Origin: Myxococcales bacterium
GTDB taxonomy: Bacteria > Myxococcota > Myxococcia > Myxococcales > 40CM-4-68-19
Reading direction: 5' to 3'
Length of the DNA: 64,000 bases
Assembly (NCBI GenBank): GCA_038231075.1
Contig: JBBRMA010000015.1
Coordinates: forward strand, 35,904-99,903
The notes below the pieces were generated by a model. The model had not been told where the DNA came from and did no database searches. It saw only the letters and a program-made list of their open reading frames with translations. Shown here in pieces: positions 1-64,000 of the stretch. The position numbers and the translations under genes are program-made. The first letter of the stretch is position 1, and every line of letters starts with the position of its first letter.

Positions 1-318
1 CCGACCTTTGCCGGCGGCTGGTGCTGCACCTTCTGCCTCGCGCTCTTGATACCGCGCTGCCGGGAAATGCCCGACGGGGCTCTGCGCAAGGGATGCCAAT
101 TGGTGGCGCGCTATTCCTATGGAATCTATCTCTCGCATTTCGTGCTCATCTGGCTCGCGTTCGGCGCCGGCTCCGCGCTGCCAGCAGCGGCGCGCTGGGC
201 AATTTTTCTAGTCACGCTGCTCACCGTGCCGGTGGCCCTCTACCACTTCATCGAGGCGCCGATGATCGCGGTCGGCGCCCGGCTGGCCGCGCGTCGCCGC
301 TCCTCTTCGCGGGTCTGA
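1..318 (+). CDS. acyltransferase-3 (AT3) family membrane O-acyltransferase, C-terminal fragment (5' end outside window)
   Basis: Frame 1 is open from base 1 to the stop at 316-318. The hydrophobic tail carries an 'YGIYLSHF' motif typical of the last helices of AT3 acyltransferases. Confidence 0.55.
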   Translation, partial: PTFAGGWCCTFCLALLIPRCREMPDGALRKGCQLVARYSYGIYLSHFVLIWLAFGAGSALPAAARWAIFLVTLLTVPVALYHFIEAPMIAVGARLAARRRSSSRV

Positions 319-354
319 ACCCCCTCGTCGATTCACTCGTGCCGGTGACCTAGT

Positions 355-2355
355 CTAATGCACCGGTCCCGGCGCCTCGTCCCGCGGCGACGCGCTGGAG
401 GCGTCCATCGCGCGAAGCACGGCCGCCCGCAGGCGATCGCTCGCCAGCGAAGCTCCATATTCCGAGAGATGATCGTTGTCGGCGTAGAGGATTCGATCGC
501 CGTCGATGAAGCGGCCGCGGTCATCGCCTCTCAGATAGAGATCGGTGACCTCCACCAACTCGGCGTTCGAGAGCTTCTTGACGACCGTGGCGGCGAGCGC
601 ATTGCCCGCCCTCCACTCGTCGGGCGAACCGATGGGAAGGGTCGGTTGCAGCGAGCCGCGAGCTCGCAGCTCGGCGGCGATGTGCAGCGCGTTCCGGCCC
701 CCATAGAACATCACCGGCGGTTGGGAAACGACGACCATCCGCGTCCCGAGCTTGCCCAGCATCGAGACGAACTCGGTCAAGCGGGCCTCATTGAGCTCCC
801 AGACGTCCCAGCGGACCAAGAGGAGGATCAGGCGCGGCTTCCACTCCTGGAGAAAGCGCAATCGGGCCGCGTCGAAGTCGTATTTCTGATCAGCGGTGAA
901 GTGCGTGGTGGCACGACGCTCGGGCTGTGGCGAGAAGACGGCGGGCGTGCCGTCGGCGCCATAGAACGAGACCGTCAGGCGCTGCTCTTTGCAGATGGCG
1001 TCGACGATGCTCGACCACATCAGCGCGTGAGAGTCCCCGATCACCACCACTTGCGGGACGGGGGGGCCATATCGTTTGATGATCCCTCCCGTCTTGTACG
1101 CATCCGAGGTCAAGTGTTCACGCAGCGGAGCGACGAGCCCCACCGTCCCTTCGTCGACGACACCCGCCCACGGTTTTTGCACCGGGATGGTGTCGTACTT
1201 CCGGCCATTCCACTCGACGGGAGCAAATCCCCCCAGGTCATAGCGGTGCGTGCCAAAGTAATCAAAGGCCGAGACCGCCAGCACTGATCCCACCGCGGCA
1301 GAGACATAGGGAATCCAAAGCCGCTCCGTGCGCCCGATTCTCTCGACCAGGTGATAGGAGAGCAACCCTAGCGCGAAGACAAGGGCGGCGACGGCCGGGA
1401 GGGGGACAACCGCCGGGGAGATGGTGCGCGCGGCAGCGACCAGGACGATCACGGGCCAGTGCCAGAGATAGAGTGAGTAGGACGCCTTTCCGAGATAGAC
1501 AATCACCGGATTGGAGAGCAAGAACCCTGGCGCGGGTGGAAGCTGCTCGCCGAAAGCAATGATCGCAGCCGCCGAGACCACGGGCAGCAGCGTGGCATAC
1601 CCTGGATAGGTATGCGCTCCATTGATGAGGAGACAAGAGGCGGCGATGCCGGCGATTCCGGCGAGGAAGAGGAGGGGCCCGAAGCGCCAGGATTGCCACC
1701 TGGAAGGTGACTTCGAGCGATGAATCGCAAGCACGCAACCGAACCCCAGTTCCCAGGCGCGCGAGGGCAACAGGTAGAACGCTGCGGGCGGGTGCCGGTG
1801 CGACAGGTAGAGGCAGAGCGCCAGGCTCGAGAGCGTCGCGGCGCAAAGCAGCGGCTGAAGCTGGCGGCGCGCCAGCCGATGGATCAGATAGAGAGAAACC
1901 GGATAGAGGAGATAGAACTGCTCCTCCACCGAGAGCGACCACATGTGTAAGAGAGGTTGCTCGTGGGCCTGCGGGCCCCAATAGTTCCCCGCGGCCTGCC
2001 AGAAGAACAAATTCGCCCAGGACAACATCGACGCTGCGCCTTGCCGGCCAAGGTTCTTCAGCTCCGAGGCGAGCAAGAGCAGACGGCCGGCGGCGAGCGT
2101 GCAGAGGAGCATGGTGGCGAGCGCAGGCACCAGCCGGCGGATGCGGCGCAGCCAGAAGGCGCGGAGCGTGAAGGTGCCGGTCTCGAGGTCCTTGATGAGA
2201 ATCGAGGTGATCAAGAAGCCGGAGATGACGAAGAAGACGTCGACGCCGACGAAGCCACCCGACATCCACGGGACGCCGAGGTGGAAGAGGATCACAGGGA
2301 GCACGGCGATTGCGCGCAGCCCGTCGATCTCGGGTCGGTAGTTGATCTTCGACAT
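355..2355 (-). CDS. AT3 acyltransferase fused to a C-terminal SGNH-like domain (OafA/OatA-type polysaccharide O-acetyltransferase)
   Basis: 666 aa. N-terminal 'EIDGLRAIAVLPVILFHL...FFVISGFLIT' AT3 signature and about 10 hydrophobic helices. The C-terminal ~300 aa soluble part includes 'VVVIGDSHA', resembling SGNH block I. Confidence 0.85.
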   Translation of the reverse strand: MSKINYRPEIDGLRAIAVLPVILFHLGVPWMSGGFVGVDVFFVISGFLITSILIKDLETGTFTLRAFWLRRIRRLVPALATMLLCTLAAGRLLLLASELKNLGRQGAASMLSWANLFFWQAAGNYWGPQAHEQPLLHMWSLSVEEQFYLLYPVSLYLIHRLARRQLQPLLCAATLSSLALCLYLSHRHPPAAFYLLPSRAWELGFGCVLAIHRSKSPSRWQSWRFGPLLFLAGIAGIAASCLLINGAHTYPGYATLLPVVSAAAIIAFGEQLPPAPGFLLSNPVIVYLGKASYSLYLWHWPVIVLVAAARTISPAVVPLPAVAALVFALGLLSYHLVERIGRTERLWIPYVSAAVGSVLAVSAFDYFGTHRYDLGGFAPVEWNGRKYDTIPVQKPWAGVVDEGTVGLVAPLREHLTSDAYKTGGIIKRYGPPVPQVVVIGDSHALMWSSIVDAICKEQRLTVSFYGADGTPAVFSPQPERRATTHFTADQKYDFDAARLRFLQEWKPRLILLLVRWDVWELNEARLTEFVSMLGKLGTRMVVVSQPPVMFYGGRNALHIAAELRARGSLQPTLPIGSPDEWRAGNALAATVVKKLSNAELVEVTDLYLRGDDRGRFIDGDRILYADNDHLSEYGASLASDRLRAAVLRAMDASSASPRDEAPGPVH

Positions 2356-2359
2356 CGGG

Positions 2360-5077
2360 CTACCTCGCTCCGACCAGGGTCACGACGCTCGTCGGCGGGA
2401 GGGTGGCCGTGAAGCGACCTTGCGCGATCTCGATCGGCGCCTGCGGGCCCAGGTTCTGCGAGGCGGTCGTCAGCCAGGGCACGACCCGGCTCGCCGTCGC
2501 GCCTTCCAAGCTCACGGACAACTCAACCTCGGCGCCTGACTCATTGATGGCCACGACGACGAAGGCGTTGGGCGCCAGGCCCTTATAGGCGGAGATCAAG
2601 ACGTCGGGCGCGCCGCCCGTGGCCCCGATGCGCACGAAACCGGGGCGGATGAACTTGCTGTAGTTGCCTAGAGTATAGAGTCGCTTTGGTAGTGAGCCGT
2701 CCTTGTTGATCAGGCCTTCGTTGTTCTTGTTGTTGCTGAACAGCCACCAATAGTGCCATGCGCTCGCGGAGCCCGTGACGATCGCGGCGTGGATCCACTT
2801 CGCAACGCGCACGCCGTTCTCGATGTCGGTGCTCGGGCCGTCAAAGCTCGCCATCTCCGTCTGCCAGAGCGGCTTGCCCTTGGGGAGGGGATGGTTGACG
2901 ACCTCGTTGTCGTATTGGTGCGTTCCAATGATATCGAGGTAACCGAGCGCCGCCGGATCGGCGAGGATGGCGCTCATATAGTCGATCTCTCTCCATAGAT
3001 TGTGCCAGCCCGACGGCTCCGGTGCCATCAGCTTGGGCCTGGGGTTCAGGACCGCCAGCTTCGGCCCCAGCACCTTGATGAAGTCGCGCATCTCGGAGGC
3101 GCTGTAGAGGCACATGTCATAGGCGCCCTTGGTGTCGTGGTCCGGCTCGTTCTGGACCGAGACGGCATACAGGTCCACGCCCGTGCGCGCCTTCAGCTGC
3201 AGGCCGAAGGCAGCGAGCAGCGTCGCCCATTCTTCACGGGCCGCGGGCCGCAGGCCGCCCGAGCTCTCCTTGCCGGTGGTCTTCCAGGCCTCGTTCGGCG
3301 ACCAGGGCGAGCCCCAGACCCTTGCGCCGCGCGCGGCGGCCTTGGCGGCATTGCCCCAGGCGTCGCGTCCGTATTGCCCCTCCGACTCGATCACCACCCG
3401 AAGCAGCGAAAGCCCGATCCCCTTGGAGGGGCTGAAGAACAGGTCCGCCTGCGCGTCGTCGAAGAGGCCGTGGAATGCATCGGAGGCGCCGAAGCCGTCG
3501 ATGGTCTGGTGGAGGTCGGCAAAGTCCAGGCGAAGGTCGGCGCGCGTGCGCGGCGCGGCCTCGCCGCCCTGGCTCGTCGCCAGCATTCTCAGGGGAACGG
3601 TCTCGACCAGGGCCTCGCTCAGTATTGAAGCGGGAGGATCGGGCGGGCCGAGGCGATAGCGAACGCGATAGACTCTTGCTTCAGTCGTCGCCGCTCGCAA
3701 CTCGGCCGTCTCGGCTTGCCAGAGCCTGCGGGCGAGGCCGATTGAGAGCTCGTGAAAGCTGCCCGGATCGGTCTCCGCTGCTGCGCTCTTCACGAGATTC
3801 CAAAGCAGCCCCGAATTTCCAAAGGCCTTGTTGTAGGCAGCAAGGCTCACGCGCGCCTCACCGCCCGGCAGCGCCCAGCGCGCTTCCCAAAGCTCGAAGA
3901 GCCCCGGCGTGGGATAGGCGAACGTAGGGTAGGAAGCAAAGGGCCATTCCAACCTCCAGCCGGCGAGGCGCGAGATGGCGCGGCTCGCCGGCGGGGGCAG
4001 GCGGCTGACCAGCCCGGGCGTCTCATTGGCCAGGAACATGACGCTGCTGACGAGCAGTTGGCACACCAGCAGGCCGATCCCGAGCGGATGAAGCAGGCTG
4101 GCGGCAGGCGCGGGCGATGGCTCTCGCGGGCTGTCGGGCGGGCCCTGTTTCGCAGTGAGTATTCCCATCCGCCGACCGAGCGATGACCAATCAATCAAGC
4201 AGACATAGACGGGAATCAAGGTGGTGAACCAGATGTGGAGGAGCAACCCATTGCCGAGGTGAAAACCAATTCCAATCAACGCCAACCAGGGCCGTGGCCG
4301 GCGGAACAAGACGATCAAGAGGAAGCCGATCTCGAAGGCGATGACACTGACTCCAAAGGCCGCCAGCATCCAGGAGGGCAACAGATCGGCCCGCAGTGGA
4401 GGCTCTGCGCCGGGAACGAAGAGGGTCAATTCGAACCACTTGAGCCAGAGGACGTGGCGCAGGTTGTCGGCAGAAGCCCAGCCACCGGTGAACGTCTTGA
4501 GGAGCTTTGCAACCCCGGGCGTCAAGTAAAGCAATCCGAGCAGGAGCCAGACATAGCGAAGGGTAAAGAGCGCGGCAAACGATTGGATGGGCGCCTGACC
4601 CTCGGGCGCCTTGGTCCTTCGGAGCGAGTCGACCGAGAGGAGCTGGCCCGAAGGGCCCGCGGCCAAGAGCGCGAGGAACCAGATGACGTGATGGAAATTG
4701 TCGATCTTGCCCTGGTTCTCGGGCAGGCCGAAGAGATAGGTGGAGAGGACGAAGGCGAGGGTGAGCGAGGTCCTGGTAAAGAGCCCGATCAGCCCCAGGA
4801 AGACGAGCACCAGGTTCAAGAGCGCGAGCGCCTTGGCCAGCCCCGGGTTGCCGAGGATTTCGTAGGGGATGAGTTGATAGTACGAGATCGGCGCCCAAAC
4901 CCGGCGGGGAAGCCCCGGCAGGATCTCGAGCACCCAGCCCAGGTTGCGCAGGGCCCAAGGCAGGACGACCGCCCCGATGAACACGATCCGGAAGAGCCCG
5001 AGGTTGAGTGCCCATCCTCGCGGCGAGGTCGCCCGCTCGTCGGCGCGGAACCACGAGGCCAGCGTCGTCAGCCGCAT
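2360..5077 (-). CDS. fusion protein: N-terminal HTTM-like polytopic membrane domain + linker + C-terminal glycoside hydrolase family 30 domain
   Basis: 905 aa. The N-terminal ~300 aa (about 4190-5077) is multi-TM with 'LGLFRIVFIG', 'NFHHVIWFLALLAAGPSGQLLSVDSL' and 'CLIDW', resembling HTTM / vitamin-K carboxylase-like domains. The C-terminal ~390 aa (2360 to ~3545) has GH30 hallmarks: 'IDGFGASD', the 'SVQNEPD' acid/base motif and the 'WQTEMAS' nucleophile motif. A purine-rich RBS (GGAAGGA) lies upstream of the ATG at 5077. Confidence 0.85.
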   Translation of the reverse strand: MRLTTLASWFRADERATSPRGWALNLGLFRIVFIGAVVLPWALRNLGWVLEILPGLPRRVWAPISYYQLIPYEILGNPGLAKALALLNLVLVFLGLIGLFTRTSLTLAFVLSTYLFGLPENQGKIDNFHHVIWFLALLAAGPSGQLLSVDSLRRTKAPEGQAPIQSFAALFTLRYVWLLLGLLYLTPGVAKLLKTFTGGWASADNLRHVLWLKWFELTLFVPGAEPPLRADLLPSWMLAAFGVSVIAFEIGFLLIVLFRRPRPWLALIGIGFHLGNGLLLHIWFTTLIPVYVCLIDWSSLGRRMGILTAKQGPPDSPREPSPAPAASLLHPLGIGLLVCQLLVSSVMFLANETPGLVSRLPPPASRAISRLAGWRLEWPFASYPTFAYPTPGLFELWEARWALPGGEARVSLAAYNKAFGNSGLLWNLVKSAAAETDPGSFHELSIGLARRLWQAETAELRAATTEARVYRVRYRLGPPDPPASILSEALVETVPLRMLATSQGGEAAPRTRADLRLDFADLHQTIDGFGASDAFHGLFDDAQADLFFSPSKGIGLSLLRVVIESEGQYGRDAWGNAAKAAARGARVWGSPWSPNEAWKTTGKESSGGLRPAAREEWATLLAAFGLQLKARTGVDLYAVSVQNEPDHDTKGAYDMCLYSASEMRDFIKVLGPKLAVLNPRPKLMAPEPSGWHNLWREIDYMSAILADPAALGYLDIIGTHQYDNEVVNHPLPKGKPLWQTEMASFDGPSTDIENGVRVAKWIHAAIVTGSASAWHYWWLFSNNKNNEGLINKDGSLPKRLYTLGNYSKFIRPGFVRIGATGGAPDVLISAYKGLAPNAFVVVAINESGAEVELSVSLEGATASRVVPWLTTASQNLGPQAPIEIAQGRFTATLPPTSVVTLVGAR

Positions 5078-5137
5078 GGGCGCGAGTCCTTCCTTCTTCC
5101 TGGAGCGGGCGGCGAGGGGAGGGCGGCGGGCACTTGG

Positions 5138-5154
5138 GTTGAGTTCAACTCAAC
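5138..5154. promoter_or_regulatory. AT-rich perfect 8-1-8 palindrome GTTGAGTTcAACTCAAC in the 84-bp gap upstream of the HTTM-GH30 gene
   Basis: Read directly. The arms GTTGAGTT / AACTCAAC are exact reverse complements. It is conspicuous against the GC-rich background. Candidate operator, or weak hairpin after the upstream gene. Confidence 0.3.
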
Positions 5155-5161
5155 TGCAACT

Positions 5162-6313
5162 CTATTGATAGATCTTTTCCATCGCCGCGGCCCACTGCAT
5201 GCGCAGCACCTCCTGGCCGGCCGAGTTGGGATGGACGTCGCCCGAGGGAATCAAGTCGGTGCGGTTGAGAAAGGCCGCCCAGAGGTCGGGGCCGCGGACC
5301 ACTTGCGGGTACTTGGTGTAGAGCGCGTCGATCTGGGCGTTGAGGGCCGGGCCCAGGGTCAGGCGCTGGTCCGACCAGGGCATGTGCGGGACCACCGGGA
5401 TCTTGCCGGCGGCGATCACCTTGGTGATCAAGCTCTCCATCTGGAACTGATCTGATTTGTCGTTGGTGCCGTAGTCGAGCGCGACGAAGCGGCCCGGGAA
5501 GTTGGCCATGGTGGCGTCGATGGCCGCCACCGCGTTCACGGTGCTGGTCCCGCCGATGGCGGCGTCGATGATCGCCGGGTAATAGGAGGGCTTGTCGGTG
5601 TGCACCAGCTTCGGCAGGTCGCTGAAGGCGCGCGGCAGCGAGATGAAGGTGATCGAGTCACCCAGGAAGAGCCATGAGTCCGAGGGTCCCGAGGGAGTGC
5701 CGTGCACGTCGAGGTCGATGCCGACGTTGTTCGGGTCGCTCGCCTTGGTGACTTTCATGCGGACCCAGTTGGCTCCATTCAGCGCCACGAGGTGGTGCCT
5801 GCCGCTGTTGACGTTGCCGGTGACGGTCGCCGCCTGCGTCCAGCCGGTGGCAGGAGCAGGGCCACCTCCGGCCGCGCTGTTGATCTCGATGGTGTAGTCC
5901 TCCGGCAGGTTCATGAAGGGTGCCGGAGTGTTGATGAAATCCTCGGTGCGGTAGGCGTACCAGGCGACCAGCACGCTCTGCCGCGACGCCGCCGACGCGC
6001 CCGACAGATCGTAGGCGAGCCAGGCGGGCAGCGAGGCCGAGACCCAGCTGGTGGCGGGGTTCCCATCGTTCGCTTTCTCGGGACCCGCCGAGGTGTTGCT
6101 GCTGCTGGAGGCAAACGCTGGGACGCCCAGGCTGAGGATGGGCATCGGCGGCGTCGCGTTCACGCAGGCCCCGGCGGCGTTGCAGGTGCTCGCGGCGCCG
6201 GTGCAGTCGGCGTTGCTGTGGCAGCCGGCCGACTTGGTTCCACCGCCGCAGCCGGTGAGGAGCGCGAACAGCGCGCCGAGCGAGGCGAGGTACCGCAGGT
6301 CATTGGCATCCAC
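5162..6313 (-). CDS. lipoprotein with discoidin (F5/8 type C)-like carbohydrate-binding domain and SGNH/GDSL hydrolase domain
   Basis: 383 aa. Lipobox 'LLTGC'. 'NDGNPATSWVS...WLAYDL' is discoidin-like. SGNH blocks are present: 'FLGDSIT' (I), 'DYGTNDK' (III) and 'GDVHPN' (V). Confidence 0.8.
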   Translation of the reverse strand: MDANDLRYLASLGALFALLTGCGGGTKSAGCHSNADCTGAASTCNAAGACVNATPPMPILSLGVPAFASSSSNTSAGPEKANDGNPATSWVSASLPAWLAYDLSGASAASRQSVLVAWYAYRTEDFINTPAPFMNLPEDYTIEINSAAGGGPAPATGWTQAATVTGNVNSGRHHLVALNGANWVRMKVTKASDPNNVGIDLDVHGTPSGPSDSWLFLGDSITFISLPRAFSDLPKLVHTDKPSYYPAIIDAAIGGTSTVNAVAAIDATMANFPGRFVALDYGTNDKSDQFQMESLITKVIAAGKIPVVPHMPWSDQRLTLGPALNAQIDALYTKYPQVVRGPDLWAAFLNRTDLIPSGDVHPNSAGQEVLRMQWAAAMEKIYQ

Positions 6314-6364
6314 CGAAGCCTCCTGGCAATTGCATTGGCCGCGCCGACGATATCAAAAGCGGGG

Positions 6365-7975
6365 TCACCTTCCCGAGGCCTGCGCCTGCACGGCTTCATC
6401 TCGCCGGGCGTCGCCGGGCCGCGGCCTGCGTTTTCGCGCTGGCCAGGCGCCGCTCGCCACCGCCAGCTTGCCCACCAGCGCCAGCGCGGGGCAGACGGTG
6501 AACACCGCGGTCCACGAGCTCTGCCCCATGTCGCCGTAGATGGAGTTGATGTACGCGATCAGCGTGCCGATGGCCCAGAGCGCGATGGCGCGGTCGAGCG
6601 GGACTTCCGAGGCGCGGTAGGCGCGGGCGGCGAGGAAGACGCCCATCACGAGGCAGCACCACATCAGGCTGAAGCCGATCAGGCCCGCGTAGGAGAGGAA
6701 GCCGAGCACGCTGTTGTGGGGCACCAGCCGGTAGAGCGGGAACGCGGTCGAGACGTCGGGCAGCTTGTAGTCTTCGCGGTACTCGTGGCCCAGGCCGCTG
6801 CCGAGCAGCGGGTGTTCGATGATGTTGTCGACCAGGTTCAGGTTCTCCATGTCGCGCCACATGGTCGAGCCGTCCGACTTGGAGTCGAGGATCGAGCGCA
6901 CCGTCTTCACCGGCGCAAAGACGCCACCGCCGCCCGAGTTCCAGCCGATGGCCAGGTAGATCGCGAACACCGGCAAGCCTGCGAGCAGGGTCCGCGCCAC
7001 CGCCCGCCGCAGCCGGGTCCAGGGGCTGATGGCGTAGAAGGCGATGGCGATCAGCGCCACCTCGACCCAGGCGACGCGCCGGTGGTTGGCCCACATGCCG
7101 ACGCAGATGATTCCCGCGCAGACGAGCAGCAGGGCGAGGAACCCGCGCCGGCCCTTGCCCACCCGCTCGTTGATCAGCGCCAGGATGAGTCCGATGGCTC
7201 CGGCGAAGAGCATGGAGTCGCCGTGGGTGGTGGCGTAGCCGAGCATGGTCTCGCCCTTGGGGGGAGTGACCGTCTTCTGGATGTAGAGCGCCAAAAGCGA
7301 CTTGACCACGGCGGCCCCGATCATGACCTTGGCGATGGCCGCGTGGTCCCTTGGCCCCCGCAGCGCCGCGTGGCAGACGAAGAAGAGCAGCGGCACGTAG
7401 AGCAGCTTGTGGATCTGCAGCAGCGAATTTCCGAAGTTGCCGCCGCGCGCGATCCCGTAGCCCCAGACCCAGAGCGTCCCGGCCAGGGTGGCCAGGACCG
7501 CGAACGCCATCACGTTGGCCGTCTGCACCTGTCCAGAGGTGTCGAGCGTCGAGCCCCGACTCCGCCGCCAGGCCAGCGCTGCCACCAGGAAGAGGACCAG
7601 CATGTCGACGCCGGTCAGGACCAGCGCGCGCGGGCCGAACACGTCGTTCCACTTCGACAGCATCAGCTGGCCGACGATGTAGATCGGCGACCTCCAGGCG
7701 CCGTTGGCCGGGATCTCGTTCGGGCTCTCGAGGGTGAGCCCGAGGAAGATGAGCAAGAGCAGCGTGTCGCGGACCGGGCGCTTCCAGATCACCCAGAGGG
7801 CGGCAAACCCCAGGGGCACCGCGGCTCCCGCCGCCACGTTGCCGTTGCCGAGGATGGTGAGCGTGATGGTCGCGACGCCCATCAACGTGCAGAGGGCGGC
7901 GAGCCCGCGCCAGCTCGCCGGCGCGGGGACTGCCGAGAGGTCCTGATCGGGCGAGGCTGAAGCGAGCGAGCCCAT
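6365..7975 (-). CDS. Wzy-type polysaccharide polymerase / O-antigen ligase-family membrane protein
   Basis: 536 aa with at least 10 hydrophobic helices. It has a 'PHNSVLGFLSYAGLIGF' motif like the Wzy_C (O-antigen ligase) domain signature and a large loop before it. Confidence 0.75.
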   Translation of the reverse strand: MGSLASASPDQDLSAVPAPASWRGLAALCTLMGVATITLTILGNGNVAAGAAVPLGFAALWVIWKRPVRDTLLLLIFLGLTLESPNEIPANGAWRSPIYIVGQLMLSKWNDVFGPRALVLTGVDMLVLFLVAALAWRRSRGSTLDTSGQVQTANVMAFAVLATLAGTLWVWGYGIARGGNFGNSLLQIHKLLYVPLLFFVCHAALRGPRDHAAIAKVMIGAAVVKSLLALYIQKTVTPPKGETMLGYATTHGDSMLFAGAIGLILALINERVGKGRRGFLALLLVCAGIICVGMWANHRRVAWVEVALIAIAFYAISPWTRLRRAVARTLLAGLPVFAIYLAIGWNSGGGGVFAPVKTVRSILDSKSDGSTMWRDMENLNLVDNIIEHPLLGSGLGHEYREDYKLPDVSTAFPLYRLVPHNSVLGFLSYAGLIGFSLMWCCLVMGVFLAARAYRASEVPLDRAIALWAIGTLIAYINSIYGDMGQSSWTAVFTVCPALALVGKLAVASGAWPARKRRPRPGDARRDEAVQAQASGR

Positions 7976-7980
7976 GGCGG

Positions 7981-8151
7981 TCAGAAGAGCTTGAAGTAGA
8001 GGAAGCGGAGGGCGAGCAGATAGAAGAAGTTGAAGGCGATGATGTAGAAGACGACCTTCTTGAAGGCCTTGGCGGGGCTCCGCTCCCGCGCCGCCCAGAT
8101 GGGGATGGCGAAGGTGGCAAAGACGATCGACAGCAGCAGCATCTTCTGCAT
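7981..8151 (-). CDS. 56-aa two-helix membrane mini-protein (below the ORF-track length cut-off), 5 nt upstream of the Wzy-like gene
   Basis: Hand translation gives MQKMLLLSIVFATFAIPIWAARERSPAKAFKKVVFYIIAFNFFYLLALRFLYFKLF*. Two hydrophobic segments flank a basic loop. Third codon positions are almost all G/C, as in the real genes here. The stop is at 7981-7983 and the Wzy ATG at 7975. Confidence 0.5.
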   Translation of the reverse strand: MQKMLLLSIVFATFAIPIWAARERSPAKAFKKVVFYIIAFNFFYLLALRFLYFKLF

Positions 8152-8222
8152 CGGACGGGGCTTACTCTAGCACCGAGCCGGGCCCGGCGCGGAGTGGTGG
8201 GCCGGCGCCGCCGTGCTACTCT

Positions 8223-9449
8223 TTGGCCTCCTACCGAGGGACCCTCTTGCAGACCCAGCCATCGGGGAACGCACCGGCAGCGCGCCCGCGCGGCGACTTC
8301 AACATTCCCTCCCTGGACGGGCTGCGGGCCGTCTCCTTCCTGATCGTCTTTCTCGCGCACACCACCGCCAGCGTGCGGGTGCCCGGCGCGTTCGGCGTCA
8401 CCGTCTTTTTCTTCCTCAGCGGCTACCTGATCACGTCCTTGCTGCGGCTGGAGCACACCAGCAGCGGGCGCGTGAGCCTGCGCGACTTCTACCTGCGCCG
8501 CGTCCTGCGCATCCTGCCGCCATTCTACGCGGTGCTGCTGCTGGCGGCGCTGCTCACGCTCTCTGGCGCGCTGCCCGGCACGCTCAGCACCTGGCCGATG
8601 GTCGCCCAGATCGGGCACGTGACCAACTACTGGAACATCGTCAACGGGGCAGAGGGGCAGCCGGCGGGCACCGGCGTCTACTGGTCGCTGGCGGTCGAGG
8701 AGCACTTCTACCTGGTCTTTCCCTTTCTCTTCATCCTGCTGCAGCGGGTCTTCAAGGATCGCTTCCGTGCCCAAGGTGCGGTGCTGCTCGCGCTCTGCGG
8801 CCTGGTGCTGGCCTGGCGGTTCGCGCTGGTGTTCGGGCTTGGCGCCACCCCCGAGCGGACCGGCCTGGCGAGCGACACCCGGGTCGACTCCATCCTCTTC
8901 GGATGCGCGCTCGCGGTGATGGCGAACCCCATGCTCGACAAGCAGCGGCTGCCCGCGTGGCTCTGGCGCTGGGTGCTGTTGCCGCTCGGCATGGGGCTCT
9001 TGCTGGTCTCGTTTCTCTACCGCGCGCCCTGGTTCCGGGAGTCGCTGCGCTACACGGTGCAGGGGATGGGCCTCATCCCGCTCTTCGTGGTGTCGATGCG
9101 CGAGCCCGACTTCCTCCCTTTCCGGCTGCTGAATCTCAAGTGGGTGAAGCACGTCGGGCTGCTCAGCTACTCGCTCTACCTGATCCACCAGGTGGTCATC
9201 TTCACGGTGCATCCGCTGGTGCCGGGGCTGCATCCGCTCTGGCGCGGCGCGCTCGAGCTGACCGTCGCGCTGCTGCTGGCCGAGGTCGTCCATCGGCTGA
9301 TCGAGAAGCCCTGCGCGCGCTTGCGCCGCCGGCTGGCGCACGCCAACTGGATCAGCCCCAGAGCCACTTCGGACTCTCCCCCCGAGGCCGCTGCCGCACT
9401 GGCCAGCAAGAGCGAGGAAGGCCCGGCCGGGCTCTTGAAGGTGCCATGA
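8223..9449 (+). CDS. AT3 family membrane O-acyltransferase
   Basis: 408 aa. 'IPSLDGLRAVSFLIVFLAH...FFFLSGYLITS' and a C-terminal 'SYSLYLIHQ' are AT3 motifs. About 10 TM helices. Confidence 0.85.
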   Translation: MASYRGTLLQTQPSGNAPAARPRGDFNIPSLDGLRAVSFLIVFLAHTTASVRVPGAFGVTVFFFLSGYLITSLLRLEHTSSGRVSLRDFYLRRVLRILPPFYAVLLLAALLTLSGALPGTLSTWPMVAQIGHVTNYWNIVNGAEGQPAGTGVYWSLAVEEHFYLVFPFLFILLQRVFKDRFRAQGAVLLALCGLVLAWRFALVFGLGATPERTGLASDTRVDSILFGCALAVMANPMLDKQRLPAWLWRWVLLPLGMGLLLVSFLYRAPWFRESLRYTVQGMGLIPLFVVSMREPDFLPFRLLNLKWVKHVGLLSYSLYLIHQVVIFTVHPLVPGLHPLWRGALELTVALLLAEVVHRLIEKPCARLRRRLAHANWISPRATSDSPPEAAAALASKSEEGPAGLLKVP

Positions 9450-9991
9450 AGTTCCGCGAGACCGAGCTTGCGGGCGCGTTCGTCGTCGCGCTCGAGCCGC
9501 ACGCCGACGAGCGTGGCTTCTTCGCCCGCACTTTCTGCGAGGAGGAGTTCGCCGCCCGCGGCTTGCCCACGCGCTTCCCGCAGGCCAACCTCTCGCGAAA
9601 CCTGCGCCGGGCGACTCTGCGCGGGCTGCACTACAACGCCGCCCCGCACCGCGAGTCCAAGCTGGTTCGCTGCACCGCCGGCGCCATCTGGGATGCCATC
9701 GTTGACCTGCGGCCGGCCTCGCCCACCTATCTCCAGTCGCTCGGCGTCGAGCTGACGGCGGAGAGCGGCGACGCGCTCTTCGTGCCGGAGGGCTTCGCGC
9801 ACGGCTTCATCACCCTGCGCGACCAGACCGACGTCGAATATCTGATGGGCAGCTCGTACGTGGCGGGCGCCGCGCGGGGCGTGCGCTGGGACGACGGTCG
9901 CCTCGGGATCCGCTGGCCGCTTCCGCCCGAGGTCATCTCCCTGCGCGACCGCGAGCTTCCCCTCTTCGACGCGGCGGTCTTCGATGGTTGA
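9446..9991 (+). CDS. rmlC: dTDP-4-dehydrorhamnose 3,5-epimerase family (RmlC-like cupin) sugar epimerase
   Basis: 181 aa. 'DERGFF', 'RGLHYN', 'KLVRCTAGAIWDAIVDLR' and 'FVPEGFAHGF' match the RmlC cupin signature. The ATG at 9446 overlaps the upstream stop (ATGA). Family-level call only: no rmlABD genes are in the window. Confidence 0.85.
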   Translation: MKFRETELAGAFVVALEPHADERGFFARTFCEEEFAARGLPTRFPQANLSRNLRRATLRGLHYNAAPHRESKLVRCTAGAIWDAIVDLRPASPTYLQSLGVELTAESGDALFVPEGFAHGFITLRDQTDVEYLMGSSYVAGAARGVRWDDGRLGIRWPLPPEVISLRDRELPLFDAAVFDG

Positions 9992-11255
9992 CGGCGACGA
10001 GCTGCACGCGCTGGTTGCGCGGCTCCATCCCCTCTGTCGGAGCATCACCGGCGACGGCGTGCGCCAGACGCTGCGCGTGCTCTCCGAGCTGGCCCCGATC
10101 CAGCTGACCGAGGTCGCATCGGGCACCGAGGTGCTCGACTGGGTGGTGCCCCCGGAGTGGAACGTGCGCGAGGCCTTCATCGCCAACGCGCAGGGCGAGC
10201 GGGTGGTCGACCTGCGCGACTCCAGCCTGCACCTCGTCAGCTACAGCGTTCCGGTGCAGGCGCGCATGTCGCTCGCCGAGCTGCGGCCGCACCTGCACAC
10301 GCTGCCCGACCGGCCCGATTGGATTCCGTACCGCACGAGCTATTACAAAGAGGCGTGGGGCTTCTGCCTCTCCCAGCGCCAGCTCGATGCGCTGCCGGAG
10401 GGCGACTATCAAGTCCGGATCGACTCCACCCTGGCGCCCGGGCACCTGACCTACGGCGAGATCGTGCTGCCCGGCGACACCGAAGAGGAGATCCTCATCT
10501 CCTCCCACGTCTGCCACCCGTCGCTGGCCGACGACAACCTCTCGGGAATGGTGATCGCCGCGGCGCTCGCCCGCCAGCTGGCCAAGGAGCGGAGGCGCTA
10601 CACGCTGCGCTTCCTCTTCGCGCCCGGGACCATCGGAGCCATCACCTGGCTCGCGCGGAACCGCGAGCGCGTGGGCCGCATCCGCCACGGCCTGACCCTC
10701 ACCTGCCTGGGCGACTCGCATCCATTCACGTACAAGAAGACCGCGCTGGGCGCGGCCGAGATCGATCGCGCGGCGGCGCACGTGCTCGCGGCCTCTGGGC
10801 TGCCGCACCAGCTCATCGACTTCTTTCCGTTTGGATATGACGAGCGGCAATACAACTCGCCGGGCTTCCGCCTGCCGGTGGGCTCGTTGATGCGCGGCCG
10901 CCACGGACAATTTCCCGAGTACCACACCTCCGCGGACAACCCTTCGTTCGTCGCGCCGGCGCGGCTGGCGGAGTCGTTCGGCGTCCTCGAGCAGCTGCTC
11001 GCGCTGCTCGACGCCAACCGGCGCTACCGGAACCTCGCGCCGTACGGCGAGCCGCAGCTGGGGCGGCGCGGGCTCTACGACGCGCTCGGCGGCAAGGACA
11101 TCGCCGACCTGCAGCTGGCGATGCTCTGGATGCTCAACCTGAGCGACGGGGACCACTCGCTGCTCGAGATCGCCGAGCGATCGAAGATCGAGTTCACCAC
11201 CCTGCGCACGGCGGCCGAGCTGCTCGAGCGCCACGGTCTGCTCGGGCCGGGCTGA
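9984..11255 (+). CDS. aminopeptidase-like domain protein of polysaccharide loci (COG4310; DUF2172/DUF4910-like)
   Basis: 423 aa. 'ISSHVCHPSLADDNLSG' and the overall layout resemble the COG4310 family. The start overlaps the RmlC-like stop by 8 nt. Confidence 0.7.
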   Translation: MVDGDELHALVARLHPLCRSITGDGVRQTLRVLSELAPIQLTEVASGTEVLDWVVPPEWNVREAFIANAQGERVVDLRDSSLHLVSYSVPVQARMSLAELRPHLHTLPDRPDWIPYRTSYYKEAWGFCLSQRQLDALPEGDYQVRIDSTLAPGHLTYGEIVLPGDTEEEILISSHVCHPSLADDNLSGMVIAAALARQLAKERRRYTLRFLFAPGTIGAITWLARNRERVGRIRHGLTLTCLGDSHPFTYKKTALGAAEIDRAAAHVLAASGLPHQLIDFFPFGYDERQYNSPGFRLPVGSLMRGRHGQFPEYHTSADNPSFVAPARLAESFGVLEQLLALLDANRRYRNLAPYGEPQLGRRGLYDALGGKDIADLQLAMLWMLNLSDGDHSLLEIAERSKIEFTTLRTAAELLERHGLLGPG

Positions 11256-11266
11256 CCAGGAGAGAC

Positions 11267-12157
11267 ATGGACGGCATCTTTCTCGATCCGGACTTGAGCG
11301 ACCACGAGAGGCGCGCACGGCTCTATCGGGGCGCCATCCTGCTCTTGTCGCCCTCGGCCGCCTCGCGCGAGCTGGTGGCCTTCGCGCGCGCGCTGACCGA
11401 GGAGGCGTTCGCCCCGCGCAATCCCGAGACGGCCCACTGCGAGCTGCCGGTCGAGGAGTATGCGCGCCTCCTCGCGGCGCTCAAGCCGCGCTTCATCCAC
11501 CACCCGCGCTGCAAGGAGCTGCTGCGCGAGATCTTGAAGTCCGCCGGCTGCGACGAGGCGCGCACCTACTTCGACGTCCCTCGCCTGCGCACCGCGGCGC
11601 CCGGGGATTACCTCAGCACCGGCATCGCCTATGCCTTCCATCCGCACCGCGACACCTGGTACTCGGCGCCGCAGTGCCAGATCAACTGGTGGATGCCGGT
11701 CTACCCGATGCGCCCCGAGAACGGGATGGCCTTCCACCCGCGCTACTGGACGCAGCCGCTCAAGAACAGCTCGCGCATCTACAACTATCGCAGGTGGAAT
11801 GCGGAGAATCGCTTCAATGCGGCGCAGCAGCTCAAGGTCGACACCCGGCCGCAGCCCAAGCCCGAGGAGCCGGTTGATTTGAACCCGAGCCTGCGCTTCG
11901 TGCCGCCGCCCGGCGGGCTGATCCTCTTCTCCGGCGCGCAGCTGCACTCGACCGTGCCGAACGGCACCGACCTGACCCGGTTCAGCATCGACTTTCGCAC
12001 CGTCAACCTCGACGACGTGCGCGCGCGGGAAGGGGCGCACAACATCGACTCCGCGTGCACCGGCACGAGCCTTGGCGACTTCCTCCGCGCCGCCGACTTC
12101 GAGCGCATCGAGCAGTCCGCGGTCGACCTCTACGACACGCCCGACCGCAGCGGCTGA
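11267..12157 (+). CDS. hypothetical protein, putative Fe(II)/2-oxoglutarate (PhyH-like) dioxygenase
   Basis: 296 aa. It has an 'FHPHRD' (HxD) motif and a distal 'LHSTVPNGTDLTRFSIDFR' (H..N....R) pattern, as in phytanoyl-CoA dioxygenase-like enzymes. Assignment by motif only. Confidence 0.55.
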   Translation: MDGIFLDPDLSDHERRARLYRGAILLLSPSAASRELVAFARALTEEAFAPRNPETAHCELPVEEYARLLAALKPRFIHHPRCKELLREILKSAGCDEARTYFDVPRLRTAAPGDYLSTGIAYAFHPHRDTWYSAPQCQINWWMPVYPMRPENGMAFHPRYWTQPLKNSSRIYNYRRWNAENRFNAAQQLKVDTRPQPKPEEPVDLNPSLRFVPPPGGLILFSGAQLHSTVPNGTDLTRFSIDFRTVNLDDVRAREGAHNIDSACTGTSLGDFLRAADFERIEQSAVDLYDTPDRSG

Positions 12158-13428
12158 ACGGGCGGCCCGAAGAGCGCGTCGTACTGCGCCTCGACCGCCT
12201 GCCGCTGCCGGGCGACGGACAGCGCGAGCGCTGCAGACAGTTCGCGCCGCTCCGCGGCCAGCCGGGCGATGAGCGCGAGCGCGCCGGCGGCGTCGAATTG
12301 GTCGATCTCGACGCAGTAGCGCGCCTGGCCCATCTGCTCCATCAGGGTCCGCACCTTGCGCTCGTGCGAGACGGCCAGCACCGGCCGCCCGGCGAGGTGA
12401 GAGAGCAGCGTGCCGTGCAGCCGCGCCGCCACCACCAGATCGACGCCCGCCAGCGTGGCGAAGAGCGACACGAGGTCAGGCGTCTGCGCTGCGCGAAGGC
12501 GTTCGCCCGCCTCGGGCGCGAGCGCGCGCGCGGCGGTCAAGGTGTCGTCCACCGCGCCGGGCTCGTTGTCGGTGGTGAAGAGCACCACCGAGTGGCCCTC
12601 GGCCAGGAGCCCCGCAGCGAGCGACCCGAAGGCGCGCGTGTGCCGGCGATAGCGCTCCTGATCGGCACGCGGCCACTGGCGCCCATCGCCGTACGCCATC
12701 GGGCTCAGGCCGATGGTCAGCCGCTCGCGCGCAGGCGGCGGCGCCGGCAGGACCTGAAGGCCGTACGCAAGATCTGGAACCGTCGGATCCGATCGCGTCA
12801 GCGCCGGCGCGGCCAGCAGCTCGCGCGAGCGGTCGTCGCGGTACGAGCGATAGCCGGCGAGCCGCAGCGACCGCAGCACCAGCCACCGGCTCGCCGCCGA
12901 GAGCGTCCCGGTGCCGACGCTGGCGAAAAGAAAGCGCGCGCCCACCGATCGCGCCAACAGGCCCCAGCGGAGCAGGGCGTAGGGCTGGCCCAGGGCTCCG
13001 CCGAAGAAGTCGTCGAGCTGGCCGCCGCCGGCGACGACCACCGCGGATGCCCCTTCGAGCCTGGCCCGCGAGGAGCCCAGGTGGCGCAGCTCGCTGGCCG
13101 CGGCGCGGAGCGGGAGCCGGCGCAGGACCGCGTGCAGCGCGCGCTCCGCGCTCCAGCCGTGAAAGATCTTGTCGGCCGAAGCGGCGTCGGGACCGGCCTC
13201 GCGCATCGTGTAGAGGTGCGGTGAGAAGCCGAGCAGGGTGAAGGCCGGGATGCCGTGCTCTCTCGCAGTGCCCTCGGCGTTGAGGGTGAAGGCCAGCACG
13301 CGAGCCTGCGGCAGGCGGAGGCGGAGGCCCTGGAGGAGCGACTCGAGGATCGCGCGGTCGCCGAGGTTGCCCCAGCCCGACGGGCTGAGCAGCGCGATCT
13401 TCGCGTCTGGAGGAAGACCGCCCGGCAT
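12130..13428 (-). CDS. polysaccharide pyruvyl transferase (CsaB/WcaK-like)
   Basis: 432 aa. 'IALLSPSGWGNLGDRAI', 'VVVAGGGQL' and the C-terminal 'ARLHGTLLS' resemble PS_pyruv_trans family blocks. Its 3' end overlaps the convergent gene by 28 nt. Confidence 0.7.
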   Translation of the reverse strand: MPGGLPPDAKIALLSPSGWGNLGDRAILESLLQGLRLRLPQARVLAFTLNAEGTAREHGIPAFTLLGFSPHLYTMREAGPDAASADKIFHGWSAERALHAVLRRLPLRAAASELRHLGSSRARLEGASAVVVAGGGQLDDFFGGALGQPYALLRWGLLARSVGARFLFASVGTGTLSAASRWLVLRSLRLAGYRSYRDDRSRELLAAPALTRSDPTVPDLAYGLQVLPAPPPARERLTIGLSPMAYGDGRQWPRADQERYRRHTRAFGSLAAGLLAEGHSVVLFTTDNEPGAVDDTLTAARALAPEAGERLRAAQTPDLVSLFATLAGVDLVVAARLHGTLLSHLAGRPVLAVSHERKVRTLMEQMGQARYCVEIDQFDAAGALALIARLAAERRELSAALALSVARQRQAVEAQYDALFGPPVQPLRSGVS

Positions 13429-13518
13429 TGAGTTCAGTTAGGCTATGCGGATGTCGATCCGGCGGCAACCTCGCTCCCTCCGCTGCAGGCGCGCTCTGCC
13501 GCCCTGCGAAATCCGCTG

Positions 13519-14427
13519 ATGGGTCGGGCGCCGATCAGCCTCTCCGTCGTCGTTCCCACGCGCAACCGCGCTGCCCACGCGCTCGCCTGCGTCGAGACCA
13601 TCCGGCGCGCGGGCGGCTTTCGCGAGCTGATCGTGGTGGACCAGAGCGACGACGGCGCCACCGAGTCGGCGCTCGCGGCGCTGGGCGACCCGCGGTTGCG
13701 CTATCTGCGCAGCGCGCTGCGCGGGGCCACCAACGGGCGCAACGTCGGCATCGAGGCGAGCACGGGCGAGGTGATCGCCTTCACCGACGACGACTGCCGC
13801 GTGGCCCCCGACTGGGCCGCCAGCGTCGCCCGCATCTTCGACACCGACCCCGAGGCGGCGGTGGTCTGCGGCCGGGTCCACGTCCCCGAGGAGCTCCAGC
13901 GTGAGGGCTTCGCCGTCGCCTTCGAGCCCGAGGTGCGCGAGTGGCGGGGCCGCTTCCCACCCCCCGGCCACGACTGGGGCATCACCGCCAACTTCGCCGT
14001 TCGCCGCGAGGTGTTCGAGCAGGTCGGCCCCTTCGACGCGCTGCTCGGCCCGGGCGCGCCGCTCCTCTGCGGCGAGGAGCCCGACCTGCTCTTCCGCGTC
14101 CTCAAAGCCAACCTGAAAGTCGTCAACGCGCGCGAGGTGCTGGTCGAGCATCTGGGCGTGCGCGCCCACGGGCCCGAGTCGACCGAGCTCTGGCGCACCT
14201 ACGCCGCCGGGACTTCGTCGGCCCTGTTCAAGCACGTGCGGCTTGGCGACCTCGACGCCATGGGACTCTACCTGCGCCACCTCGCTGGCTGCGCCCGGCT
14301 CATCCTCACCAATGTCGTGCACCTGCACCGCCCCATCGGCCTCGGCTACACGCTCGCTTTCCTCTCCGGCGTCCGCCTGTCGCTCAAGTATCGCGTCGAC
14401 CGCGAGCGCCGCCTCTACGTCCCCTGA
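13519..14427 (+). CDS. GT2 glycosyltransferase, paralog 1 of 4
   Basis: 302 aa. 'LSVVVPTRNR', 'GATNGRNVGI' and the 'FTDDDC' (DxD) motif indicate a GT-A fold. A distinctive C-terminal ~90 aa is shared by all four paralogs. Confidence 0.85.
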   Translation: MGRAPISLSVVVPTRNRAAHALACVETIRRAGGFRELIVVDQSDDGATESALAALGDPRLRYLRSALRGATNGRNVGIEASTGEVIAFTDDDCRVAPDWAASVARIFDTDPEAAVVCGRVHVPEELQREGFAVAFEPEVREWRGRFPPPGHDWGITANFAVRREVFEQVGPFDALLGPGAPLLCGEEPDLLFRVLKANLKVVNAREVLVEHLGVRAHGPESTELWRTYAAGTSSALFKHVRLGDLDAMGLYLRHLAGCARLILTNVVHLHRPIGLGYTLAFLSGVRLSLKYRVDRERRLYVP

Positions 14428-14452
14428 GGGCGCCGTGGTATCAGGCCTGCCG

Positions 14453-15379
14453 ATGCTGAAGCTCTCCATTGTCGTGCCCACGCGGAACCGCGCCGCGCAC
14501 GCCGAGGCCTGCGCCCGCACCATCCTCAAGGGCGATGGCTTCGAGGAGCTGATCTTCGTCGACCAGAGCGACAGCAGCGACACCCGGGCCGCGCTGGCGG
14601 CCATCGGCGATGCGCGGCTGCGCTGCATCCCAAGCCAGCTGCGCGGCGCCACCAACGGGCGCAACGTCGGCATCGAGGCCACCCGGGGCGAGGCCATCGC
14701 CTTCACCGACGACGACTGCCGCGTCGCCCCTGACTGGGTCGAGAAGATCCGCGACCTCTTCACCAGGGACCCCGCCGCCGCGGTCATCTGCGGCCGCGTC
14801 GTGGTGCCGGCCGAGCTGCAGCAGCAGGGGTTCGCCATCGGCTTCGAGCCCGAGGTGCGCGAGTGGTCGGGTCGCTTCCCGCCGCCCGAGCGCGACTGGG
14901 GCATCACCGCCAACCTCTCCGCCCGCCGCGAGGTGCTGGCGAAGGTGGGAAACTTCGACCCCTTCCTCGGCCCCGGCGCGCCGCTGCTCTGCGGCGAGGA
15001 GCCAGACCTGCTCTTCCGCGTCCTCAAGGCTGGGTACAAGGTCGTCAACGCGCGCGAGGTGCAGGTCGAGCACCTGGGCGTGCGCGCCCTCGGGCCGGAG
15101 TCGCGCGAGCTCTGGCGGACCTACGGCGTCGGCACCGCGGCGGCCCTCTTCAAGCACGTCCGGCTCGGTGACCTGGACGCGCTCGGTCTTTACCTGCAGC
15201 ACCTCGGCATCATGGGCCGCGTGGTGGCGAAGAACCTGCTCACTGGACGTCGGCCGACCGGCATCGGCTACACGCTCGCCTTCCTCTCCGGCGCGATCTC
15301 CTCGTTCCGCTTTCGCGTCGACAAGGCGGGCAGGATCTATCGGTCGAGGAAGACGCCGCGCTCGGAGTCGAGCCGGTAG
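14453..15379 (+). CDS. GT2 glycosyltransferase, paralog 2 of 4 (tandem duplicate of 13519-14427)
   Basis: The start was trimmed to the ATG at 14453 ('MLKLSIVVPTRNR'). An in-frame GTG at 14435 is an alternative. It is collinear with paralog 1 along its full length, for example 'FTDDDCRVAPDW' and 'PLLCGEEPDLLFRVLKA'. Confidence 0.85.
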   Translation: MLKLSIVVPTRNRAAHAEACARTILKGDGFEELIFVDQSDSSDTRAALAAIGDARLRCIPSQLRGATNGRNVGIEATRGEAIAFTDDDCRVAPDWVEKIRDLFTRDPAAAVICGRVVVPAELQQQGFAIGFEPEVREWSGRFPPPERDWGITANLSARREVLAKVGNFDPFLGPGAPLLCGEEPDLLFRVLKAGYKVVNAREVQVEHLGVRALGPESRELWRTYGVGTAAALFKHVRLGDLDALGLYLQHLGIMGRVVAKNLLTGRRPTGIGYTLAFLSGAISSFRFRVDKAGRIYRSRKTPRSESSR

Positions 15380-16236
15380 CGGAAGCTGAGCAGCGCGCCG
15401 GCCACGAAGTAGTAGAGCACCCCGGGCCGCGGCCTGCGCAGGCGCAACAGATCGAGCAGCGTCTTCTTGCTGTAGAAGCCGACCCAGCGCGCGGCGTCGA
15501 AAAGGCCCCGCAGTCCGTCGAGGCGGGCGTGCTTGCCGAACGCGCCGCCCACCGCGAACTGGTAGGCCACGTGCAGCGGGCGCACGTCAGCGCCGGTGCG
15601 GACGCCGAGGTGGAGCACGTCGCACTCGGCGGCGTTGATGACGCAGAGGCCGCGGGCGAGCGCGCGGATCAAGAGATCCGTCTCTTCGGCGCCGCGGAAG
15701 TAGGGCGCCCCGGGACCCAGCAACGGATCGAACCCGCCCAGCTCTTGCAGCACCGGGCGGCGGATGGCGAAGTTGGCCCCGATGCCGAGGTCGCCGTCGG
15801 GCAGCGGCACCGTGCCTCGCTGCACGCGCTGCCGGGGCTCGAAGGAGGCGCCGTAGTCGTCGTCGTTCTCCTTGGGCGGCAGGCGCACGCGGCCGAAGAC
15901 GAGCGCGGCCTCGGGCTCCTGGTTGAAGACGCGCAACAGGCTCGACACCCAGCCGGCCTCGGGCCTGCAATCGTCGTCGGTGAAGGCGAGCAGCGGCGCG
16001 GAGGTGGCGACGACGCCTCCGTTGCGGGCATTGCTGGCCCCGCGCAGCGGCGAGCGGAGGACGCGCAGCCGGCCATCTTGCAGGAGCGGCGCGAGCGCCT
16101 CCGCGGTGCTCTCGTCGGTGCTTTGATCGACGACCACCAGCTCGAAGTCGGCGGGATCGCGCAGCACGGCCCGGGCGGCCTCGGCCGCTTGGGCGCCTCG
16201 GTTTCGCGTGGGGATGACGACCGCGATCTCGGGCAT
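15337..16236 (-). CDS. GT2 glycosyltransferase, paralog 3 of 4
   Basis: 299 aa. 'IAVVIPTRNR', 'FTDDDCRPEAGW' and 'GAEETDLLIRAL'. It is convergent with paralog 2, with a 43-nt 3' overlap. Confidence 0.85.
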   Translation of the reverse strand: MPEIAVVIPTRNRGAQAAEAARAVLRDPADFELVVVDQSTDESTAEALAPLLQDGRLRVLRSPLRGASNARNGGVVATSAPLLAFTDDDCRPEAGWVSSLLRVFNQEPEAALVFGRVRLPPKENDDDYGASFEPRQRVQRGTVPLPDGDLGIGANFAIRRPVLQELGGFDPLLGPGAPYFRGAEETDLLIRALARGLCVINAAECDVLHLGVRTGADVRPLHVAYQFAVGGAFGKHARLDGLRGLFDAARWVGFYSKKTLLDLLRLRRPRPGVLYYFVAGALLSFRYRLDSERGVFLDR

Positions 16237-17189
16237 CAGCGCTTCAGTCTAGCGCGGTCGCGCAGGGTGGGCCCAGGCGGAGTCGCGGGGTGCGCGAAGA
16301 GCAGCGTCTTGCGATCGACCGGCATCGCCAGGCCGCGGAAGAAGCCTTCGAGGAAGCCGAGGATGCGCGCCAGTCCACGCGGCTTGCGCAGCCGCAGCAG
16401 GTCGAAGACGGGAGGCCAGAGCGCGTGCGCCCCGAACTCCCAGAGCGGGACCACGATCGCCGACAGCCGCCCCGCGCGCAGCGGCTTGGCGCAGACCGCG
16501 CCGATGGCGGTCCAGTCGCGGCGGGCGTGCGCGCGGCCCTCGCAGAAGGTGCGGAAGCCGTCGTGGACGATGGAGAGCTCGGCCGACTCGTAAGCGTGCC
16601 AGCCGGTGAGCAACAACCGCCCGGTGATGTCCCAGTCGTCGCCCGAAGGAAAGATTGCGCCCGGACCGAAGGCCTCGTCGAAGCCGCCCAGGGAGAGCAC
16701 GACGTCGCGGCGCACGGCCATCCCCGCGCCGATGCCATGCCCGGCGCAAGTGGCGGCGAGGGAGCGCACGAGGCGGCTCGTGCTCCGCTCGTAGGTCGGC
16801 ACGTAGCCCTGGCTGGGGTCGTGCGGGGCCGCGACCACGTTGCAGAAAGCGATCGCGGCGCCAGGCTGGCCCTCGAGCGTCCGGGCCATCGCCACCGCCC
16901 AGCCCGGGCGCGCCTCGCAGTCGTCGTCGGTGCAGACCACGATCTCGCCGCGGGCCTCCTGCAGCCCGGCGTTGAGCGCCATCCCCTTGCCCCGCGTCGC
17001 CGAGCGCAGGTAGCGCAGCCTGGTGTCGGCGCGGAGCGGAGCGAGGGCCTCTTCGGTGTCCGGGCCGTCGCTCTGATCGACGACCAGCACCTCGAGGGGT
17101 CCATGGTCGCCCGCCAGCAGCGACTCGATCGCGCGGACGATCGAGACAGGCCGATTCCGGGTGCAGACGAGCGCTGAGGTGATCCCCAC
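16236..17189 (-). CDS. GT2 glycosyltransferase, paralog 4 of 4 (most divergent)
   Basis: 317 aa. 'ALVCTRNR', 'CTDDDCEARPGW' and 'PSGDDWDITGRLL'. Its stop overlaps the start of paralog 3 by 1 nt. Confidence 0.8.
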   Translation of the reverse strand: MGITSALVCTRNRPVSIVRAIESLLAGDHGPLEVLVVDQSDGPDTEEALAPLRADTRLRYLRSATRGKGMALNAGLQEARGEIVVCTDDDCEARPGWAVAMARTLEGQPGAAIAFCNVVAAPHDPSQGYVPTYERSTSRLVRSLAATCAGHGIGAGMAVRRDVVLSLGGFDEAFGPGAIFPSGDDWDITGRLLLTGWHAYESAELSIVHDGFRTFCEGRAHARRDWTAIGAVCAKPLRAGRLSAIVVPLWEFGAHALWPPVFDLLRLRKPRGLARILGFLEGFFRGLAMPVDRKTLLFAHPATPPGPTLRDRARLKR

Positions 17190-17234
17190 GGAGGGTCACT
17201 GTATCGCCCCAGCGCCACGAGCTGGCAACTCGGC

Positions 17235-18275
17235 TCAGCAGCGCGAGCGGACGAAGTCGAAGAGCAGTCGCGCGTTCGTCCGGGCATCGAAGCGCCGCTC
17301 GGCTTCCGCCCTGCAGCTCTTCGCCATGCGGTTGCGCATCGCGCGGTCGACGACCAGGGCCTCGAGCGCGTCACCGAGGGCGGCCGCGTCGTCGCGCGCC
17401 ACCACGTGGCCAGTCTCCCCTTCCTTGACCATGTCGGAGAGCCCGCCGACTCGCGTGGTCACCAGCGGCATGCCGGCCGCCAGCGCCTCCATGCAGACCA
17501 GCGAGTAGCAGTCGGCCCGCGTGGGCAGCGCGAAGACGTCGCAGGTGGCGTACAGCTCGCGCAGCTTCAGCGAATTGGCCGAGACGTTGCGGTAGACCGT
17601 GACACCGGGCTCGTCCGGCACCAGGTCGCGGGTCACCAATACCAGCGTCGCGTGGCCTCGCAGGCGGGCGCGGAAGACCTCGAGCAAGAGGTCGCCGCCC
17701 TTGCGCTTGAAGTCGCCGCCGACGAAGAGGATGCGGGGGATCTCGTGCGCTCGATCTCCCGGCACGAAGTCGGTCAGGTCGATGCCCGGCGGAATGACCG
17801 CCACGGAGCTGTCGGGGCAGCCGTAGTCCTCGACGTAGGAGGCCTTGGTCCAGTTCGACCAGGCGACGAACCCGGCGGCGCGCTCGAAGATCCGGCGATA
17901 GAGGGCGCGCTTGGCCCGCTCGGCGAAGCGCCCCTCGGGCCTGAGGCCGTACGCCTCGCGCATGCCGCGCTTGTTCAGCGGGGTGCCGTCGCTGGAGAGC
18001 ACCGCCGGCTTCTTGCGGAAGTGGTCCGCGGACAGCATGGCGATGGTGGTGGTGTGGAAGAAGAGACCGTCCACCTCGTCGAGGAGCGGGGTGATCGCGC
18101 GGCGGGCGATCAGGCTGCCGGTGAAGGCCCAGGGAAGCGGGCCGTGCTCGAACTCGACGGGCAGCCAGCGCGGCCGCACCTCACCGGCGACGGCCTCCTC
18201 GCGGCGCAAGTTGAGATAGTGGGTGATGCTGCCCAGCGTCTGCTCCATGACGTAGGCGATCGGGCGCCCGCTCAT
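17235..18275 (-). CDS. GT4 (GT-B fold) glycosyltransferase
   Basis: 346 aa. The C-terminal 'FALPTRADCYSLVCMEALAAGMPLV' region matches the GT4 sugar-donor binding pattern. The start overlaps the upstream AT3 stop (ATGA). Confidence 0.85.
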   Translation of the reverse strand: MSGRPIAYVMEQTLGSITHYLNLRREEAVAGEVRPRWLPVEFEHGPLPWAFTGSLIARRAITPLLDEVDGLFFHTTTIAMLSADHFRKKPAVLSSDGTPLNKRGMREAYGLRPEGRFAERAKRALYRRIFERAAGFVAWSNWTKASYVEDYGCPDSSVAVIPPGIDLTDFVPGDRAHEIPRILFVGGDFKRKGGDLLLEVFRARLRGHATLVLVTRDLVPDEPGVTVYRNVSANSLKLRELYATCDVFALPTRADCYSLVCMEALAAGMPLVTTRVGGLSDMVKEGETGHVVARDDAAALGDALEALVVDRAMRNRMAKSCRAEAERRFDARTNARLLFDFVRSRC

Positions 18276-19501
18276 CTCTCCCCCAGGAGCGCCGGCAGCG
18301 ATCGCACCCGCTCGCGGAGGCGCTGCGGCCAGTCACGTCGCATGCAAGGCTTCTCCACCAGCACGAAATAGAGCCCACAGGGCAAGAGCAAGAGCGGCCC
18401 CACCACCGCGAGCTGCAAGACGAGGTTGGCCGCGTACCAGGACGTCGGTGCCATGCCTTTGGTCTGCGAGAGGATCACGTTCAGAACGGGGTTGTGCAGC
18501 AGGTAGATCGTGTAGCACATGCCGCCGATCGTGGTGACGAGGCCGTTGGTCAGCACGAGGTTGGTGAGCCGCCCGCGGAAGGCGGCACAATAGAGAAAGA
18601 AGATCGCGCAGGGGAAGAGCAGCGCGGTGAAGAGCGGCTCCGGCGTCGGCGCTGCTCCGGAGACGGGGGCCGCTTGCGCGCTCCAGGCCCACAAGAGGAG
18701 CGGCCAGACCAGCAGGGTGACGAGGTCCCAGCGGAAGGCGCGGGCGGGGCGCGCGGCTCGCTCCTCGAGGAAGAGGTCGGCCAACAAGAAGCCGACCAGG
18801 AAGAAATGGAGGAAGCGCAAAATGGTGAGCGAGGCGCGCTGGCCGGGCTGAAGAAAGGAGTGGCCGAGCAGGATCGAGGCGGCGCTGAGCCCGACCAGCG
18901 TGGAGCGGCGCATCACCTTGTTGCGGATGGCGAAGAGGCCGGCCAGCACCGGCGTCAGCAGGTAGAACTGGATCTCGATCTCCAGCGACCAGGCGACGTT
19001 GTTGATCGGGCTCTCGGTCGCATAGAGGAGGTTGTGCAGGTAGACGAGGCTGGCGGCGAGGTGCGGCCAGAGCTCGGCGGCGCTGCGGCCGCGCACCCCC
19101 ACGTGGAGCGCGAAGAGCAGCACCATGCAGAGGAGGTAGGGCGGCTCGAGCCGGGTGACCCGCCGGAGGAAGTACTGCTTGAGCAGAACGCGCGGGCTCC
19201 CCTGGAGGAAGTGGGCGGCGAAGGGGAGCGCCAGGATGAAGCCGCTGATGACGAAGAACAGCTCGACGCCGCGAAAGCCGTTCCACGCCAGCGTCGCCAG
19301 CCAGCTGTCCGCGGGCCTCCCGAACTTCTCGGGCGCCTTGATGGAGAGGCCGATCGCGAGGTGGAAGAGCACCACCACGAAGACGGCGATGAAGCGAAGC
19401 CCGTCGATCTCGGGGATGAAGGCGCCAGAGGCGGTGACGCGGCGAAAGGGCGCCAGCAGGCGACCTGGTCTTTGACCGGCGTCGGTCACCTCGTCGGCCA
19501 C
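18272..19501 (-). CDS. AT3 family membrane O-acyltransferase
   Basis: 409 aa with a GTG start. 'IPEIDGLRFIAVFVVVLFHL', 'FFVISGFILA' and the C-terminal 'CYTIYLLHNP'. Confidence 0.85.
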   Translation of the reverse strand: MADEVTDAGQRPGRLLAPFRRVTASGAFIPEIDGLRFIAVFVVVLFHLAIGLSIKAPEKFGRPADSWLATLAWNGFRGVELFFVISGFILALPFAAHFLQGSPRVLLKQYFLRRVTRLEPPYLLCMVLLFALHVGVRGRSAAELWPHLAASLVYLHNLLYATESPINNVAWSLEIEIQFYLLTPVLAGLFAIRNKVMRRSTLVGLSAASILLGHSFLQPGQRASLTILRFLHFFLVGFLLADLFLEERAARPARAFRWDLVTLLVWPLLLWAWSAQAAPVSGAAPTPEPLFTALLFPCAIFFLYCAAFRGRLTNLVLTNGLVTTIGGMCYTIYLLHNPVLNVILSQTKGMAPTSWYAANLVLQLAVVGPLLLLPCGLYFVLVEKPCMRRDWPQRLRERVRSLPALLGER

Positions 19502-19590
19502 GGCGCGACAATAAGTCGGGGTCCGGCAGGCGAGTCAAGTGAGCGTTGGAGGCCGTTTACCGGCCGGGATTTTCGTGGTCTACAGGCGGG

Positions 19591-20640
19591 ATGAAGACGC
19601 TCATCCTGGCCGCCGGGCGCTTCGGGCGCACGGTGTCCGATGACGTCGCGGCAGGGCGCGAGCCAAGGCTCGACGTCCACGAGCTGCAGGCGGCCCTCGG
19701 CGCCGATCTGCTCGACTTCCGCGACGTGGACGCCTCCTCCCTTCTCGCCGTCCGCGCCGCCCGGACCCTGAGCGCCTCGGCGGGGCTGGCAGCGCTTGGC
19801 GCGCAGGTCAGCGCGGGCTACGACGCGGTCCTGACGACGGGCGAGGACATCGGCATCCCGCTCGCGACGCTGCTCACCGGACGGCGCAAGCGGCCGGTCC
19901 ACACCATGATCGCGCACACCCTCAGCCCCTGGAAGAAGCGCCTCTTCGTCCAGGGCCTCGGGATGGGCAGCCGCATCGACCGCTTCCTCTGCTACGCCTC
20001 CTCGGAGGAGAAGCTGATGACCGGGCAGCTCGGCATCCCGGCCGCAAGAGTGCGGCGCATCGCCTACCACGCGGACGCCCGGTTCTTCCGACCCATGCCC
20101 GAGGTCAAGGTCGAGCCCGACCTGATCTGCAGCGCCGGCCAGCTGCTGCGCGACTACGACTGCCTGATCGAGGCCTGCCGCGAGCTGCCCGTGCGGGTGC
20201 GGATCGCTGCCGGCAGCCCATGGATCGACAAGGAGCTGCGCCCCGACAAGCCGCTGCCGCAGAACGTGGAGTGGCAGAAGTATCCCCGCTTCGAGCTGCG
20301 CGACCTCTATGCGCGAGCGGCGGTGGCGGTGGTGCCGATCGTCGAGAACGACTATCAGACGGGCATCTCCACCATTTTGGAGATGATGGCGATGGGCAAG
20401 TGCGTCATCGTCAGCCGCACCCGCGGCCAGACCGACACCATCATCGACGGGGTCAACGGGCTCTACGTGCCGCCCGGCGATCCGGTCGCGTTGCGCGCCA
20501 CCATCCGCCGCGTGCTCGATCATCCGGAGGAAGCGGCGCGCCTGGGCGAGGCCGCGCGCCGCTACGTGCTGGCCGAGGCCAGCCTCGAGCTCTTCGTCGC
20601 ACGCATCACCGAGACCATGCGGCAGGCCGCTAGGACCTGA
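19591..20640 (+). CDS. GT4 (GT-B fold) glycosyltransferase
   Basis: The start was trimmed to 'MKTLILAAG' (ATG at 19591). The C-terminal 'QTGISTILEMMAMGKCVIVS..G..D.I.DGVNG' is GT4-like. Confidence 0.8.
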   Translation: MKTLILAAGRFGRTVSDDVAAGREPRLDVHELQAALGADLLDFRDVDASSLLAVRAARTLSASAGLAALGAQVSAGYDAVLTTGEDIGIPLATLLTGRRKRPVHTMIAHTLSPWKKRLFVQGLGMGSRIDRFLCYASSEEKLMTGQLGIPAARVRRIAYHADARFFRPMPEVKVEPDLICSAGQLLRDYDCLIEACRELPVRVRIAAGSPWIDKELRPDKPLPQNVEWQKYPRFELRDLYARAAVAVVPIVENDYQTGISTILEMMAMGKCVIVSRTRGQTDTIIDGVNGLYVPPGDPVALRATIRRVLDHPEEAARLGEAARRYVLAEASLELFVARITETMRQAART

Positions 20641-22105
20641 GGTCCCTTGCCAGCAGGCTGCAGGCGCGCGCCGCCAGCGCCATGGACGTGAGGGTCGGAT
20701 TCTTTTCGGGGCCGGTGGTGAAGGCGCTGGAGTCGACCACCAGCACGTTCGGGACCGCGTGGAGGCGGCAGCGGCCATCGAGCATGCCGTAGCGGGGCGA
20801 GGCGTGCATGCGGACAGTGCCGCCGTAGTGCACCGAGCTGCCGACGTTGCGCAGCTCCCAGTGGGTGCGCGTGGGGCAAACGCCGGCGCTCTCGAGAATC
20901 TCGGCGAGCCGGTCGCGGGCCTGCTCGATGGTTGCGATGGTCTGCGGAGAAAAGCTCAGCTCGATGCGCAACCCCGCCACTCCCGAGCCGTCGTCCTGGT
21001 TGGCCGCGAGCGACACCCGGTGGTCGCGCTCTGGCGCCACCGTGCCGAAGAGGTTGAAGCCGATCGCGTGCGAGCTGCCTCCGCCCGGCAAGAGCGCGCG
21101 CCGCACCCGCATCCCAGTGTTGCTCCAGAGGACGCTGGCCACCCCCGAGAGCGGCTCCGAGCCCTGGTACGGCCCGCGGGTCACATAGCTCGGCGGGTGG
21201 ATGGAGAGGACCTTCCTGGTGTCGAAGCCCACGTGCGCCAGCGGATGGTCGTGCAGGTAGCGGCCGAGGACGTCCTCGGTGTTGCCGAGCCCGGCGGGAA
21301 AGTCCGGCGAGGTCGACGCCAGCAGCAGGCGGGTGGAGTTCAGCGCTCCCGCGGCCACCACCACCACGGTCGCAGGCAGTGCTACCTCGGCGCCGCGGGC
21401 ATCGCGGTAGATGACGCGCGTGACGCGCTTGTGCTCGCCCGACCACTCGAGCCGCAGGGCGCGCGCCGAGAAGACGATCTGAAAGCGCGGCGACCGCGGC
21501 AAGCCGGCCAGCATCCGCGAATAGGAGTTGAACGGCGTCCCGCTGGCAGTGGCGGTCCAGCGCCCTGAGTAGGCGAGCGGCAGCGGAGCGACGCCGTGGC
21601 CGCGGGCCGCCGCTTGCTCGACGATGGGCTGCCAGTCAGGAGCGAGCGTGGCGGGATCGCTGACCTCGCCGCCAGGCAGGTTCGGCACGTCGTACCCTCC
21701 GCCGCTGATCTGCAGCAGCCGCTCCATCTCTGGATAGTGCGCCCCCAGCTCCTCGTACGAGAGCGGCCAGCGGTGCTGCTCGCCCAGCCGCTCGCCGTCG
21801 CTCAGATCCTCGGGCGCGAAGCGCGGGACCGCGCAGGTCCAGTGGTTGGAGAGTCCGCCGGCCGCGAGGTCGACGTACCAGTCGGGCGTCGGCGCCACAC
21901 CCGGGGCGAGCCGCGGCGGATGAGCGAGGTGCCTGCGCAGCCGGAACACCGTCAGTTCGCGCGTGCGCACGGTCAAGCCGAGGGCGGAGCGCTCGCTTCC
22001 CGCCTCGAGAATGGTGACTGCGATTCCCGCTCGATGGAGCGTCCAGGCAGCTGCGGCACCGGCCGGTCCCGTGCCGATGACGACGGCGCGGCGTTCCTCA
22101 TCCAT
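20630..22105 (-). CDS. GMC-family FAD-dependent oxidoreductase
   Basis: The start was trimmed to 'MDEERRAVVIGTGPAGAAAA' (Rossmann GxGxxG). The C-terminal 'HYGGTVRM...VVDSSAFTTGPEKNPTLTSMALA' matches the GMC_oxred_C pattern. The 591-nt N-terminal extension in the ORF track is Ala/Arg-rich and non-protein-like. Confidence 0.8.
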   Translation of the reverse strand: MDEERRAVVIGTGPAGAAAAWTLHRAGIAVTILEAGSERSALGLTVRTRELTVFRLRRHLAHPPRLAPGVAPTPDWYVDLAAGGLSNHWTCAVPRFAPEDLSDGERLGEQHRWPLSYEELGAHYPEMERLLQISGGGYDVPNLPGGEVSDPATLAPDWQPIVEQAAARGHGVAPLPLAYSGRWTATASGTPFNSYSRMLAGLPRSPRFQIVFSARALRLEWSGEHKRVTRVIYRDARGAEVALPATVVVVAAGALNSTRLLLASTSPDFPAGLGNTEDVLGRYLHDHPLAHVGFDTRKVLSIHPPSYVTRGPYQGSEPLSGVASVLWSNTGMRVRRALLPGGGSSHAIGFNLFGTVAPERDHRVSLAANQDDGSGVAGLRIELSFSPQTIATIEQARDRLAEILESAGVCPTRTHWELRNVGSSVHYGGTVRMHASPRYGMLDGRCRLHAVPNVLVVDSSAFTTGPEKNPTLTSMALAARACSLLARDLRS

Positions 22106-22159
22106 CGGAGGCAGGAAGCCAGATTGCCGGAGGCTGGTCAATTGGATAGAGCTAGGAGG

Positions 22160-23149
22160 ATGCAACTGCGGCAGTTCGGCAGCACCGACCTGCGCGTCTC
22201 TCCGGTGGGAGTTGGCTGCGCGCGCATCGGCGGCATCTTCCAGAGGGACCCCGGCGGCTTTGTCGGCCTGCTCTCGTCCGCGCTCGACGCCGGCATCAAC
22301 TTCTTCGACACCGCGGACATCTACAGCCAGGGCGAGAGCGAGACGCTGATCGGTCGCGCCTTTCGCGGCAAGCGCGACCAGGTGGTCATCGCCAGCAAGG
22401 CGGGCTACGTGCTCCCGGCGCAGCGCCGCTTCATCGCCCGCATCAAGCCGCTGGTGCGGCCGCTCATCCGGCTCTTGAAGATCAGCCGCAAGAGCCTGCC
22501 CTCGGGCGTGCGCGGCACTCCCTCCCAGGACTTCTCGCCCGACCATCTCCGCGCCGCCGTCGAGGGCAGCCTGCGCCGCCTGCGGACCGATCGGCTCGAT
22601 CTCTTCCAGCTCCACAGCCCGAGCAAAGAGGTGATCGAGCGCGGAGAGTGGCTGCCCGCGCTCGAGGGGCTCAAGCGCGACGGCAAGATCCGCCACTGGG
22701 GAATCTCCTGCGACACGGTGGACGCGGCCCTGGCGGCGCTCCGGGTGCCGGGCGTGGCCTCGGTCCAGCTGGTCGTGAACCTGCTCGAGCGCCGGGTGGC
22801 GGTGGCAGCGGTGCCGCGAGCGAAAGAGCAGGGCGTGGCCGTCATCGCCCGCGAGTGCCTCGCCAACGGGCTGCTGGCCAAGGACCCGGCCTCCATCGAC
22901 CTCAAGGCGTACTGCAGCTCGCCGGAGGACGAGGCCCTGCGCTCCTCGCAGCTGGCGGCGGTCCGCGAGGTGGCGCGCGCGAGCGGCTGCGAACTGCCGC
23001 GGCTAGCGCTCCAGTACGCGACGCAGCTGGAGGGCGTGTCGGTGGCGCTGATCGGAGTGCGCGCCGCCGGCCAGCTGGCCGACAACCTGCGCTGGCTGGG
23101 CGCTCCCACGCTGCCGACCGGATCGCTGGTCGCGAGCCTGCGGACATGA
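22160..23149 (+). CDS. aldo/keto reductase
   Basis: 329 aa from the ATG at 22160, with AGGAGG directly upstream. 'GINFFDTADIYSQGESE' and 'RTDRLDLFQLHSP' are AKR motifs. Confidence 0.85.
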   Translation: MQLRQFGSTDLRVSPVGVGCARIGGIFQRDPGGFVGLLSSALDAGINFFDTADIYSQGESETLIGRAFRGKRDQVVIASKAGYVLPAQRRFIARIKPLVRPLIRLLKISRKSLPSGVRGTPSQDFSPDHLRAAVEGSLRRLRTDRLDLFQLHSPSKEVIERGEWLPALEGLKRDGKIRHWGISCDTVDAALAALRVPGVASVQLVVNLLERRVAVAAVPRAKEQGVAVIARECLANGLLAKDPASIDLKAYCSSPEDEALRSSQLAAVREVARASGCELPRLALQYATQLEGVSVALIGVRAAGQLADNLRWLGAPTLPTGSLVASLRT

Positions 23150-24849
23150 CCCGCCTGGCGATCACCTTCCTGCCTCGCGCCGGGCGCACCGCTGCGCTCG
23201 TCTGCGCCGCCATCTCCTGCGGCTGCAGCACGGCGTCGGGCGTCCGGGTCTCGGTCGATCCGCCCGCGGCCCAGCTGCTCGGCGGGCAGTCCGCGGCCTT
23301 CACCGCCTCGGTGACGGGCATCGCCAACCAAGGAGTGACCTGGTCGGTGAAAGAGGGCGCCGCGGGCGGCTCGGTCACTTCGGGCGGGGTCTACACCGCG
23401 CCCTCGTCGACGGGGCTGTTCCACGTCGTGGCCACCAGTCAGGCCGATGAATCCAAGAGCGGCAGCGCCGCCGCGACCGTGACCTCCTCGCCCATCAGCG
23501 CCGCGATCAGGCCCCAGGCCGCCGTGCTCCCGCCCCGAGGGCTGCAACCATTCAGCTGCCAGGTCAGCGGCACCGCAGACAAGGCCTGCTCCTGGTCGGT
23601 GCAGGAAGGCGCAGCGGGCGGCACCGTCAGCGACTCCGGGCTCTACACCGCGCCGGGGTCCGCGGGCTCCTATCACGTCGTCGCCAAGAGCCACGACGGC
23701 GCGCACACCGACACCGCCTCGGTCACCGTGACCAGCGGACCGCGCAGCTGCCCTGCCGGCACGGGCGCCGGCTCGATCGGCGTCTGGACCAGCATCACTC
23801 CCCCCGGCATCGACCTCACCACCACCGCCTTCGGGGGCAACAACTTTGGCATGCAGGAGATCGTCGTCGATCCGCTCGACCCTGCCACCGTCTACCTGAC
23901 CACCTGCTACCAGGGGTTCTGGCGCTCCACCGACTGCGGAACGACCTGGACCAAGATGAACACCGGCGCCAACGCCGCGGGCGTTGACGGCTCGCGCGGC
24001 TGGGCGCTCGACATTGATCCGGTCGACACCCAGACGCTCTACACCGCCTTCGGCTTCGGAGCGGGCAACCTCTGGCAGACGACCAACGGAGGGGTGGACT
24101 GGAACAAGATCATTCCCCCCGGAGTCACCGACTCGATCAACGCCTTCGGCGGTTCGGACCCGGATCTCTACGACATCAAAGTAGACCCCTTCGATCACCA
24201 CCACCTCATCGCAGTCTTCCACTCCTGGTTTGCGGGACCGGCCGGCCACGGCAACCACGACGCCGGCGTCCTCGAGGGGCGCTACAGCCCCGCCAGCAAG
24301 GCGTGGACCTTCACCATCCACAATCCCCCGGCGGGGATGGGCTACGCGCAGCTCATCTTCTTTCTCAACGATGGCAATAGCTGGCTGCTGGTCGGCGACG
24401 ACCCGAGCAACGGCACCTGGCGCACCACCGACGGGGGAGCTTCCTTCGTCAAGACCAACGGCAGCTACCACCAGCACGGCGGCTGCCAAGTTTATCAGAG
24501 CGGCGACGTCTACTACTCCTGCGGCACCCCGGGCGTCTGGCGCAGCACCGACGCGGGCGCTTCCTGGACCAACGTCAGCTCGATCTTGCCGTACACGCAG
24601 GGGTTGGTTGGCGACGGCCGGTTCATCTATGCCGAGCAGGCCGTGGCGGGACTCTTTCCGCCGCCGTTCGCCGCCTACAACTCGACCCTGTACGCGCCCG
24701 AAAGCCCCGGCGACAGCGGCTGGGCGCTCTTCGGCACGCAGAAGCTCTCCAACGGCGCCAAGCGCATGGCCGCCGATCGGATGCACCACATCATCTATGC
24801 GGCAGCCTGGGGCAGCGGGGTCTACCGGCTGGTGACCGAGGCGCAGTAG
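23146..24849 (+). CDS. lipoprotein: 2 Ig-like (Big_2-like) repeats + Asp-box (BNR) beta-propeller, paralog 1 of 3
   Basis: The ATG at 23146 overlaps the AKR stop (ATGA). The signal peptide has an 'AISCGC' lipobox. Two 'W.V.EGAAGG...YTAP...G.YHVVA.S' repeats are present. Asp-boxes: 'WRSTDCGTTW', 'WQTTNGGVDW', 'WRTTDGGASF' and 'WRSTDAGASW'. Confidence 0.8.
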   Translation: MTRLAITFLPRAGRTAALVCAAISCGCSTASGVRVSVDPPAAQLLGGQSAAFTASVTGIANQGVTWSVKEGAAGGSVTSGGVYTAPSSTGLFHVVATSQADESKSGSAAATVTSSPISAAIRPQAAVLPPRGLQPFSCQVSGTADKACSWSVQEGAAGGTVSDSGLYTAPGSAGSYHVVAKSHDGAHTDTASVTVTSGPRSCPAGTGAGSIGVWTSITPPGIDLTTTAFGGNNFGMQEIVVDPLDPATVYLTTCYQGFWRSTDCGTTWTKMNTGANAAGVDGSRGWALDIDPVDTQTLYTAFGFGAGNLWQTTNGGVDWNKIIPPGVTDSINAFGGSDPDLYDIKVDPFDHHHLIAVFHSWFAGPAGHGNHDAGVLEGRYSPASKAWTFTIHNPPAGMGYAQLIFFLNDGNSWLLVGDDPSNGTWRTTDGGASFVKTNGSYHQHGGCQVYQSGDVYYSCGTPGVWRSTDAGASWTNVSSILPYTQGLVGDGRFIYAEQAVAGLFPPPFAAYNSTLYAPESPGDSGWALFGTQKLSNGAKRMAADRMHHIIYAAAWGSGVYRLVTEAQ

Positions 24850-24894
24850 CCAGGACACGAGCACCTCAGGCAGCTCGGCGCAGAGCCGCGCGGC

Positions 24895-26226
24895 TTGACT
24901 TGTCGCTCAGGTATCCGCGACCCTCCGGCCTTGTCTTTTTCCAGCACCACTGCGACGGCCATCAGCGATAGTCGCGCGCGAACGGCCGCCTTGGTGGCTT
25001 GCCTTGTGAGCGTCGTTTTTTGCTTTGTCCAGGGGCTCGAGCGGGCTCCCGCGGCGATGGATCTCTGGACCTATTCAGTGCCGTCCCGCATCTGGCTCGC
25101 GGGGCGCAACCCCTACGATCGGGCGACGCTCAGGGCCGAGGTGCTGGGCCGCTTTGGAAGCCGTCGGCCCGATCTCTCCGACAGCGACCAGATCGCGAGC
25201 GGGCTCCTGCCGTGCGCGCTGGTCCTGCTGGTGCCGCTGGCCCTTGTCCCTGACGAGCTGGCGGCCCGGCTGATCTGGCTGGCGAGCTTTGCCAGCCTGC
25301 TCTTCGCCTGCTGGGCGATGCTGGAGCTCTGGGGTCGGAACTGGAGGGCGGAAGAAGGCCTCTGGCTGGTCGCGCTCCTCTTGCAATCGAGGCTCATCCA
25401 GTCGGTCGCCTACCGGGGCCAGCCGACGCTGATCCTCCTCGCGGCGATGCTCCTTGGCCTGCTCGCCGAGCGGCGCGGATCGAGCTGGCTCGCGGGCGCG
25501 GCGCTGGTGGTGCTGCTGGCGAAGTTCACCGTGGCCCTGCCGTTGGCGGCGTTCTGGCTTTCGCAGCGCCGCTGGGCCCCACTGCTGCGCGCAGCGGGTC
25601 TCGCCGCCGCCCTCTCTCTGCCGCCGCTGGTCACCATCGGTCCCGCCGCGTTGGTCCACGGCTGGGTCGACTCGGTCCGCACCCTCGAGTACTGGAATCG
25701 CACTTCGGGCGGCGGCTTCCACCTGACGCACTGGAGCTCGATCCTCGATCGGCTGCTGCCTGCCGGGTCGAGCTTGCTGGTGGTGGCCTCGAGCGCGCTG
25801 CTGGTGTCCGCCGTCGTCCTGCCGGGCTGGGCCTGGCGGCTCGCCCCCGAGCGTGCCTCTCCCTGGCGCTTTCTCGCCCTGACCGCGCTCGGGATGGTCG
25901 CCGTCTACCACCGCGTCTACGATGCGGTCCTGCTCTTGCCGGCCGCGGTGCTGGTCTGGGGCGAGCTTCGCGACCCCGAGCAGCGAACAGGAACCTCCTT
26001 CGTCCTGGCCGGTGCGCTCTCCGTGCTGCTCTTCGTCCTCGCGCCGCAGACCGTCGCCAAGAGCCTCTCAGAATGGCTCGAGACCCACTCTCCGGCGGGG
26101 ATGCTGGCGCCGGTGAACGCCTGGATCTGCATCGCGGTCTTCCTGCTGGCCGTGTCCCTCGAGCGGGGACACGCCGCCGCTGCACGGACGCGCGTGGTGG
26201 CGGCAGGTGCGTCGCGCCAGGGCTGA
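24895..26226 (+). CDS. polytopic membrane protein, GT-C fold / DUF2029 (GT87-like) glycosyltransferase candidate
   Basis: 443 aa with at least 9 hydrophobic helices. The first loop, 'MDLWTYSVPSRIWLAGRNPYD', resembles the D..Y......G..PY hallmark of DUF2029 enzymes. The start (TTG at 24895) is uncertain. Confidence 0.55.
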   Translation: MTCRSGIRDPPALSFSSTTATAISDSRARTAALVACLVSVVFCFVQGLERAPAAMDLWTYSVPSRIWLAGRNPYDRATLRAEVLGRFGSRRPDLSDSDQIASGLLPCALVLLVPLALVPDELAARLIWLASFASLLFACWAMLELWGRNWRAEEGLWLVALLLQSRLIQSVAYRGQPTLILLAAMLLGLLAERRGSSWLAGAALVVLLAKFTVALPLAAFWLSQRRWAPLLRAAGLAAALSLPPLVTIGPAALVHGWVDSVRTLEYWNRTSGGGFHLTHWSSILDRLLPAGSSLLVVASSALLVSAVVLPGWAWRLAPERASPWRFLALTALGMVAVYHRVYDAVLLLPAAVLVWGELRDPEQRTGTSFVLAGALSVLLFVLAPQTVAKSLSEWLETHSPAGMLAPVNAWICIAVFLLAVSLERGHAAAARTRVVAAGASRQG

Positions 26227-26228
26227 GG

Positions 26229-27419
26229 TCAGCGCACCCCGGCCAGCGATTGGTAGACGCGCTCGGCGTCGGCGGCCATCCGCGCCGGAGTGAAGCGGGC
26301 CAGGACCTCGCGCCGCCCGTGCTCACCCATGCGCGCGCGCAGGGCCGGATCGCGCAGCAAGGTGACGATGTTCGCGGCCAGCCCGTCGATGTCGCGCGGC
26401 TGGGAGAGCAGCCCGCTCTTGCCGTGCTCGACGATCTCGGGGACGCCGCCGCTCTCGAGCGCGATCACCGGGCGCTTCATCGCCATCGCCTCGACGTAGA
26501 CGAGGCCGAAGGGCTCTTCGAACGACGGCATGGTGTAGAGGTCGCACGCGGCCAGCAGGCGGGCGACGTCGGTTCGCCAGCCGGTGAAGATCACCCGATC
26601 GGTCAGGCCCAGCTGGGCCGCGAGCGCCTTCAGCTCGCTGGTGAAGTTGGGGCGATCCGGCCCGCCGGCGTCGTCGTCCTTGCCGACGATCAAGAGCCTG
26701 GTCTCGGGCAGCTGGCGATGGACGAGGTGGAGCGCGCGCAGCAGCTCTGCCTGGCCCTTCCAGTGAAAGAGCCGCGAGATGCTCACCAGCACCGGCGCGC
26801 CGGCGGGCAGGCCCAGCTCGCGGCGCAGCGGCGAGGGGTCGGTCTCCGGGTCCCAGCCGGTGGGGTCGATGGAGTTGAGCACCGCGTGGCAGCGCTCGGG
26901 GCGGTACCCGGCCTTGACCAGCGTGCCCGCCACGTACTGCGAGACGCCGACCAGCGCGTCGGCGCGGGCCAATGCCCGGCGGACGCCGCGGCTCATCCAA
27001 TCGCCGTAGCCGACGTGGACGTGGATGAGTGAGCGGGCCCCGGTGAGACGCGCCAGCAGCGAGCAGGGCACGGCATCGCGCGGGCGGTCGGTCGAGTGGA
27101 CGATCTCGATCCGGTGCTTCCTGATATAGGCGGCCAGGGCGGCCAGGCTGCCGAGGGCGGCAGGTGCAGCGAGGGCGCCCCGGATCAGCTTGCCCGCGGA
27201 GGAGAGGCCGACGAGCGAGGGGCCGAAGTTGGTCGCTCGCAGGTGCAGGTCCGGGATGGCGCGCAGCAGCTCCCAGGATGCGGTGCCGGCAGGGCTGGCG
27301 GCGTGCACCTCGACGCGGGTGCGATCCAGGCTCTTCATCAGGAGGAACTGGATGGCGGTGTCCGCGCCGGGCCGATCCACCGAATTGAGGAAGAGCACCC
27401 GCCTGCGCTCGATCGGCAT
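26229..27419 (-). CDS. GT4 (GT-B fold) glycosyltransferase
   Basis: 396 aa. The 'SFEEPFGLVYVEAMAMKRPVIALESGGVPEIV' region is an EX7E-type motif. Confidence 0.85.
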   Translation of the reverse strand: MPIERRRVLFLNSVDRPGADTAIQFLLMKSLDRTRVEVHAASPAGTASWELLRAIPDLHLRATNFGPSLVGLSSAGKLIRGALAAPAALGSLAALAAYIRKHRIEIVHSTDRPRDAVPCSLLARLTGARSLIHVHVGYGDWMSRGVRRALARADALVGVSQYVAGTLVKAGYRPERCHAVLNSIDPTGWDPETDPSPLRRELGLPAGAPVLVSISRLFHWKGQAELLRALHLVHRQLPETRLLIVGKDDDAGGPDRPNFTSELKALAAQLGLTDRVIFTGWRTDVARLLAACDLYTMPSFEEPFGLVYVEAMAMKRPVIALESGGVPEIVEHGKSGLLSQPRDIDGLAANIVTLLRDPALRARMGEHGRREVLARFTPARMAADAERVYQSLAGVR

Positions 27420-27527
27420 CGCCGCCCGTCATCGCACGAGGATTGCGGGCGAGGGAAGCCTCCCTGTCCGGCCCCTCGCCGGGCGAGTTGGAATGTTATC
27501 TTCGGGTTCTCCTGTTGAGGGGATCTT

Positions 27528-28883
27528 GTGACGGCCTGCCATTCCACTCTCGCGCTCCTGCTGGCGCTGGCCGCATGCCGGGCGACGAGCGCCACCGACC
27601 CGGACCCGGTCTTCACGCCGGCCGAGAAGGCGAGCCTGGCGACGTTGGCCCCAGCCGTGCTCCCCCCGCCCCCTGCTGATGCGACCAATCGCTACGCCGA
27701 CGACGCCTCGGCCGCCCGGCTGGGGCAGAAGCTGTTCTTCGATCGCGCCTTCTCGGGAAAGCTGCTCGAAGGGGACAACGACGGCAGCGCGAACACGCTC
27801 GGCGTCAAGGGCGAGAGCGGCAAGGTCGCCTGCGCCGGCTGCCACCTTCCTGCGTCGGGCTTCCTCGACGACCGCACGCTCGGCAAGCAGATCTCACTGG
27901 CGTCCGGCTGGGGCCTGCGCCGCACTCCTTCCCTGCTCGGTGTCGGCCATGCCCGACTGCTGATGTGGGACGGCCACAAGGACTCGCTCCAGTCCCAGAT
28001 CTTCGGACCACTAGAGTCGGCGAACGAGATGAACTCCTCGCGGCTCTACGCGGCCGAGCAGCTCGCGCAGCGACATGCCGCTGAGTACGAGGCCATCTTC
28101 GGTCTCCTTCCGCCGCTGGGCGACGCCGGCCGGTTTCCCCCGCTCGACGGCGATCACACCGGGTGCGACCGCTTGCCGACCAAGGGGCAGGCTCCGATCT
28201 GCCACGGCATGCCCGGAGACAGGGCCGAGTACGACGCCCTCGCCCCCGCCGATCAGGCTGCGGTCACGCAGGTGGTGCTCAACGCCGGCAAGGCCCTGGG
28301 CGCTTACGAGCGGCTGCTCTCGTGCGGCGCGGGCCGCTTTGATCGATGGGCCCATGGAGAGGCCACAGCGCTCACCCGTGCCGAGCAGCGTGGCGCCGCC
28401 CTCTTCGCCGGCAAGGGCAATTGCGTCGGCTGCCATGCCGGCCCGGAGCTCAGCGATCAGAAGTTCCACAACGTCGGGCTCGCCCCTGCCCTGGTCGCGG
28501 TCGTCTTCCGCGACCTCGGCGATCGCGGCGCCGGGCTCGGCTTTGCCCAGGTGCTCGCGGACCCGCTCAACGTCCGCGGCGCCTTCAGCGAGGCCGACGA
28601 TGGGCGGCTCCCGGACCCTCCGGGCGCTGCGCTCGAGGGCGCCTTCCGCACCCCGGTGCTGCGCTGCGTGTCGCGCCGGCCCTCGTTCATGCACACCGGC
28701 CAGCTGACCAGCCTCGAGGACGTGGTCGCGTTCTTCGACTCCGGCGGCCACCCGGCGGGCTATCCGGGCAAGAGCGAGCTTCTGCCACTCCAGCTCTCGG
28801 CCCTCGAGCGAGCAGACCTGGTGGCCTTTCTGCGCGCGCTCGATGGACCAGGACCCGCGGCGGCGCTCCTGAGCGGGCCTTGA
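27528..28883 (+). CDS. di-haem cytochrome c peroxidase / MauG-family lipoprotein
   Basis: 451 aa with a GTG start. Lipobox 'LALAAC'. Two CxxCH haem sites ('CAGCH', 'CVGCH') and an 'MWDGHKDSL' block, as in the CCP/MauG family. Confidence 0.85.
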   Translation: MTACHSTLALLLALAACRATSATDPDPVFTPAEKASLATLAPAVLPPPPADATNRYADDASAARLGQKLFFDRAFSGKLLEGDNDGSANTLGVKGESGKVACAGCHLPASGFLDDRTLGKQISLASGWGLRRTPSLLGVGHARLLMWDGHKDSLQSQIFGPLESANEMNSSRLYAAEQLAQRHAAEYEAIFGLLPPLGDAGRFPPLDGDHTGCDRLPTKGQAPICHGMPGDRAEYDALAPADQAAVTQVVLNAGKALGAYERLLSCGAGRFDRWAHGEATALTRAEQRGAALFAGKGNCVGCHAGPELSDQKFHNVGLAPALVAVVFRDLGDRGAGLGFAQVLADPLNVRGAFSEADDGRLPDPPGAALEGAFRTPVLRCVSRRPSFMHTGQLTSLEDVVAFFDSGGHPAGYPGKSELLPLQLSALERADLVAFLRALDGPGPAAALLSGP

Positions 28884-28907
28884 TGCGGTCCGCTCCGACG
28901 TGAAAGG

Positions 28908-29546
28908 GTGATAAGGCTCACCATGCTCCGGGTGCCCCGAAAGATGACCCAGTCCCTCCGACTCCTCCTCGCTGCCTCGCTGGCTCTCCTCTGCTCCTGC
29001 GCCAGCGTCGGCCAGTACATCTGGGTCGACGACCTCCCGCAGCAGGACACGCAGAACGCCGGCTACATCCTGGCGCCCGGCGATCTGGTCCAGGTCCGCG
29101 TCTACAACCAGGAGGGCATGTCCACGCGCGCCCGCCTGCGCAGCGACGGCAAGATCTCGCTGCCCTTCCTCAACGACGTCGAGGCGGCGGGCTACTCTCC
29201 GGTGGCGCTGGCGCAACAGCTCCAGACCAGGCTCAAGGAGTTCGTCAACCTGCCCGTGGTCACCGTCTCGCTCGAGGAGGCCAAGCCCATCTCCGTCTCC
29301 GTGCTGGGCGACGTTCCGCGGCAGGGCGTCTACCAGATCGAGAAGGAGACCAAGCTGTCGCAGGTCCTGGCGCTGGCCGGCGGGCTCACCGACTTCGCCC
29401 ACAAGGATCGGATCTTCGTGGTCCGCGAGCCGCCCCAGGTGCCGGCTCCCATCCGCATCCGCTTCAGCTACGAGCGCATCGCCCGCGCCGAGGGCCGCGC
29501 CGCCCGCTTCGCCCTCCAGAGCGGCGACGTGGTGGTGGTAGAGTAG
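28908..29546 (+). CDS. wza: short outer-membrane polysaccharide export (OPX, Wza-like) lipoprotein lacking the C-terminal OM-spanning helix
   Basis: 212 aa. Lipobox 'LLCSC'. The Poly_export block is 'YILAPGDLVQVRVYN...DGKISLPFL' and an SLBB-like block is 'VSVLGDVPRQGVY'. It ends right after the SLBB-like block. In-frame ATGs at 28923 and 28944 are alternative starts. Confidence 0.85.
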   Translation: MIRLTMLRVPRKMTQSLRLLLAASLALLCSCASVGQYIWVDDLPQQDTQNAGYILAPGDLVQVRVYNQEGMSTRARLRSDGKISLPFLNDVEAAGYSPVALAQQLQTRLKEFVNLPVVTVSLEEAKPISVSVLGDVPRQGVYQIEKETKLSQVLALAGGLTDFAHKDRIFVVREPPQVPAPIRIRFSYERIARAEGRAARFALQSGDVVVVE

Positions 29547-29552
29547 AGTAGG

Positions 29553-30785
29553 ATGGCCTTCGTGCTCGCCTTCGTCTTCGCTCCGGTGCTGGCCGCGGAG
29601 GGCATGGCCCTGGATCTGGCCGCCCGGGCCGAGGCGCGCGGATCGACTCCTGCTCCTGGAGCGGCGCCCGCCGTCAGCTCCGGCCAGTCGCAGATCGACG
29701 CCACCGCCACGCTGACGGCCGCCAGCGGCGAGCTCCAGCTGGCCGCCAGCTACCAACCGCGCCTGGTGGTGCTGGTGCCCGGGCCCAACGGCGTCGACAC
29801 CGTCGCCAACTTCCTGAGCAATGGGCGCCTGGCCGCCGACTATCACTTTTCGAGCTTGCAGACGCTGCGGCTGGAGGAGCAGGGCAGCTACGGCCGGCAG
29901 GACTTCTCGCCCCTGGTGGCGGCGCTGCAGGGCGGACCGCCGCCGGTGACACCGGTCAACCCCCGGCTGCCGATCACGCGGCTGCTGGCGATCTTCAACT
30001 CCACCACCTCGGCGACCTACCAACAGAAGCTCTCGCCGACGACCGAGGCCGGCAGCCACCTCGGCTTCCAGATCGGCGGCGGCGCGGATGACCTGGCGCG
30101 CAGGTACCTGCCCATCGGCAAGACCGTGCAGGGCGACGCAAGGCTTGGCTGGAAGGCCGACAGGCACGATGACCTGTCGGTCACCGTCGCCGCTTCTGAC
30201 GCGGTCTTCGGCAACGTCATCAACGCCGACGGGTCCAGCTCCGCCGCCGGAAGCAACTCGCAGCTGTTCACCGGCGCGCTCGGCTGGAAGAGGGCGCTCG
30301 GCCGCGAGACGACGATGAGCCTGAGCGCGGGCGGCGGGGCCTCGCGCACCGTGGGTCCGAGCGGCGGCAGATCCTGGCAGAGCTCGCTCTTGTCGTCGGC
30401 CGCGCTCAGCACGGCACTCAATGTCGCCGATCAGCGGCTCGGCGCCGGCCTGGGAGCGTCGGTGAGCTCGGTCGTCGATCCGCTGGGCAACGGCGTCTAC
30501 GAGCTGGCCGAAGGTCACCTCACGCTCGGGTATGAGCCGACCCGAAGCCTGCGCGCCGCGCTCAACTTCAGCACCGCGCGGTCGCTCGGCGGCGGTGCGC
30601 TCGGGGGGCAACAGGTCTCGGTCCTCGACGCATCGATCGGCTACGCCGCCGCCGCGAACGTCAGCTTGACCGGCGGCGTGCGCGGCGCTCTGCAGACCGC
30701 CAGCAGCGCCACGCAGACCCCCGGCGGCACCCAGTTCGCCGCCTACTTCGCTGTCTCGGTGACCGGGAAAGGAAGATTGCCATGA
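29553..30785 (+). CDS. predicted integral outer-membrane beta-barrel partner of the short OPX (Wzp-like)
   Basis: 410 aa with a short signal peptide. It is rich in Gly/Ser/Thr/Ala with alternating-polarity strands ('LSVTVAASDAVFG', 'LFTGALGWKRAL', 'HLTLGYEP', 'AALNFSTAR'). There is an aromatic strand near the C-terminus ('QFAAYFAVSVTG'). It sits 6 nt after wza and overlaps the PCP start. Confidence 0.6.
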   Translation: MAFVLAFVFAPVLAAEGMALDLAARAEARGSTPAPGAAPAVSSGQSQIDATATLTAASGELQLAASYQPRLVVLVPGPNGVDTVANFLSNGRLAADYHFSSLQTLRLEEQGSYGRQDFSPLVAALQGGPPPVTPVNPRLPITRLLAIFNSTTSATYQQKLSPTTEAGSHLGFQIGGGADDLARRYLPIGKTVQGDARLGWKADRHDDLSVTVAASDAVFGNVINADGSSSAAGSNSQLFTGALGWKRALGRETTMSLSAGGGASRTVGPSGGRSWQSSLLSSAALSTALNVADQRLGAGLGASVSSVVDPLGNGVYELAEGHLTLGYEPTRSLRAALNFSTARSLGGGALGGQQVSVLDASIGYAAAANVSLTGGVRGALQTASSATQTPGGTQFAAYFAVSVTGKGRLP

Positions 30786-32269
30786 CCGCTTCCCGGCCTC
30801 CCGCGCGGCCCGTCGAAGAGGAGAGCGCCGACCTCTTCGACTACGGCCTGATCAAGGACTACATCGGCTTCGTCATCGGCGCCGTGCGGCGGCGCAAGCT
30901 GCTCGCGCTCGGCGTCTTCTTCTCTGTCGTCGCCCTGACCTGGATCGCCCTCAAGGTGCTGCCGCGCACCTATCACTGCGAGACCAAGCTGCTGGCGCAG
31001 CGCAACCAGATCATCGCCTCGCTCGGCAACCCGGGCCGGAACATGCCGTGGGATTCGGACATGCCGCTGCGCGCGGCGACCGAGACGGTGCTGCGGCACG
31101 ACAACCTCGTCTCCATCATCAAGCAGACAGACGCGGTCAAGCGCTGGCCGCAGACGCGCGCGCCCATCCTCCGCCTCAAGGACGCCATCTCCGCCCTGCT
31201 GCGCCGCGGGCCGGAGTCGCCGGAGGACATGCAGGGCGCGCTTGTCGGACTCTTGCAGACGCGGCTCTCGGTCCAGACCGGCGAGGGCACCGTGCTCATC
31301 GCCGTCGACTGGCCCGACGCCGACATGTCGCTGCGCCTGATCGAGGCGGCACAGCAGAACTTCCTCGAGGCGCGGCACGTCTCGGAGATCTCGACCATCA
31401 CCGAGGCCATCTCCATCCTCGAGGGTCACGCCGTCCGGGTGCGCGAGCAGGTCGACGCCTCGGTCGACAAGATCAATGCCTTGCGCCAGACCGCAGCCAA
31501 GGCGAATCCGAAGAAAGGGGCGCGTCCCCGGCCGATGGCGCCGCGAGCGTTGGCCGCGCCCAAGGGCGACACCCCGCAGAGCCAGGAGCTGACCCAGCTC
31601 CAGGTCATGCTCGAGGGCAAGCGCCGGATGATGAAGGACCTGGAGGAGTATCACCAGCGGCGGCTGGCCGATCTCAAGGCGCGCCTCACCGAGCAGCGGG
31701 CCACCTACTCGGACGCGCATCCGGCGGTGGTCGAGATCCAGCTCAACATCGAGGCGCTCGAGCGGCAGGAGCCCTCGCAGCTGGCCGCGCTGCGCCAGGA
31801 CGAGCGCGACATCGAAGAGCAGCTGGAGCGCCGGGGCGTCGTCGCGAAGAAGGTCGCCGGTGCGGCGCAGCGGCCCGAGCTGGGACCGCTGCCGCTCGAG
31901 ATCTCCCAAGTGGAGCGCGAGGCCCGCGACAGCGACGCCCCGATCGTCGAGCGCGCACGCGGCGAGCTGACCTTCAGCATGAACAAGTTCGCGAACCTCC
32001 TCGACCGCATCGACTCCGCGCGCATGGAGCTCGACACCTCCCGCGCCGCCTTCAAGTATCGGTACAGCGTCATCGCGCCGGCGGAGCGCCCGGACAGCCC
32101 GACCAAGCCCAAGGCCGGCCAGACGATGATCGCCGGCCTGGTGGCGGCGTTCTTCCTCGCCGTGTTTGCGTCCACGGCGGCGGATCTCCGTGCCGGCCGC
32201 ATCGTCGAGAGCTGGCAGATCGAGCGGCAGCTGGGGCTCGAGGTGCTGGCCGACATGAGGACGCCGTGA
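30782..32269 (+). CDS. polysaccharide co-polymerase (PCP, Wzc/GumC-like) without tyrosine-kinase domain
   Basis: 495 aa. One TM near the N-terminus ('LLALGVFFSVVALTWIAL') and one near the C-terminus ('MIAGLVAAFFLAVFAS'). A long charged coiled-coil periplasmic region lies between them. No Walker A or Tyr-rich tail. ATGA overlap with the upstream gene. Confidence 0.8.
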   Translation: MTASRPPARPVEEESADLFDYGLIKDYIGFVIGAVRRRKLLALGVFFSVVALTWIALKVLPRTYHCETKLLAQRNQIIASLGNPGRNMPWDSDMPLRAATETVLRHDNLVSIIKQTDAVKRWPQTRAPILRLKDAISALLRRGPESPEDMQGALVGLLQTRLSVQTGEGTVLIAVDWPDADMSLRLIEAAQQNFLEARHVSEISTITEAISILEGHAVRVREQVDASVDKINALRQTAAKANPKKGARPRPMAPRALAAPKGDTPQSQELTQLQVMLEGKRRMMKDLEEYHQRRLADLKARLTEQRATYSDAHPAVVEIQLNIEALERQEPSQLAALRQDERDIEEQLERRGVVAKKVAGAAQRPELGPLPLEISQVEREARDSDAPIVERARGELTFSMNKFANLLDRIDSARMELDTSRAAFKYRYSVIAPAERPDSPTKPKAGQTMIAGLVAAFFLAVFASTAADLRAGRIVESWQIERQLGLEVLADMRTP

Positions 32270-32285
32270 GCCCTCTGCCGCTCGA

Positions 32286-34388
32286 ATGAGAGCCTTCCGA
32301 GTCAGCCTCTGCGCCTGCCTCTCCCTGCTCGGCCTCGAGCTCTCCGGCGGCGCCCGCTCCGCGCCCGAGGAGCCGGCCCGCACCGCCATCTTCGCCGCCA
32401 GGACCGGGCTGGCCGACGGCTGGAAGGACCTGGGCTGGGCGCCGCGGACCACAGGGCCAGGCGGAGAGGCCAGCCTCGACTTCGCCGGTCACGGCGGCTG
32501 GCTCTTGATGCGGCCGGGCCTCGCCGGCACCTTCGGCTTCCTCACCGTCAGGCTCCGCGCGCCCGCCTCGTTCGGCGCCTTTCTCGAGGTCGGCCTCGAC
32601 TCCGCGGGCGTCGATCGCTTTCCGCGCGTGCTCCTCGAGCCTGCAGCGGGGCGCAAGGCGCCGGCGGGGTTCAGCGAGTTCCGCGTGCCCATGCGCGAGC
32701 TGAACCCGAGGGGCGCGCACTTCGATCGCGTGCTCTTCGCCGCCCACGGCGCCGTGGGCCACGAGGCGGTGCTGCTCGACGAGATCGCGCTCCTCGAGGA
32801 GGACCCCGGAGCGTCCGCGGCTGCCGCGCCTTCGCGGGCCGTGACCATGAGCATCGACTGCTCAGCCCCAGCTCACCACATCAGCCCGCTCATCTACGGC
32901 ACCGCCAACGGCGAGGGCGCCTGGTGGGAGCTCGGCACGACCGCGCGCCGCTGGGGAGGCAATCCCAACACCCGCTACAATTGGGAGCAGGGCCACGCCT
33001 GGAATGCGGGCAGCGACTGGTTCTTCCGCAACGTGAACTATGGCGATCAGAAGGGGGCGGCCTACGAGGACTGGCTGGCCGACAACCGCGCCCACGGCGT
33101 CAGCTCTGCGCTGACGGTGCCGACCATCGGCTGGGTCGCCAAGGACAGCACCTCGTACTCCTTCCCCGTCTCGGTCTTCGGGCCGCAGGCGGCGGTCGCT
33201 CCGGAGGACCGCGACATCGGCAACGGCAAGGCGCCCGACGGAACGCTCCTGGCGCCGCTGGACCCGAAGCGCACCAGCGTGCCGGCGCCGCCCGAGTTCA
33301 TCGGCCGCTGGCTCGCCGCCATCCGCGCCAAGGACAAGTCGCGCGGGCGGAGCGTGCACGAGTACATCCTCGACAACGAGCCGACGCTCTGGGACACGAC
33401 CCACCGCGACGTGCATCCCGAGCCGGTCACCTACGACGAGCTGCTCGAGCGCACCATCCGCTACGGCACGGCGGTGCGGAAGGCCGACCCGGAGGCCTTG
33501 ATCGCGGGTCCCGCGGCCTGGGGCTGGACCGCGTACTTCTTCTCCGCCGCCGACGTCACGGGCAGAAAGCTCCACCTGGATCGCATCTCGCACGGCAACA
33601 AGCCGCTCCTTCCCTGGTGGCTGGCCAAGGTGCGCGAGCACGAGAAGCGGACCGGCGTGCGCCTCCTCGACGTGCTCGACGTCCACTTCTATCCCCAGGC
33701 GGCAGGCATCGGCATCGGCTCCTCCGGCAGCACCGACCCGGCCCTGGCGGCGCTCCGCATCCGCAGCACCCGCGCCCTCTGGGATCCGACCTACGCGGAC
33801 GAGTCCTGGATCGGCGAGACGCCCCGGCTGATTCCGCGGCTGCGCGAATGGGTGGCCGAGAACGCCCCGGGCCTCGGCATCTCCATCGGCGAGTACAACT
33901 TCGGCGCCGAGGGGCACATGAGCGGCGGGCTCGCGCTCGCCGAGGCACTGGGCCGCTTTGGGGAGCAGCGCCTCTCCTCGGCCTTCTACTGGACGTCCCC
34001 AGCCAAGGACACGCCCGCGTTCTGGGCGTTCCGGGCCTTTCGCAACTTCGACGGCAAAGGGGGACGCTTCCTCGACGAGTCGCTGCGCGCCCGCTCGGCC
34101 GGCGCCCTGGCGTCGATCTTTGCCTCGCGCGACCCCAGCGGCAAGCACCTGGTGGCGCTGCTGCTCAACTTCGACCCGTCGCTGGCGGCACAGGTCGAGC
34201 TCGAGCTCACCGGCTGCGGCACGATCAAGTCGCGGCGGGTCCTTTCCTACAGCGGGGGAAACGGCTTCCGCCCACTCGCGGCCACGGCGCACCGGGCCGG
34301 GCGGCCGCTCGGGCAGAGGCTGCCGCCGTACTCCATCACGGTGCTGGATCTGACGGTGGAGCCGGCCGCCGGCGCGGGCGGCAGATGA
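32286..34388 (+). CDS. secreted glycoside hydrolase family 44-like enzyme with N-terminal extra domain
   Basis: 700 aa with a signal peptide. 'RWGGNPNTRYNW', 'YILDNEPTLW' (acid/base NEP) and 'ISIGEYNFG' (nucleophile) resemble GH44 endoglucanase/xyloglucanase blocks. Confidence 0.75.
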   Translation: MRAFRVSLCACLSLLGLELSGGARSAPEEPARTAIFAARTGLADGWKDLGWAPRTTGPGGEASLDFAGHGGWLLMRPGLAGTFGFLTVRLRAPASFGAFLEVGLDSAGVDRFPRVLLEPAAGRKAPAGFSEFRVPMRELNPRGAHFDRVLFAAHGAVGHEAVLLDEIALLEEDPGASAAAAPSRAVTMSIDCSAPAHHISPLIYGTANGEGAWWELGTTARRWGGNPNTRYNWEQGHAWNAGSDWFFRNVNYGDQKGAAYEDWLADNRAHGVSSALTVPTIGWVAKDSTSYSFPVSVFGPQAAVAPEDRDIGNGKAPDGTLLAPLDPKRTSVPAPPEFIGRWLAAIRAKDKSRGRSVHEYILDNEPTLWDTTHRDVHPEPVTYDELLERTIRYGTAVRKADPEALIAGPAAWGWTAYFFSAADVTGRKLHLDRISHGNKPLLPWWLAKVREHEKRTGVRLLDVLDVHFYPQAAGIGIGSSGSTDPALAALRIRSTRALWDPTYADESWIGETPRLIPRLREWVAENAPGLGISIGEYNFGAEGHMSGGLALAEALGRFGEQRLSSAFYWTSPAKDTPAFWAFRAFRNFDGKGGRFLDESLRARSAGALASIFASRDPSGKHLVALLLNFDPSLAAQVELELTGCGTIKSRRVLSYSGGNGFRPLAATAHRAGRPLGQRLPPYSITVLDLTVEPAAGAGGR

Positions 34389-35614
34389 AGATCCTCTTCG
34401 TCACGCCCTATCTCCCAAGCCCGCCCGGGTTTGGGGGACAGCGGCGAATGCACGGGCTGATGGGCGGGCTGGCGCGCGACCACGAGGTCTCGCTGATCTC
34501 GCTGGTCAACCCGCAGGCCGACCTCGACAGCTCCCTGCGCGCGACTCGCGAGTACTGCCGGGAAGTGGTGGTGGTGGAGAACCCTCCCTTCGCGCTCTCC
34601 CTGCGCGGCAAGCGGCTCTTGCAGCTGCGCTCGCTCGCGTCCCGGCGCAGCTTCGAGTGGCACAGCTACGTGCAGCCGCGGCTGCAGTCCGAGCTGCGGC
34701 GGCTCTTGGCGCGCGAGCGCTGGGACGTGGTCAACGTCGAGTTCGCCCAGATGGCCCCCTACCGGGCGGGGCTTGGCGGCAAGCTCGGGCCCGGGGCGCC
34801 GCTCTTCGTCCTCGACGAGCACAACATCGAGTACGAGATCCTCCGCCGCACCGCCGAGCACGAGGTGGGGCCGGTGCGCCGCGTGTTCAACCAGGTGAAC
34901 TGGCGAAAGCTGCACGCCGAGGAGCTCCGCGCCTGGCGGCTCTTCGACGGCTGCACGGTCACCTCGGCAAACGACGAGGCGCTCCTGCACGAGGGCCGCC
35001 CAAAGGCGCGCACCGCGGTCGTCCCGAACGCGGTGGACCTCGACCATTTCCAGCACGGCAGCACGGCGCGCGAGCCCGACACGCTGCTCTTCTTCGGCGC
35101 GATGAACTACTTCCCCAACTCGGACGGCCTCGCCTTTTTCCTCAAGGAGGTGTTTCCGCTGGTGTTGGCGCGGCGGCCCTCCGTCAAGCTGCGCGTGGTG
35201 GGTCACACGCCCGACCACGTCTGGCCGCTCAAGAGCGCAAGCGTGGACATCGTCGGATTCGTCCCCGACGTGCGGCCCTACATCGAGCGGGCCGCGGTGG
35301 CCATCGTCCCGCTGCGGGTCGGGGGCGGCACGCGGCTCAAGATCCTCGAGGCAATGGCGATGGGAAAGGCCGTCGTCTCCACCAGCCTGGGAGCGGAAGG
35401 CATCGAGGCCCAAAGCGGGCGCGACCTGCTGCTCGCCGATGGTCCCGAGGCCTTCGCCGCCGCGGTCGTCCGGGTGCTGGAGGACCCGGCCCTGGCGGAC
35501 CGGCTGGGCGCGGCCGCGCGGCGCCTGGTCGAGGAGCGCTACGGCTGGCCGGCCGCAGTGCGCAAGCTGGAGGCGTTCTACCAGTCGCTGGGGGGGCTCG
35601 GGCCAAAGGTCTGA
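34385..35614 (+). CDS. GT4 (GT-B fold) glycosyltransferase
   Basis: 409 aa. The ATG at 34385 overlaps the GH44 stop (ATGA). 'MKILFVTPYLPSPPGFGG' and 'GGGTRLKILEAMAMGKAVVST' are GT4-like. Confidence 0.85.
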   Translation: MKILFVTPYLPSPPGFGGQRRMHGLMGGLARDHEVSLISLVNPQADLDSSLRATREYCREVVVVENPPFALSLRGKRLLQLRSLASRRSFEWHSYVQPRLQSELRRLLARERWDVVNVEFAQMAPYRAGLGGKLGPGAPLFVLDEHNIEYEILRRTAEHEVGPVRRVFNQVNWRKLHAEELRAWRLFDGCTVTSANDEALLHEGRPKARTAVVPNAVDLDHFQHGSTAREPDTLLFFGAMNYFPNSDGLAFFLKEVFPLVLARRPSVKLRVVGHTPDHVWPLKSASVDIVGFVPDVRPYIERAAVAIVPLRVGGGTRLKILEAMAMGKAVVSTSLGAEGIEAQSGRDLLLADGPEAFAAAVVRVLEDPALADRLGAAARRLVEERYGWPAAVRKLEAFYQSLGGLGPKV

Positions 35615-35712
35615 GCCGCGCCCTCCCGCCCTCGTTGCACGCTGCGCGACAATCGGATGACGAGGGCCGCGATGGCAAGGCCACCGCGCAATCTCCATGA
35701 TATTCTTCATCG

Positions 35713-36225
35713 GTGACACTGCTCGAGGAGCTGAGCTCCAGCTGGAAGCTCAGGCGCTGCGCCTCCGTCGGACCTGGCGCCCGGGCGACGGGGCTGATCT
35801 GGATCCACGGGCCGGGAGTGGTGCAATTGGGTGCCCGGGTCGTGCTCGACGCCTCGCGCGCGCCCATCCAGCTGAAGACCTTCACCCCCGAGTCGCGCAT
35901 CATCCTCGGCGACGACGTGGTGGTCGAATCGGGCACCTCGATCGAGGCGGTGCTCTCGGTAGAGGTCGGGGCCCGCACGCGGCTCGGCTGCTTCTCCAAG
36001 CTGATGGACAACAACTTCCACCCGCTGACCGGCAATCGCCTCGAGCGCCCGCCCTCGGCGCCGGTGCTGATCGGCGAAGACGTCGAGATCGGCGTGCGCG
36101 CCATCCTGCTCGCGGGCGCGCACGTGGGAAGCGGCGCCACGGTCCGCGCCGGCACGGTCATCACCCGCCGGCTGCGCGTGCCCGAGCGCGGCATCGCCCA
36201 GGGCCTGCCCGCGGTGCTGCGGTGA
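35713..36225 (+). CDS. left-handed beta-helix (hexapeptide-repeat) acyltransferase 1
   Basis: 170 aa with a GTG start. Hexapeptide-like periodicity is seen in 'IILGDDVVVESGTSIEA', 'VLIGEDVEIGVRAILLAGAHVGSGATVRAGTVI'. Confidence 0.7.
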   Translation: MTLLEELSSSWKLRRCASVGPGARATGLIWIHGPGVVQLGARVVLDASRAPIQLKTFTPESRIILGDDVVVESGTSIEAVLSVEVGARTRLGCFSKLMDNNFHPLTGNRLERPPSAPVLIGEDVEIGVRAILLAGAHVGSGATVRAGTVITRRLRVPERGIAQGLPAVLR

Positions 36226-36833
36226 ACGAGCTCGCGCGCTTCTTCCGGCTCATCGCCACCGACCGGGGCGCGGCCCTCACCCGGTTGCAGCGCGGCATCG
36301 GCGTGCTGCGCGCGCGCTGGCTGTTCCGCCGCTGCGAGATCGGCGAGCGCGTCAACGTGCTCTCGGGCGTGCGCGTGCTTGCCGAGGGCAAGGTGCGGCT
36401 CGGCAATCGGGTCCAGTTCTGGGAGGGAATGATCCCGCAGGAGCTGCTCTGTTTCGAGGGCGCCGAGCTGACCGTCGGCGACGCATCGCTCTTCAACTAC
36501 GGCGTCTCCATCCGTGCGGTGCAGAGCGTGCGGATTGGCGCCCGCTGCATGTTCGGCTCCTTCGTCCACGTGCACGACCACAACGGCAAGAAGGGCGCGC
36601 CCATCGTCATCGGTGACGATGTCTGGATCGCGCACGGCGCCATCGTCGAGCCCGGCGTCACCATCGGCGACGGCTCGGTGGTGTCGGCCGGCAGCGTGGT
36701 CGTCGACGATGTTCCGGCGGGCTCGCTGGCGGTCGGCAATCCCGCGCGCTGCACCGAGTTGGTGGCCGACCCACGCGGACGCGCGCAGCACGAGGTGATG
36801 TCCGGCCCTGCGCAGGCGCAGACCAAGGGCTGA
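36222..36833 (+). CDS. left-handed beta-helix (hexapeptide-repeat) acyltransferase 2
   Basis: 203 aa. The GTG at 36222 overlaps the upstream stop (GTGA). 'IVIGDDVWIAHGAIVEPGVTIGDGSVVSAGSVVVDDVPAGSLAVGNPA' is a classic LbH acetyltransferase C-terminus. Confidence 0.75.
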   Translation: MNELARFFRLIATDRGAALTRLQRGIGVLRARWLFRRCEIGERVNVLSGVRVLAEGKVRLGNRVQFWEGMIPQELLCFEGAELTVGDASLFNYGVSIRAVQSVRIGARCMFGSFVHVHDHNGKKGAPIVIGDDVWIAHGAIVEPGVTIGDGSVVSAGSVVVDDVPAGSLAVGNPARCTELVADPRGRAQHEVMSGPAQAQTKG

Positions 36834-36904
36834 CCGGCGCGGCTGCTTGCGTAAAGATTGGCCACCCTGCATCCTTCGCGTAACTGCAAGCCGGGAAGGA
36901 CGCG

Positions 36905-39109
36905 ATGTCTCGAGGATGCTCTGCGGCCCTGGTCCTGGTCGCGCTTGGCGGCGGCCTCGCATCGTGCAAGTCGAATGGCTCGAGCTGCCAGGCGACGCTG
37001 ACGCTGAGCACGCCGGGCATCGGCCCGGGGCAGTCGGCGCAGCTCACGGCGCTCTTTTCCGGAGGCAGCGGCACGGTCACGCCCGACGTGGGCCCGGTGA
37101 AGAGCGGCGTCGCGGTCGCCGTCCAGCCCGCGGCCACCACCACGTATTCGCTCGCTGTCAGCGGCTGCCCGGGGTCCCAGACGACGACCCTGACGGTGCT
37201 CACCGGCCTGCCCGCGGCGCCGGCGCTGGTCAACCTCGCCGCAGCCATGCACGGCGACACCGCTCACCTCTCCTTCGAGCCAGTGAGCGGCGCGCTCGAC
37301 TACCGCGTCTTCGTAGCGCCGCAGACCACCGACCTCGCCGCGCAGGCGGACGGCGGCGTCGGCATCCGCAACGCCACCTATCGCTGCTCGGGCGATCGCG
37401 AAGCTCCGACGGTGCCCACCGACGGCGAGCCGCAGGTCGGGGGCGGCGCCGTGCTGACCTACGTGGCCCACAGGGTTGCCGGGTTCGCGAGATCGGCTGC
37501 CGACGCGATCCTCGGCCATGTCTACCTGGCCCCCGCGGCTGGCCTGTCGCCGGTCTGGGCCATGGGCGATCCGAGCTCCGACGGCGACAATCCCTGCTTC
37601 TTCCAGCGCTGGACCGAGAGCCGCGCCAAGCGCTACGTGAGCACCGCCGCCGATCACGCCGCCCTGCTGGCGGCCGGCTGGCGCGACGATGGCATCGCCT
37701 TCTACGTTCCGGCGGCCGGCGCGGGAACCATCTTGATCTCGACTGCGCTCACCACCGACCAGCCCTCGGCGAGGCTCTACTTCGCCCCAGGCGCCGAAGA
37801 AGACGCCCGCGCCAGCCTCGCGCCAACGCCAGCGTTCTCGGTCCTCGCCAGCGCCGCCGACGGCACGGCTCCGCTGTACCGGGTCTTCTACCAAAACGGT
37901 TGCGGCCGCAGCCACGACGAGCTGGTGGCGGGCGGCGCACGCTTCGCGCGCGCCGTCCATCAGGGCCTGACGCCCATTCCTGCGCTGCACTGGGCGGGGC
38001 TGACCGCTCCGACCACGCTGGTCGTCGAGGCGCTCGACCAGGGCTGCCCGTTCCAGGGGCTGGTCTCGCCTCGGCCGGTCGACGGAGGGTGCGTCGACTC
38101 GCCGCCCGTCTGCCACCAGGAGTTCGCGTCGCTTGATCGCTTGCGCGCCGGGGACCCGCTCGGCGAGGTCTTCGTCGGCGGCCAGCACGACGCCGCCAAC
38201 CGGCCTCGAGCCCTCGCCCGCTCTTTCGTCCAGGTGTCGCCGGCACCGCTCGAGCCGATGGATTTCTCCGACGACTTTGCTCCCGACGGCGGCACCATCC
38301 TGCCGATGACCCCGACGGGACATCCTCCCTTCCAGAGCCTGCGCTTCGACACGCCCGCCTACGACGTGACCGCGTACTCCATCGACACGCCCTACTTCGC
38401 GCTCGGCCCCTTGCTGGGAGAGCTCTGGGTCACCTACGGGGATTGGGCCGCGGACACCAACGGCAAGCTTCGCTTGACGCCGAAGCGCAAGGCCACGCTC
38501 TCCGCCGGCAGCTTCCTGCACGTGATGGAAGAGGTGGACATCGTCAGCAGCAACCGGCGCTATCCGCAGATCCTCATCAGCGACCGCGACGCGCCCGTGC
38601 AAGAGAGCCTGCCCGCCGGCTCGACGCTGGTGCTGCAGACCTTCGGCGACTGGCCTACGCGCATCGACCTGGAGATGTGCGATCACCGGACCTGGGACGT
38701 GAACAACCAATGTCCCCGCTTCTACATCGACAAGCTGGCCAGCGATCCGTTCGGCAAGGACCCGCTGCCGCCGCATGCCGAGGTGGGCGACAAGTCGGGC
38801 GTCGATCGCCGGGTGCGGCTCGACCTCTACGTGTCCACCGCTCGCGCGTACATCTTCCTCGACAACGAGCCCTGGGCTTGCGCCAACCTGCCCGCCAGCG
38901 GGGGAATGCCCGCCGGCCCGGTGACCGTCACCTTCGGCGACGTGCTCTACCACTCGGGCGTCGACGTCCCGAACCCGCCGTACGTGTTTCACTCAGCGCA
39001 CATGCGCACCGAGACCTCGCGCCACTTCGACGCGCTCGGCTTCAAGAGCGGCGTGCCCGCGCCAGCCTGGGACGAGACGCGCCTTCCCTGCGCCTCGAGC
39101 TTCAAGTGA
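36905..39109 (+). CDS. 734-aa lipoprotein of unknown function
   Basis: Lipobox 'GGLASC'. The N-terminal ~110 aa look Ig/FN3-like ('TTTYSLAVSG', 'LDYRVFVAP'). I recognise no family in the remaining ~600 aa. The composition is protein-like (W, Y, F, D and several Cys), unlike the antisense 831-aa shadow ORF. Confidence 0.7.
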   Translation: MSRGCSAALVLVALGGGLASCKSNGSSCQATLTLSTPGIGPGQSAQLTALFSGGSGTVTPDVGPVKSGVAVAVQPAATTTYSLAVSGCPGSQTTTLTVLTGLPAAPALVNLAAAMHGDTAHLSFEPVSGALDYRVFVAPQTTDLAAQADGGVGIRNATYRCSGDREAPTVPTDGEPQVGGGAVLTYVAHRVAGFARSAADAILGHVYLAPAAGLSPVWAMGDPSSDGDNPCFFQRWTESRAKRYVSTAADHAALLAAGWRDDGIAFYVPAAGAGTILISTALTTDQPSARLYFAPGAEEDARASLAPTPAFSVLASAADGTAPLYRVFYQNGCGRSHDELVAGGARFARAVHQGLTPIPALHWAGLTAPTTLVVEALDQGCPFQGLVSPRPVDGGCVDSPPVCHQEFASLDRLRAGDPLGEVFVGGQHDAANRPRALARSFVQVSPAPLEPMDFSDDFAPDGGTILPMTPTGHPPFQSLRFDTPAYDVTAYSIDTPYFALGPLLGELWVTYGDWAADTNGKLRLTPKRKATLSAGSFLHVMEEVDIVSSNRRYPQILISDRDAPVQESLPAGSTLVLQTFGDWPTRIDLEMCDHRTWDVNNQCPRFYIDKLASDPFGKDPLPPHAEVGDKSGVDRRVRLDLYVSTARAYIFLDNEPWACANLPASGGMPAGPVTVTFGDVLYHSGVDVPNPPYVFHSAHMRTETSRHFDALGFKSGVPAPAWDETRLPCASSFK

Positions 39110-39112
39110 CCG

Positions 39113-42100
39113 CTACTGCGCGGTGCCCACGAAGGTCGTGACGCTGGTCGCCGGCAGCGTCGCGCTGAAGCGGCCGCCGGTGGGCGTGAGGGCGGTCTGG
39201 GCAGCGAGGTTGAGCGTGGCCGAAGTGGTCCAGGGCGTGAGCGCGGCCGCGGAGGCGCCGCTGATCTGCAGCGCGAAGGGCACGGCCGCTGCGGTGGTGT
39301 TGATGGCGACCACGGCCAGCGCTCCCGAGACGGGGTCCCGATAGGCGGAGAGCGAGACACCGGTGGGCCCGCCGGTGGTGCCCAGCCGGACGAACCCGGG
39401 GCGGATGAACTTGCTGAAGTTGCCCATCGTGTAGAGCCGCTTGGTGATCACGCCGCCCTTGTTGAGGAGGCCCTCGTTGTCGTTGTTGAGCCCGATCAGC
39501 CACCAGTAGTGCCAGGCGCTGGCGCCGCCGGTGACCAGGGCCGAGTGGATCCAGCCGGCGACCGTGATGCCGTTGTTGATGTCGGTGCTGGGGCCGTCGA
39601 AGGAGGAGACCTCGGTCTCCCAGAGCGGGATGTTGGCCGGCAGCACGTGCGCCGGAACGTTGGCGTAGATGTCGTATTGGTGCGTGGCGAGGATGTCGAG
39701 GTAGCTGAGCGCCGTGGCGTCGTTGATGATGGTGTCGGCGTAGTCGTAGCCGCCGCCCCAGAGGTGCAGCCAGCCGGAGGACTCGGCGGCCATCAGCTTG
39801 GGCCGCGGATTGAGCGCCGCCAGCTTGGGCCCCAGCACCTTGATGAAGTCGCGCATCTGGGTGCCGGAGTAGAGGCACATCGCGTAGCCGCCGTTGGTGT
39901 TGAAGTCGGGCTCGTTCTGCGCCGAGATGCCGTAGAGAGCGACGCCGCTGGCCTTGGCGGTGTTGACCGCGTTGACCAGGGAGTTGGCCCAGTCGCCGTA
40001 GTGGGCCACGAGCAGCGAGCCTGTGTTCTCGTTGTTGGTGTCCTTGTACGACGGCAGCGGAGACCAGGGCGCGCCCCAGACGATGGCGCCGCGGGCGATG
40101 GCCTTCTTCGCGTCCGACATCGCCGAGCCGGCGCTGCCGTCGAGGAAGCTGCCATTGTCGGCGATGCCGATGCGAAGGATGGAGAGCCCGATTCCGGCGG
40201 TGGGGCTGAAGAACAGGTCGGCCTGGGCGTCGGAGAGCGCGGCGCTCCAGATGTCGGCGGCGCCGAAGCCGTCCATCTTCTGCTTGACGCTGGCGATGTT
40301 CACCACCAGGTCGGTGGCCGCCGAGACGGTGATGACGGCGGTGTCGGTCTTGGTGTTGTCGGCGTGGCTGGTGGCGACCACGTGATAGGTGCCCGCCGAG
40401 GAGGGCGCGGTGTACGCGCCTGCAGTGACGCTCCCGCCGGCGGCGCCCTCGGTCACCGACCAGGTGCACACCGTGTCGATCGAGCCGGTCACCGTGCAGG
40501 TGAAGGTCTGGGTGCCGGCAGTGGTGAGCAGCGCCGTTTTCGGGCTGATGGTGATCGCGACAGGAGGCGGGGCGCTGACGGTGACCGTGGAGCTTGCGCT
40601 CTTGGTCGGGTCGGCGTGGCTGGTGGCGATGACGTGGAAGGTGCCAGCGACCGCAGGGGCCGTGTAGCTGCCGGAGCCGTTGATGGCGCCGCCCGCCGCT
40701 CCCTCTTGCACCGACCAGGTGCAAACCGTGTCGGCCGACCCGGTCACCGTGCAGGTGAACAGCTGCCCGGCGTTGGTCAGCAGGGCGACGGGCTTCGGGC
40801 TGATGGTGACCGCGACGCTCGTCACCGTGACCGTGGCGGTGTCGCTCTTGGTCGGATCCGCGTGGCTGGTGGCGATGACGTGATAGGTCCCCGCGGCCGC
40901 AGGCGCGGTGTACGCGCCGGCGCTGACGGTGCCGCCGGCGGCGCCCTCCTGCAGCGACCAGTTGCACGACGTGTCGGCAGAGCCGGTCACCGAGCAGGTG
41001 AACGCCTGCGCGGCACCGGTGATCAGCGAGACGCTCTTCGGGCTGATGGTGATGGCGACCGGCACGACCACGCCGATGGTGGCGGTGTCGCTCTTGGAGG
41101 GGTCGGCGTGGCTGGTGGCGACGACGTGATAGGTGCCGGCCACTGCGGGCGCGGTGTAGCTTCCGCTGCCGCTGACGGTTCCGCCCGCGGCGCCTTCCTG
41201 CACCGACCACGTGCAGGCCGTGTCGGCCGAGCCGGTCACCGCGCAGGTGAAGGCCTGCCCGGCGCCCGTGAACACCGAGACGTTCTTCGGATTGATGGTG
41301 ACCGCGACGGCCGACACCGTGACGGTGGCGGTGTCGCTCTTGGTCGGGTCGGCGCGGCTGGTCGCGACCACGTGGTAGGTGCCCGGAGTCGCCGGCGCGG
41401 TGTAGCCGCCGTTGGCGCCGATGGCGCCGCCCCCCGCACCTTCCTGCACCGCCCAGGTGCAGACCGTGTCGGCCGAGCCGGTCACCGTGCAGGCGAAGAG
41501 CTGCGCCGCACCCGTGATCAGCGAGGGGCTCTTTGGTGACACGGCCACCGAGACGCTGGTCACCGTCACCGTCGCGACGTCGGTCTTGGTCGGATCGGCG
41601 TGGCTGGTGGCCACGACGTGATAGGTGCCGGCGATTGCGGGAGCGGTGTACGCGCCGGTGCCGCTGACGGTCCCGCCCGAGGCGCCTTCCTGCACCGCCC
41701 AGCCGCAGGCCGTGTCGGCCGAGCCGCTCACCGTGCAGGTGAAGGCCTGCGCGGCGTTGGTGATCAACGAGACGGTCTTCGGACTGACGGCGATGAGGAG
41801 GGTTGCGACCGTGACGGTGGCGGTGTCGCTCTTGGTCGGGTCGGCGTGGCTGGTGGCGACGACGTGATAGGTGCCGGCCACTCCTGGCGCGGTGTAGCTG
41901 CCCGTGCCGTTGACGGTGCCACCCGCGGCGCCTTCCTGTACCGACCAGGTGCAAGCCGTGTCGGCCGAGCCGGTCACCGTGCAGGTGAACGCCTGCGCGC
42001 CGCTGGTCAGCAAGGAGACGGACTTCGGGCCCACCGCGACCGCGACGGTGGTCACGGTGACCGTAGCGGTGTCGCTCTTGGTCGGGTCGGCGTGGCTGGT

Positions 42101-43897
42101 GGCCACGACATGGTAGGTGCCCGCGACCGCTGGGGCCGTGTAGCTGCCCGTCCCGTTCAGCGTGCCGCCCGCCGCGCCCTCCTGGATCGACCAGGTGCAA
42201 GCCGTGTCGGCCGAGCCGGTCACCGCACAGGAGAAGGCTTGGCCGACGCCGGTGAGCAGGGCGACGCTCTTCGGGCTGATGGTGACCGAGACCTTGGTCG
42301 CCGTGACGGTGGCCGTGTCGCTCTTGGTCGGGTCGGCGTGGCTGGTGGCGATGACGTGGTAGGTGCCGCCCGATGCCGGCGCAGTGTACGCGCCGGCTGC
42401 GCTGATGGTGCCGCCCGCCGCGCCCTCCTGAATCGACCAGGTGCACGTCGCGTCGCTCGAGCCGGTCACGGCGCAGCTGAAGGGTTGGGCCGCGCCGGTC
42501 AGCAGCGCGACGCTCTTGGGGCTGACGGCGATCGCCACTTTCGTCACCGTCACGGTGGCAGCGTCGCTCTTGCTCGGGTCGGCGTGGCTGGTGGCGACGA
42601 GGTGATAGGTGCCGGCCACGCCAGGCGCCGTGTACCCGCCGGCAGCGTTGACGGTTCCGCCGGCCGCGCCTTCCTGGATCGAAAAGGTGCAGGCGGTGTC
42701 GGCCGAGCCGGTGACCGAGCACGAGAACGGCTGCGCGGCTCCGGTGATCAGCGAGACGCTCTTCGGGCTCAGCGCCACGGCCACCGGCGGGACGACCGTG
42801 ATGGTCGCCGTGTCGGTGGTGACCCCGTCGGCGTGGCTGGTGGCGACGACGTGGTAGGTGCCCGGGGTCGCGGGCGCCGAGTACGTTGCGGCAGAGGCGC
42901 CGGCCACCGAGACGCTTCCGCCTGCGGCGCCTTCTTGCACCGAAAAGTCGCAGCCGAGGTCGGTGGCGCCGGTGACGTCGCAGCTGAAGGCCTGCGAGCC
43001 ACCCACCAGCACGACGGCGGCCTTCGGCGCCAGGGAGACCGTCACCGGCGGCGGAGCCGACACGGTGATCACCGACGCGCTGCTCCGGGACGGGTCGGCG
43101 TCGCTGGTGGCGATCACGTGGTAGGTGCCCGGCGTGGAGGGCGCCGTGTAGACCCCGCCGGTGACCGTGCCGGCGTAAGGCCCCTCGAGCATCGACCACA
43201 CCACCGCCGTGTCGGGCGAGCCGGTCACCGTCGCGGTCAAGGTCACCGAGGCGCCGATGAGCAGCTTTTCAGCAGGAGGGTCGACGACGACCATCACGAC
43301 CGGGTTGGCCGCGACGGTGACCTCGGCCGAGCCGTGCTTGGTCTCGTCGGCGTGGGCGGTGGCCACGACGTGATAGCTGCCCGGGTTGGCGGGCGCGGTG
43401 TAGAGGCCTTCGAGAGTGACGCTGCCGCCGGCTGCGCCTTCCTGCACCGACCAGCTGATGGCGGTGTCGAGGGCCCCGGTGGCGGTGCCGGCAAAAGAGA
43501 ACGTCGCGCCCGGAGCGAGCGAGACGGCGGAGGGAACGACCTGAACGGTGACTGGCACTGCGGCCACCTCGACCGTGGCCTCGGCAGCGAAGGGTCCGGC
43601 CACGGCGGCGCCGAGAACGTGGAAGCGGCCGGGTGCTGCGGGGGCCGTGTAGAGACCATCGGCGGAGATCGAGCCGCCCGTGCTTCCTTCCTTCACCGAC
43701 CAGACGACCGCTTGGTTGACGAGGCCGACGACGCTGGCGCCGAAGGCCTGCTGCGCGTTGGGCGTCAGCACCACCGAGAGCGGGGCGATGGTGATGCCTC
43801 CGTCGACCGAAACCGGAGCACCCCGCGCACAGGCTGAGCCCAGCAGCGCAAGCACGACGGCGGCAACATTGGCCGGAACGGACCGAACAAAAGGCAT
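39113..43897 (-). CDS. giant lipoprotein: 14 tandem Ig-like (Big_2-like) repeats + C-terminal GH30 glycoside hydrolase
   Basis: 1594 aa from the ATG at 43897 ('MPFVRSVPANVAAVVLALLGSAC' lipoprotein signal). The ORF track extends to 44002. I counted 14 'YTAP...G.YHV.A' repeat cores. The C-terminal 401 aa (39113-40318) carry 'MDGFGAAD', 'SAQNEPD' and 'WETEVSS', and are a close paralog of the GH30 domain at 2360-3545. Confidence 0.85.
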   Translation of the reverse strand: MPFVRSVPANVAAVVLALLGSACARGAPVSVDGGITIAPLSVVLTPNAQQAFGASVVGLVNQAVVWSVKEGSTGGSISADGLYTAPAAPGRFHVLGAAVAGPFAAEATVEVAAVPVTVQVVPSAVSLAPGATFSFAGTATGALDTAISWSVQEGAAGGSVTLEGLYTAPANPGSYHVVATAHADETKHGSAEVTVAANPVVMVVVDPPAEKLLIGASVTLTATVTGSPDTAVVWSMLEGPYAGTVTGGVYTAPSTPGTYHVIATSDADPSRSSASVITVSAPPPVTVSLAPKAAVVLVGGSQAFSCDVTGATDLGCDFSVQEGAAGGSVSVAGASAATYSAPATPGTYHVVATSHADGVTTDTATITVVPPVAVALSPKSVSLITGAAQPFSCSVTGSADTACTFSIQEGAAGGTVNAAGGYTAPGVAGTYHLVATSHADPSKSDAATVTVTKVAIAVSPKSVALLTGAAQPFSCAVTGSSDATCTWSIQEGAAGGTISAAGAYTAPASGGTYHVIATSHADPTKSDTATVTATKVSVTISPKSVALLTGVGQAFSCAVTGSADTACTWSIQEGAAGGTLNGTGSYTAPAVAGTYHVVATSHADPTKSDTATVTVTTVAVAVGPKSVSLLTSGAQAFTCTVTGSADTACTWSVQEGAAGGTVNGTGSYTAPGVAGTYHVVATSHADPTKSDTATVTVATLLIAVSPKTVSLITNAAQAFTCTVSGSADTACGWAVQEGASGGTVSGTGAYTAPAIAGTYHVVATSHADPTKTDVATVTVTSVSVAVSPKSPSLITGAAQLFACTVTGSADTVCTWAVQEGAGGGAIGANGGYTAPATPGTYHVVATSRADPTKSDTATVTVSAVAVTINPKNVSVFTGAGQAFTCAVTGSADTACTWSVQEGAAGGTVSGSGSYTAPAVAGTYHVVATSHADPSKSDTATIGVVVPVAITISPKSVSLITGAAQAFTCSVTGSADTSCNWSLQEGAAGGTVSAGAYTAPAAAGTYHVIATSHADPTKSDTATVTVTSVAVTISPKPVALLTNAGQLFTCTVTGSADTVCTWSVQEGAAGGAINGSGSYTAPAVAGTFHVIATSHADPTKSASSTVTVSAPPPVAITISPKTALLTTAGTQTFTCTVTGSIDTVCTWSVTEGAAGGSVTAGAYTAPSSAGTYHVVATSHADNTKTDTAVITVSAATDLVVNIASVKQKMDGFGAADIWSAALSDAQADLFFSPTAGIGLSILRIGIADNGSFLDGSAGSAMSDAKKAIARGAIVWGAPWSPLPSYKDTNNENTGSLLVAHYGDWANSLVNAVNTAKASGVALYGISAQNEPDFNTNGGYAMCLYSGTQMRDFIKVLGPKLAALNPRPKLMAAESSGWLHLWGGGYDYADTIINDATALSYLDILATHQYDIYANVPAHVLPANIPLWETEVSSFDGPSTDINNGITVAGWIHSALVTGGASAWHYWWLIGLNNDNEGLLNKGGVITKRLYTMGNFSKFIRPGFVRLGTTGGPTGVSLSAYRDPVSGALAVVAINTTAAAVPFALQISGASAAALTPWTTSATLNLAAQTALTPTGGRFSATLPATSVTTFVGTAQ
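40319..43816 (-). repeat. in-frame tandem array of 14 Ig-like repeat units (about 83-88 aa, roughly 250-265 nt each)
   Basis: The protein-level repeat is 'SPKSVSLLTGAAQAF.C.VTGSADTAC.WSVQEGAAGGTV...G.YTAPAVAGTYHVVATSHADPTKSDTATVTV'. Its periodicity is mirrored by regularly spaced plus-strand shadow ORFs (40389, 40680, 40908, 41412, 41625, 41904, 42162 and others). Confidence 0.85.
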
Positions 43898-44009
43898 ACC
43901 GGATAATACCAGAATCGAGTCGCCAGATCGTGGGCCCGGGGGTGGGTGCCGTCGGGCAAAAGTCCGACCTCCGATCTGTGATTGAATCGAAAAGGAGGTC
44001 ATTGGACTA

Positions 44010-45425
44010 ATGAACGCGTCGCAACTTTTTCTATGCCGGGCGCTCTGCGGCGCAGCGCTGATCGCTGGCTGCGCAAGCTACGTGTCGGGCGAGACGCCGC
44101 CGGGAGGTCCCCCTGCGGGCACCGTCGTCATCACTCCGCACGGCGCCTCGGTCTCGGTCGATGGGTCGATGACCTTCAGCGCCACCGTCGGCGGCTCGGC
44201 CGACGCGGGCGTCGACTGGTCGGTGCAGGAGGGCGCAGCCGGCGGCGCCATCGATGCCGAGGGTCTCTACAGCGCGCCCGCGAGCCAAGCGACCTACCAC
44301 GTGGTGGCGAAGAACCGCGCCGACCCGACGAAGTCCGATGTCGCCGCGGTCGCCGTCGTCAACGCCTGGGTTGACATCACGCCCCCCGGCATCTCGCTCG
44401 ACGAAAACGTGAACGGCAGCCCGAACTACGGCGCGCAAGAGGTGGCGGTCGATCCGAGCAATCCAGCGACGGTCTACCTGAGCACGGCCTACCAAGGACT
44501 CTGGCGGTCGGCGGACAGCGGGGCGCACTGGGTCAAGATCAACACCGGACGCAACGGAGACGCGCTGGACGCGGGCCGGGTCTGGGCCTTGGCGATCGAT
44601 CCGGTCTCGCCCCAGACGATCTACGCCTGCAGCGGCTACGGCGTGCTCGGGCTGGGGATCTGGAAATCGACCGACGGAGGCGTCGGCTGGGATCAGCTCT
44701 TCACCTCGAACCCCACCCAGAACCCGACCATCTCCATCAACGGCTCGAACTCGCCGGTGACGCCCGACATCTTCAGCTTCGACCTCGACCCGCTCAATCA
44801 CCTGCACCTGGTCGCGACCTTTCACGCGGGCTGGAAAGGCTTCAGCGGTGCGGGGGTGGTTGAGTCGCTCGACGGCGGAGCGACCTGGGTACTGCACGCG
44901 CCTCCGGACGGGATGGGCTTGGAGCAATACGTGTTCATCCTCAACGACAGCGCGACCTGGCTCGTGGTCGGCGTCGACCCGAGCGCGGGCACGTGGCGCA
45001 CCACCGATTCGGGCAGGACGTTCACCCGCATCAACGGCAACTTCCACTCCGGCGGCGGCTGCCAGCTGCACCGGGCAGGGGGCGGCGCTCTGTACCTCTC
45101 GGGCGTGAACGGAGTCTTCTTCAGCACTGACAACGGCGCTAGCTGGGTGAACGTGGCGCCGGGCGCCAACCGCAGCACGGCGGCGCTGGTGGGCACCGGC
45201 ACCACGCTCTTCGCCAGCAACTCCAACGCAACGCTCGCCGGCAGCGGTTCGCCGCTCTACAACCCGACCCTCTACGCGCCGCCCGGGACCGCCGACGGAG
45301 GCTGGAGCGACTACGGCTCGCAGCAGTACGCCAACGGCGCCAAGCGCTTCGCCTTCGACCAGCAGGGCCGTTTCCTCTTTGCGGCCTCGTGGCGCCAGGG
45401 AGCGTTTCGGCTCGCGACGCAGTGA
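44010..45425 (+). CDS. lipoprotein: 1 Ig-like repeat + Asp-box (BNR) beta-propeller, paralog 2 of 3
   Basis: 471 aa. AGGAGG lies 11 nt upstream. Lipobox 'LIAGC'. It has 'DWSVQEGAAGGAIDAEGLYSAPASQATYHVVA' and the Asp-boxes 'WRSADSGAHW', 'WKSTDGGVGW', 'SLDGGATW', 'WRTTDSGRTF' and 'FSTDNGASW'. It is collinear with 23146-24849. Confidence 0.8.
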   Translation: MNASQLFLCRALCGAALIAGCASYVSGETPPGGPPAGTVVITPHGASVSVDGSMTFSATVGGSADAGVDWSVQEGAAGGAIDAEGLYSAPASQATYHVVAKNRADPTKSDVAAVAVVNAWVDITPPGISLDENVNGSPNYGAQEVAVDPSNPATVYLSTAYQGLWRSADSGAHWVKINTGRNGDALDAGRVWALAIDPVSPQTIYACSGYGVLGLGIWKSTDGGVGWDQLFTSNPTQNPTISINGSNSPVTPDIFSFDLDPLNHLHLVATFHAGWKGFSGAGVVESLDGGATWVLHAPPDGMGLEQYVFILNDSATWLVVGVDPSAGTWRTTDSGRTFTRINGNFHSGGGCQLHRAGGGALYLSGVNGVFFSTDNGASWVNVAPGANRSTAALVGTGTTLFASNSNATLAGSGSPLYNPTLYAPPGTADGGWSDYGSQQYANGAKRFAFDQQGRFLFAASWRQGAFRLATQ

Positions 45426-45490
45426 CCCTTCTTCAGGGGGCCGATGCAGGCCGGGCCTGCCCGGCGCGGGACCGCGGCTGCAAGAGGGTT

Positions 45491-45519
45491 TCCACAAGCA
45501 GCCGTCCATGGCATATAAT
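45491..45519 (+). promoter_or_regulatory. candidate sigma70-type promoter: TCCACA (-35), 17-nt spacer, perfect TATAAT (-10)
   Basis: Read directly. TATAAT at 45514-45519 lies only 10 nt before the ATG at 45530, in a locally AT-rich patch. No Shine-Dalgarno sequence is visible. Confidence 0.35.
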
Positions 45520-45529
45520 TGAACCAACG

Positions 45530-48500
45530 ATGAAAATCATGAACAGCAGACTTGTCCTTGCGATTTGCGGTGCCCTGCTCGCCTGCCGTGGCCCCGACGC
45601 CTCGCCCCGCGCGGCCCCCGCGGCCGGGGTCTCGAGCGGCGCCTTGACCAGCGCGCCCACGCTCGACTCCGGCTTCCCCGTGCACGGCGGCGCGGCCGGC
45701 TCGGGCAGCCCTGTGTCCATCTCCTATGCGACGGTCGGGACCAATCGCCTCGTCGTGCTTGCCATCGAGGGCAACACCATCTCGGGTCTGCCCATCAGCG
45801 TGACGGGCTCGGCGCTGGCCTGGACGCAGCTCGGCGCGCCCGCCCGGTCGGTCAAGAAGCCGCAGCTCTGGACCTCGTGGTGGTCCGCGTGGGCCGCGGC
45901 GCCGACCAGCGAAACCGTCACCATCAAGCTGCCCGCCGGCGGATGGTGGAACTTCGTCGACGCCGAGCTCCTCGCCTTCGCGGGCGCCAGCCAGGCCCTT
46001 GGCGCGAGCGCGACCGCCCACGACAGCGGCGCCAACACCGTCTATCCCTCGGTCACCATCAATGCCGTCGCCGCGGGCTCGGTGTTGCTGGCGGCGGGAA
46101 TCGGGAGCTGGGCGAACCGCTTGCTCGATGCCAACTCGCTCGCGCTCTGGACGCGGCCCACGGCCCACACCTTCGAGTTTTCCACCTGGCTGGCTGAGTA
46201 CAAGACCGCGACCGGCGCCCCGGGTTCGTTCGTGCTCGGGACCACCGGCGGGACCCAGACCGACTCCTGGGCGCTCTTTGCCGTCGAGGTGCTGGCGGCG
46301 GCGCCTGCGGGCGTTGCCGTGGCGGTGAGCCCGAAGACCGCAGCGGTGCAAACCGGCGGCGCGCAGCAGCTGACCGCGACGGTGACTGGCTCGGCCAACA
46401 CCGCGGTGAACTGGCTGGTGCAGGAAGGCGCCGCGGGGGGCGTGGTCACCGCCGCTGGCCTGTATACCGCTCCGTCGGTGGCCGGCACCTATCACGTGGT
46501 CGCGACCAGCCAGGCCGACGGGACCAGCAGCGACTCCGCCACCCTGACGGTGTCCGCGCCTCCGCCGGTTGCGGTCGCGGTGAGCCCGAAGACGGCGGCG
46601 CTCCTCACAGGGGCGGCGCAGCAGTTCACGGCGACAGTGACCGGCTCGGCGAACACGGCCGTCACCTGGGCAGTGCTGGAAGGCGCCGCGGGCGGCGCAG
46701 TCACTGCCGCTGGCCTGTACACCGCTCCGTCGGTGGCCGGCACCTATCACCTGATCGCGACCAGCCAGGCCGACGTGACCGGCAGCGACTCCGCCACCCT
46801 GACGGTGACCGCGCCTCCGCCGGTTGCGGTCGCGGTCAGCCCGAAGAACGCCGCGGTCCTGGCGGGAGCTGCCCAGCAGTTCAGCGCCACGGTGACCGGC
46901 TCGGCGAACACGGCCGTGATCTGGTCGGTGCAGGAAGGCGCCGCCGGGGGCGCAGTCACTGCCTCGGGCCTCTACACGGCGCCAGCCGCGGCTGGCACCT
47001 ACCACGTGGTCGCGACCAGTCAGGCAGACGCGACCAAGAGCGACTCCGCCGCCGTGACAGTGACCGCGGCGGCCCCGCCGGGGGCGCCGCCGACGCTGGA
47101 CAGCGGCTTCCCGGTGCACGTCGGCGCCGGTGGCTCGGCCAGCCCGGTGGCGATTCCGTACTTCACGTCCGGCTCGAACCGCCTCCTCCTCCTCGCCATC
47201 GAGGCGAACACCATCTCCGGGCTCAATGTCTCGGTGTCGGGTTCGGTCCTCAGCTGGCAGCGGGTGAGCGCGCCCGTCCAGTCGGTGAAGGCCCCGCAAT
47301 GGTGGACCGTGTGGTGGTACGCGGTGGCGGCGCTGCCCACTGCAGAGACCGTGACCGTCAAGCTGCCCGCCGGCGGCTGGTGGAACTTCGTCGACGCCGA
47401 GGTGCTCTCGTTCGCCGGCGCCAACCTCGTGCCAGGGGCGACCGGGTCAGCCCACGACGGCGGCACGACCTCGGCCTTCCCGTCGGTGACCATCAACGCC
47501 AGCGCCACCGGGTCCTTGCTGCTGGCAGCCGGGACGGGCTCCTGGTCGACCCGCTCGCTCGACGCCAACTCGATCGCGCTCTGGACGCGCCCCTTCGTCA
47601 ACAACTTCGACTCCACGACCTGGGTCGCGGAGAGCAAGAAAGCCACCACCGCGCCCGGTTCGTACGTGCTCGGGACCACCGGCGGCAACCAGACCGACAC
47701 CTGGGCGCTCTCCGCCATCGAGGTCCTGGCCGCGGTCCCCGCAGGCGTGGCGGTCGCGGTGAGCCCGAAGACGCCGACGCTGATCACCGGCGGCGCCCAG
47801 CAGTTCACGGCCACGGTGACCGGGTCGGCGAACACCGCGGTCATTTGGTCGGTGCAGGAGGGAGCGTCCGGCGGCACCGTCACCGCCGCGGGGGCGTATA
47901 CCGCGCCCGCCGTGGCCGGCGTCTATCACCTGGTCGCGACCAGCCAGGCCGACGCGACCAGGAGCGACACAGCGACCGTGACAGTCACGCCGCCGCCGCC
48001 GGTGGTGGTCGCGGTGAGCCCGAAGACACAGTCGCTCATCGCGGGAGGGTCGCAGCAATTCACGGCGACGGTGACCGGCTCGGCCAACACGGCGGTGACC
48101 TGGTCAGTGCAAGAGGGCGCTTCCGGAGGCGTGATCACCGCCGCCGGGGTCTACACCGCACCTCTTGGGGCCGGCACCTATCACGTGGTCGCGACCAGCC
48201 AGGCCGACGCGTCCAAGAGCGACTCCGCCGCAGTGACGGTGACTGCGCCGCCGCCCGTCGCGGTCGTGGTCAGCCCGAAGACGCCGTCGCTGATCGCGGG
48301 AGGGTCGCAGCAATTCACGGCGACGGTGACCGGCTCTGCGAACACGGGGGTCACCTGGTCGGTGCAGGAAGGCGCCGCCGGAGGTTCCGTGAGCGCCGCG
48401 GGCGCCTACTCCGCCCCTGCGACGGCCGGCGCCTATCACGTGATCGCGACCAGCCTGGCGGATGGGACCAAGAGCGACTCGGCCACCATCACCGTCGCGG

Positions 48501-51500
48501 CGGCGGCGGCGCCCGGCGCGCCTGCGATCGACAGCGGGTTCCCGATCCACGTCGGCACCGGCGGCTCGGGCAACGGCTTGTCCATCACCTACTTTACTCC
48601 GGGCTCCAACCGGCTGGTGCTGCTGGCGATCGAGGCCAACACCATCTCCGGCCTTCCCATCTCGGTCTTCGGCTCGCTGCTGGACTGGAACCCCTACGGC
48701 CCGCCGGTGCAATCGGTGAAGAGCCCGCAGGTCTGGGTCTCCTGGTGGTACGCCTACTCTTCACTGCCCGTGGCGGATACCGTCAACATCAACCTGCCGG
48801 CCGGAGGTTGGTGGAACTTCGTCGACGCCGAGCTGCTCTCGATCTCGAATGGCGTGCTCGGCGCAACCGCCACCGCCAGGGACGCGGGGGCCGGGTCCTC
48901 GTATCCGGCGGTGACCATCACCGCAGTCGGCGGGTCGGGCTCGATGTTGCTCGCGGCGGGGGTCGGCACCTGGTCCACCCGGTCGCTCGACGCCAACTCG
49001 ACCGCGCTCTGGACCCGTCCTTTCGTCAACTCCTTCGACTCCACCACCTGGCTCGCAGAGCGGACGGCGCTGACGCCGGGCCCCGGCGCCTTCACGCTCG
49101 GCACGGTAGGGGGCAACCAGACCGACTCCTGGGCGCTGTCCGCCATCGAAGTGCAGTCGGTGGGACCGCAGCCAGTGGCCATCGCCATCAACCCCAAGAC
49201 TCCTTCGCTGGTCACCGGCGCAACCCAGCAGTTCACCGCCAGCGTGACCAATACGGCCAACACGGCCGTGACCTGGTCGGTGCAGGAAGGCATCGTCGGC
49301 GGCATCATTACCCAGGCCGGCGTGTACACCGCGCCCGGCTCGGCAGGCACCTTCCACGTCACCGGCACCAGCCAGGCCGATCCGACTCGCAGCGACACCG
49401 CGACGTTGACCGTGGCCATTCCGCCGCCGGCCAGCGTAACGGTGGCTCCGGGCACCGCCTCGCTCATCGTCGGCGCGACGCAGCAGTTCAGCGCCACCGT
49501 CGTGGGCCTCGCCGGCACCGCGGTCACCTGGTCGGTGCAGGAGGGGCCGTCCGGCGGCACCATCAGCTCGAGCGGCGTCTATGCCGCACCGGCCGCCGCC
49601 GGCACCTACCACGTGCTCGCCGTCAGCCAGGCCGACGGCACCAAGTCGGGCACCGCCACCATCTTCGTCACGGCTCCGGGCCAGGTGGTGATGCAGGGCA
49701 ACGACCCGATGCGCACCGGCTGGTACCCGAACCAGGCCACGCTCACTCCGTCCCTGGTCTCCAGCGGCACGTTCGGACAGCAGTTCTCCACGCCCGTCAA
49801 CGGGCAGATCTATGCCCAGCCGCTGGTGTGGAACGGCACCCTCCTGATCGCCACCGAGACCAACTGGATCTACGGCCTGGACGCGATCTCCGGCGCCATC
49901 CTCTGGTCGCGCAACCTCGGTACTCCCTTCAATGCCGCCGACCTCGCCTGCGGCGACCTCACGCCCAGCGTCGGCATCACCGGCACCCCCGTGATCGACG
50001 GCGCGACCGGCACCGCCTATCTGGTCGCCAAGTCCTACGTGGCGGGCAGCAGCGGCCCCACCGAGACCAAGATGCACGCGATCGATGTCGGCAGCGGCGT
50101 CGAGCGGCCGTCGTTCCCCGTCACCATCCAGGGCACGGCGCAGAACGCGAGCGGCCAGACCTTCGCGTCGAACACTGAGTTCCAGCGGCCGGCGCTGCTG
50201 CTGATGAACGGCGTCGTCTACGCAGCGTTCGGCGGGCACTGCGATGTGCCGCCCTATCAGGGCTGGGTTGCCGGCGTGACCACGGCTGGAAGGTTGTCCT
50301 CGCTCTGGACCGCGCGGGCCGCGGCGGGGCAGTCGGGCACCGGCATCTGGATGGCCGGCAACGGGCTGATGTCGGATCGCAGCGGCACGTTCTTCCTCGG
50401 CACGGGAAACGCACTGGGCACCGGCGGAACCCCGACCACGCCCACGCCCGGCAACCTGACCCCGAGCGATCTCGGCGAGTCGCTGGTGCGCATGGACGTG
50501 CAGTCCGATGGCACGCTGAAGGCCACCGACTTCTTTACGCCCTACGACGCCGTGCACCTCGACGCCATCGACGCCGACTTCGGCTCGGGCGGCGCAGTCG
50601 GGCTCCCGGCGCCGTACTTCGGCACGGCGTCGATTCCCCGTCTGCTCCTGGCCACAGGCAAGCAGGGCTATCTGTACCTCCTCAACGCCGACGCGCTCGG
50701 GGGCTGCCAGCAGGGGCCCGGCGCCGGCGACCAGGTGGTGGCGCGCGTCGGCCCGACCACCGGAGTCTGGTCGCACCCGGCGGTGTGGCCCGGCGACGGC
50801 GGCTGGGTCTTCCTCAACCCGGCCTTCGCCACCTTCGGCTTCTACAAGTACGCGGTCACCGGCACCGGCGCGCCCACGCTCAATCGCGTGGCCTCGAGCA
50901 ACGACTCCTTCGGCTTCGGCTCGGGCGCGCCCGTGGTCACCAGCAACGGCACGCAGTCGGGCAGCGCCTTGGTCTGGACCGTCTGGATGGCCGACGGCAG
51001 CGGGCAGAACGCGCAGCTCCGCGCCTATGACGCAGCGCCCACGGGCAGCGTGATCGCGCCGCGGTTCTCCGCTCCCATCGGCGCAGGCACCAAGTTCGCC
51101 GCGCCGGGAGTCAGCGGAGGCCGCATCTACGTCGGCGCCCGGGACGGCCACGTGCTCGGATTCGGCGCGCCGGTCGTCGCCCCTCTGACCGGCTCGCAGC
51201 TCTCGTTCCCCAGCACCCTGGTCGGGCAGAGCAGCACCATGGTCGAGACGCTCACCGCCGGCACTGCGGTCACCGTGACTGCCTTCTCCAGCAGCAACGC
51301 GGCCTTCACGTTCGGTGCGCCATCGAGCCCGCTGCCCGTCAGCCTCGCCGCCGGCCAGACGCTGACGGTGCCGGTGATCTTTACTCCGAGCGCCGCGAAG
51401 ATCGCTGCCGGCACGCTCACGGTGGCGAGCAGCGCGGGCCCGCTCCTGGAGGGCGTCACCGGCGTCGGTCTGGCCGCCGCTCCCCTTCTTACCGTGCTGC

Positions 51501-52711
51501 CAACCTCGGTGAGCTTCGGCGGCGTGGTCGTCGGCGGCCAGCTGACCGGTTCGGCCACCTTCACCAACTCGGGCAGCGCGGCACTCACCATCAACGGGGC
51601 CACACCGCCCGCTCCGCCCTTCAGCGCGACCGGCCTGCCGCCCTCGGGCACCACCATCTCCTCCGGCCAGTCCTTCTCCGTCTCGCTCGCCTTCGCACCC
51701 ACGGTCGGCGGCCAGTACACCGATCAGCTGGTGGTGCAGAGCTCGGGCGGCACCCTCACGGTTCCTCTCTCCGGGAACGCGACGGTGCCCGGCGTCTTCC
51801 AGGTCTCGCCGCTCAGCGTGGACTTCGGCTCGGTCAACATCGGCGGCACGCTGCAGCGCTCGTTCATCGTCTCCAACTCCGGAGGCTCGCCGCTGATCGT
51901 CAATCGCTCCAAACCGCCGGTGCTGGGAGTGTTCGTGCGCGGGACCGATCTGTTCGAGGGTACCCCGCTCGCCGCGGGAGCCTCGTTCACCGAGACCGTC
52001 GAGTTCATCCCGACCACCCCCGGCGTCTTCACCGACACCTGGAGCCTCAACTCCGATGCCTCCGCCAGCATCACGACGGTGACCTTCACCGGCACCGCGG
52101 TGGACGTGGGCGTCAAGGCCATCCCCGATCCGGCCGCGGGCGGCTGGCAGATCAACGGCGCGGCCAGCCTGCTCGGCGGCGCGCTCGGGTCCCAGCTGCA
52201 GCTCACTCCCGTGCAGGCGATCGTGGCGGGGTCCGCGTTCTGGCCCACGGCGATTCCCTCGGCCGGCCTCGCCGTCTCGTTCGACGCGCTCCTCGGCGGC
52301 GGCACGGGCGGCGATGGCCTTGCGCTGGTGCTCGGCGATCCTGCCGGTGGCGCGGTGGCGACCTCGCTCGGCGGCACTGGCGGCGGGCTTGGCTTCGCGG
52401 GGATCCCGGGCTTCGCCGTCGCCCTCGACACGACGATGCCGGCCAACAACTTCGTCGGCCTTGCGACCAACGGGGGCGCCGGCCTGACCTGGCTCGCGAC
52501 CTCCGCCAGCGTGCCTTCGCTGCGCTCTGCCTCCCATCACGTCGACGTCGCCTACGCGGCTGGGACCCTCACCGTTTCGCTCGACGGAGCGCCGGTGATC
52601 ACGAAAGCCGTGGCGCTGCCTCCCAGCCTCCTCATCGGTTTCAGCGGCGGCGCCGGCAGCCTGACCGACAACCACGCAGTCTCGAACGTCACCATCAGCA
52701 GCGGGCCCTAG
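45530..52711 (+). CDS. giant multidomain lipoprotein: 3 x (unrecognised ~215-aa module + Ig-like repeats) + PQQ-like beta-propeller + 3 ASH-like (choice-of-anchor-D-like) domains + L-type lectin domain
   Basis: 2393 aa from the ATG at 45530 ('MKIMNSRLVLAICGALLAC' lipoprotein signal). The ORF track starts at 45389. Domain boundaries, read from the translation: modules at 45656, 47090 and 48521; 3+3+2 Ig-like repeats; propeller ~49681-51170 ('YAQPLVWNG', 'DADFGSGG'); ASH-like domains ~51170-52100 ('SVDFGSVNIGGTLQRSFIVSNSGGSPL'); lectin ~52110-52708 ('GGDGLALVLGD...GGGLGFAGIPGFAVALDT'). Confidence 0.85.
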   Translation: MKIMNSRLVLAICGALLACRGPDASPRAAPAAGVSSGALTSAPTLDSGFPVHGGAAGSGSPVSISYATVGTNRLVVLAIEGNTISGLPISVTGSALAWTQLGAPARSVKKPQLWTSWWSAWAAAPTSETVTIKLPAGGWWNFVDAELLAFAGASQALGASATAHDSGANTVYPSVTINAVAAGSVLLAAGIGSWANRLLDANSLALWTRPTAHTFEFSTWLAEYKTATGAPGSFVLGTTGGTQTDSWALFAVEVLAAAPAGVAVAVSPKTAAVQTGGAQQLTATVTGSANTAVNWLVQEGAAGGVVTAAGLYTAPSVAGTYHVVATSQADGTSSDSATLTVSAPPPVAVAVSPKTAALLTGAAQQFTATVTGSANTAVTWAVLEGAAGGAVTAAGLYTAPSVAGTYHLIATSQADVTGSDSATLTVTAPPPVAVAVSPKNAAVLAGAAQQFSATVTGSANTAVIWSVQEGAAGGAVTASGLYTAPAAAGTYHVVATSQADATKSDSAAVTVTAAAPPGAPPTLDSGFPVHVGAGGSASPVAIPYFTSGSNRLLLLAIEANTISGLNVSVSGSVLSWQRVSAPVQSVKAPQWWTVWWYAVAALPTAETVTVKLPAGGWWNFVDAEVLSFAGANLVPGATGSAHDGGTTSAFPSVTINASATGSLLLAAGTGSWSTRSLDANSIALWTRPFVNNFDSTTWVAESKKATTAPGSYVLGTTGGNQTDTWALSAIEVLAAVPAGVAVAVSPKTPTLITGGAQQFTATVTGSANTAVIWSVQEGASGGTVTAAGAYTAPAVAGVYHLVATSQADATRSDTATVTVTPPPPVVVAVSPKTQSLIAGGSQQFTATVTGSANTAVTWSVQEGASGGVITAAGVYTAPLGAGTYHVVATSQADASKSDSAAVTVTAPPPVAVVVSPKTPSLIAGGSQQFTATVTGSANTGVTWSVQEGAAGGSVSAAGAYSAPATAGAYHVIATSLADGTKSDSATITVAAAAAPGAPAIDSGFPIHVGTGGSGNGLSITYFTPGSNRLVLLAIEANTISGLPISVFGSLLDWNPYGPPVQSVKSPQVWVSWWYAYSSLPVADTVNINLPAGGWWNFVDAELLSISNGVLGATATARDAGAGSSYPAVTITAVGGSGSMLLAAGVGTWSTRSLDANSTALWTRPFVNSFDSTTWLAERTALTPGPGAFTLGTVGGNQTDSWALSAIEVQSVGPQPVAIAINPKTPSLVTGATQQFTASVTNTANTAVTWSVQEGIVGGIITQAGVYTAPGSAGTFHVTGTSQADPTRSDTATLTVAIPPPASVTVAPGTASLIVGATQQFSATVVGLAGTAVTWSVQEGPSGGTISSSGVYAAPAAAGTYHVLAVSQADGTKSGTATIFVTAPGQVVMQGNDPMRTGWYPNQATLTPSLVSSGTFGQQFSTPVNGQIYAQPLVWNGTLLIATETNWIYGLDAISGAILWSRNLGTPFNAADLACGDLTPSVGITGTPVIDGATGTAYLVAKSYVAGSSGPTETKMHAIDVGSGVERPSFPVTIQGTAQNASGQTFASNTEFQRPALLLMNGVVYAAFGGHCDVPPYQGWVAGVTTAGRLSSLWTARAAAGQSGTGIWMAGNGLMSDRSGTFFLGTGNALGTGGTPTTPTPGNLTPSDLGESLVRMDVQSDGTLKATDFFTPYDAVHLDAIDADFGSGGAVGLPAPYFGTASIPRLLLATGKQGYLYLLNADALGGCQQGPGAGDQVVARVGPTTGVWSHPAVWPGDGGWVFLNPAFATFGFYKYAVTGTGAPTLNRVASSNDSFGFGSGAPVVTSNGTQSGSALVWTVWMADGSGQNAQLRAYDAAPTGSVIAPRFSAPIGAGTKFAAPGVSGGRIYVGARDGHVLGFGAPVVAPLTGSQLSFPSTLVGQSSTMVETLTAGTAVTVTAFSSSNAAFTFGAPSSPLPVSLAAGQTLTVPVIFTPSAAKIAAGTLTVASSAGPLLEGVTGVGLAAAPLLTVLPTSVSFGGVVVGGQLTGSATFTNSGSAALTINGATPPAPPFSATGLPPSGTTISSGQSFSVSLAFAPTVGGQYTDQLVVQSSGGTLTVPLSGNATVPGVFQVSPLSVDFGSVNIGGTLQRSFIVSNSGGSPLIVNRSKPPVLGVFVRGTDLFEGTPLAAGASFTETVEFIPTTPGVFTDTWSLNSDASASITTVTFTGTAVDVGVKAIPDPAAGGWQINGAASLLGGALGSQLQLTPVQAIVAGSAFWPTAIPSAGLAVSFDALLGGGTGGDGLALVLGDPAGGAVATSLGGTGGGLGFAGIPGFAVALDTTMPANNFVGLATNGGAGLTWLATSASVPSLRSASHHVDVAYAAGTLTVSLDGAPVITKAVALPPSLLIGFSGGAGSLTDNHAVSNVTISSGP
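45656..49680 (+). repeat. super-repeat inside the giant gene: unit = novel module + 3 Ig-like repeats, period 1434 and 1431 nt, third unit truncated (2 Ig)
   Basis: The unit starts were located exactly in frame: 'PTLDSGFPVH' at 45656, 'PTLDSGFPVH' at 47090 and 'PAIDSGFPIH' at 48521. Confidence 0.8.
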
Positions 52712-52753
52712 CGCACCGATCGGTGCTCTAGCCGGGCCTGACGGAGTAGAGTC

Positions 52754-53980
52754 GTGGCGCGCCCGGGGAGGGTCCAAACCATGCGCACCAACGGTAGGCA
52801 GCGCGTCTGGTGGGCGGAGGTTCGGGGATTGCTCGCGGCGTGCTGGGTTGCGAGCGCGCCTCTCGCGGCAGGCTGCGGGCTCGCGCAGGCGACCAGTCCA
52901 GGACCCGGCGACGCGGGCGACGCCGGTGTCTTCGATGGCGGGACCATCCTGGACGGCGGTCCCCAGGCCTGGCGGAGCGTCACTCCGGCCGGGATCACTC
53001 TCGACCCGACCTTGTTCTCCGGCGACAACCACGGCGTCGTGGAGATGGTCGCCGACCGCGCCCACAGCGGCACGCTGTACGCGGGCACCGACTACCAGGG
53101 AATCTGGAAGTCGACCGACTTCGGGCTCACCTGGGCGAAGGTCAGCGCCTCGAGCAGCGCTGTGGACGCCGGCCGCAACTGGGGGATGGGCATCAGCCGC
53201 GACGGCAAGACGCTCTACACCTTCGCAGGCTACGCCAGTGGCGGGCTCTGGATGTCGAAGGACGGCGGCGTCACCTGGACGCAGCGCTGGACCGACCCGA
53301 CCGGCCACTCGGTTGGCAATGACCTGTACATGATCGACATCGACCCGGCCGACGATCGGCACCTGCTGATCACCCTGCACGGCAACGCGCCGACGGCCTC
53401 GTACAACAACCACATCTTCGAGAGCAGCAACGGCGGCCTGACCTGGCGCGACGCGGGCGGCCCCGGCGTGACCAACAGCGCCTATGTCTTCTTCATCACT
53501 TCGACCACCTGGCTCGCCATCTCGCAATGGAACAACAACACCAACGGCACCTGGCGCACCACCGATTCGGGCGCCAACTGGTCGATGGTCGCCGACATCG
53601 AGCACGGCCACGGCAACAGCCAGATCGCGGTGCTGCCCGGCCTGGTCTATCTGCCCGGCATCTCGAAGTCGGGCGGCGGCGTGTGGCGCTCCTCGGACTC
53701 CGGGGCGACCTGGACGCACGTGCTCTCGAGCGCAGCGGAGGCCACCATCGTCGCCACTCCGACAAGCCTCTATGCCTCTTACGGCTGGTCCACCGGCGGC
53801 GACAACGACCCGCAGCTCTTCCACGCTTCGCGAAGCGCCGACACGGTCTGGGTCCGAGACACCCGGCCAGGCGGCATGAGCAACGGCGCCAAGCGGGCCG
53901 CTGTGGTCTTCGACGGCACGCACTACGTAGTCGTGATGGGATGTTTCGATGCCGGGATCTGGCGCTTCGTCGAGCCCTGA
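52754..53980 (+). CDS. lipoprotein, Asp-box (BNR) beta-propeller, paralog 3 of 3 (no Ig repeat)
   Basis: 408 aa. An in-frame ATG at 52781 is an alternative start. Lipobox 'LAAGC'. Asp-boxes: 'WKSTDFGLTW', 'SKDGGVTW', 'SSNGGLTW', 'WRTTDSGANW' and 'WRSSDSGATW'. The C-terminal 'SNGAKR' block is shared with the other two paralogs. Confidence 0.75.
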   Translation: MARPGRVQTMRTNGRQRVWWAEVRGLLAACWVASAPLAAGCGLAQATSPGPGDAGDAGVFDGGTILDGGPQAWRSVTPAGITLDPTLFSGDNHGVVEMVADRAHSGTLYAGTDYQGIWKSTDFGLTWAKVSASSSAVDAGRNWGMGISRDGKTLYTFAGYASGGLWMSKDGGVTWTQRWTDPTGHSVGNDLYMIDIDPADDRHLLITLHGNAPTASYNNHIFESSNGGLTWRDAGGPGVTNSAYVFFITSTTWLAISQWNNNTNGTWRTTDSGANWSMVADIEHGHGNSQIAVLPGLVYLPGISKSGGGVWRSSDSGATWTHVLSSAAEATIVATPTSLYASYGWSTGGDNDPQLFHASRSADTVWVRDTRPGGMSNGAKRAAVVFDGTHYVVVMGCFDAGIWRFVEP

Positions 53981-54050
53981 GGCGGTGGGGCGCCTGTTGA
54001 GCCTACCAGCCGCGGCAATCTAAGCTCGGCTCAGGCGCCCCCGCCGCAGG

Positions 54051-54902
54051 ATGAAACCGATGCCCGATCCGACTCCCCGACCTGTCCTCGCCGTCCCGCC
54101 GATCGCGGCGCTGTCGCCTGCCGATCGTGCACGGCTCGAACGGTCCTTCGCGGAGGATGGCTACGCGATCATCCCGGCGGTGGTCTCACCGGAGCGGCTG
54201 GCCAGCCTGAAGACCCGCATCCTCGAGGAGTTCGAGCGCAGCAAGAGGGAGGGCGAGCTCTTCTCCGGCGGCGGCCTGATGAGCGGCCACCTCAACTGCT
54301 TTCCCGGCGCCGAGTCGCGCTTCATCTACGAGGAGCTGGAGGCGCACGGGGTGATCGACCTGGTCCGCGCCCTCATGCCCAAGGCGACGCGGCTGCCGAA
54401 CGTGGGCTGCAACCTGAACCTGCCCGGCAGCGTGGTGCAGCACTACCATGTCGATCGGCCCTTCACGCAGGACTTCATGATCGTGAACGTCGCCCTGGTG
54501 GACACCGCCATCGCCAACGGCGCCATCGAGCTGGCGCCCAAGTCGCACCAGAAGTTCTACAAGTTCTGGCGCTTCGCCATCGAGCGGCCGCACCGCGCCG
54601 CCGTGCGCGTCGAGATGAAGCAGGGCGATGTCCTCATCCGCACCTCGAACCTCTGGCACCGCGGGATGCCGAACCTGACGCAGGTGGCGCGGCCGATGGT
54701 GGCGCTCACCTGGGAGGACGGCGGCAGCACCGAGCCCGACCCGTACGGGATGTGGGACGGCAAGATCAAGTTCCGGCCCAACTGGTACCGGCCGAACTTC
54801 CTCGGACGGCTGCGCGAGCGCACCTTCATCGCGGCGCCCATCACCTACTCGGCGTACCGCTTCGTGCGCTCGCTGGTCGGCACGAAGGGCTACGATCACT
54901 GA
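54051..54902 (+). CDS. phytanoyl-CoA dioxygenase (PhyH) family Fe(II)/2-oxoglutarate oxygenase
   Basis: 283 aa. It has 'QHYHVD' (HxD) and a distal 'LWHRGMPNLTQVARPMVALTW' (H..N....R) pattern. Confidence 0.75.
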   Translation: MKPMPDPTPRPVLAVPPIAALSPADRARLERSFAEDGYAIIPAVVSPERLASLKTRILEEFERSKREGELFSGGGLMSGHLNCFPGAESRFIYEELEAHGVIDLVRALMPKATRLPNVGCNLNLPGSVVQHYHVDRPFTQDFMIVNVALVDTAIANGAIELAPKSHQKFYKFWRFAIERPHRAAVRVEMKQGDVLIRTSNLWHRGMPNLTQVARPMVALTWEDGGSTEPDPYGMWDGKIKFRPNWYRPNFLGRLRERTFIAAPITYSAYRFVRSLVGTKGYDH

Positions 54903-54909
54903 GCGAGGT

Positions 54910-55914
54910 TCAGGCCGGGGCCGTCTCGAAGCCGCAGGCGAGCGCCTCGTCCACCACCCGCTGGTACTCGAGGTCGGCCGCGCTGTCGCGAAAGGCGCCG
55001 CGGCGGCGCAGGTCGGCGAAGGTCGCGCGCGCGCCCTCGACGAGGCCAATCCGGGCCGTGAACTCAGGCACGTGCGCCCGCGCTTTTGCCGAGGAGTAGG
55101 CGCCGTGGAACCGGGTGATGTCGCGCAGGAACCCGAGCCGCGCGGGCAGCTTCTTCAGCAGCCACCCCGCTGGCGCGAAGACCAGCTGCGCGCGTGTGTC
55201 GAGCGCGGCCGCGGTCTGTCGATAATAGTCGCGCCAGGTGAGCACCTCGTCGCGGGTGGCGTTGTAGGCCTCCCCGTAGGTGCGCGGATTGAGCGCAGCG
55301 TGCGCGAAGAAGGTGCCGACGTCGTCGCGGTGGGTCGATTGCCAGAGGCCCAGGCCCTCGCCCGCGCAGAGGATGGGCAGCCCGCGCGCGATGCGGTCCC
55401 AGGTGCCGCTGTCGGCCTCGAGCTGATCGACCAGCGGCCAGCCCGGCCCGTAGGTGTGGCTCGGCCGGACGGTGGTGAGCTGGAAGGCGCCGCGGGCCGC
55501 CTCGCGCTCGAGGATGCGCTCGCAGGCGACCTTGTCGCGCCCGTAGGGGATGACCGGCTCCTGGGGAAAGCGCTCGTCGATCAGCACCTGCGCGCCGATC
55601 TTCGCGCCGTAGGTGCACACGGTGGAGCAGAAGAGCAGCTGCGCGCAGCGGCCGCCGAACGCGCGCGCGGTGCTCTCGGCGTCCCCCGGCGTGAAGCAGA
55701 TCATGTCGATGACCGCGTCGTAGCGCGCGGCCGCGAAGGAGCGCTCGAAGGCTCTCTGATCGGACCGATCGCCGATCAGCTGCTGAACTCCGGCCGGCAC
55801 CGTGCGGGAGCGGCGCTGCCGGTTGTAGACGGTGACGCTCGCGCCCCGCGCCTGCAGCGCCTCGACGATGCCGGTGCTGATCAACCCCGTGCCGCCAAGG
55901 AGGAGGACGTTCAT
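54910..55914 (-). CDS. NAD-dependent epimerase/dehydratase (extended SDR)
   Basis: 334 aa. 'LLLGGTGLIS' is a Rossmann motif and 'YGRDK' is the YxxxK catalytic motif. Confidence 0.8.
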   Translation of the reverse strand: MNVLLLGGTGLISTGIVEALQARGASVTVYNRQRRSRTVPAGVQQLIGDRSDQRAFERSFAAARYDAVIDMICFTPGDAESTARAFGGRCAQLLFCSTVCTYGAKIGAQVLIDERFPQEPVIPYGRDKVACERILEREAARGAFQLTTVRPSHTYGPGWPLVDQLEADSGTWDRIARGLPILCAGEGLGLWQSTHRDDVGTFFAHAALNPRTYGEAYNATRDEVLTWRDYYRQTAAALDTRAQLVFAPAGWLLKKLPARLGFLRDITRFHGAYSSAKARAHVPEFTARIGLVEGARATFADLRRRGAFRDSAADLEYQRVVDEALACGFETAPA

Positions 55915-55951
55915 CTGCCCAAGGTAGCCACTGCGCGGAGAGGTGAGCCGG

Positions 55952-57265
55952 CTATTGGTGCCCGCGCCCGACGCCGTAGTAGGTGAAGCCCTGCTCGCGC
56001 ATGCGGCGCTGGCTCCAGATGTTCCGGCCGTCGAAGACCACCGGCGCGGCCATCAAGGTCTTGATGCGGTTGAAGTCGGGCTGGCGGAACTCGTTCCACT
56101 CGGTCACCAGGAAGAGCGCGTCGGCGCCCTCGACCGCGGTGTACTGGTTGTCCGCGTAGGTGACGCGATCGCCCAGCACCTTGCGCGTCGCCGCCATGGC
56201 GACCGGATCGTGCGCGGTCACCGTCGCGCCGTCGGCGAGCAGCTCCTCGATCACGGCCAGCGCCGGCGCGGCGCGCACGTCGTCGGTCTTGGGCTTGAAG
56301 GCGAGGCCCCAGAGCGCCAGCTTCTTGCCGCGCAGGCCGCCGAGCGGCGCGAAGTGGGTGCGCGCCTTCTGCGCCAGCAAGCGCTTCTGCCGATCGTTGA
56401 CCGCGTCGACCGCCGCCAGCATCGCGTAGTCGAGGCCGTGGTTGCGCGCGGTCGCCACCAGCGCCTTCACGTCTTTGGGAAAGCAGGAGCCGCCATAGCC
56501 GACGCCGGGAAAGAGGAACGGGTGGCCGATGCGCTTGTCGGCCCCCATCGCCTTGCGGACGTTGTCGGCGTCCGCGCCCACGCGCTCGCAGAGGGCGGCG
56601 ATCTCGTTCATGAAGGAGATGCGGGTGGCGAGCATGGCGTTGGCCGCGTACTTGGTCAGCTCCGCCGAGCGCGGGTCCATGAAGTACATGGGGCTCTCGG
56701 TGCGCATGTAGGGTGCGTACAGATCGGCCATGATCTGGCGCGCGCGGTCGCTCTCGACGCCGATGACGATGCGGTCCGGGCGCTGGAAGTCGTCGATCGC
56801 GGCCCCTTCCTTGAGGAACTCGGGGTTCGAGACGACGTCGAGCGGCACCTTGGTCCGCGCCGACAGCTCGGCCTGCATGCGGCTCGCGGTGCCGACCGGA
56901 ACGGTGCTCTTGTTGATGATGACGGTGTAGCGCTCGGCCGCGCTCGCCACCTCGTGGGCGACCTTCATCACCGCGCGCATGTCGGCGTTGCCGTCGTCGC
57001 CCTGCGGGGTGCCGACGGCGATGAAGACCACCTCCGCGCTCTTGACCGCCGTCGCCAGATCGGTGGTGAACGTCAGGCGACCGGCGTTGATGTTGCGCCC
57101 GAGCAGCTCGTTGAGGCCGGGCTCGTAGATCGGCGACTCGCCTTTTTGCAGAAGCGCGATCTTCTCCGCGTCGATGTCGATGCAGACGACGTCGTGCCCG
57201 GTCTCGGCGAGGCACGTTCCGGTGACGAGCCCCACGTAACCTGTTCCAGCCACAGCGATGCGCAT
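55952..57265 (-). CDS. ugd: UDP-glucose 6-dehydrogenase
   Basis: 437 aa from the ATG at 57265, with GGAGGAAG 6 nt upstream. '[13 protein letters not shown]', 'NPEFLKEG' and 'GGSCFPKD' (catalytic Cys) are present. The ORF-track start at 57325 was rejected. Confidence 0.9.
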
Positions 57266-57386
57266 GCGGTCACTTCCTCCGAGCGGAAAAGAGGCGAGGC
57301 TAGCCGACGTCGCCGGGTGGGGCAATCTCGACTTCGGCGCGACAACCCGCTTCGCGCGCTCGCTCGAGTCGCGCTACAGTTTTCGC

Positions 57387-58325
57387 ATGCGCATCCTTGT
57401 CACCGGCGGGGCTGGATTCATCGGCTCCCATCTCTGCGAACGTCTCCTGCGGGAGGGGCACGACGTCATCTGCCTCGACAACTTTTTCACGGGGAGCAAG
57501 CAGAACATCGTCCAGCTCATGGACAGCAGGCGCTTCGAGCTGATCAGGCACGACGTGACCGAGCCGATCCTCCTCGAGGTGGACCGCATCTACAACCTCG
57601 CCTGCCCCGCCTCGCCCGTGCACTACCAGTACAACCCGGTCAAGACGGTCAAGACGAACGTGATGGGCACGCTCAACATGCTGGGCCTCGCCAAGCGCGT
57701 GCGGGCGAGGATCCTCCAAGCCTCGACCTCCGAAGTGTACGGCGACCCGAGCGTCCACCCGCAGACCGAGAGCTACTGGGGCAACGTCAACCCCATCGGG
57801 ATCCGCAGCTGCTACGACGAGGGGAAGCGCCTGGCCGAGACCTTGATGATGGACTACCACCGGCAGAACGCCGTCGATGTCCGCATCATCCGCATCTTCA
57901 ACACCTACGGGCCGCGGATGGCCGAGAACGACGGGCGGGTGGTGTCGAACTTCATCGTCCAGGCGCTGCGGGGCCAGGACATCACCGTCTACGGCGAAGG
58001 CCAGCAGACCCGCTCGTTCTGCTTCGTCGACGACCTCGTCGAGGGGATGACCCGGATGATGAACACCGACGGCTTCATCGGGCCGGTCAACCTCGGGCAC
58101 TCGGTGGAGAACACCATCCTCGAGTTCGCGGAGAAGATCATCGCCATCACCGGCTCGCGGTCGAAGATCATCCACAAGCCCTTGCCCCAGGACGATCCCA
58201 AGCAGCGGCGGCCCGACACGTCGCTGGCGGTCGCAAGGCTCGGCGGCTGGAAGCCACAGATCGATCTCGAGACCGGCCTGCGCCGCACCGTCGCGTACTT
58301 CGCGGAGCGGCTGAACCAGGCCTGA
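57387..58325 (+). CDS. uxs: UDP-glucuronate decarboxylase (UDP-xylose synthase)
   Basis: 312 aa from the ATG at 57387. '[14 protein letters not shown]', '[10 protein letters not shown]', 'YDEGKR' and '[10 protein letters not shown]' are characteristic of UXS/ArnA-decarboxylase type SDRs. Confidence 0.9.
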
Positions 58326-58358
58326 CAGCGCCGGTCCTCGGAAGAGTGCAGAAAGTCG

Positions 58359-58393
58359 AAGGCCCCGGAGACCTCTTTGGTGTCCGGGGCCTT
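58359..58393. terminator. perfect 11-bp stem hairpin (AAGGCCCCGGA / TCCGGGGCCTT, 13-nt loop) between uxs and tRNA-Lys; possible bidirectional terminator
   Basis: The inverted repeat was read directly. It is followed by 'CTTCTT' on the plus strand, which is a weak U-tract. It lies downstream of both convergent transcription units. Confidence 0.5.
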
Positions 58394-58402
58394 CTTGCAG
58401 AG

Positions 58403-58475
58403 TGAGAGCGGAAGGAATCGAACCTTCAACCTATGGATTAAGAGTCCATTGCTCTGCCAATTGAGCTACGCTCCC
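58403..58475 (-). tRNA. tRNA-Lys (anticodon CTT)
   Basis: Hand-folded 73-nt cloverleaf. Acceptor GGGAGCG/CGCTCTC (one G-U pair), D-arm GCTC..GAGC, anticodon arm ATGGA-CTCTTAA-TCCAT, T-arm GAAGG-TTCGATT-CCTTC. CCA is not encoded. Confidence 0.85.
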
Positions 58476-58529
58476 CTATTCGGGGCGCCGTGAGTACCCC
58501 GGGCGCCCGGTGCTGTCAACGACATTGGA

Positions 58530-58605
58530 TGGGGTGGCTGACGGGGCTCGAACCCGCAACACCTGGAGTCACAGTCCAGTGATCTACCATTGATCTACAG
58601 CCACC
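58530..58605 (-). tRNA. tRNA-His (anticodon GTG) with encoded G-1 and CCA
   Basis: Hand-folded. The extra 5' G pairs with C73, which is the His identity feature. Acceptor GTGGCTG/CAGCCAC, anticodon loop CTGTGAC, T-loop TTCGAGC, 3' CCA encoded. Confidence 0.9.
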
Positions 58606-58654
58606 GTAGCTCGTCTTTCGCCTCCGCACCGCAACTTCGGACTTCCTACCACTT

Positions 58655-58731
58655 TGGCGCGCCTGGAGGGAGTCGAACCCCCGACCAGCGGCTTAGAAGG
58701 CCGCTGCTCTATCCAACTGAGCTACAGGCGC
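58655..58731 (-). tRNA. tRNA-Arg (anticodon TCT), CCA encoded
   Basis: Hand-folded 77 nt. Acceptor GCGCCTG/CAGGCGC, anticodon arm GCGGC-CTTCTAA-GCCGC, T-arm GGGGG-TTCGACT-CCCTC. Confidence 0.9.
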
Positions 58732-58759
58732 CTGTCCTCGAGCGACATCTCCAGAAGAG

Positions 58760-58833
<74 letters not shown>

Positions 58834-58880
58834 CGAAACGGCGCGTTTGGTACACGGTTTCCGCGGCTTCTGCAAGCTCG

Positions 58881-59492
58881 TTACGGCAGGTCGCCGTTCC
58901 GCAGCAGCTGCTCGAGCAGCGGCAAGAGGCGCTGCACCGCGCGGCCGCGGTGGCTGAGCTTGTTCTTCTCGGCGGTCGCGAGCTCGGCCAGGGTGCGGCC
59001 CGGCGTCTCGTCGGGGACGAAGATGGGGTCGTAGCCAAAGCCATTGGCGCCGAAGGGTGCGCCGGCGATGGTGCCCTCGACGCGGCCTTCGGAGCGAAAG
59101 AGGCGCTGGCCGTCGGGCGAGACGAGCGCCAGGGCGCACTCGAAGTGCGCGGCGCGCCGGCCTTCGGGCGTGCGCAGGAGGGCCGCGAGCAGCTTGGTGC
59201 GCCGCTCGGCGTCGGTCGGCGCATACCGCGCGCTGTGCAGGCCGGGCGCTCCCCCGAGCGCATCGACGCAGAGGCCGCTGTCGTCGCCGAGCGTCCACAG
59301 ACCCGACTTGAGCGCGCTCTGCCGCGCCTTCTCGGCAGCGTTCTCGGCGAAGGTGGAGCCGGTCTCGTCGGGCGCGGGCAGCTTCAAGTCGGCGAGCGAG
59401 ACGAGCCTCGCCCCTTCGGGCAGCGCGGGCCCGAGCAGCTCGACGAACTCGCGCACCTTGCCCGGGTTCGAGGTCGCGACCAGCAGCTTCAC
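58881..59492 (-). CDS. rdgB: dITP/XTP pyrophosphatase (Ham1/RdgB family)
   Basis: 203 aa. '[14 protein letters not shown]', '[16 protein letters not shown]' and 'GFGYDPIF'. Confidence 0.9.
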
Positions 59493-60211
59493 TTGGCCGC
59501 TCCGGAGACGATCGCCTTGGCGATGGCCGCGAGCTGCTCCTTGTGCAGCCCCGTGCAGCCCTTCTGCGCCAGCTCGACCATGGCGGCGAGCTGCACCGGC
59601 GTGAACGGGCGCCGCTCGGCCGTGCCCTGCACCTCGAGCAGCTCGCCGGCGGCGTTGGAGACCACGTTCAGGTCCACCTCGGCCGTCGAGTCCTCCTCGT
59701 AGTCGAGGTCGAGCAGGAGCTCGCCCTTGACGATGCCGACGCTCACCGCCGCGACGGGCGGACGCAGTGCCTTTTCGCGCCGCATGCGCTTCAACGCGAG
59801 CGCCAGCGCGACGTACGAGCCGGTGATGGCCGCGGTGCGCGTGCCGCCGTCGGCCTGGAGGACGTCGCAGTCGATGAGCACCTGCCGCTCGCCCATCGCC
59901 GCCAGGTCAACCGAGGCGCGCAGCGAACGCCCGATGAGCCGCTGGATCTCCTGCGTGCGCCCGCTCTGCTTGCCGCGCGCCGCCTCGCGATCGGTGCGCG
60001 TGTGCGTCGCGCGCGGGAGCATCCCGTACTCGGCGGTCACCCAGCCGCGGCCCGAGCCCTTGACGTGCTGGGGCACCTTCTCCTCGGCGCTGGCGGTGCA
60101 GAGGACCCGTGTCATGCCGCAAGAGATGAGCACGCTGCCCTCGGCGTACTCGGTGAAATCGGGGACGATGGTGATCGCTCGGAGCTGGTCCGAGGCGCGG
60201 TCTTTTCGCAT
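59489..60211 (-). CDS. rph: ribonuclease PH
   Basis: 240 aa from the ATG at 60211. '[17 protein letters not shown]', '[14 protein letters not shown]' and '[18 protein letters not shown]'. The stop overlaps the rdgB start. The ORF-track extension to 60385 was rejected. Confidence 0.9.
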
Positions 60212-60221
60212 GGGCGGGGCT

Positions 60222-61121
60222 CTACCGCGTCGCGGGCAGGCCGGCAACTGCGGGGACAACAGAGCCCCCGGGCTTCGGCTCGTCCCGCGCTGGCGCCTTG
60301 GCCTTGGCCACGACGGTGTCGCTCTGGCCCGCGCCCAGCCTGCGCGAGAGCACCTTGTCGGCGAACTGCCGCACGGCGAATCCAAGCGCTGCGGCGATCT
60401 GCTGCTGGTAGGAGTCCTTGCCCAGCCGCCGCCCCTCGGCCGGGTGGGAGATGAAGCCGATCTCGACCAGCGCCGCCGGCATCTTCAGCGCGCTCAGAAC
60501 CAGGAAGGGCGCCTGGCGGACGCCGCGGCCGGTGGCGCGCAGGGTCTTGACCATCGCGTGCTGGACCAGCTCGGCGAGCGCTGCGCTGTCGTTGCGCGCC
60601 TGCCCGAGCTGCAGATCGGCGAGCAGGCCCGTGACGGGGTCCGCGCCCTTGGGCGAAGGCAGCGAAGCAGGGCCGCCGTTCTCCATCTCGGCGAGCAGCT
60701 TTGCCTCGGCGTCGGTCGGATCGGGCGAGAGGAAATAGGTCTCGACGCCCTGGGTCGTCTTGCGGTCTTCGGAGGTCGCCATCGAGTTGCAGTGGATGGA
60801 CAAGAAGAGGTCGGCGTCGGCCTCGTTGGCCAGCGTGGCGCGCGCCGAGAACGGCAGGTCGACGTCGTCCTCGCGGGTCAAGAGCACCGTCGCGCCGGCG
60901 GCTTCGAGCACCAGCTTGACCTTCTTGGCGACGTCGAGCGCGATGGTCTTTTCCACCAGCCCGCCCCGGCCGCGCGCGCCCTCGTGCGGGTGGGCGCCGC
61001 CGTGGCCCGGGTCGACCACGACCACCAAGGCGCGTTCGTCGCTCGAGGCAAGGGCCTGGCGGGGCAGGGCGGCCAAGGCTGCAAGGGCCAGCCCGGTCGC
61101 AATGGAAGAGCGCGTGCGCAC
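60222..61121 (-). CDS. N-acetylmuramoyl-L-alanine amidase (Amidase_3 family)
   Basis: 299 aa with a signal peptide. '[10 protein letters not shown]', 'LFLSIHCNS' and '[10 protein letters not shown]'. Confidence 0.85.
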
Positions 61122-61179
61122 GGATGTAAATTACCAGAGTCGCCGGGGGCGCGTCAGGCGCCGCGAGTCCTACAGTCCG

Positions 61180-61389
61180 CTACGCCGGCCCGAGGAAGTG
61201 CTCGCGCATCTTGCGCGCCGTGTCGGGGCTGACGATGAGGATGCCGATGTAGATGACCGCGCAGACCACGGCCATCTTGAGGAGCAGGCCGAGGAAGAAG
61301 CTCGCGATCCCGGCGACACCGAGCACCACGCGCAGCCCGGTCAGACCGGCGACGATCACCACCGCGAAGAAAATGAAGCCTCGACCCAT
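61180..61389 (-). CDS. small (69 aa) two-helix membrane protein, hypothetical
   Basis: The ATG at 61389 is preceded by GGAGG with about 6 nt of spacing. 'MGRGFIFFAVVIVAGLTGL...MAVVCAVIYIGILIV' is strongly hydrophobic. Confidence 0.5.
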   Translation of the reverse strand: MGRGFIFFAVVIVAGLTGLRVVLGVAGIASFFLGLLLKMAVVCAVIYIGILIVSPDTARKMREHFLGPA

Positions 61390-61474
61390 GTGAACCTCCA
61401 CCTCCTCGTACGGACGACCGACCCCTCGATTTCACGCGTTGGGGCCACCCGCGCGCTGGGCTATGCTCGATCGC

Positions 61475-62869
61475 ATGCGCTTGCTTCGTCGCTTCCTGTC
61501 CGCGGCCGCGGCCGCCGTGCTCTGCGCCGCTTGCGGCTCCACACCGGGCCTCGAGCTCACCGTGACTCCAGGCAGCGTCGCGGGAGATGGTGCCTCGCCC
61601 ATCACTGTCCTCGCCAAGCTGACCCAGTCGGGCACGCCGGTGGGCGGCAGCGTGCATCTGGTGACCACCTTCGGTCGCTTCAAGGACGCCACCTCCGGCG
61701 ACCCCACCGTCTTCGACTCGACCGACGGCAACGCCGTCATCATCGCCCCTCGCCGTGGCCGCGGCACGCTCGAGGTCACGGCCACCGCTTCGCTCGACGG
61801 CACGGCGCTGACCAAGACGGTCTCGGTCACCTTGACTCCCTCCGGCGGCCTGGCCAACTCGGTGACTTTCTCCTGCGCCAAGCAAAACATCGGCGCCTTC
61901 GTCACCGGGCGGACCGATCCGATCCACGTGCTCTGCATCGCCCAGGCTCTCGACGCAAACAAGAAGGTCATCCCCAACGCGTCGATCGAGACCATGGCGG
62001 AGGCGGGCAGCCTCGACTGGCAGACCGATCCGGTCAGCGGCGTGCAGTTCCTCGTCTACAGCGTGGCAGTCGGGGCCGCCCCGCCCAAAGACGTCGACCC
62101 CTTCGACGCCTCGGGCAAGCCGGTCACCTGCCCCTCGGCCTGCATCGCCGACCCGTCGTCCAACGGCTGCATCGAGCCCTGCTGGATCGACAGCGGCCAG
62201 ACGCACAACCCGCGCGACGGCCTCGCCACGCTGGTGGTGGCGGTGCCCGGCGTCAGCTCCTTCGACGACCAGGGCGAGCCCTTCGTCGATGCCGACGACA
62301 GCGGCCTGCGCGAGGCCGGCGAGGCCTACATTGATTATAATGGCAACGGCAAATACGACCCGCCCAGCGGGGTTCAGCAAACGAGGATGATCTGGAAGGC
62401 GCTGCGCATCGTCTGGAGCGGCGACGCGGACACCAGCGCCACGCCGCACGGCTCGAAGTTCATCTCGGTGGTGAGCGGCAAGACGGCGACGGTGACGCTG
62501 CAGCTCAACGACAAGAACTTCAACACGCTCGCCGCCGACGGGACCGCGGGCGCCGATCTGACGTCCCTGACCGCCGGCACCTGCACCAATAGCGGCACGC
62601 TGACGATTCCGGCCACCATCCCGCTCAACCAGGACAAGCCCGGGATCAAGCTCAACGCCGCCACCGGCGCCATCGACGGGCCGCAGTTCTCGTCCACCTA
62701 CCGCAACGGCTCCGACTACGCCTTCACGGCCAGCATCGACGCCACCGGCAACATGTGCCCCGTCTCGGCGACCATCGCCCGCGCCTACGATCCGGGCGCG
62801 CCGCCGCTCTTCACCGCCAGCGGCAGCTCGAGCGGCGAGGCGATCTCGGGCTCGCTCAACTTTCCCTGA
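61475..62869 (+). CDS. hypothetical lipoprotein (N-terminal Ig-like region)
   Basis: The start was trimmed to 'MRLLRRFLSAAAAAVLCAACGS' (lipobox). The composition is protein-like, with several Cys and a 'DYNGNGKYD' motif. No family was recognised. Confidence 0.6.
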   Translation: MRLLRRFLSAAAAAVLCAACGSTPGLELTVTPGSVAGDGASPITVLAKLTQSGTPVGGSVHLVTTFGRFKDATSGDPTVFDSTDGNAVIIAPRRGRGTLEVTATASLDGTALTKTVSVTLTPSGGLANSVTFSCAKQNIGAFVTGRTDPIHVLCIAQALDANKKVIPNASIETMAEAGSLDWQTDPVSGVQFLVYSVAVGAAPPKDVDPFDASGKPVTCPSACIADPSSNGCIEPCWIDSGQTHNPRDGLATLVVAVPGVSSFDDQGEPFVDADDSGLREAGEAYIDYNGNGKYDPPSGVQQTRMIWKALRIVWSGDADTSATPHGSKFISVVSGKTATVTLQLNDKNFNTLAADGTAGADLTSLTAGTCTNSGTLTIPATIPLNQDKPGIKLNAATGAIDGPQFSSTYRNGSDYAFTASIDATGNMCPVSATIARAYDPGAPPLFTASGSSSGEAISGSLNFP

Positions 62870-62988
62870 AGAGACGGGCATCCACCATGGGCGATCGACT
62901 GTCTGCTGAGAACTCCCAACTCGAGACGCGTCCGGTCGGCAGCCGATCGCCGATGGCCGACGGCCGTCCTCGTGGTCACCTTGCAGTC

Positions 62989-63783
62989 ATGTTGCGTCCC
63001 TCGGTAGCGCTCGCAGTCCTGCTCGCCGCCGCGCCAGCCCTGCCCATCGAGCCCCACTATCCCCAGGCCACGCTGCGCGGCTTTCCGGACCTCTCCGACG
63101 AGCACGGCACCAAGATCGCGGATGGCGCGCTCACCCAGTGGGTCGAGAAGGGCAAGCTGCACCTGCGCATGACTTGGGAGTTCGCGGGCGGCAAGCGCGT
63201 CGAGGAGCGCGCGGTGCTCGTGCAGGCCCCGGAGCTGGCGCAGGAGAGCTGGTCGTTCGAGGAGCGCGAAGGCGGCGACGTCACCCGCCGCTTCGACATC
63301 GACTTCCTCGAGGGCCGCGCCGCCGGCAGCAAGCTCGACGACAAGGGCAAGCCGCAGGGCTGGTCGAAGAAGATCGACATCAAGCCGGGCAAGACGTTCG
63401 CGGGCCTTGGCTTCAACCTCGCCGCCTCTGCGCTCTACGATCGGCTCAAAGAAGGCGAGAAGATCGAGCTCGAGGGCGTCATCTTCATGCCCCAGCCGCA
63501 CGTCGGCTCGGTCGAGCTGTCGATCGTGGGCCAGCGCACGCTAAAGCGCGGCGGCAAGTCGCTCACCGCCGACGTGGTCAAAATCCACCCGAAGGTGCCT
63601 TGGCCGATCAACAAGATCGTCGGCGCCCGCGACATCGAGCTCTGGTACTTCCACGGCTCGCCGCCGCAGCTGCTGCGCGCCCTGATGCCGCTGGCCGAGC
63701 TGAAGGACCCGATGGTGCGCATCGACGTGCTGCCCGGCGGCACGAAGTTGTCAAAGCCCGCCGCCCGCCGCGCCGACGACTAG
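62989..63783 (+). CDS. hypothetical secreted protein
   Basis: The start was trimmed to 'MLRPSVALAVLLAAAPA' (signal peptide). The composition is balanced (K/E/W/F). No family was recognised. Upstream in-frame starts at 62887 and 62755 are possible. Confidence 0.55.
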   Translation: MLRPSVALAVLLAAAPALPIEPHYPQATLRGFPDLSDEHGTKIADGALTQWVEKGKLHLRMTWEFAGGKRVEERAVLVQAPELAQESWSFEEREGGDVTRRFDIDFLEGRAAGSKLDDKGKPQGWSKKIDIKPGKTFAGLGFNLAASALYDRLKEGEKIELEGVIFMPQPHVGSVELSIVGQRTLKRGGKSLTADVVKIHPKVPWPINKIVGARDIELWYFHGSPPQLLRALMPLAELKDPMVRIDVLPGGTKLSKPAARRADD

Positions 63784-63934
63784 TCCAGTTGGAGCGAACC
63801 CTGCGGGTTCCTCTCAGCCAGCAAGCTGTCTGAGCCTCCCCTCCGCCACGGCCGGATTCCCGGCCGGGCCGCGCCGTGCGCGTCCTGGGTGGGGAACGAC
63901 TTCCGGACACGCCTGGCTCCGAATCAACTCACCG

Positions 63935-64000
63935 CTAGAACTGCCGCAGGTAGCCGCGCTGGATGAGGGCCGAGAGCTTCTGGCTCACTTCCAGGTCGCT
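63935..64000 (-). CDS. 3' end of an unidentified gene running into the window edge
   Basis: Hand translation of the minus strand gives '...SDLEVSQKLSALIQRGYLRQF*'. Third codon positions are G/C-rich. Only 21 codons are visible. Confidence 0.3.
   Translation of the reverse strand, partial: SDLEVSQKLSALIQRGYLRQF

What the first reader, a model, noticed from the sequence alone, without database searches (positions are those of the whole stretch)
2360..5077. GH30 glycoside hydrolase fused to an HTTM-like (vitamin-K-carboxylase-type) polytopic membrane domain
Seen: a single 905-aa ORF.
- N-terminal ~300 aa: multi-pass membrane domain with 'LGLFRIVFIG', 'NFHHVIWFLALLAAGP..LLSVDSL' and 'IDW'.
- Middle: a ~200-aa linker.
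- C-terminus: a complete GH30 domain with both catalytic Glu motifs ('NEP', 'TEM').

Established: GH30 enzymes are normally soluble secreted enzymes or lipoproteins. HTTM domains are poorly understood outside gamma-carboxylase and SdpB-type proteins.

Inference: the fusion tethers a glycanase at the inner membrane next to Wzy. It could be a chain-trimming or release enzyme coupled to an unknown membrane activity.
Basis: partly seen in the sequence, partly recalled or inferred. Interest (0 to 1): 0.72.

Follow-up and report, generated by a model that had tools for sequence, protein, structure and literature searches.

The report
Carboxylase-like membrane enzyme fused to glycanase
One gene in a bacterial slime-polysaccharide gene cluster joins a nine-helix membrane enzyme related to the human vitamin K-dependent carboxylase to a sugar-chain-cutting GH30 enzyme, a combination not found in any other sequence searched, which hints that this membrane enzyme family may work on polysaccharides.

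Summary
Window 5077..2360 (- strand) is a real 905-aa gene with a polytopic N-terminal module and a complete C-terminal GH30 domain, with catalytic Glu644 (NEP) and Glu741 (TEM).

Residues 1-~495 form one unit, a small bacterial family that resembles the whole human vitamin K-dependent carboxylase (GGCX).
- It has nine TM helices plus an extracytoplasmic domain.
- Foldseek finds GGCX only (probability 1.0, TM about 0.5).
- K191, E249 and N276 align with GGCX K218, D263 and N290.
- The true linker is about 15 aa.

Most relatives carry a cytoplasmic DCC thiol-oxidoreductase insert, which is cleanly deleted here. The nearest GH30 relative (75% identity) is a stand-alone gene with a lipoprotein-like signal sequence. 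The fusion therefore replaced a signal peptide and should put GH30 outside the cytoplasmic membrane.

The gene lies in a wzy / esterase / this gene / O-acetyltransferase operon within a large Wzy-type polysaccharide locus. No other HTTM-GH30 fusion was found, but one relative carries a C-terminal GH16.

Best reading: a membrane-tethered polysaccharide-trimming glycanase coupled to a probably active quinol-dependent enzyme of unknown substrate. It is known from a single assembly, and no function has been tested.

The parts
2360..5077 (-). Whole 905-aa gene: GGCX-like (HTTM superfamily) membrane module fused to GH30
   Evidence: Start supported by the RBS and by N-terminal alignment with relatives.
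4163..5077 (-). aa 1-305: TM1-TM8, the HTTM core. K191, E249 and N276 align with GGCX K218, D263 and N290.
   Evidence: Pfam HTTM 22.7-24.3 bits. AF2 pLDDT mostly >90. hhalign to verified human GGCX. 41 invariant family columns.
4103..4165 (-). aa 305-325: short basic cytoplasmic TM8-TM9 loop, the site where 21 of 25 aligned relatives carry a ~115-aa DCC1-like CxxC domain. That domain is cleanly absent here.
   Evidence: Alignments A1/A2. Pfam on A2 members. No DCC homolog in the window.
3593..4105 (-). aa 325-495: TM9 (325-352) plus a conserved extracytoplasmic alpha/beta domain (WPFxxYPTF, WEARW, VYRVRY).
   Evidence: Conserved in all family members. AF2 pLDDT ~90. Foldseek alignment to GGCX spans ~515 columns.
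3548..3592 (-). aa ~496-510: the true inter-module linker (RMLATSQGGEAAPRT), low pLDDT
   Evidence: Relatives end at aa ~499-505. GH30 structures align from aa 513-514. Similarity to the stand-alone homolog P0028 starts at aa 507.
2360..3547 (-). aa ~511-905: complete GH30 catalytic module, a (beta/alpha)8 barrel plus beta-sandwich side domain. Glu644 is in the NEP motif and Glu741 in the TEM motif.
   Evidence: phmmer to 5cxp, 4fmv, 3gtn, 1nof and others. Pfam PF14587 above cut-off. AF2 pLDDT >90.
355..2355 (-). Downstream operon partner: AT3 + SGNH acyltransferase (polysaccharide O-acetyltransferase type). Its start lies 4 nt after the fusion gene's stop.
   Evidence: Pfam. Junction sequence.
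5162..6313 (-). Upstream operon partner: GDSL/SGNH esterase with an F5/8-type-C (galactose-binding-like) domain
   Evidence: Pfam.
6365..7975 (-). Wzy_C-type polymerase/ligase-like membrane protein, first gene of the same-strand run
   Evidence: Pfam Wzy_C 34.3 bits, above the 31.7 cut-off.

Best explanation
This is a genuine evolutionary gene fusion encoding a bifunctional cytoplasmic-membrane protein of a Wzy-dependent exopolysaccharide (EPS) locus.

Shown:
[quoted passage not shown] It has nine TM helices and an extracytoplasmic domain after TM9.
- The family is conserved at the positions that align with the GGCX base Lys218 and its partners Asp263 and Asn290. Here these are K191, E249 and N276.
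- The DCC thiol-oxidoreductase insert that most relatives carry in the TM8-TM9 loop is absent.
- aa ~511-905 are a complete GH30 (subfamily-8-like) glycanase with both catalytic glutamates. It lacks the Arg-Arg glucuronate-binding motif of canonical glucuronoxylanases.
- Its closest relative (75% identity) is a stand-alone gene with a lipoprotein-type signal sequence.
- The two modules are joined by about 15 residues.

Inferred:
- The topology is N-terminus in, C-terminus out, as in GGCX. GH30 therefore sits on the outer face of the cytoplasmic membrane on a flexible tether, next to the Wzy polymerase and the acetylation and de-acetylation enzymes encoded in the same operon.
- There it cleaves the locus's own polymer (chain-length control, release, or clearing of mis-made polymer). 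Cluster-encoded glycanases such as PslG, BcsZ and ExoK are reported to play such roles in other systems (my knowledge, not checked here).
- The GGCX-like module is probably still an active quinol/O2-dependent enzyme acting on an unknown extracytoplasmic substrate, possibly the same glycan or its lipid-linked precursor. It is probably not a mere anchor.
For: Architecture:
- ORF and motifs.
- Family alignments show that aa 1-495 is one unit, with a DCC insertion in relatives.
- AF2 model of aa 1-505: pLDDT 88, pTM 0.88.
- Foldseek against PDB: the only matches with E <= 0.06 are 16 human GGCX chains; 15 have probability 1.00 and TMq 0.44-0.51 over ~500-530 columns.

Active site:
- hhalign of the family profile against human GGCX, whose sequence was verified identical to PDB 13ib_A. 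It aligns K191/K218, E249/D263, H273/H287 and N276/N290.
- K191 and E249 are invariant and N276 is nearly invariant across 25 family members.
- The roles of K218, D263 and N290 are taken from PMC12589487 and PMC13486548.
- The query keeps 94 of 103 family-conserved positions, which argues against decay to an inert anchor.

Topology:
- GGCX has TM1-9 followed by a luminal domain.
- Basic residues cluster in the predicted cytoplasmic loops.
- The nearest GH30 relative has a lipoprotein-like signal, LFLLVLCC.
- A second lineage (P0015, P0153) has Ig-like and GH16 domains appended at the same C-terminal position.

GH30: full-length matches to GH30-8 structures with NEP and TE aligned.

Context:
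- The operon has a 4-nt gene spacing, and the two terminator-like sites on the - strand between 5077 and 355 both lie inside the AT3-SGNH coding sequence, not between genes.
- The locus holds four AT3-domain genes (one fused to SGNH), four GT2, three GT4, one GT87, a pyruvyl transferase, Wzy, a Wza-like exporter and a GH44.
- Several relatives of the membrane module also sit in polysaccharide clusters.
Against: - The fusion is a singleton. The protein occurs in one NCBI assembly only.
- No junction-spanning relative was found in the JGI metagenome scan, among 240 GH30 relatives, or in the 1.84-billion-representative search. The architecture is therefore not independently confirmed.
- Pfam HTTM is below the gathering threshold for this protein.
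- A family profile does not hit GGCX by sequence in PDB. The hhalign probability is only 23-32%, so the residue equivalences rest on a weak alignment that is backed by fold.
- A family-conserved His is Asn127 here.
- With the DCC domain gone and no DCC gene in the window, there is no evident way to recycle an oxidised quinone.
- The genomic contexts of relatives are mixed, and about half are not glycan-related.
- The full-length model gives no confident interdomain packing (pTM 0.52).
- No substrate is known for either module.
Confidence: 0.6

Rival explanations
1. The membrane module is only an anchor. A secreted EPS glycanase was captured onto a polytopic protein whose own chemistry is irrelevant or lost, and only GH30 matters.
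For: - The DCC redox domain present in 21 of 25 aligned relatives is deleted, and no DCC gene is in the window.
- The family-conserved His127 is Asn.
- Other cluster-encoded glycanases such as PslG are simply membrane-anchored (my knowledge).
- The full-length model shows no interdomain contacts.
Against: - 94 of 103 family-conserved positions are retained, including K191, E249 and N276.
- DCC-less family members of ~465-526 aa are common and equally conserved: P0006, P0017, P0148, P0156 and others.
- A nine-TM enzyme plus a folded domain is an extravagant anchor when one helix would do.
Confidence: 0.15
2. GH30 is a nutritional xylanase or hemicellulase for plant polymers. Its location in the EPS locus is incidental.
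For: - The best structural relatives are xylan-active GH30-8 enzymes: 5cxp, 4fmv, 3gtn and AcXbh30A 7n6h.
- JGI names its relatives glucuronoarabinoxylan endo-xylanase.
- Most related GH30 loci (69 of 80) show no polysaccharide-synthesis genes within 4 kb.
- The single large-contig relative examined (P0031) is not in a typical EPS cluster.
Against: - An enzyme tethered to the cytoplasmic membrane by ~15 residues cannot reach insoluble plant xylan.
- It is translationally coupled to an O-acetyltransferase inside a wzy operon.
- It lacks the Arg-Arg glucuronate-recognition motif of canonical GH30-8. The query reads WWLFSNNKNNEGL where XynC reads WWYIRRSYGP.
- 11 of 80 related GH30 loci do have GT2, AT3 or pyruvyl-transferase genes close by.
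Confidence: 0.15
3. The fusion is an artefact: a mis-assembly that joins two loci, or a sequencing error that merges two adjacent genes.
For: - Only one assembly carries the protein.
- No second example turned up in any search.
- GC3 varies along the gene, from 0.71 to 0.90 per 100 codons.
Against: - The end of the membrane-family homology and the start of the mature GH30 homology are about 10-15 residues apart and in frame.
- There is no remnant of a stop codon, an intergenic region, a start codon or the ~40-residue signal and linker seen in the stand-alone homolog. An indel between neighbouring genes cannot produce that.
- A random chimeric join would have to hit both domain boundaries precisely and in frame.
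- The gene fits its operon, with an RBS upstream and 4-nt coupling downstream.
- A parallel GH16 fusion exists at the same position in a relative.
Confidence: 0.07

Closest known systems
[quoted passage not shown]
   Same: - Same overall fold for aa 1-505: nine TM helices and a domain on the non-cytoplasmic side after TM9.
- The N-terminal motif NLGLFRIVF corresponds to GGCX SLAVFRFLF.
- The aligned Lys/acid/Asn triad is K191/E249/N276 against K218/D263/N290.
   Different: - About 15% identity, with no sequence-level hit from the family profile.
- The extracytoplasmic domain is much smaller (~150 aa against ~380 aa).
- The conserved animal carboxylase motif (GGCX ~384-415, per PMC13486548) was not recognisable.
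- No Gla-type substrate is evident.
- It carries a glycoside hydrolase.
Bacterial HTTM + DCC1-like proteins, annotated 'DCC family thiol-disulfide oxidoreductase YuxK' (P0001-P0025)
   Same: - These are the true family of the N-terminal module: 45-66% identity and 41 invariant residues.
- The same TM9 and C-terminal domain are present.
- A related HTTM+DCC protein with a DUF5819 partner has been noted to resemble whole GGCX (bioRxiv 10.64898/2026.08.19.745780).
   Different: - The query lacks the DCC domain, as do P0006, P0017 and P0148.
- The query has a 400-aa GH30 appended.
- No member of the family has a known function.
P0015 / P0153 (metagenomic HTTM-DCC proteins; P0015 has C-terminal Ig-like + GH16, P0153 has the Ig-like domain and an uncharacterised tail)
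   Same: Same membrane family (52-53% identity). In P0015 a glycoside hydrolase is appended after the C-terminal domain, at the same position as here.
   Different: - The hydrolase family is different (GH16).
- An Ig-like/DUF1573 spacer is present.
- The DCC domain is retained.
- P0015 lies on a 3.3-kb contig, so its context is unknown.
Non-canonical GH30 subfamily 8 enzymes (CaXyn30A 5cxp, CpXyn30A 4fmv, AcXbh30A 7n6h) and XynC (3gtn)
   Same: Full-length alignment, both catalytic Glu, and a barrel plus side beta-sandwich.
   Different: - Those enzymes are soluble and secreted. The query has no signal peptide of its own and is fused to a polytopic protein.
- The beta8-alpha8 loop lacks the RR motif of XynC and carries an NNKNNE insertion.
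- The substrate is unknown.
Cluster-encoded EPS glycanases (PslG, BcsZ, ExoK; from my own knowledge, not tested here)
   Same: A glycoside hydrolase encoded inside the biosynthetic operon and placed outside the cytoplasmic membrane. This is a functional analogy.
   Different: The GH families differ. None of them is fused to a GGCX-like enzyme.
MloH (malonomycin) and giant-virus GGCX-like epoxidase-desaturase fusions
   Same: These are precedents for HTTM enzymes that act on non-Gla substrates and for fusion of the module to a second enzyme.
   Different: The partners (a DUF5819-like region, a sterol desaturase) and the pathways are different. Neither has a link to glycans.

Membership tests
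Glycoside hydrolase family 30 (subfamily 8-like) | Full-length similarity to the GH30 catalytic module: (beta/alpha)8 barrel plus obligate beta-sandwich side domain | tested here: met
   phmmer matches 12 GH30-8 structures over 380-390 residues at E 8e-56 to 9e-40. AF2 pLDDT is >90 with strands 511-532 and 815-904. PF14587 scores 34.9 bits against a cut-off of 27.
Glycoside hydrolase family 30 (subfamily 8-like) | Two catalytic glutamates: acid/base in NEP after beta4 and nucleophile in TE after beta7 | tested here: met
   E644 (vsvqNEPD) and E741 (lwqTEm) align with the NEPD and TE motifs of 5cxp, 4fmv, 4qaw and 3gtn. The assignment of these Glu as catalytic comes from my knowledge of GH30.
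Canonical GH30-8 glucuronoxylanase (XynC/XynA type) | Arg-Arg motif in the beta8-alpha8 loop that binds the glucuronate side chain | tested here: not met
   XynC reads 'wwyi----rrsygp' where the query reads 'wwlfsnnknnegl'. It should not be filed as a glucuronoxylanase.
HTTM / GGCX superfamily | Pfam HTTM (PF05090) above the gathering score | tested here: inconclusive
   The query scores 22.7-24.3 bits against 27.7. Of 25 family members, 19 hit at E<=0.01, and relative P0148 scores 34.2 bits.
HTTM / GGCX superfamily | GGCX-like fold: TM bundle plus a domain after the last TM helix | tested here: met
   Foldseek against PDB returns only GGCX chains, 15 of them at probability 1.00 (a 16th at 0.99), with TMq 0.44-0.51 for those 15. 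The next hit has E 0.4. The model has pLDDT 88.
HTTM / GGCX superfamily | Catalytic base Lys (GGCX K218) with its D263 and N290 partners | tested here: met
   K191, E249 and N276 align with them in hhalign and are invariant or nearly invariant in the family. Caveat: the alignment probability is only 23-32%.
HTTM / GGCX superfamily | Quinol-dependent epoxidase or carboxylase activity | not testable with these tools
   This needs biochemistry.
Animal-type gamma-glutamyl carboxylase | Conserved carboxylase motif (GGCX ~384-415) and a propeptide-binding luminal domain | tested here: inconclusive
   hhalign has no confidence beyond TM9. The extracytoplasmic domain is ~150 aa and carries its own motif, WPFxxYPTF.
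HTTM-DCC ('YuxK-like') fusion proteins | DCC1-like CxxC domain in the TM8-TM9 loop | tested here: not met
   It is absent from the query, and there is no DCC homolog in the 64-kb window.
EPS-operon glycanase (functional class) | Encoded within and co-oriented with polysaccharide polymerisation and tailoring genes | tested here: met
   The run is wzy / GDSL esterase / this gene / AT3-SGNH, with a 4-nt gap before the last gene. The surrounding locus is described.
EPS-operon glycanase (functional class) | Hydrolyses the cognate polymer, and its loss alters EPS yield or chain length | not testable with these tools
   This needs enzyme assays and genetics.

The most novel reading that the evidence does not exclude
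The GGCX-like module is a quinol/O2-driven enzyme whose substrate is the exopolysaccharide itself or its undecaprenyl-linked repeat unit. It could, for example, abstract an activated C-H next to a uronate or amino-acid substituent, leading to carboxylation or epimerisation. The fused GH30, and the GH16 in a sister lineage, would then process the same polymer. That would be the first carbohydrate-directed member of the vitamin K-dependent carboxylase superfamily.
Probability: 0.12. Interest if true: 0.85.

Novelty: new variant of a known kind. Interest (0 to 1): 0.55.

Why it matters
Bacterial HTTM/GGCX-like proteins are widespread, but almost none has a known substrate. The few characterised or proposed ones act on peptides or peptide-like intermediates (SdpB, MloH) or possibly lipids (giant viruses).

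A member that is physically fused to a glycanase inside an EPS operon gives a concrete, testable lead that part of this superfamily works on cell-surface glycans. Two further observations support that lead: a sister lineage is fused to GH16, and several relatives lie in polysaccharide clusters.

It also adds a new way of positioning an EPS-trimming hydrolase at the membrane. Because the architecture is a singleton from one assembly, its value is as a hypothesis generator rather than an established system.

Tried and rejected
1. Sequence-only link to GGCX. phmmer of aa 1-300 and a profile of the family against PDB gave no GGCX hit. The link needed fold search and hhalign.
2. Other examples of the fusion.
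   - The full-length phmmer over 1.84 billion representatives gave no hit covering both halves. The clustering can hide members behind single-domain representatives, so this is not proof of absence.
   - P0149 (912 aa, GH30 at the same offset) has an Ig-like N-terminus, not HTTM.
   - A TM count of all ~240 retrieved GH30 relatives found none that is polytopic.
   - The junction-spanning metagenome scan found none.
   - The profile search found only 32 family proteins.
3. The word-index search with the full protein missed all close GH30 relatives, so it could not be used to judge uniqueness.
4. Conserved gene partners of the membrane family. No partner is shared across loci. The large lectin and galactose-oxidase-like neighbours in L005 are not conserved elsewhere.
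5. Full-length AF2 to see how the domains dock. The C-domain collapsed (pLDDT <50) with the mixed alignment and pTM was 0.52, so nothing can be said about docking.
6. DUF5819 match for aa 320-505: none.
7. P0293, a 68%-identical fragment, looks like a garbled or frameshifted gene call and was dropped.
8. The source organism was not identified. The window is not in the genome collection scanned, and the best relative there (65% identity) is a Dormiibacterota MAG.
Full report
**1. Observation**

Window 2360..5077 on the minus strand is a single 905-codon ATG ORF.
- GC3 is 0.84, typical of real genes in this 67% GC window.
- A GGAAGGA Shine-Dalgarno-like element lies about 10 nt upstream of the start.
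NEP is at aa 643-645 and TEM at aa 740-742.
- Both halves have strong homologs: E 9e-193 for the N-terminal half and E 1e-199 for the C-terminal half.

The ORF is therefore a gene and not a high-GC artefact. Pfam gives Glyco_hydr_30_2 at 34.9 bits (cut-off 27), HTTM at 22.7 bits (cut-off 27.7) and the GH30 beta-sandwich at 17.8 bits (cut-off 22).

**2. The C-terminal module**

Residues ~511-905 align end to end with twelve solved GH30 subfamily-8 structures. These include CaXyn30A 5cxp (E 8e-56), AcXbh30A 7n6h, CpXyn30A 4fmv, Xyn30D 4qaw, XynC 3gtn and XynA 1nof.
- The NEPD and TE motifs that hold the acid/base and the nucleophile align exactly, at E644 and E741.
- Where XynC has the WWYIRRSYGP loop, the query has WWLFSNNKNNEGL. 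The Arg-Arg pair in that loop binds the glucuronate branch, by my knowledge of GH30-8.
- It is therefore a complete and probably active GH30, but not a canonical glucuronoxylanase. Its substrate cannot be read from sequence.
- AF2 models this part at pLDDT >90.

The nearest relative, P0028, is 75% identical. It is a stand-alone gene on contig L001 whose longer reading frame starts with a lipoprotein-like signal (…LFLLVLCC…) followed by a ~35-residue linker. Similarity to the query begins in that linker at query aa 507. Other relatives (45-57% identity) are secreted single- or multi-domain proteins.

**3.

Alignment with the 25 closest relatives shows that residues 1-~495 are a single conserved unit.
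- An HTTM-like core of eight helices comes first.
- A loop follows, then one more TM helix (aa 325-352).
- A conserved ~145-residue alpha/beta domain comes last, with the motifs WPFxxYPTF, WEARW and VYRVRY.
- In 21 of 25 aligned relatives the loop carries a ~115-residue DCC1-like CxxC thiol-disulfide oxidoreductase domain.
- In the query, as in P0006, P0017 and P0148, that domain is cleanly missing. The query reads KQGP|PDSPREP… where P0001 reads KKGP[LLVLYDGDCQLCRR…CALV]PPKPRRD….
- No DCC homolog exists elsewhere in the window.
- Relatives end at the equivalent of query aa ~499-505, so the real linker to GH30 is about 15 residues, not 200.

**4. Relation to GGCX**

An AF2 model of aa 1-505 built with the family alignment is confident (pLDDT 88, pTM 0.88). 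Foldseek against the PDB returns only human vitamin K-dependent gamma-carboxylase chains: 16 with E <= 0.06, 15 of them at probability 1.00 with TMq 0.44-0.51 over roughly 500-530 aligned columns. The next hit has E 0.4.

I wrote the human GGCX sequence from memory and verified it as identical over all 758 residues to PDB 13ib_A. hhalign of the family profile against it (E 5e-4 to 9e-4, probability only 23-32%) gives these equivalences:

| Query | Human GGCX |
|---|---|
| NLGLFRIVF | SLAVFRFLF |
| PGVAK191L | AGVKK218L |
| AFE249IGF | LLD263LSA |
| GFH273LGN276G | YFH287CMN290S |
| helix at aa 325-352 | TM9 |

[quoted passage not shown] D263 assists it, and D263E keeps activity. N290 hydrogen-bonds the quinol (PMC12589487; PMC13486548).
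- K191 and E249 are invariant and N276 is nearly invariant in the family.
- The query retains 94 of 103 positions conserved in at least 90% of the other members. Three of the nine misses are simply the absent DCC domain. The substitutions are I28L, F66Y, L113T, H127N, G244S and F494V.
- H127N is the only striking one. In the weak hhalign alignment that column falls on GGCX H160, a substrate-side residue.
- I conclude that the module is a conserved GGCX-like enzyme that is probably still functional. The residue equivalences rest on a low-probability alignment supported by fold.

**5. Topology**

GGCX has TM1-9 followed by a luminal domain. Transferring that to the query gives N-terminus in, the K191 side out, the TM8-TM9 loop (the DCC site) in, and the C-domain out.
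- Basic residues cluster in the predicted cytoplasmic segments: RRTK at 153-156, FRRPRP at 258-263 and GRRMGILTAKQ at 301-311.
- The GH30 ancestor was an exported lipoprotein-type enzyme.
- P0015 carries Ig-like and GH16 domains after the same C-domain. These are typically extracytoplasmic.

All of this points to GH30 lying outside the cytoplasmic membrane. It is an inference and was not tested.

**6. Is the fusion real?**

The membrane-family homology ends, and the mature GH30 homology starts, within about 10-15 in-frame residues. There is no trace of a stop codon, a spacer, a start codon or a signal peptide. An indel between adjacent genes cannot produce this, and a random chimeric join is unlikely to. 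The gene is also embedded properly in its operon.

The architecture is nevertheless a singleton.
- The exact protein is on record once, from an NCBI source on a 104,653-nt contig.
- None of the top 150 hits in the 1.84-billion-representative search spans both halves.
- None of ~240 GH30 relatives is polytopic.
- None of 80 metagenome loci found with a junction-spanning query covers the junction.
- The profile search finds only 32 family proteins. Among them only P0015 has a hydrolase, a GH16.

I put the artefact explanation at about 7%.

**7. Context**

The gene sits in a same-strand run:

| Coordinates (- strand) | Gene |
|---|---|
| 7975-6365 | Wzy_C protein |
| 6313-5162 | GDSL esterase with an F5/8-type-C domain |
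| 5077-2360 | the fusion gene |
| 2355-355 | AT3-SGNH acyltransferase, starting 4 nt after the fusion gene's stop |

The scan found two terminator-like sites on this strand between 5077 and 355, both inside the AT3-SGNH coding sequence and not between genes.

The surrounding 60 kb is a large Wzy-type polysaccharide locus. It contains:
- two further AT3 acyltransferases, four GT2, three GT4 and one GT87;
- a pyruvyl transferase;
- rmlC-like and nucleotide-sugar enzymes, and a UDP-glucose dehydrogenase;
- a Wza-like exporter and a GH44.

Relatives of the membrane module have mixed contexts.
- P0007 and P0002 lie in a syntenic polysaccharide cluster directly upstream of a Poly_export gene.
- P0006 lies next to AT3 and GT2 genes.
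- P0023 lies next to GT4 genes.
- L005 is flanked by giant lectin and galactose-oxidase-like proteins.
- Other relatives are in unrelated neighbourhoods.
- In a crude tblastn panel, 13 of ~29 loci have GT2 or GT4 genes within 8 kb. This is suggestive, but there is no background control.
- Of 80 loci with related GH30 genes, 11 have GT2, AT3 or pyruvyl-transferase genes within 4 kb.

**8. Mechanism**

Shown: the domain composition, the conserved catalytic-type residues in both modules, the operon position, and the loss of DCC.

Inferred:
- GH30 is tethered on the outer face of the cytoplasmic membrane and trims or releases the locus's own polymer beside Wzy and the acetylation and de-acetylation enzymes. 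This is analogous to PslG, BcsZ and ExoK (my knowledge).
- The GGCX-like module uses a membrane quinol and O2 to act on an unknown extracytoplasmic substrate.

It is open whether that substrate is the glycan. Precedents for non-Gla substrates and for fusion to a second enzyme exist in MloH and the giant-virus epoxidase-desaturases.

Rival readings are an anchor-only membrane module (0.15), a nutritional xylanase (0.15) and an artefact (0.07). The field for rival explanations weighs each.

**9. Novelty and score**

Both domain families are known, and HTTM-DCC proteins have been noticed to resemble GGCX. The new points are:
- the HTTM-GH30 architecture;
- the recognition that the 'linker' is the GGCX-like TM9 plus outer domain;
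- the parallel GH16 fusion;
- the recurring polysaccharide context.

This is a new variant of a known kind, resting on one assembly and on no functional data. Interest is 0.55.

Noticed in passing
window 32286-34388 (+): A 700-aa GH44 glycoside hydrolase (Pfam 234 bits) lies in the same polysaccharide locus, downstream of the Wza-like exporter (28908-29546) and of two ORFs with no Pfam match (29553-30785, 30782-32269). The locus therefore encodes a second glycanase.
   Followed up: no
window 355-5077 versus neighbours: The fusion gene and the AT3-SGNH gene have lower GC3 (0.84 and 0.82) than nearly all neighbouring genes (0.90-0.94). This may mean the gene pair arrived more recently.
   Followed up: no
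window aa 127 of the fusion protein (nt ~4697-4699): The family-conserved His of the D-H-F-H-H motif is Asn here (DNFHH). A weak hhalign alignment places this column on GGCX His160, a residue that contacts the Glu substrate.
   Followed up: partly
P0015 (L029 343-3336) and P0153: P0015, a relative of the membrane module, carries DCC plus a C-terminal DUF1573/Ig-like domain and a GH16 domain. This is an independent glycanase fusion at the same position. P0153 (873 aa) shows DCC and the Ig-like domain but gave no GH16 hit.
   Followed up: partly
L028 and L030 (P0007, P0002): Two contigs share a conserved polysaccharide cluster. The gene order is: unknown 442-aa protein, aldo-keto reductase, ATP-grasp-like protein, Lys/Orn-oxygenase-like flavoprotein, NTP-transferase, epimerase, HTTM-DCC, Poly_export. 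The ATP-grasp and flavoprotein pair also recurs next to P0006 in L025.
   Followed up: partly
L024 4146-5723 and L002 4232-5809: The closest relative of the membrane module (65-66% identity) is followed by a 525-aa reverse transcriptase (RVT_1) gene, probably a group II intron or a retron-type element.
   Followed up: no
window 9984-11255 (+) and 11267-12157 (+): A DUF4910/DUF2172/HTH_47 aminopeptidase-like protein and a weak PhyH-type dioxygenase follow an rmlC-like gene. A second PhyH is at 54051-54902. Oxygenases are unusual inside a polysaccharide locus.
   Followed up: no
window 27528-28883 (+): A di-haem cytochrome c peroxidase (CCP_MauG) gene lies directly upstream of the Wza-like polysaccharide export gene.
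   Followed up: no
window 39113-44002 (-), 45389-52711 (+), 44010-45425 (+), 52754-53980 (+): Very long ORFs (1629 and 2440 aa) were not analysed. Either could be a chance ORF, which this high-GC DNA produces readily. The two BNR/Sortilin-repeat proteins flank the 2440-aa ORF.
   Followed up: no
window 6396-9341 (-), 8213-9991 (+), 20630-22696 (-) / 21596-23149 (+): High GC produces long overlapping ORFs. The 981-aa ORF at 6396-9341 has no Pfam hit and is probably spurious. The rmlC and aldo-keto reductase domains occupy only the 3' parts of their listed ORFs, so the true starts lie further in.
   Followed up: no

Follow-up and report, generated by a model that had tools for sequence, protein, structure and literature searches.

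A triplicated, Trp-rich domain of a myxobacterial lipoprotein, without a database name and with a possible role in glycan binding

The binding of host saccharides, EPS included, by decorations of siphophage Dit proteins and baseplates is established (PMC10688798, PMC7291167), and mycobacteriophages carry CBM-like baseplate accessory proteins (PMC13252515). The CBMs of 'evolved' Dit and Tal proteins in siphophages of lactic acid bacteria are accessory beta-sandwich modules of the tail tip that are inserted in the galectin domain of Dit, have known (BppA-like) folds, and bind host polysaccharide including EPS (PMC10688798, PMC7291167). The module described here, from a 64,000-nt stretch of a Myxococcales genome (contig JBBRMA010000015.1; hereafter the window), would be like them in role only, with no sequence or structural match between the two. 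A second described group, the ConA-like and jelly-roll CBMs and lectins (LamG, legume lectin, CBM6/35-type), is like the module in size, in being all-beta, and in being appended to glycoside hydrolases, but is unlike it in topology as judged by Foldseek against the PDB; the legume-lectin-like part of the protein that carries the module is a separate C-terminal domain. An acidic residue is conserved near each terminus of the module, which we take to be reminiscent of the structural Ca2+ sites of ConA-like and jelly-roll CBMs and lectins.

All copies of the module in the window fall in a single open frame (45389-52711) whose likely start is the ATG at 45530 (Table 1). The first-pass annotation had described three collinear, in-frame copies beginning at 45656, 47090, and 48521 with periods of 1434 and 1431 nt, and this is confirmed by translation and by a DNA repeat finder, which places the copies at 45654, 47088, and 48519 with the same spacings and 69-73% nucleotide identity over 300 nt. 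The repeat finder also recovered a 255-nt unit in eight copies grouped 3+3+2, and the 3, 3, and 2 Ig-like repeats said to follow the successive module copies are indeed present as Big_2 repeats. The span proposed for the whole array (45656-49680) was right at its start, while its end needs moving, the last Ig-like repeat ending at 49684. Copies 2 and 3 are 68% and 61% identical in amino acids to copy 1 in alignments over 216-219 aa (61-68% among the three overall), and every motif block listed in the annotation lies among the 101 columns that are invariant in the three copies. The module is also as rich in Trp and as free of Cys as had been claimed, with 10-11 Trp (4.6-5.0%) and 0 Cys per copy. 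A lipobox, LLAC, occupies residues 16-19, and homologues P0002, P0003, and P0004 show equivalent motifs ending in AC or SC; the N-terminal lipid anchor therefore makes module 1 anchor-proximal and, with the legume-lectin-like C-terminus, supports the picture of a membrane-proximal module in a lectin-tipped protein. The candidate promoter upstream matches the consensus at 10 of 12 positions, against 0.1 expected in shuffles.

Table 1. Coordinates of the module-bearing gene, its parts, and its neighbours in the window
Feature	Position	Strand	Basis or remark
Lipoprotein, about 14 Big_2 repeats and GH30 catalytic domain; divergently transcribed neighbour	39113..44002	-	Module present in relative P0003
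BNR/sortilin-like secreted protein, upstream neighbour	44010..45425	+	Context analysis
Candidate sigma-70-like promoter, TCCACA-17-TATAAT	45491..45519	+	Ends 10 nt 5' of the ATG; consensus match only
CDS, 2393-aa lipoprotein: 3x(module + Big_2 stalk), beta-propeller, choice-of-anchor-D Ig-like domains, lectin-like domain	45530..52711	+	GC3 0.89
Signal peptide with lipobox (MKIMNSRLVLAICGALLAC; Cys19)	45530..45586	+	Read from translation
Module copy 1 (aa 43-261)	45656..46312	+	Repeat finder, alignment, AlphaFold model, composition
3 Big_2 Ig-like repeats, 255 nt each	46313..47077	+	Pfam, repeat finder
Module copy 2 (aa 521-739)	47090..47746	+	Repeat finder, alignment, HMM scan
3 Big_2 Ig-like repeats	47747..48511	+	Pfam, repeat finder
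Module copy 3 (aa 998-1213)	48521..49168	+	Repeat finder, alignment, composition
2 Big_2 Ig-like repeats	49175..49684	+	Pfam, repeat finder
Beta-propeller region, weak BamB/PQQ-like similarity	49685..51172	+	BamB E about 7e-4 over 85 aa; Beta-prop_ACSF4 below Pfam cut-off
Choice-of-anchor D / HYDIN-ASH type Ig-like domains	51182..52099	+	NF012200 E 4.6e-19, 3 stretches; PF22544, DUF1573
C-terminal legume-lectin-like domain	52112..52708	+	PDB 7elv 'legume lectin', E 1.4e-5, residues 11-186
BNR/sortilin-like paralogue, downstream neighbour	52754..53980	+	75%-identical relative adjoins module gene in L001

The three copies are old duplicates kept by purifying selection, neither a recent nor a chance repeat, because their pairwise dN/dS is 0.26-0.43 at a dS of 0.6-0.9. 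Recent repeat expansion and assembly artefact are both ruled out by this dS and by the 27-31% nucleotide divergence between copies. Each unit of approximately 215 aa is predicted to form a single all-beta domain: the AlphaFold model (pLDDT 87.5, pTM 0.87) contains 15 strands, in keeping with the earlier description of the module as beta-rich, and its pLDDT rose from 64 to the final value once sequences of the wider family described below were added. The high repetitiveness of the protein, with 8 Big_2 repeats here and about 14 in the product of the neighbouring gene, could be taken to mean that the module has no function of its own, being either a spacer or an internal duplication in decay within a large surface protein. 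Such an explanation is highly improbable given the selective constraint and invariant columns just described, the conservation of the module across other genomes and other architectures, and the confidence with which its fold is predicted.

The module is a real, all-beta domain that has neither a database name nor a solved structure. The claim that it is unrecognised stands, with negative searches of Pfam, NCBIfam, PHROGs, the PDB (by sequence and by profile), and the PDB by Foldseek. None of the three copies matched any family at E ≤1 in Pfam or NCBIfam, including the CBM models within Pfam, and relatives P0004-P0006 likewise returned 0 families. PHROGs gave nothing for the window copy and one-off matches only among 34 family members, which were discounted as probably stemming from flanking domains. 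Searches of PDB chains with phmmer and hmmsearch (sequences derived from A1; A2, A3, and A6) yielded nothing credible, the sole match being RidA at E 0.47. When the AlphaFold model was compared by Foldseek with 350,542 PDB chains, the best E was 0.017 and the TM at most 0.31, short of what was taken to indicate a solved fold (a superposition TM of at least about 0.5, or an E < 1e-3 in Foldseek); the topology is therefore not ConA-like or jelly-roll, as far as Foldseek sees. A ConA-like/LamG fold, a PL/GH jelly-roll enzyme, and an Ig-like repeat were each considered and none was backed by this search. Because family, PDB, and Foldseek-PDB searches were all negative, no confident match to a characterised family stands against the novelty of the module.

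The module is not, for all that, an orphan, and this part of the initial description has to be given up: it belongs to an unannotated family of at least 509 proteins, every one of them labelled 'hypothetical'. Queried with just the three window copies, a word-indexed homology search found nothing. An exhaustive scan of 1.84 billion proteins by HMM returned no more than 5 others, through which the module joins the family; the window-only profile retrieved P0004 at 1e-17, P0005 at 9e-5, and P0006 at 3e-4. The close clade is very rare: of 1.84 billion representatives, it takes in 4 at E ≤1e-10, namely P0001-P0004. When the close clade (A5) was aligned with the wider family (A6) by hhalign, the probability was 94.8% (E 5e-8) over 187 of 219 columns, which shows the module to be a rare and divergent sub-clade, enriched in Trp, within a large family of extracellular domains that has no name. 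This wider family, the 'V(S/T)GGGLTW ... VE(I/V)L' ('GGGLTW') domain of environmental bacteria and archaea (P0005-P0151), has no Pfam or NCBIfam model and is itself uncharacterised. Its members are like the window's clade in length, in being all-beta and extracellular, and in their attachment to Ig/FN3-type stalks, but the two are only 19-30% identical. Unlike the wider family, the close clade has motifs of its own (DSGFP, GGWWNFVDA, LWxRP, and QTDxW) and about twice the Trp, and is without most of the wider family's polar invariants; the module is internal and triplicated in the window protein, whereas it is a single C-terminal copy in the wider family. There it follows fn3, PASTA, SdrD_B, CarboxypepD_reg, Big, and DUF4082 stalks as well as galactose-/glyoxal-oxidase-like enzymes, and free secreted proteins of 200-260 aa consisting of the module also exist (P0005, P0006, and L006). 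From these arrangements, the wider family appears to behave like an appended binding module. The genomic context of two of its members, P0024 and P0034, was uninformative except for a frameshifted glyoxal-oxidase fusion and sugar-modifying neighbours.

Relatives are also found at the tail tips of phages. In high-GC siphophages and prophages (IMG/VR loci L007, L008, L010, and L016), Dit-like minor tail proteins of ~600 aa, whose genes directly follow that of the tape measure, carry the module at their N-terminus, and tandem copies occur in L011 and L018. The wider family (A6) aligned with the domain of phage L010 at 97.2% probability (E 4.5e-11, hhalign). Foldseek against BFVD gave 45 matches below 1e-3, many of them 'minor tail proteins', with E from 1.7e-8 and TM of 0.55-0.81, among them A0A6J5LA62, A0A0F6SJ03, A0A2Z5XVD2 (phage PP), and A5YJY9 (Tweety gp21). 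Direct comparisons with the window's clade were not significant, namely A5 against phage L010 (profile probability 2.6%) and A3 against Mycobacterium phage Tweety gp21 (0.1%); gp21 has no Pfam match, and tblastn searches of 50,697 phage genomes, run with one window module and with one member of the wider family, returned nothing at E 10. The link between the window's clade and the phage domain is therefore only a transitive one via the wider family, together with a shared predicted fold, and the settings differ, the phage domain sitting in the virion baseplate and the window module in a cellular lipoprotein.

Gene content places the giant lipid-anchored protein in a myxobacterial exopolysaccharide gene cluster. 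The window locus encodes GT87-like and GT4 proteins, Wza, GH44, an acetyltransferase, UDP-Glc dehydrogenase, and epimerases; L001 encodes Wza, GT4, and a BNR protein; and L002 encodes Wzx, PIG-L, a methyltransferase, two GT2 proteins, and Acyl_transf_3. These three loci, all of those with context in the close clade, are thus polysaccharide loci; the contig of P0004 was too short to be of use. In P0003, a signal is followed by the module, 3 Big_2 repeats, and GH30. The GH30 part shares 76% identity with the GH30 encoded next door in the window, and the N-terminal part shares 61.5% with aa 6-514 of the giant protein. Because of the GH30 fusion, the co-occurrence with galactose-oxidase-like enzymes, the phage tail-tip position, and the polysaccharide loci, all of which are indirect support, we favour the reading that the module is a non-catalytic, CBM-like glycan-binding domain, here multivalent, and give it a probability of about 0.5. 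With 2-3 Big_2 domains as spacers for each copy along the lipid-anchored stalk, the array could bind multivalently to a polymer of repeating units, most probably the EPS made by the surrounding cluster. It might hold this polymer for, or present it to, the propeller and lectin-like domains at the distal end as well as the neighbouring GH30 and GH44 enzymes.

It is doubtful that the module is instead a protein-protein or cell-envelope adhesion or scaffold domain (for docking to an outer-membrane or secretion component, or for oligomerisation) with no carbohydrate ligand. Module 1 does begin only about 24 residues past the lipid anchor, the homologous phage domain is attached to Dit, a hub of protein-protein assembly, and no CBM family in Pfam matches. 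However, the module travels with carbohydrate-active domains (GH30 and galactose-oxidase-like) in unrelated lineages, exists as a free secreted protein, has conserved Trp-rich loops more typical of sugar platforms, and is present in three spaced copies that point to a polymeric ligand. A broader proposal, which we advance tentatively and with somewhat less than even confidence, is that the module represents a new CBM family, with a fold that has no experimentally solved representative, common to three settings: lipoproteins of myxobacterial EPS loci, in which three copies would make up a multivalent 'rake' for EPS; GH30 and galactose-oxidase-like enzymes that soil microbes secrete; and the Dit proteins in the baseplates of high-GC siphophages. 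Bacteria and their viruses would then grip cell-surface polysaccharides by means of a single ancient scaffold whose loop sets differ from clade to clade. Were glycan binding true, the result would be a new family of CBM type, comprising at least 500 sequence clusters without a Pfam model or solved structure, and a testable function could be given to a domain that recurs in soil metagenomes, at the tail tips of actinophages (with a bearing on receptor recognition and host range), and in myxobacterial EPS machinery (matrix retention or processing). Should the function be a different one, the family, unannotated as it is, would merit a Pfam entry all the same.

The pattern of conservation bears on a further alternative, that the module belongs to a new family of glycoside hydrolases, lyases, or esterases, as a small catalytic domain whose substrate is the polysaccharide of the cluster. 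In an alignment of 20 sequences (A4) that includes all three window copies, D4, G51-x-x-L54-x-W56, W76, G116, W178, G190, and E211 are invariant; the universal positions are D4, E211, and structural Gly, Trp, or hydrophobic sites only. D4 and E211, which alone among the polar residues are invariant in the close clade and the wider family alike, could form a pair of catalytic carboxylates, the context abounds in CAZymes (GH30, GH44, and the galactose-oxidase-like fusion), and the GH30 fusion and EPS locus would fit a second catalytic activity equally well. The module matches no known GH or PL family in Pfam or Foldseek-PDB, and the jelly-roll glycosidases among the weakest-level Foldseek PDB matches (GH172, EngBF, and PNGase F; probability 0.4-0.75) are not significant (E ≥0.017). 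In addition, the other polar invariants of the wider family are lost in the window's clade, which is unusual for a conserved active site, and triplication on a stalk, a terminal site after Ig/FN3 spacers, and the Dit position in phages are typical of binding modules. A catalytic role is thus unlikely, if worth keeping in mind. Under the glycan-binding reading, the replacement of most of the wider family's polar invariants by the close clade's own invariants is consistent with diversified binding. The rarity of the window's clade and its invariant Trp-rich loops would make it a clean system for mapping specificity determinants on a shared scaffold. A nine-residue invariant aromatic loop, GGWWNFVDA (positions 95-103), together with R155, D158/N160, and Q201/D203, forms a putative binding face as placed from predicted secondary structure, and loops and strands are about equally conserved (39% versus 37% invariant).

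The first-pass annotation had described three collinear, in-frame copies of the module with periods of 1434 and 1431 nt, and both a DNA repeat finder, which placed the copies from 45654, 47088 and 48519 at those same spacings, and an alignment of the translated copies agree with this. The repeat finder also returned eight units of 255 nt in a 3+3+2 arrangement, matching the three, three and two Ig-like (Big_2) repeats reported after successive copies; the proposed span of 45656-49680 holds as a repeat, with its end moving to 49684. Copies 2 and 3 are 68% and 61% identical to copy 1, with no meaningful gaps, and 101 columns are invariant across all three, including every sequence block listed initially. 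Trp accounts for 10-11 residues of each copy (about 5%) and Cys is absent, consistent with the original description as Trp-rich and lacking Cys. Nei-Gojobori estimates between copies (dS 0.6-0.9, dN/dS 0.26-0.43) indicate that the triplication is old and that all copies are under purifying selection. Similar dS and dN/dS values were obtained for the Big_2 repeats.

The copies are carried by a single open frame spanning 45389-52711, of which ATG 45530 is the likely start, yielding a giant protein of 2393 aa. A sigma-70-like promoter lies just upstream (see table) and no Shine-Dalgarno motif is evident ahead of this ATG; the mRNA may have no leader, or only a very short one. The N-terminus, MKIMNSRLVLAICGALLAC, reads as a signal peptide with a lipobox. 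Pfam recovered eight Big_2 stretches together with HYDIN/ASH-type Ig domains, and NCBIfam three choice-of-anchor D domains towards the C-terminal end. The 498 aa past the last Big_2 repeat bear a weak likeness to BamB/PQQ-type propellers, and the final 199 aa are similar to a legume lectin (7elv, E 1.4e-5). Given this architecture, with a lipobox at one end and a lectin at the other, the earlier wording of a lectin-tipped protein with anchor-proximal modules is fair. Two long antisense ORFs inside the CDS (47020-47922 and 48754-49578, both on the reverse strand, GC3 above 0.9) are probably high-GC, repeat-driven artefacts and not genes; G+C in the window is about 70%.

No Pfam or NCBIfam family matched the three copies at E <=1, no PDB chain matched them in phmmer and profile searches, and PHROGs gave nothing consistent, in keeping with the description of the module as unrecognised. 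AlphaFold2 modelling with the three copies alone as alignment reached a pLDDT of 64, and with 34 family sequences a pLDDT of 87.5 and pTM of 0.87, predicting one all-beta domain with 15 strands that bears out the initial description as beta-rich. A Foldseek search of this model against 350,542 PDB chains returned none at E <=1e-3 (best E 0.017, TM at most 0.31), and its highest-ranked entries mixed jelly rolls (viral and GH172-type) with integrin domains and PNGase F. Against the predicted viral structures of BFVD, 45 matches were obtained at E <=1e-3, the best being A0A6J5LA62 (E 1.7e-8, TM 0.81, 23% identity), and many were labelled as minor tail proteins from phages of Mycobacterium and Gordonia. 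The modelled fold thus recurs in phages, without a solved representative detectable by Foldseek. Since the domain is unannotated and lacks a solved relative, the claim of novelty stands: no profile or structural match to a characterised domain was found. Families of unknown function are common, and the domain is not unique to the giant protein.

The three copies returned no match in a word-indexed search. A profile built from them alone, run by exhaustive hmmsearch over 1.84 billion cluster representatives, matched six proteins, the window's own among them. The other five are P0002, a fragment at the end of a contig of a Myxococcales MAG (locus L001) that carries a lipobox, a module, two Big_2 repeats and a second module; P0003, of 912 aa; P0004 (E 1e-17); P0005 (E 9e-5); and P0006 (E 3e-4). 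Profile searches begun from the last two brought in 35 proteins at first and at least 509 later, each labelled hypothetical and none with a Pfam match on the domain itself. Alignment by hhalign of the close-clade profile (A5) with the wider-family profile (A6), which contains no close-clade member, gave a probability of 94.8% (E 5e-8, 187/219 columns). The module is thus one branch, rare and divergent, within a large family that has no name. Spacers ahead of the wider-family domain include fn3, PASTA, SdrD_B, CarboxypepD_reg, Big_3_5, Big_7 and DUF4082 or BACON-type domains, and in P0079, P0084 and locus L003 the domain comes after the C-terminal portion of galactose-/glyoxal-oxidase-like enzymes. 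In L003 (4648-8549), a 1025-aa Glyoxal_oxid/Kelch/fn3 gene is succeeded, past an apparent frameshift inside an FN3 domain, by a wider-family module called as an N-truncated 182-aa ORF (P0024); the two are probably one gene broken by sequencing error or mutation.

Scanning IMG/VR with the wider-family profile identified 16 loci. In four of these (L007, L008, L010 and L016) the domain occupies the first ~210 aa of a protein of ~600 aa, and in L012 and L017 it is joined to repetitive fibre-like tails. The gene neighbours were checked for L010, where the gene directly follows the tape-measure gene, with a tail assembly chaperone upstream and an endolysin downstream; the C-terminal part of its product matches the PHROG annotations minor tail protein and distal tail protein Dit, and its N-terminus aligns with A6 (hhalign 97.2%, E 4.5e-11, 205 columns). 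Module multiplication also occurs in phages, as two to three tandem copies are present in viral-contig proteins (L011 4455-5936 and L018 5509-8628). Neither tblastn nor profile comparisons matched the window clade directly to the phage domain, and the relationship is transitive and at the level of fold. Mycobacterium phage Tweety gp21 (L005 10144-11034), a 296-aa ORF closely following the D-Ala-D-Ala carboxypeptidase tail gene, is a hypothetical protein in GenBank and a minor tail protein in UniProt and has no Pfam match; it is taken, by length, to be the BFVD fold match A5YJY9.

The window's genes form a cluster for polysaccharide biosynthesis and export (see table), which also encodes epimerases and dehydratases. 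At least the upstream of the two BNR/sortilin-like genes flanking the giant gene has a Big_2-like N-terminal segment. In L001, Wza and GT4 genes accompany a BNR protein 75% identical to the downstream paralogue, its gene lying directly upstream of the module gene. P0003 (locus L002) consists of a signal, a module, three Big_2 repeats and a GH30 domain; over the N-terminal half it shares 61.5% identity with residues 6-514 of the giant protein, and its GH30 part is 76% identical to the neighbouring GH30 lipoprotein, which has a long Ig stalk where P0003 has the module and three Big_2 repeats. Its gene is surrounded by Wzx, PIG-L, methyltransferase, AsnB, two GT2 and Acyl_transf_3 genes. From these neighbourhoods, each of the close-clade loci whose context could be used (3/3) is a polysaccharide locus.

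Features of the polysaccharide cluster and of the giant gene (positions within the window)
Feature	Position	Strand	Remark
GT87-like gene	24895-26226		
GT4	26229-27419	-	
Wza-type Poly_export	28884-29546		
GH44	32286-34388		
Hexapeptide acyltransferase	35697-36833		
GH30 lipoprotein	39113-44002	-	1629 aa; about 14 near-identical Big_2; C-terminal GH30 catalytic domain; divergent from giant gene
BNR/sortilin-like (Asp-box propeller) paralogues	44010-45425, 52754-53980	+	Flank giant gene
Sigma-70-like promoter	45491-45519	+	TCCACA-17-TATAAT; 10/12 match; ends 10 nt before ATG 45530
Module copies, translated	45656-46312, 47090-47746, 48521-49168	+	Repeat finder and alignment
UDP-glucose dehydrogenase	55952-57325	-	

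The initial suggestion of a carbohydrate-binding or catalytic module can be weighed against conservation. Scaffold positions are universal across the close clade and the wider family, the universal positions being only D4, V49, G51, L54, W56, W76, A78, G116, W178, G190 and E211. The main rival, a small catalytic domain using D4 and E211, draws on two of these and is considered unlikely. Polar invariants of the wider family (e.g., D39, N66, E73, D146, Q159, Q164, Q176 and D193 in A6 numbering) are swapped in the window clade for another invariant set; the invariant share is 39% in predicted loops versus 37% in strands, and the loops hold a nine-residue invariant run (95-GGWWNFVDA-103) plus R155, Q201 and D203. 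This pattern would fit an accessory binding module. Pointing the same way, the module is shuffled among a GH30, an oxidase and Ig stalks that carry nothing else, is also secreted as a protein by itself, is multiplied in tandem, and has a homologue that adorns the phage distal tail protein, four features that form the signature of such modules. In siphophages, saccharide-binding decorations are documented on Dit and on baseplate accessory proteins, with host EPS among the ligands (PMC10688798, PMC7291167, PMC13252515), which is an analogy of role and not evidence for the same fold. Together, the four features and the conservation pattern favour a glycan-binding module of clade-specific specificity (probability about 0.5) over a protein-docking or scaffold domain, which ranks next after catalysis and is slightly more doubtful still. 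In this reading the three modules, held on a lipid anchor at roughly three-Ig spacing, would grip a polymer of repeating units, for which the EPS made by the cluster itself is the most plausible candidate.

A MauG-like di-haem cytochrome c peroxidase (27528-28883, forward strand) and a PhyH-family dioxygenase (54051-54902, forward strand) lie inside the polysaccharide cluster and are candidates for unusual tailoring enzymes. Three sizeable, coding-like forward-strand ORFs of the EPS cluster (29553-30785, 30782-32269 and 36905-39109; GC3 about 0.9) have no Pfam match, and the product of the second has a 41%-identity homologue adjoining Wza in L001.
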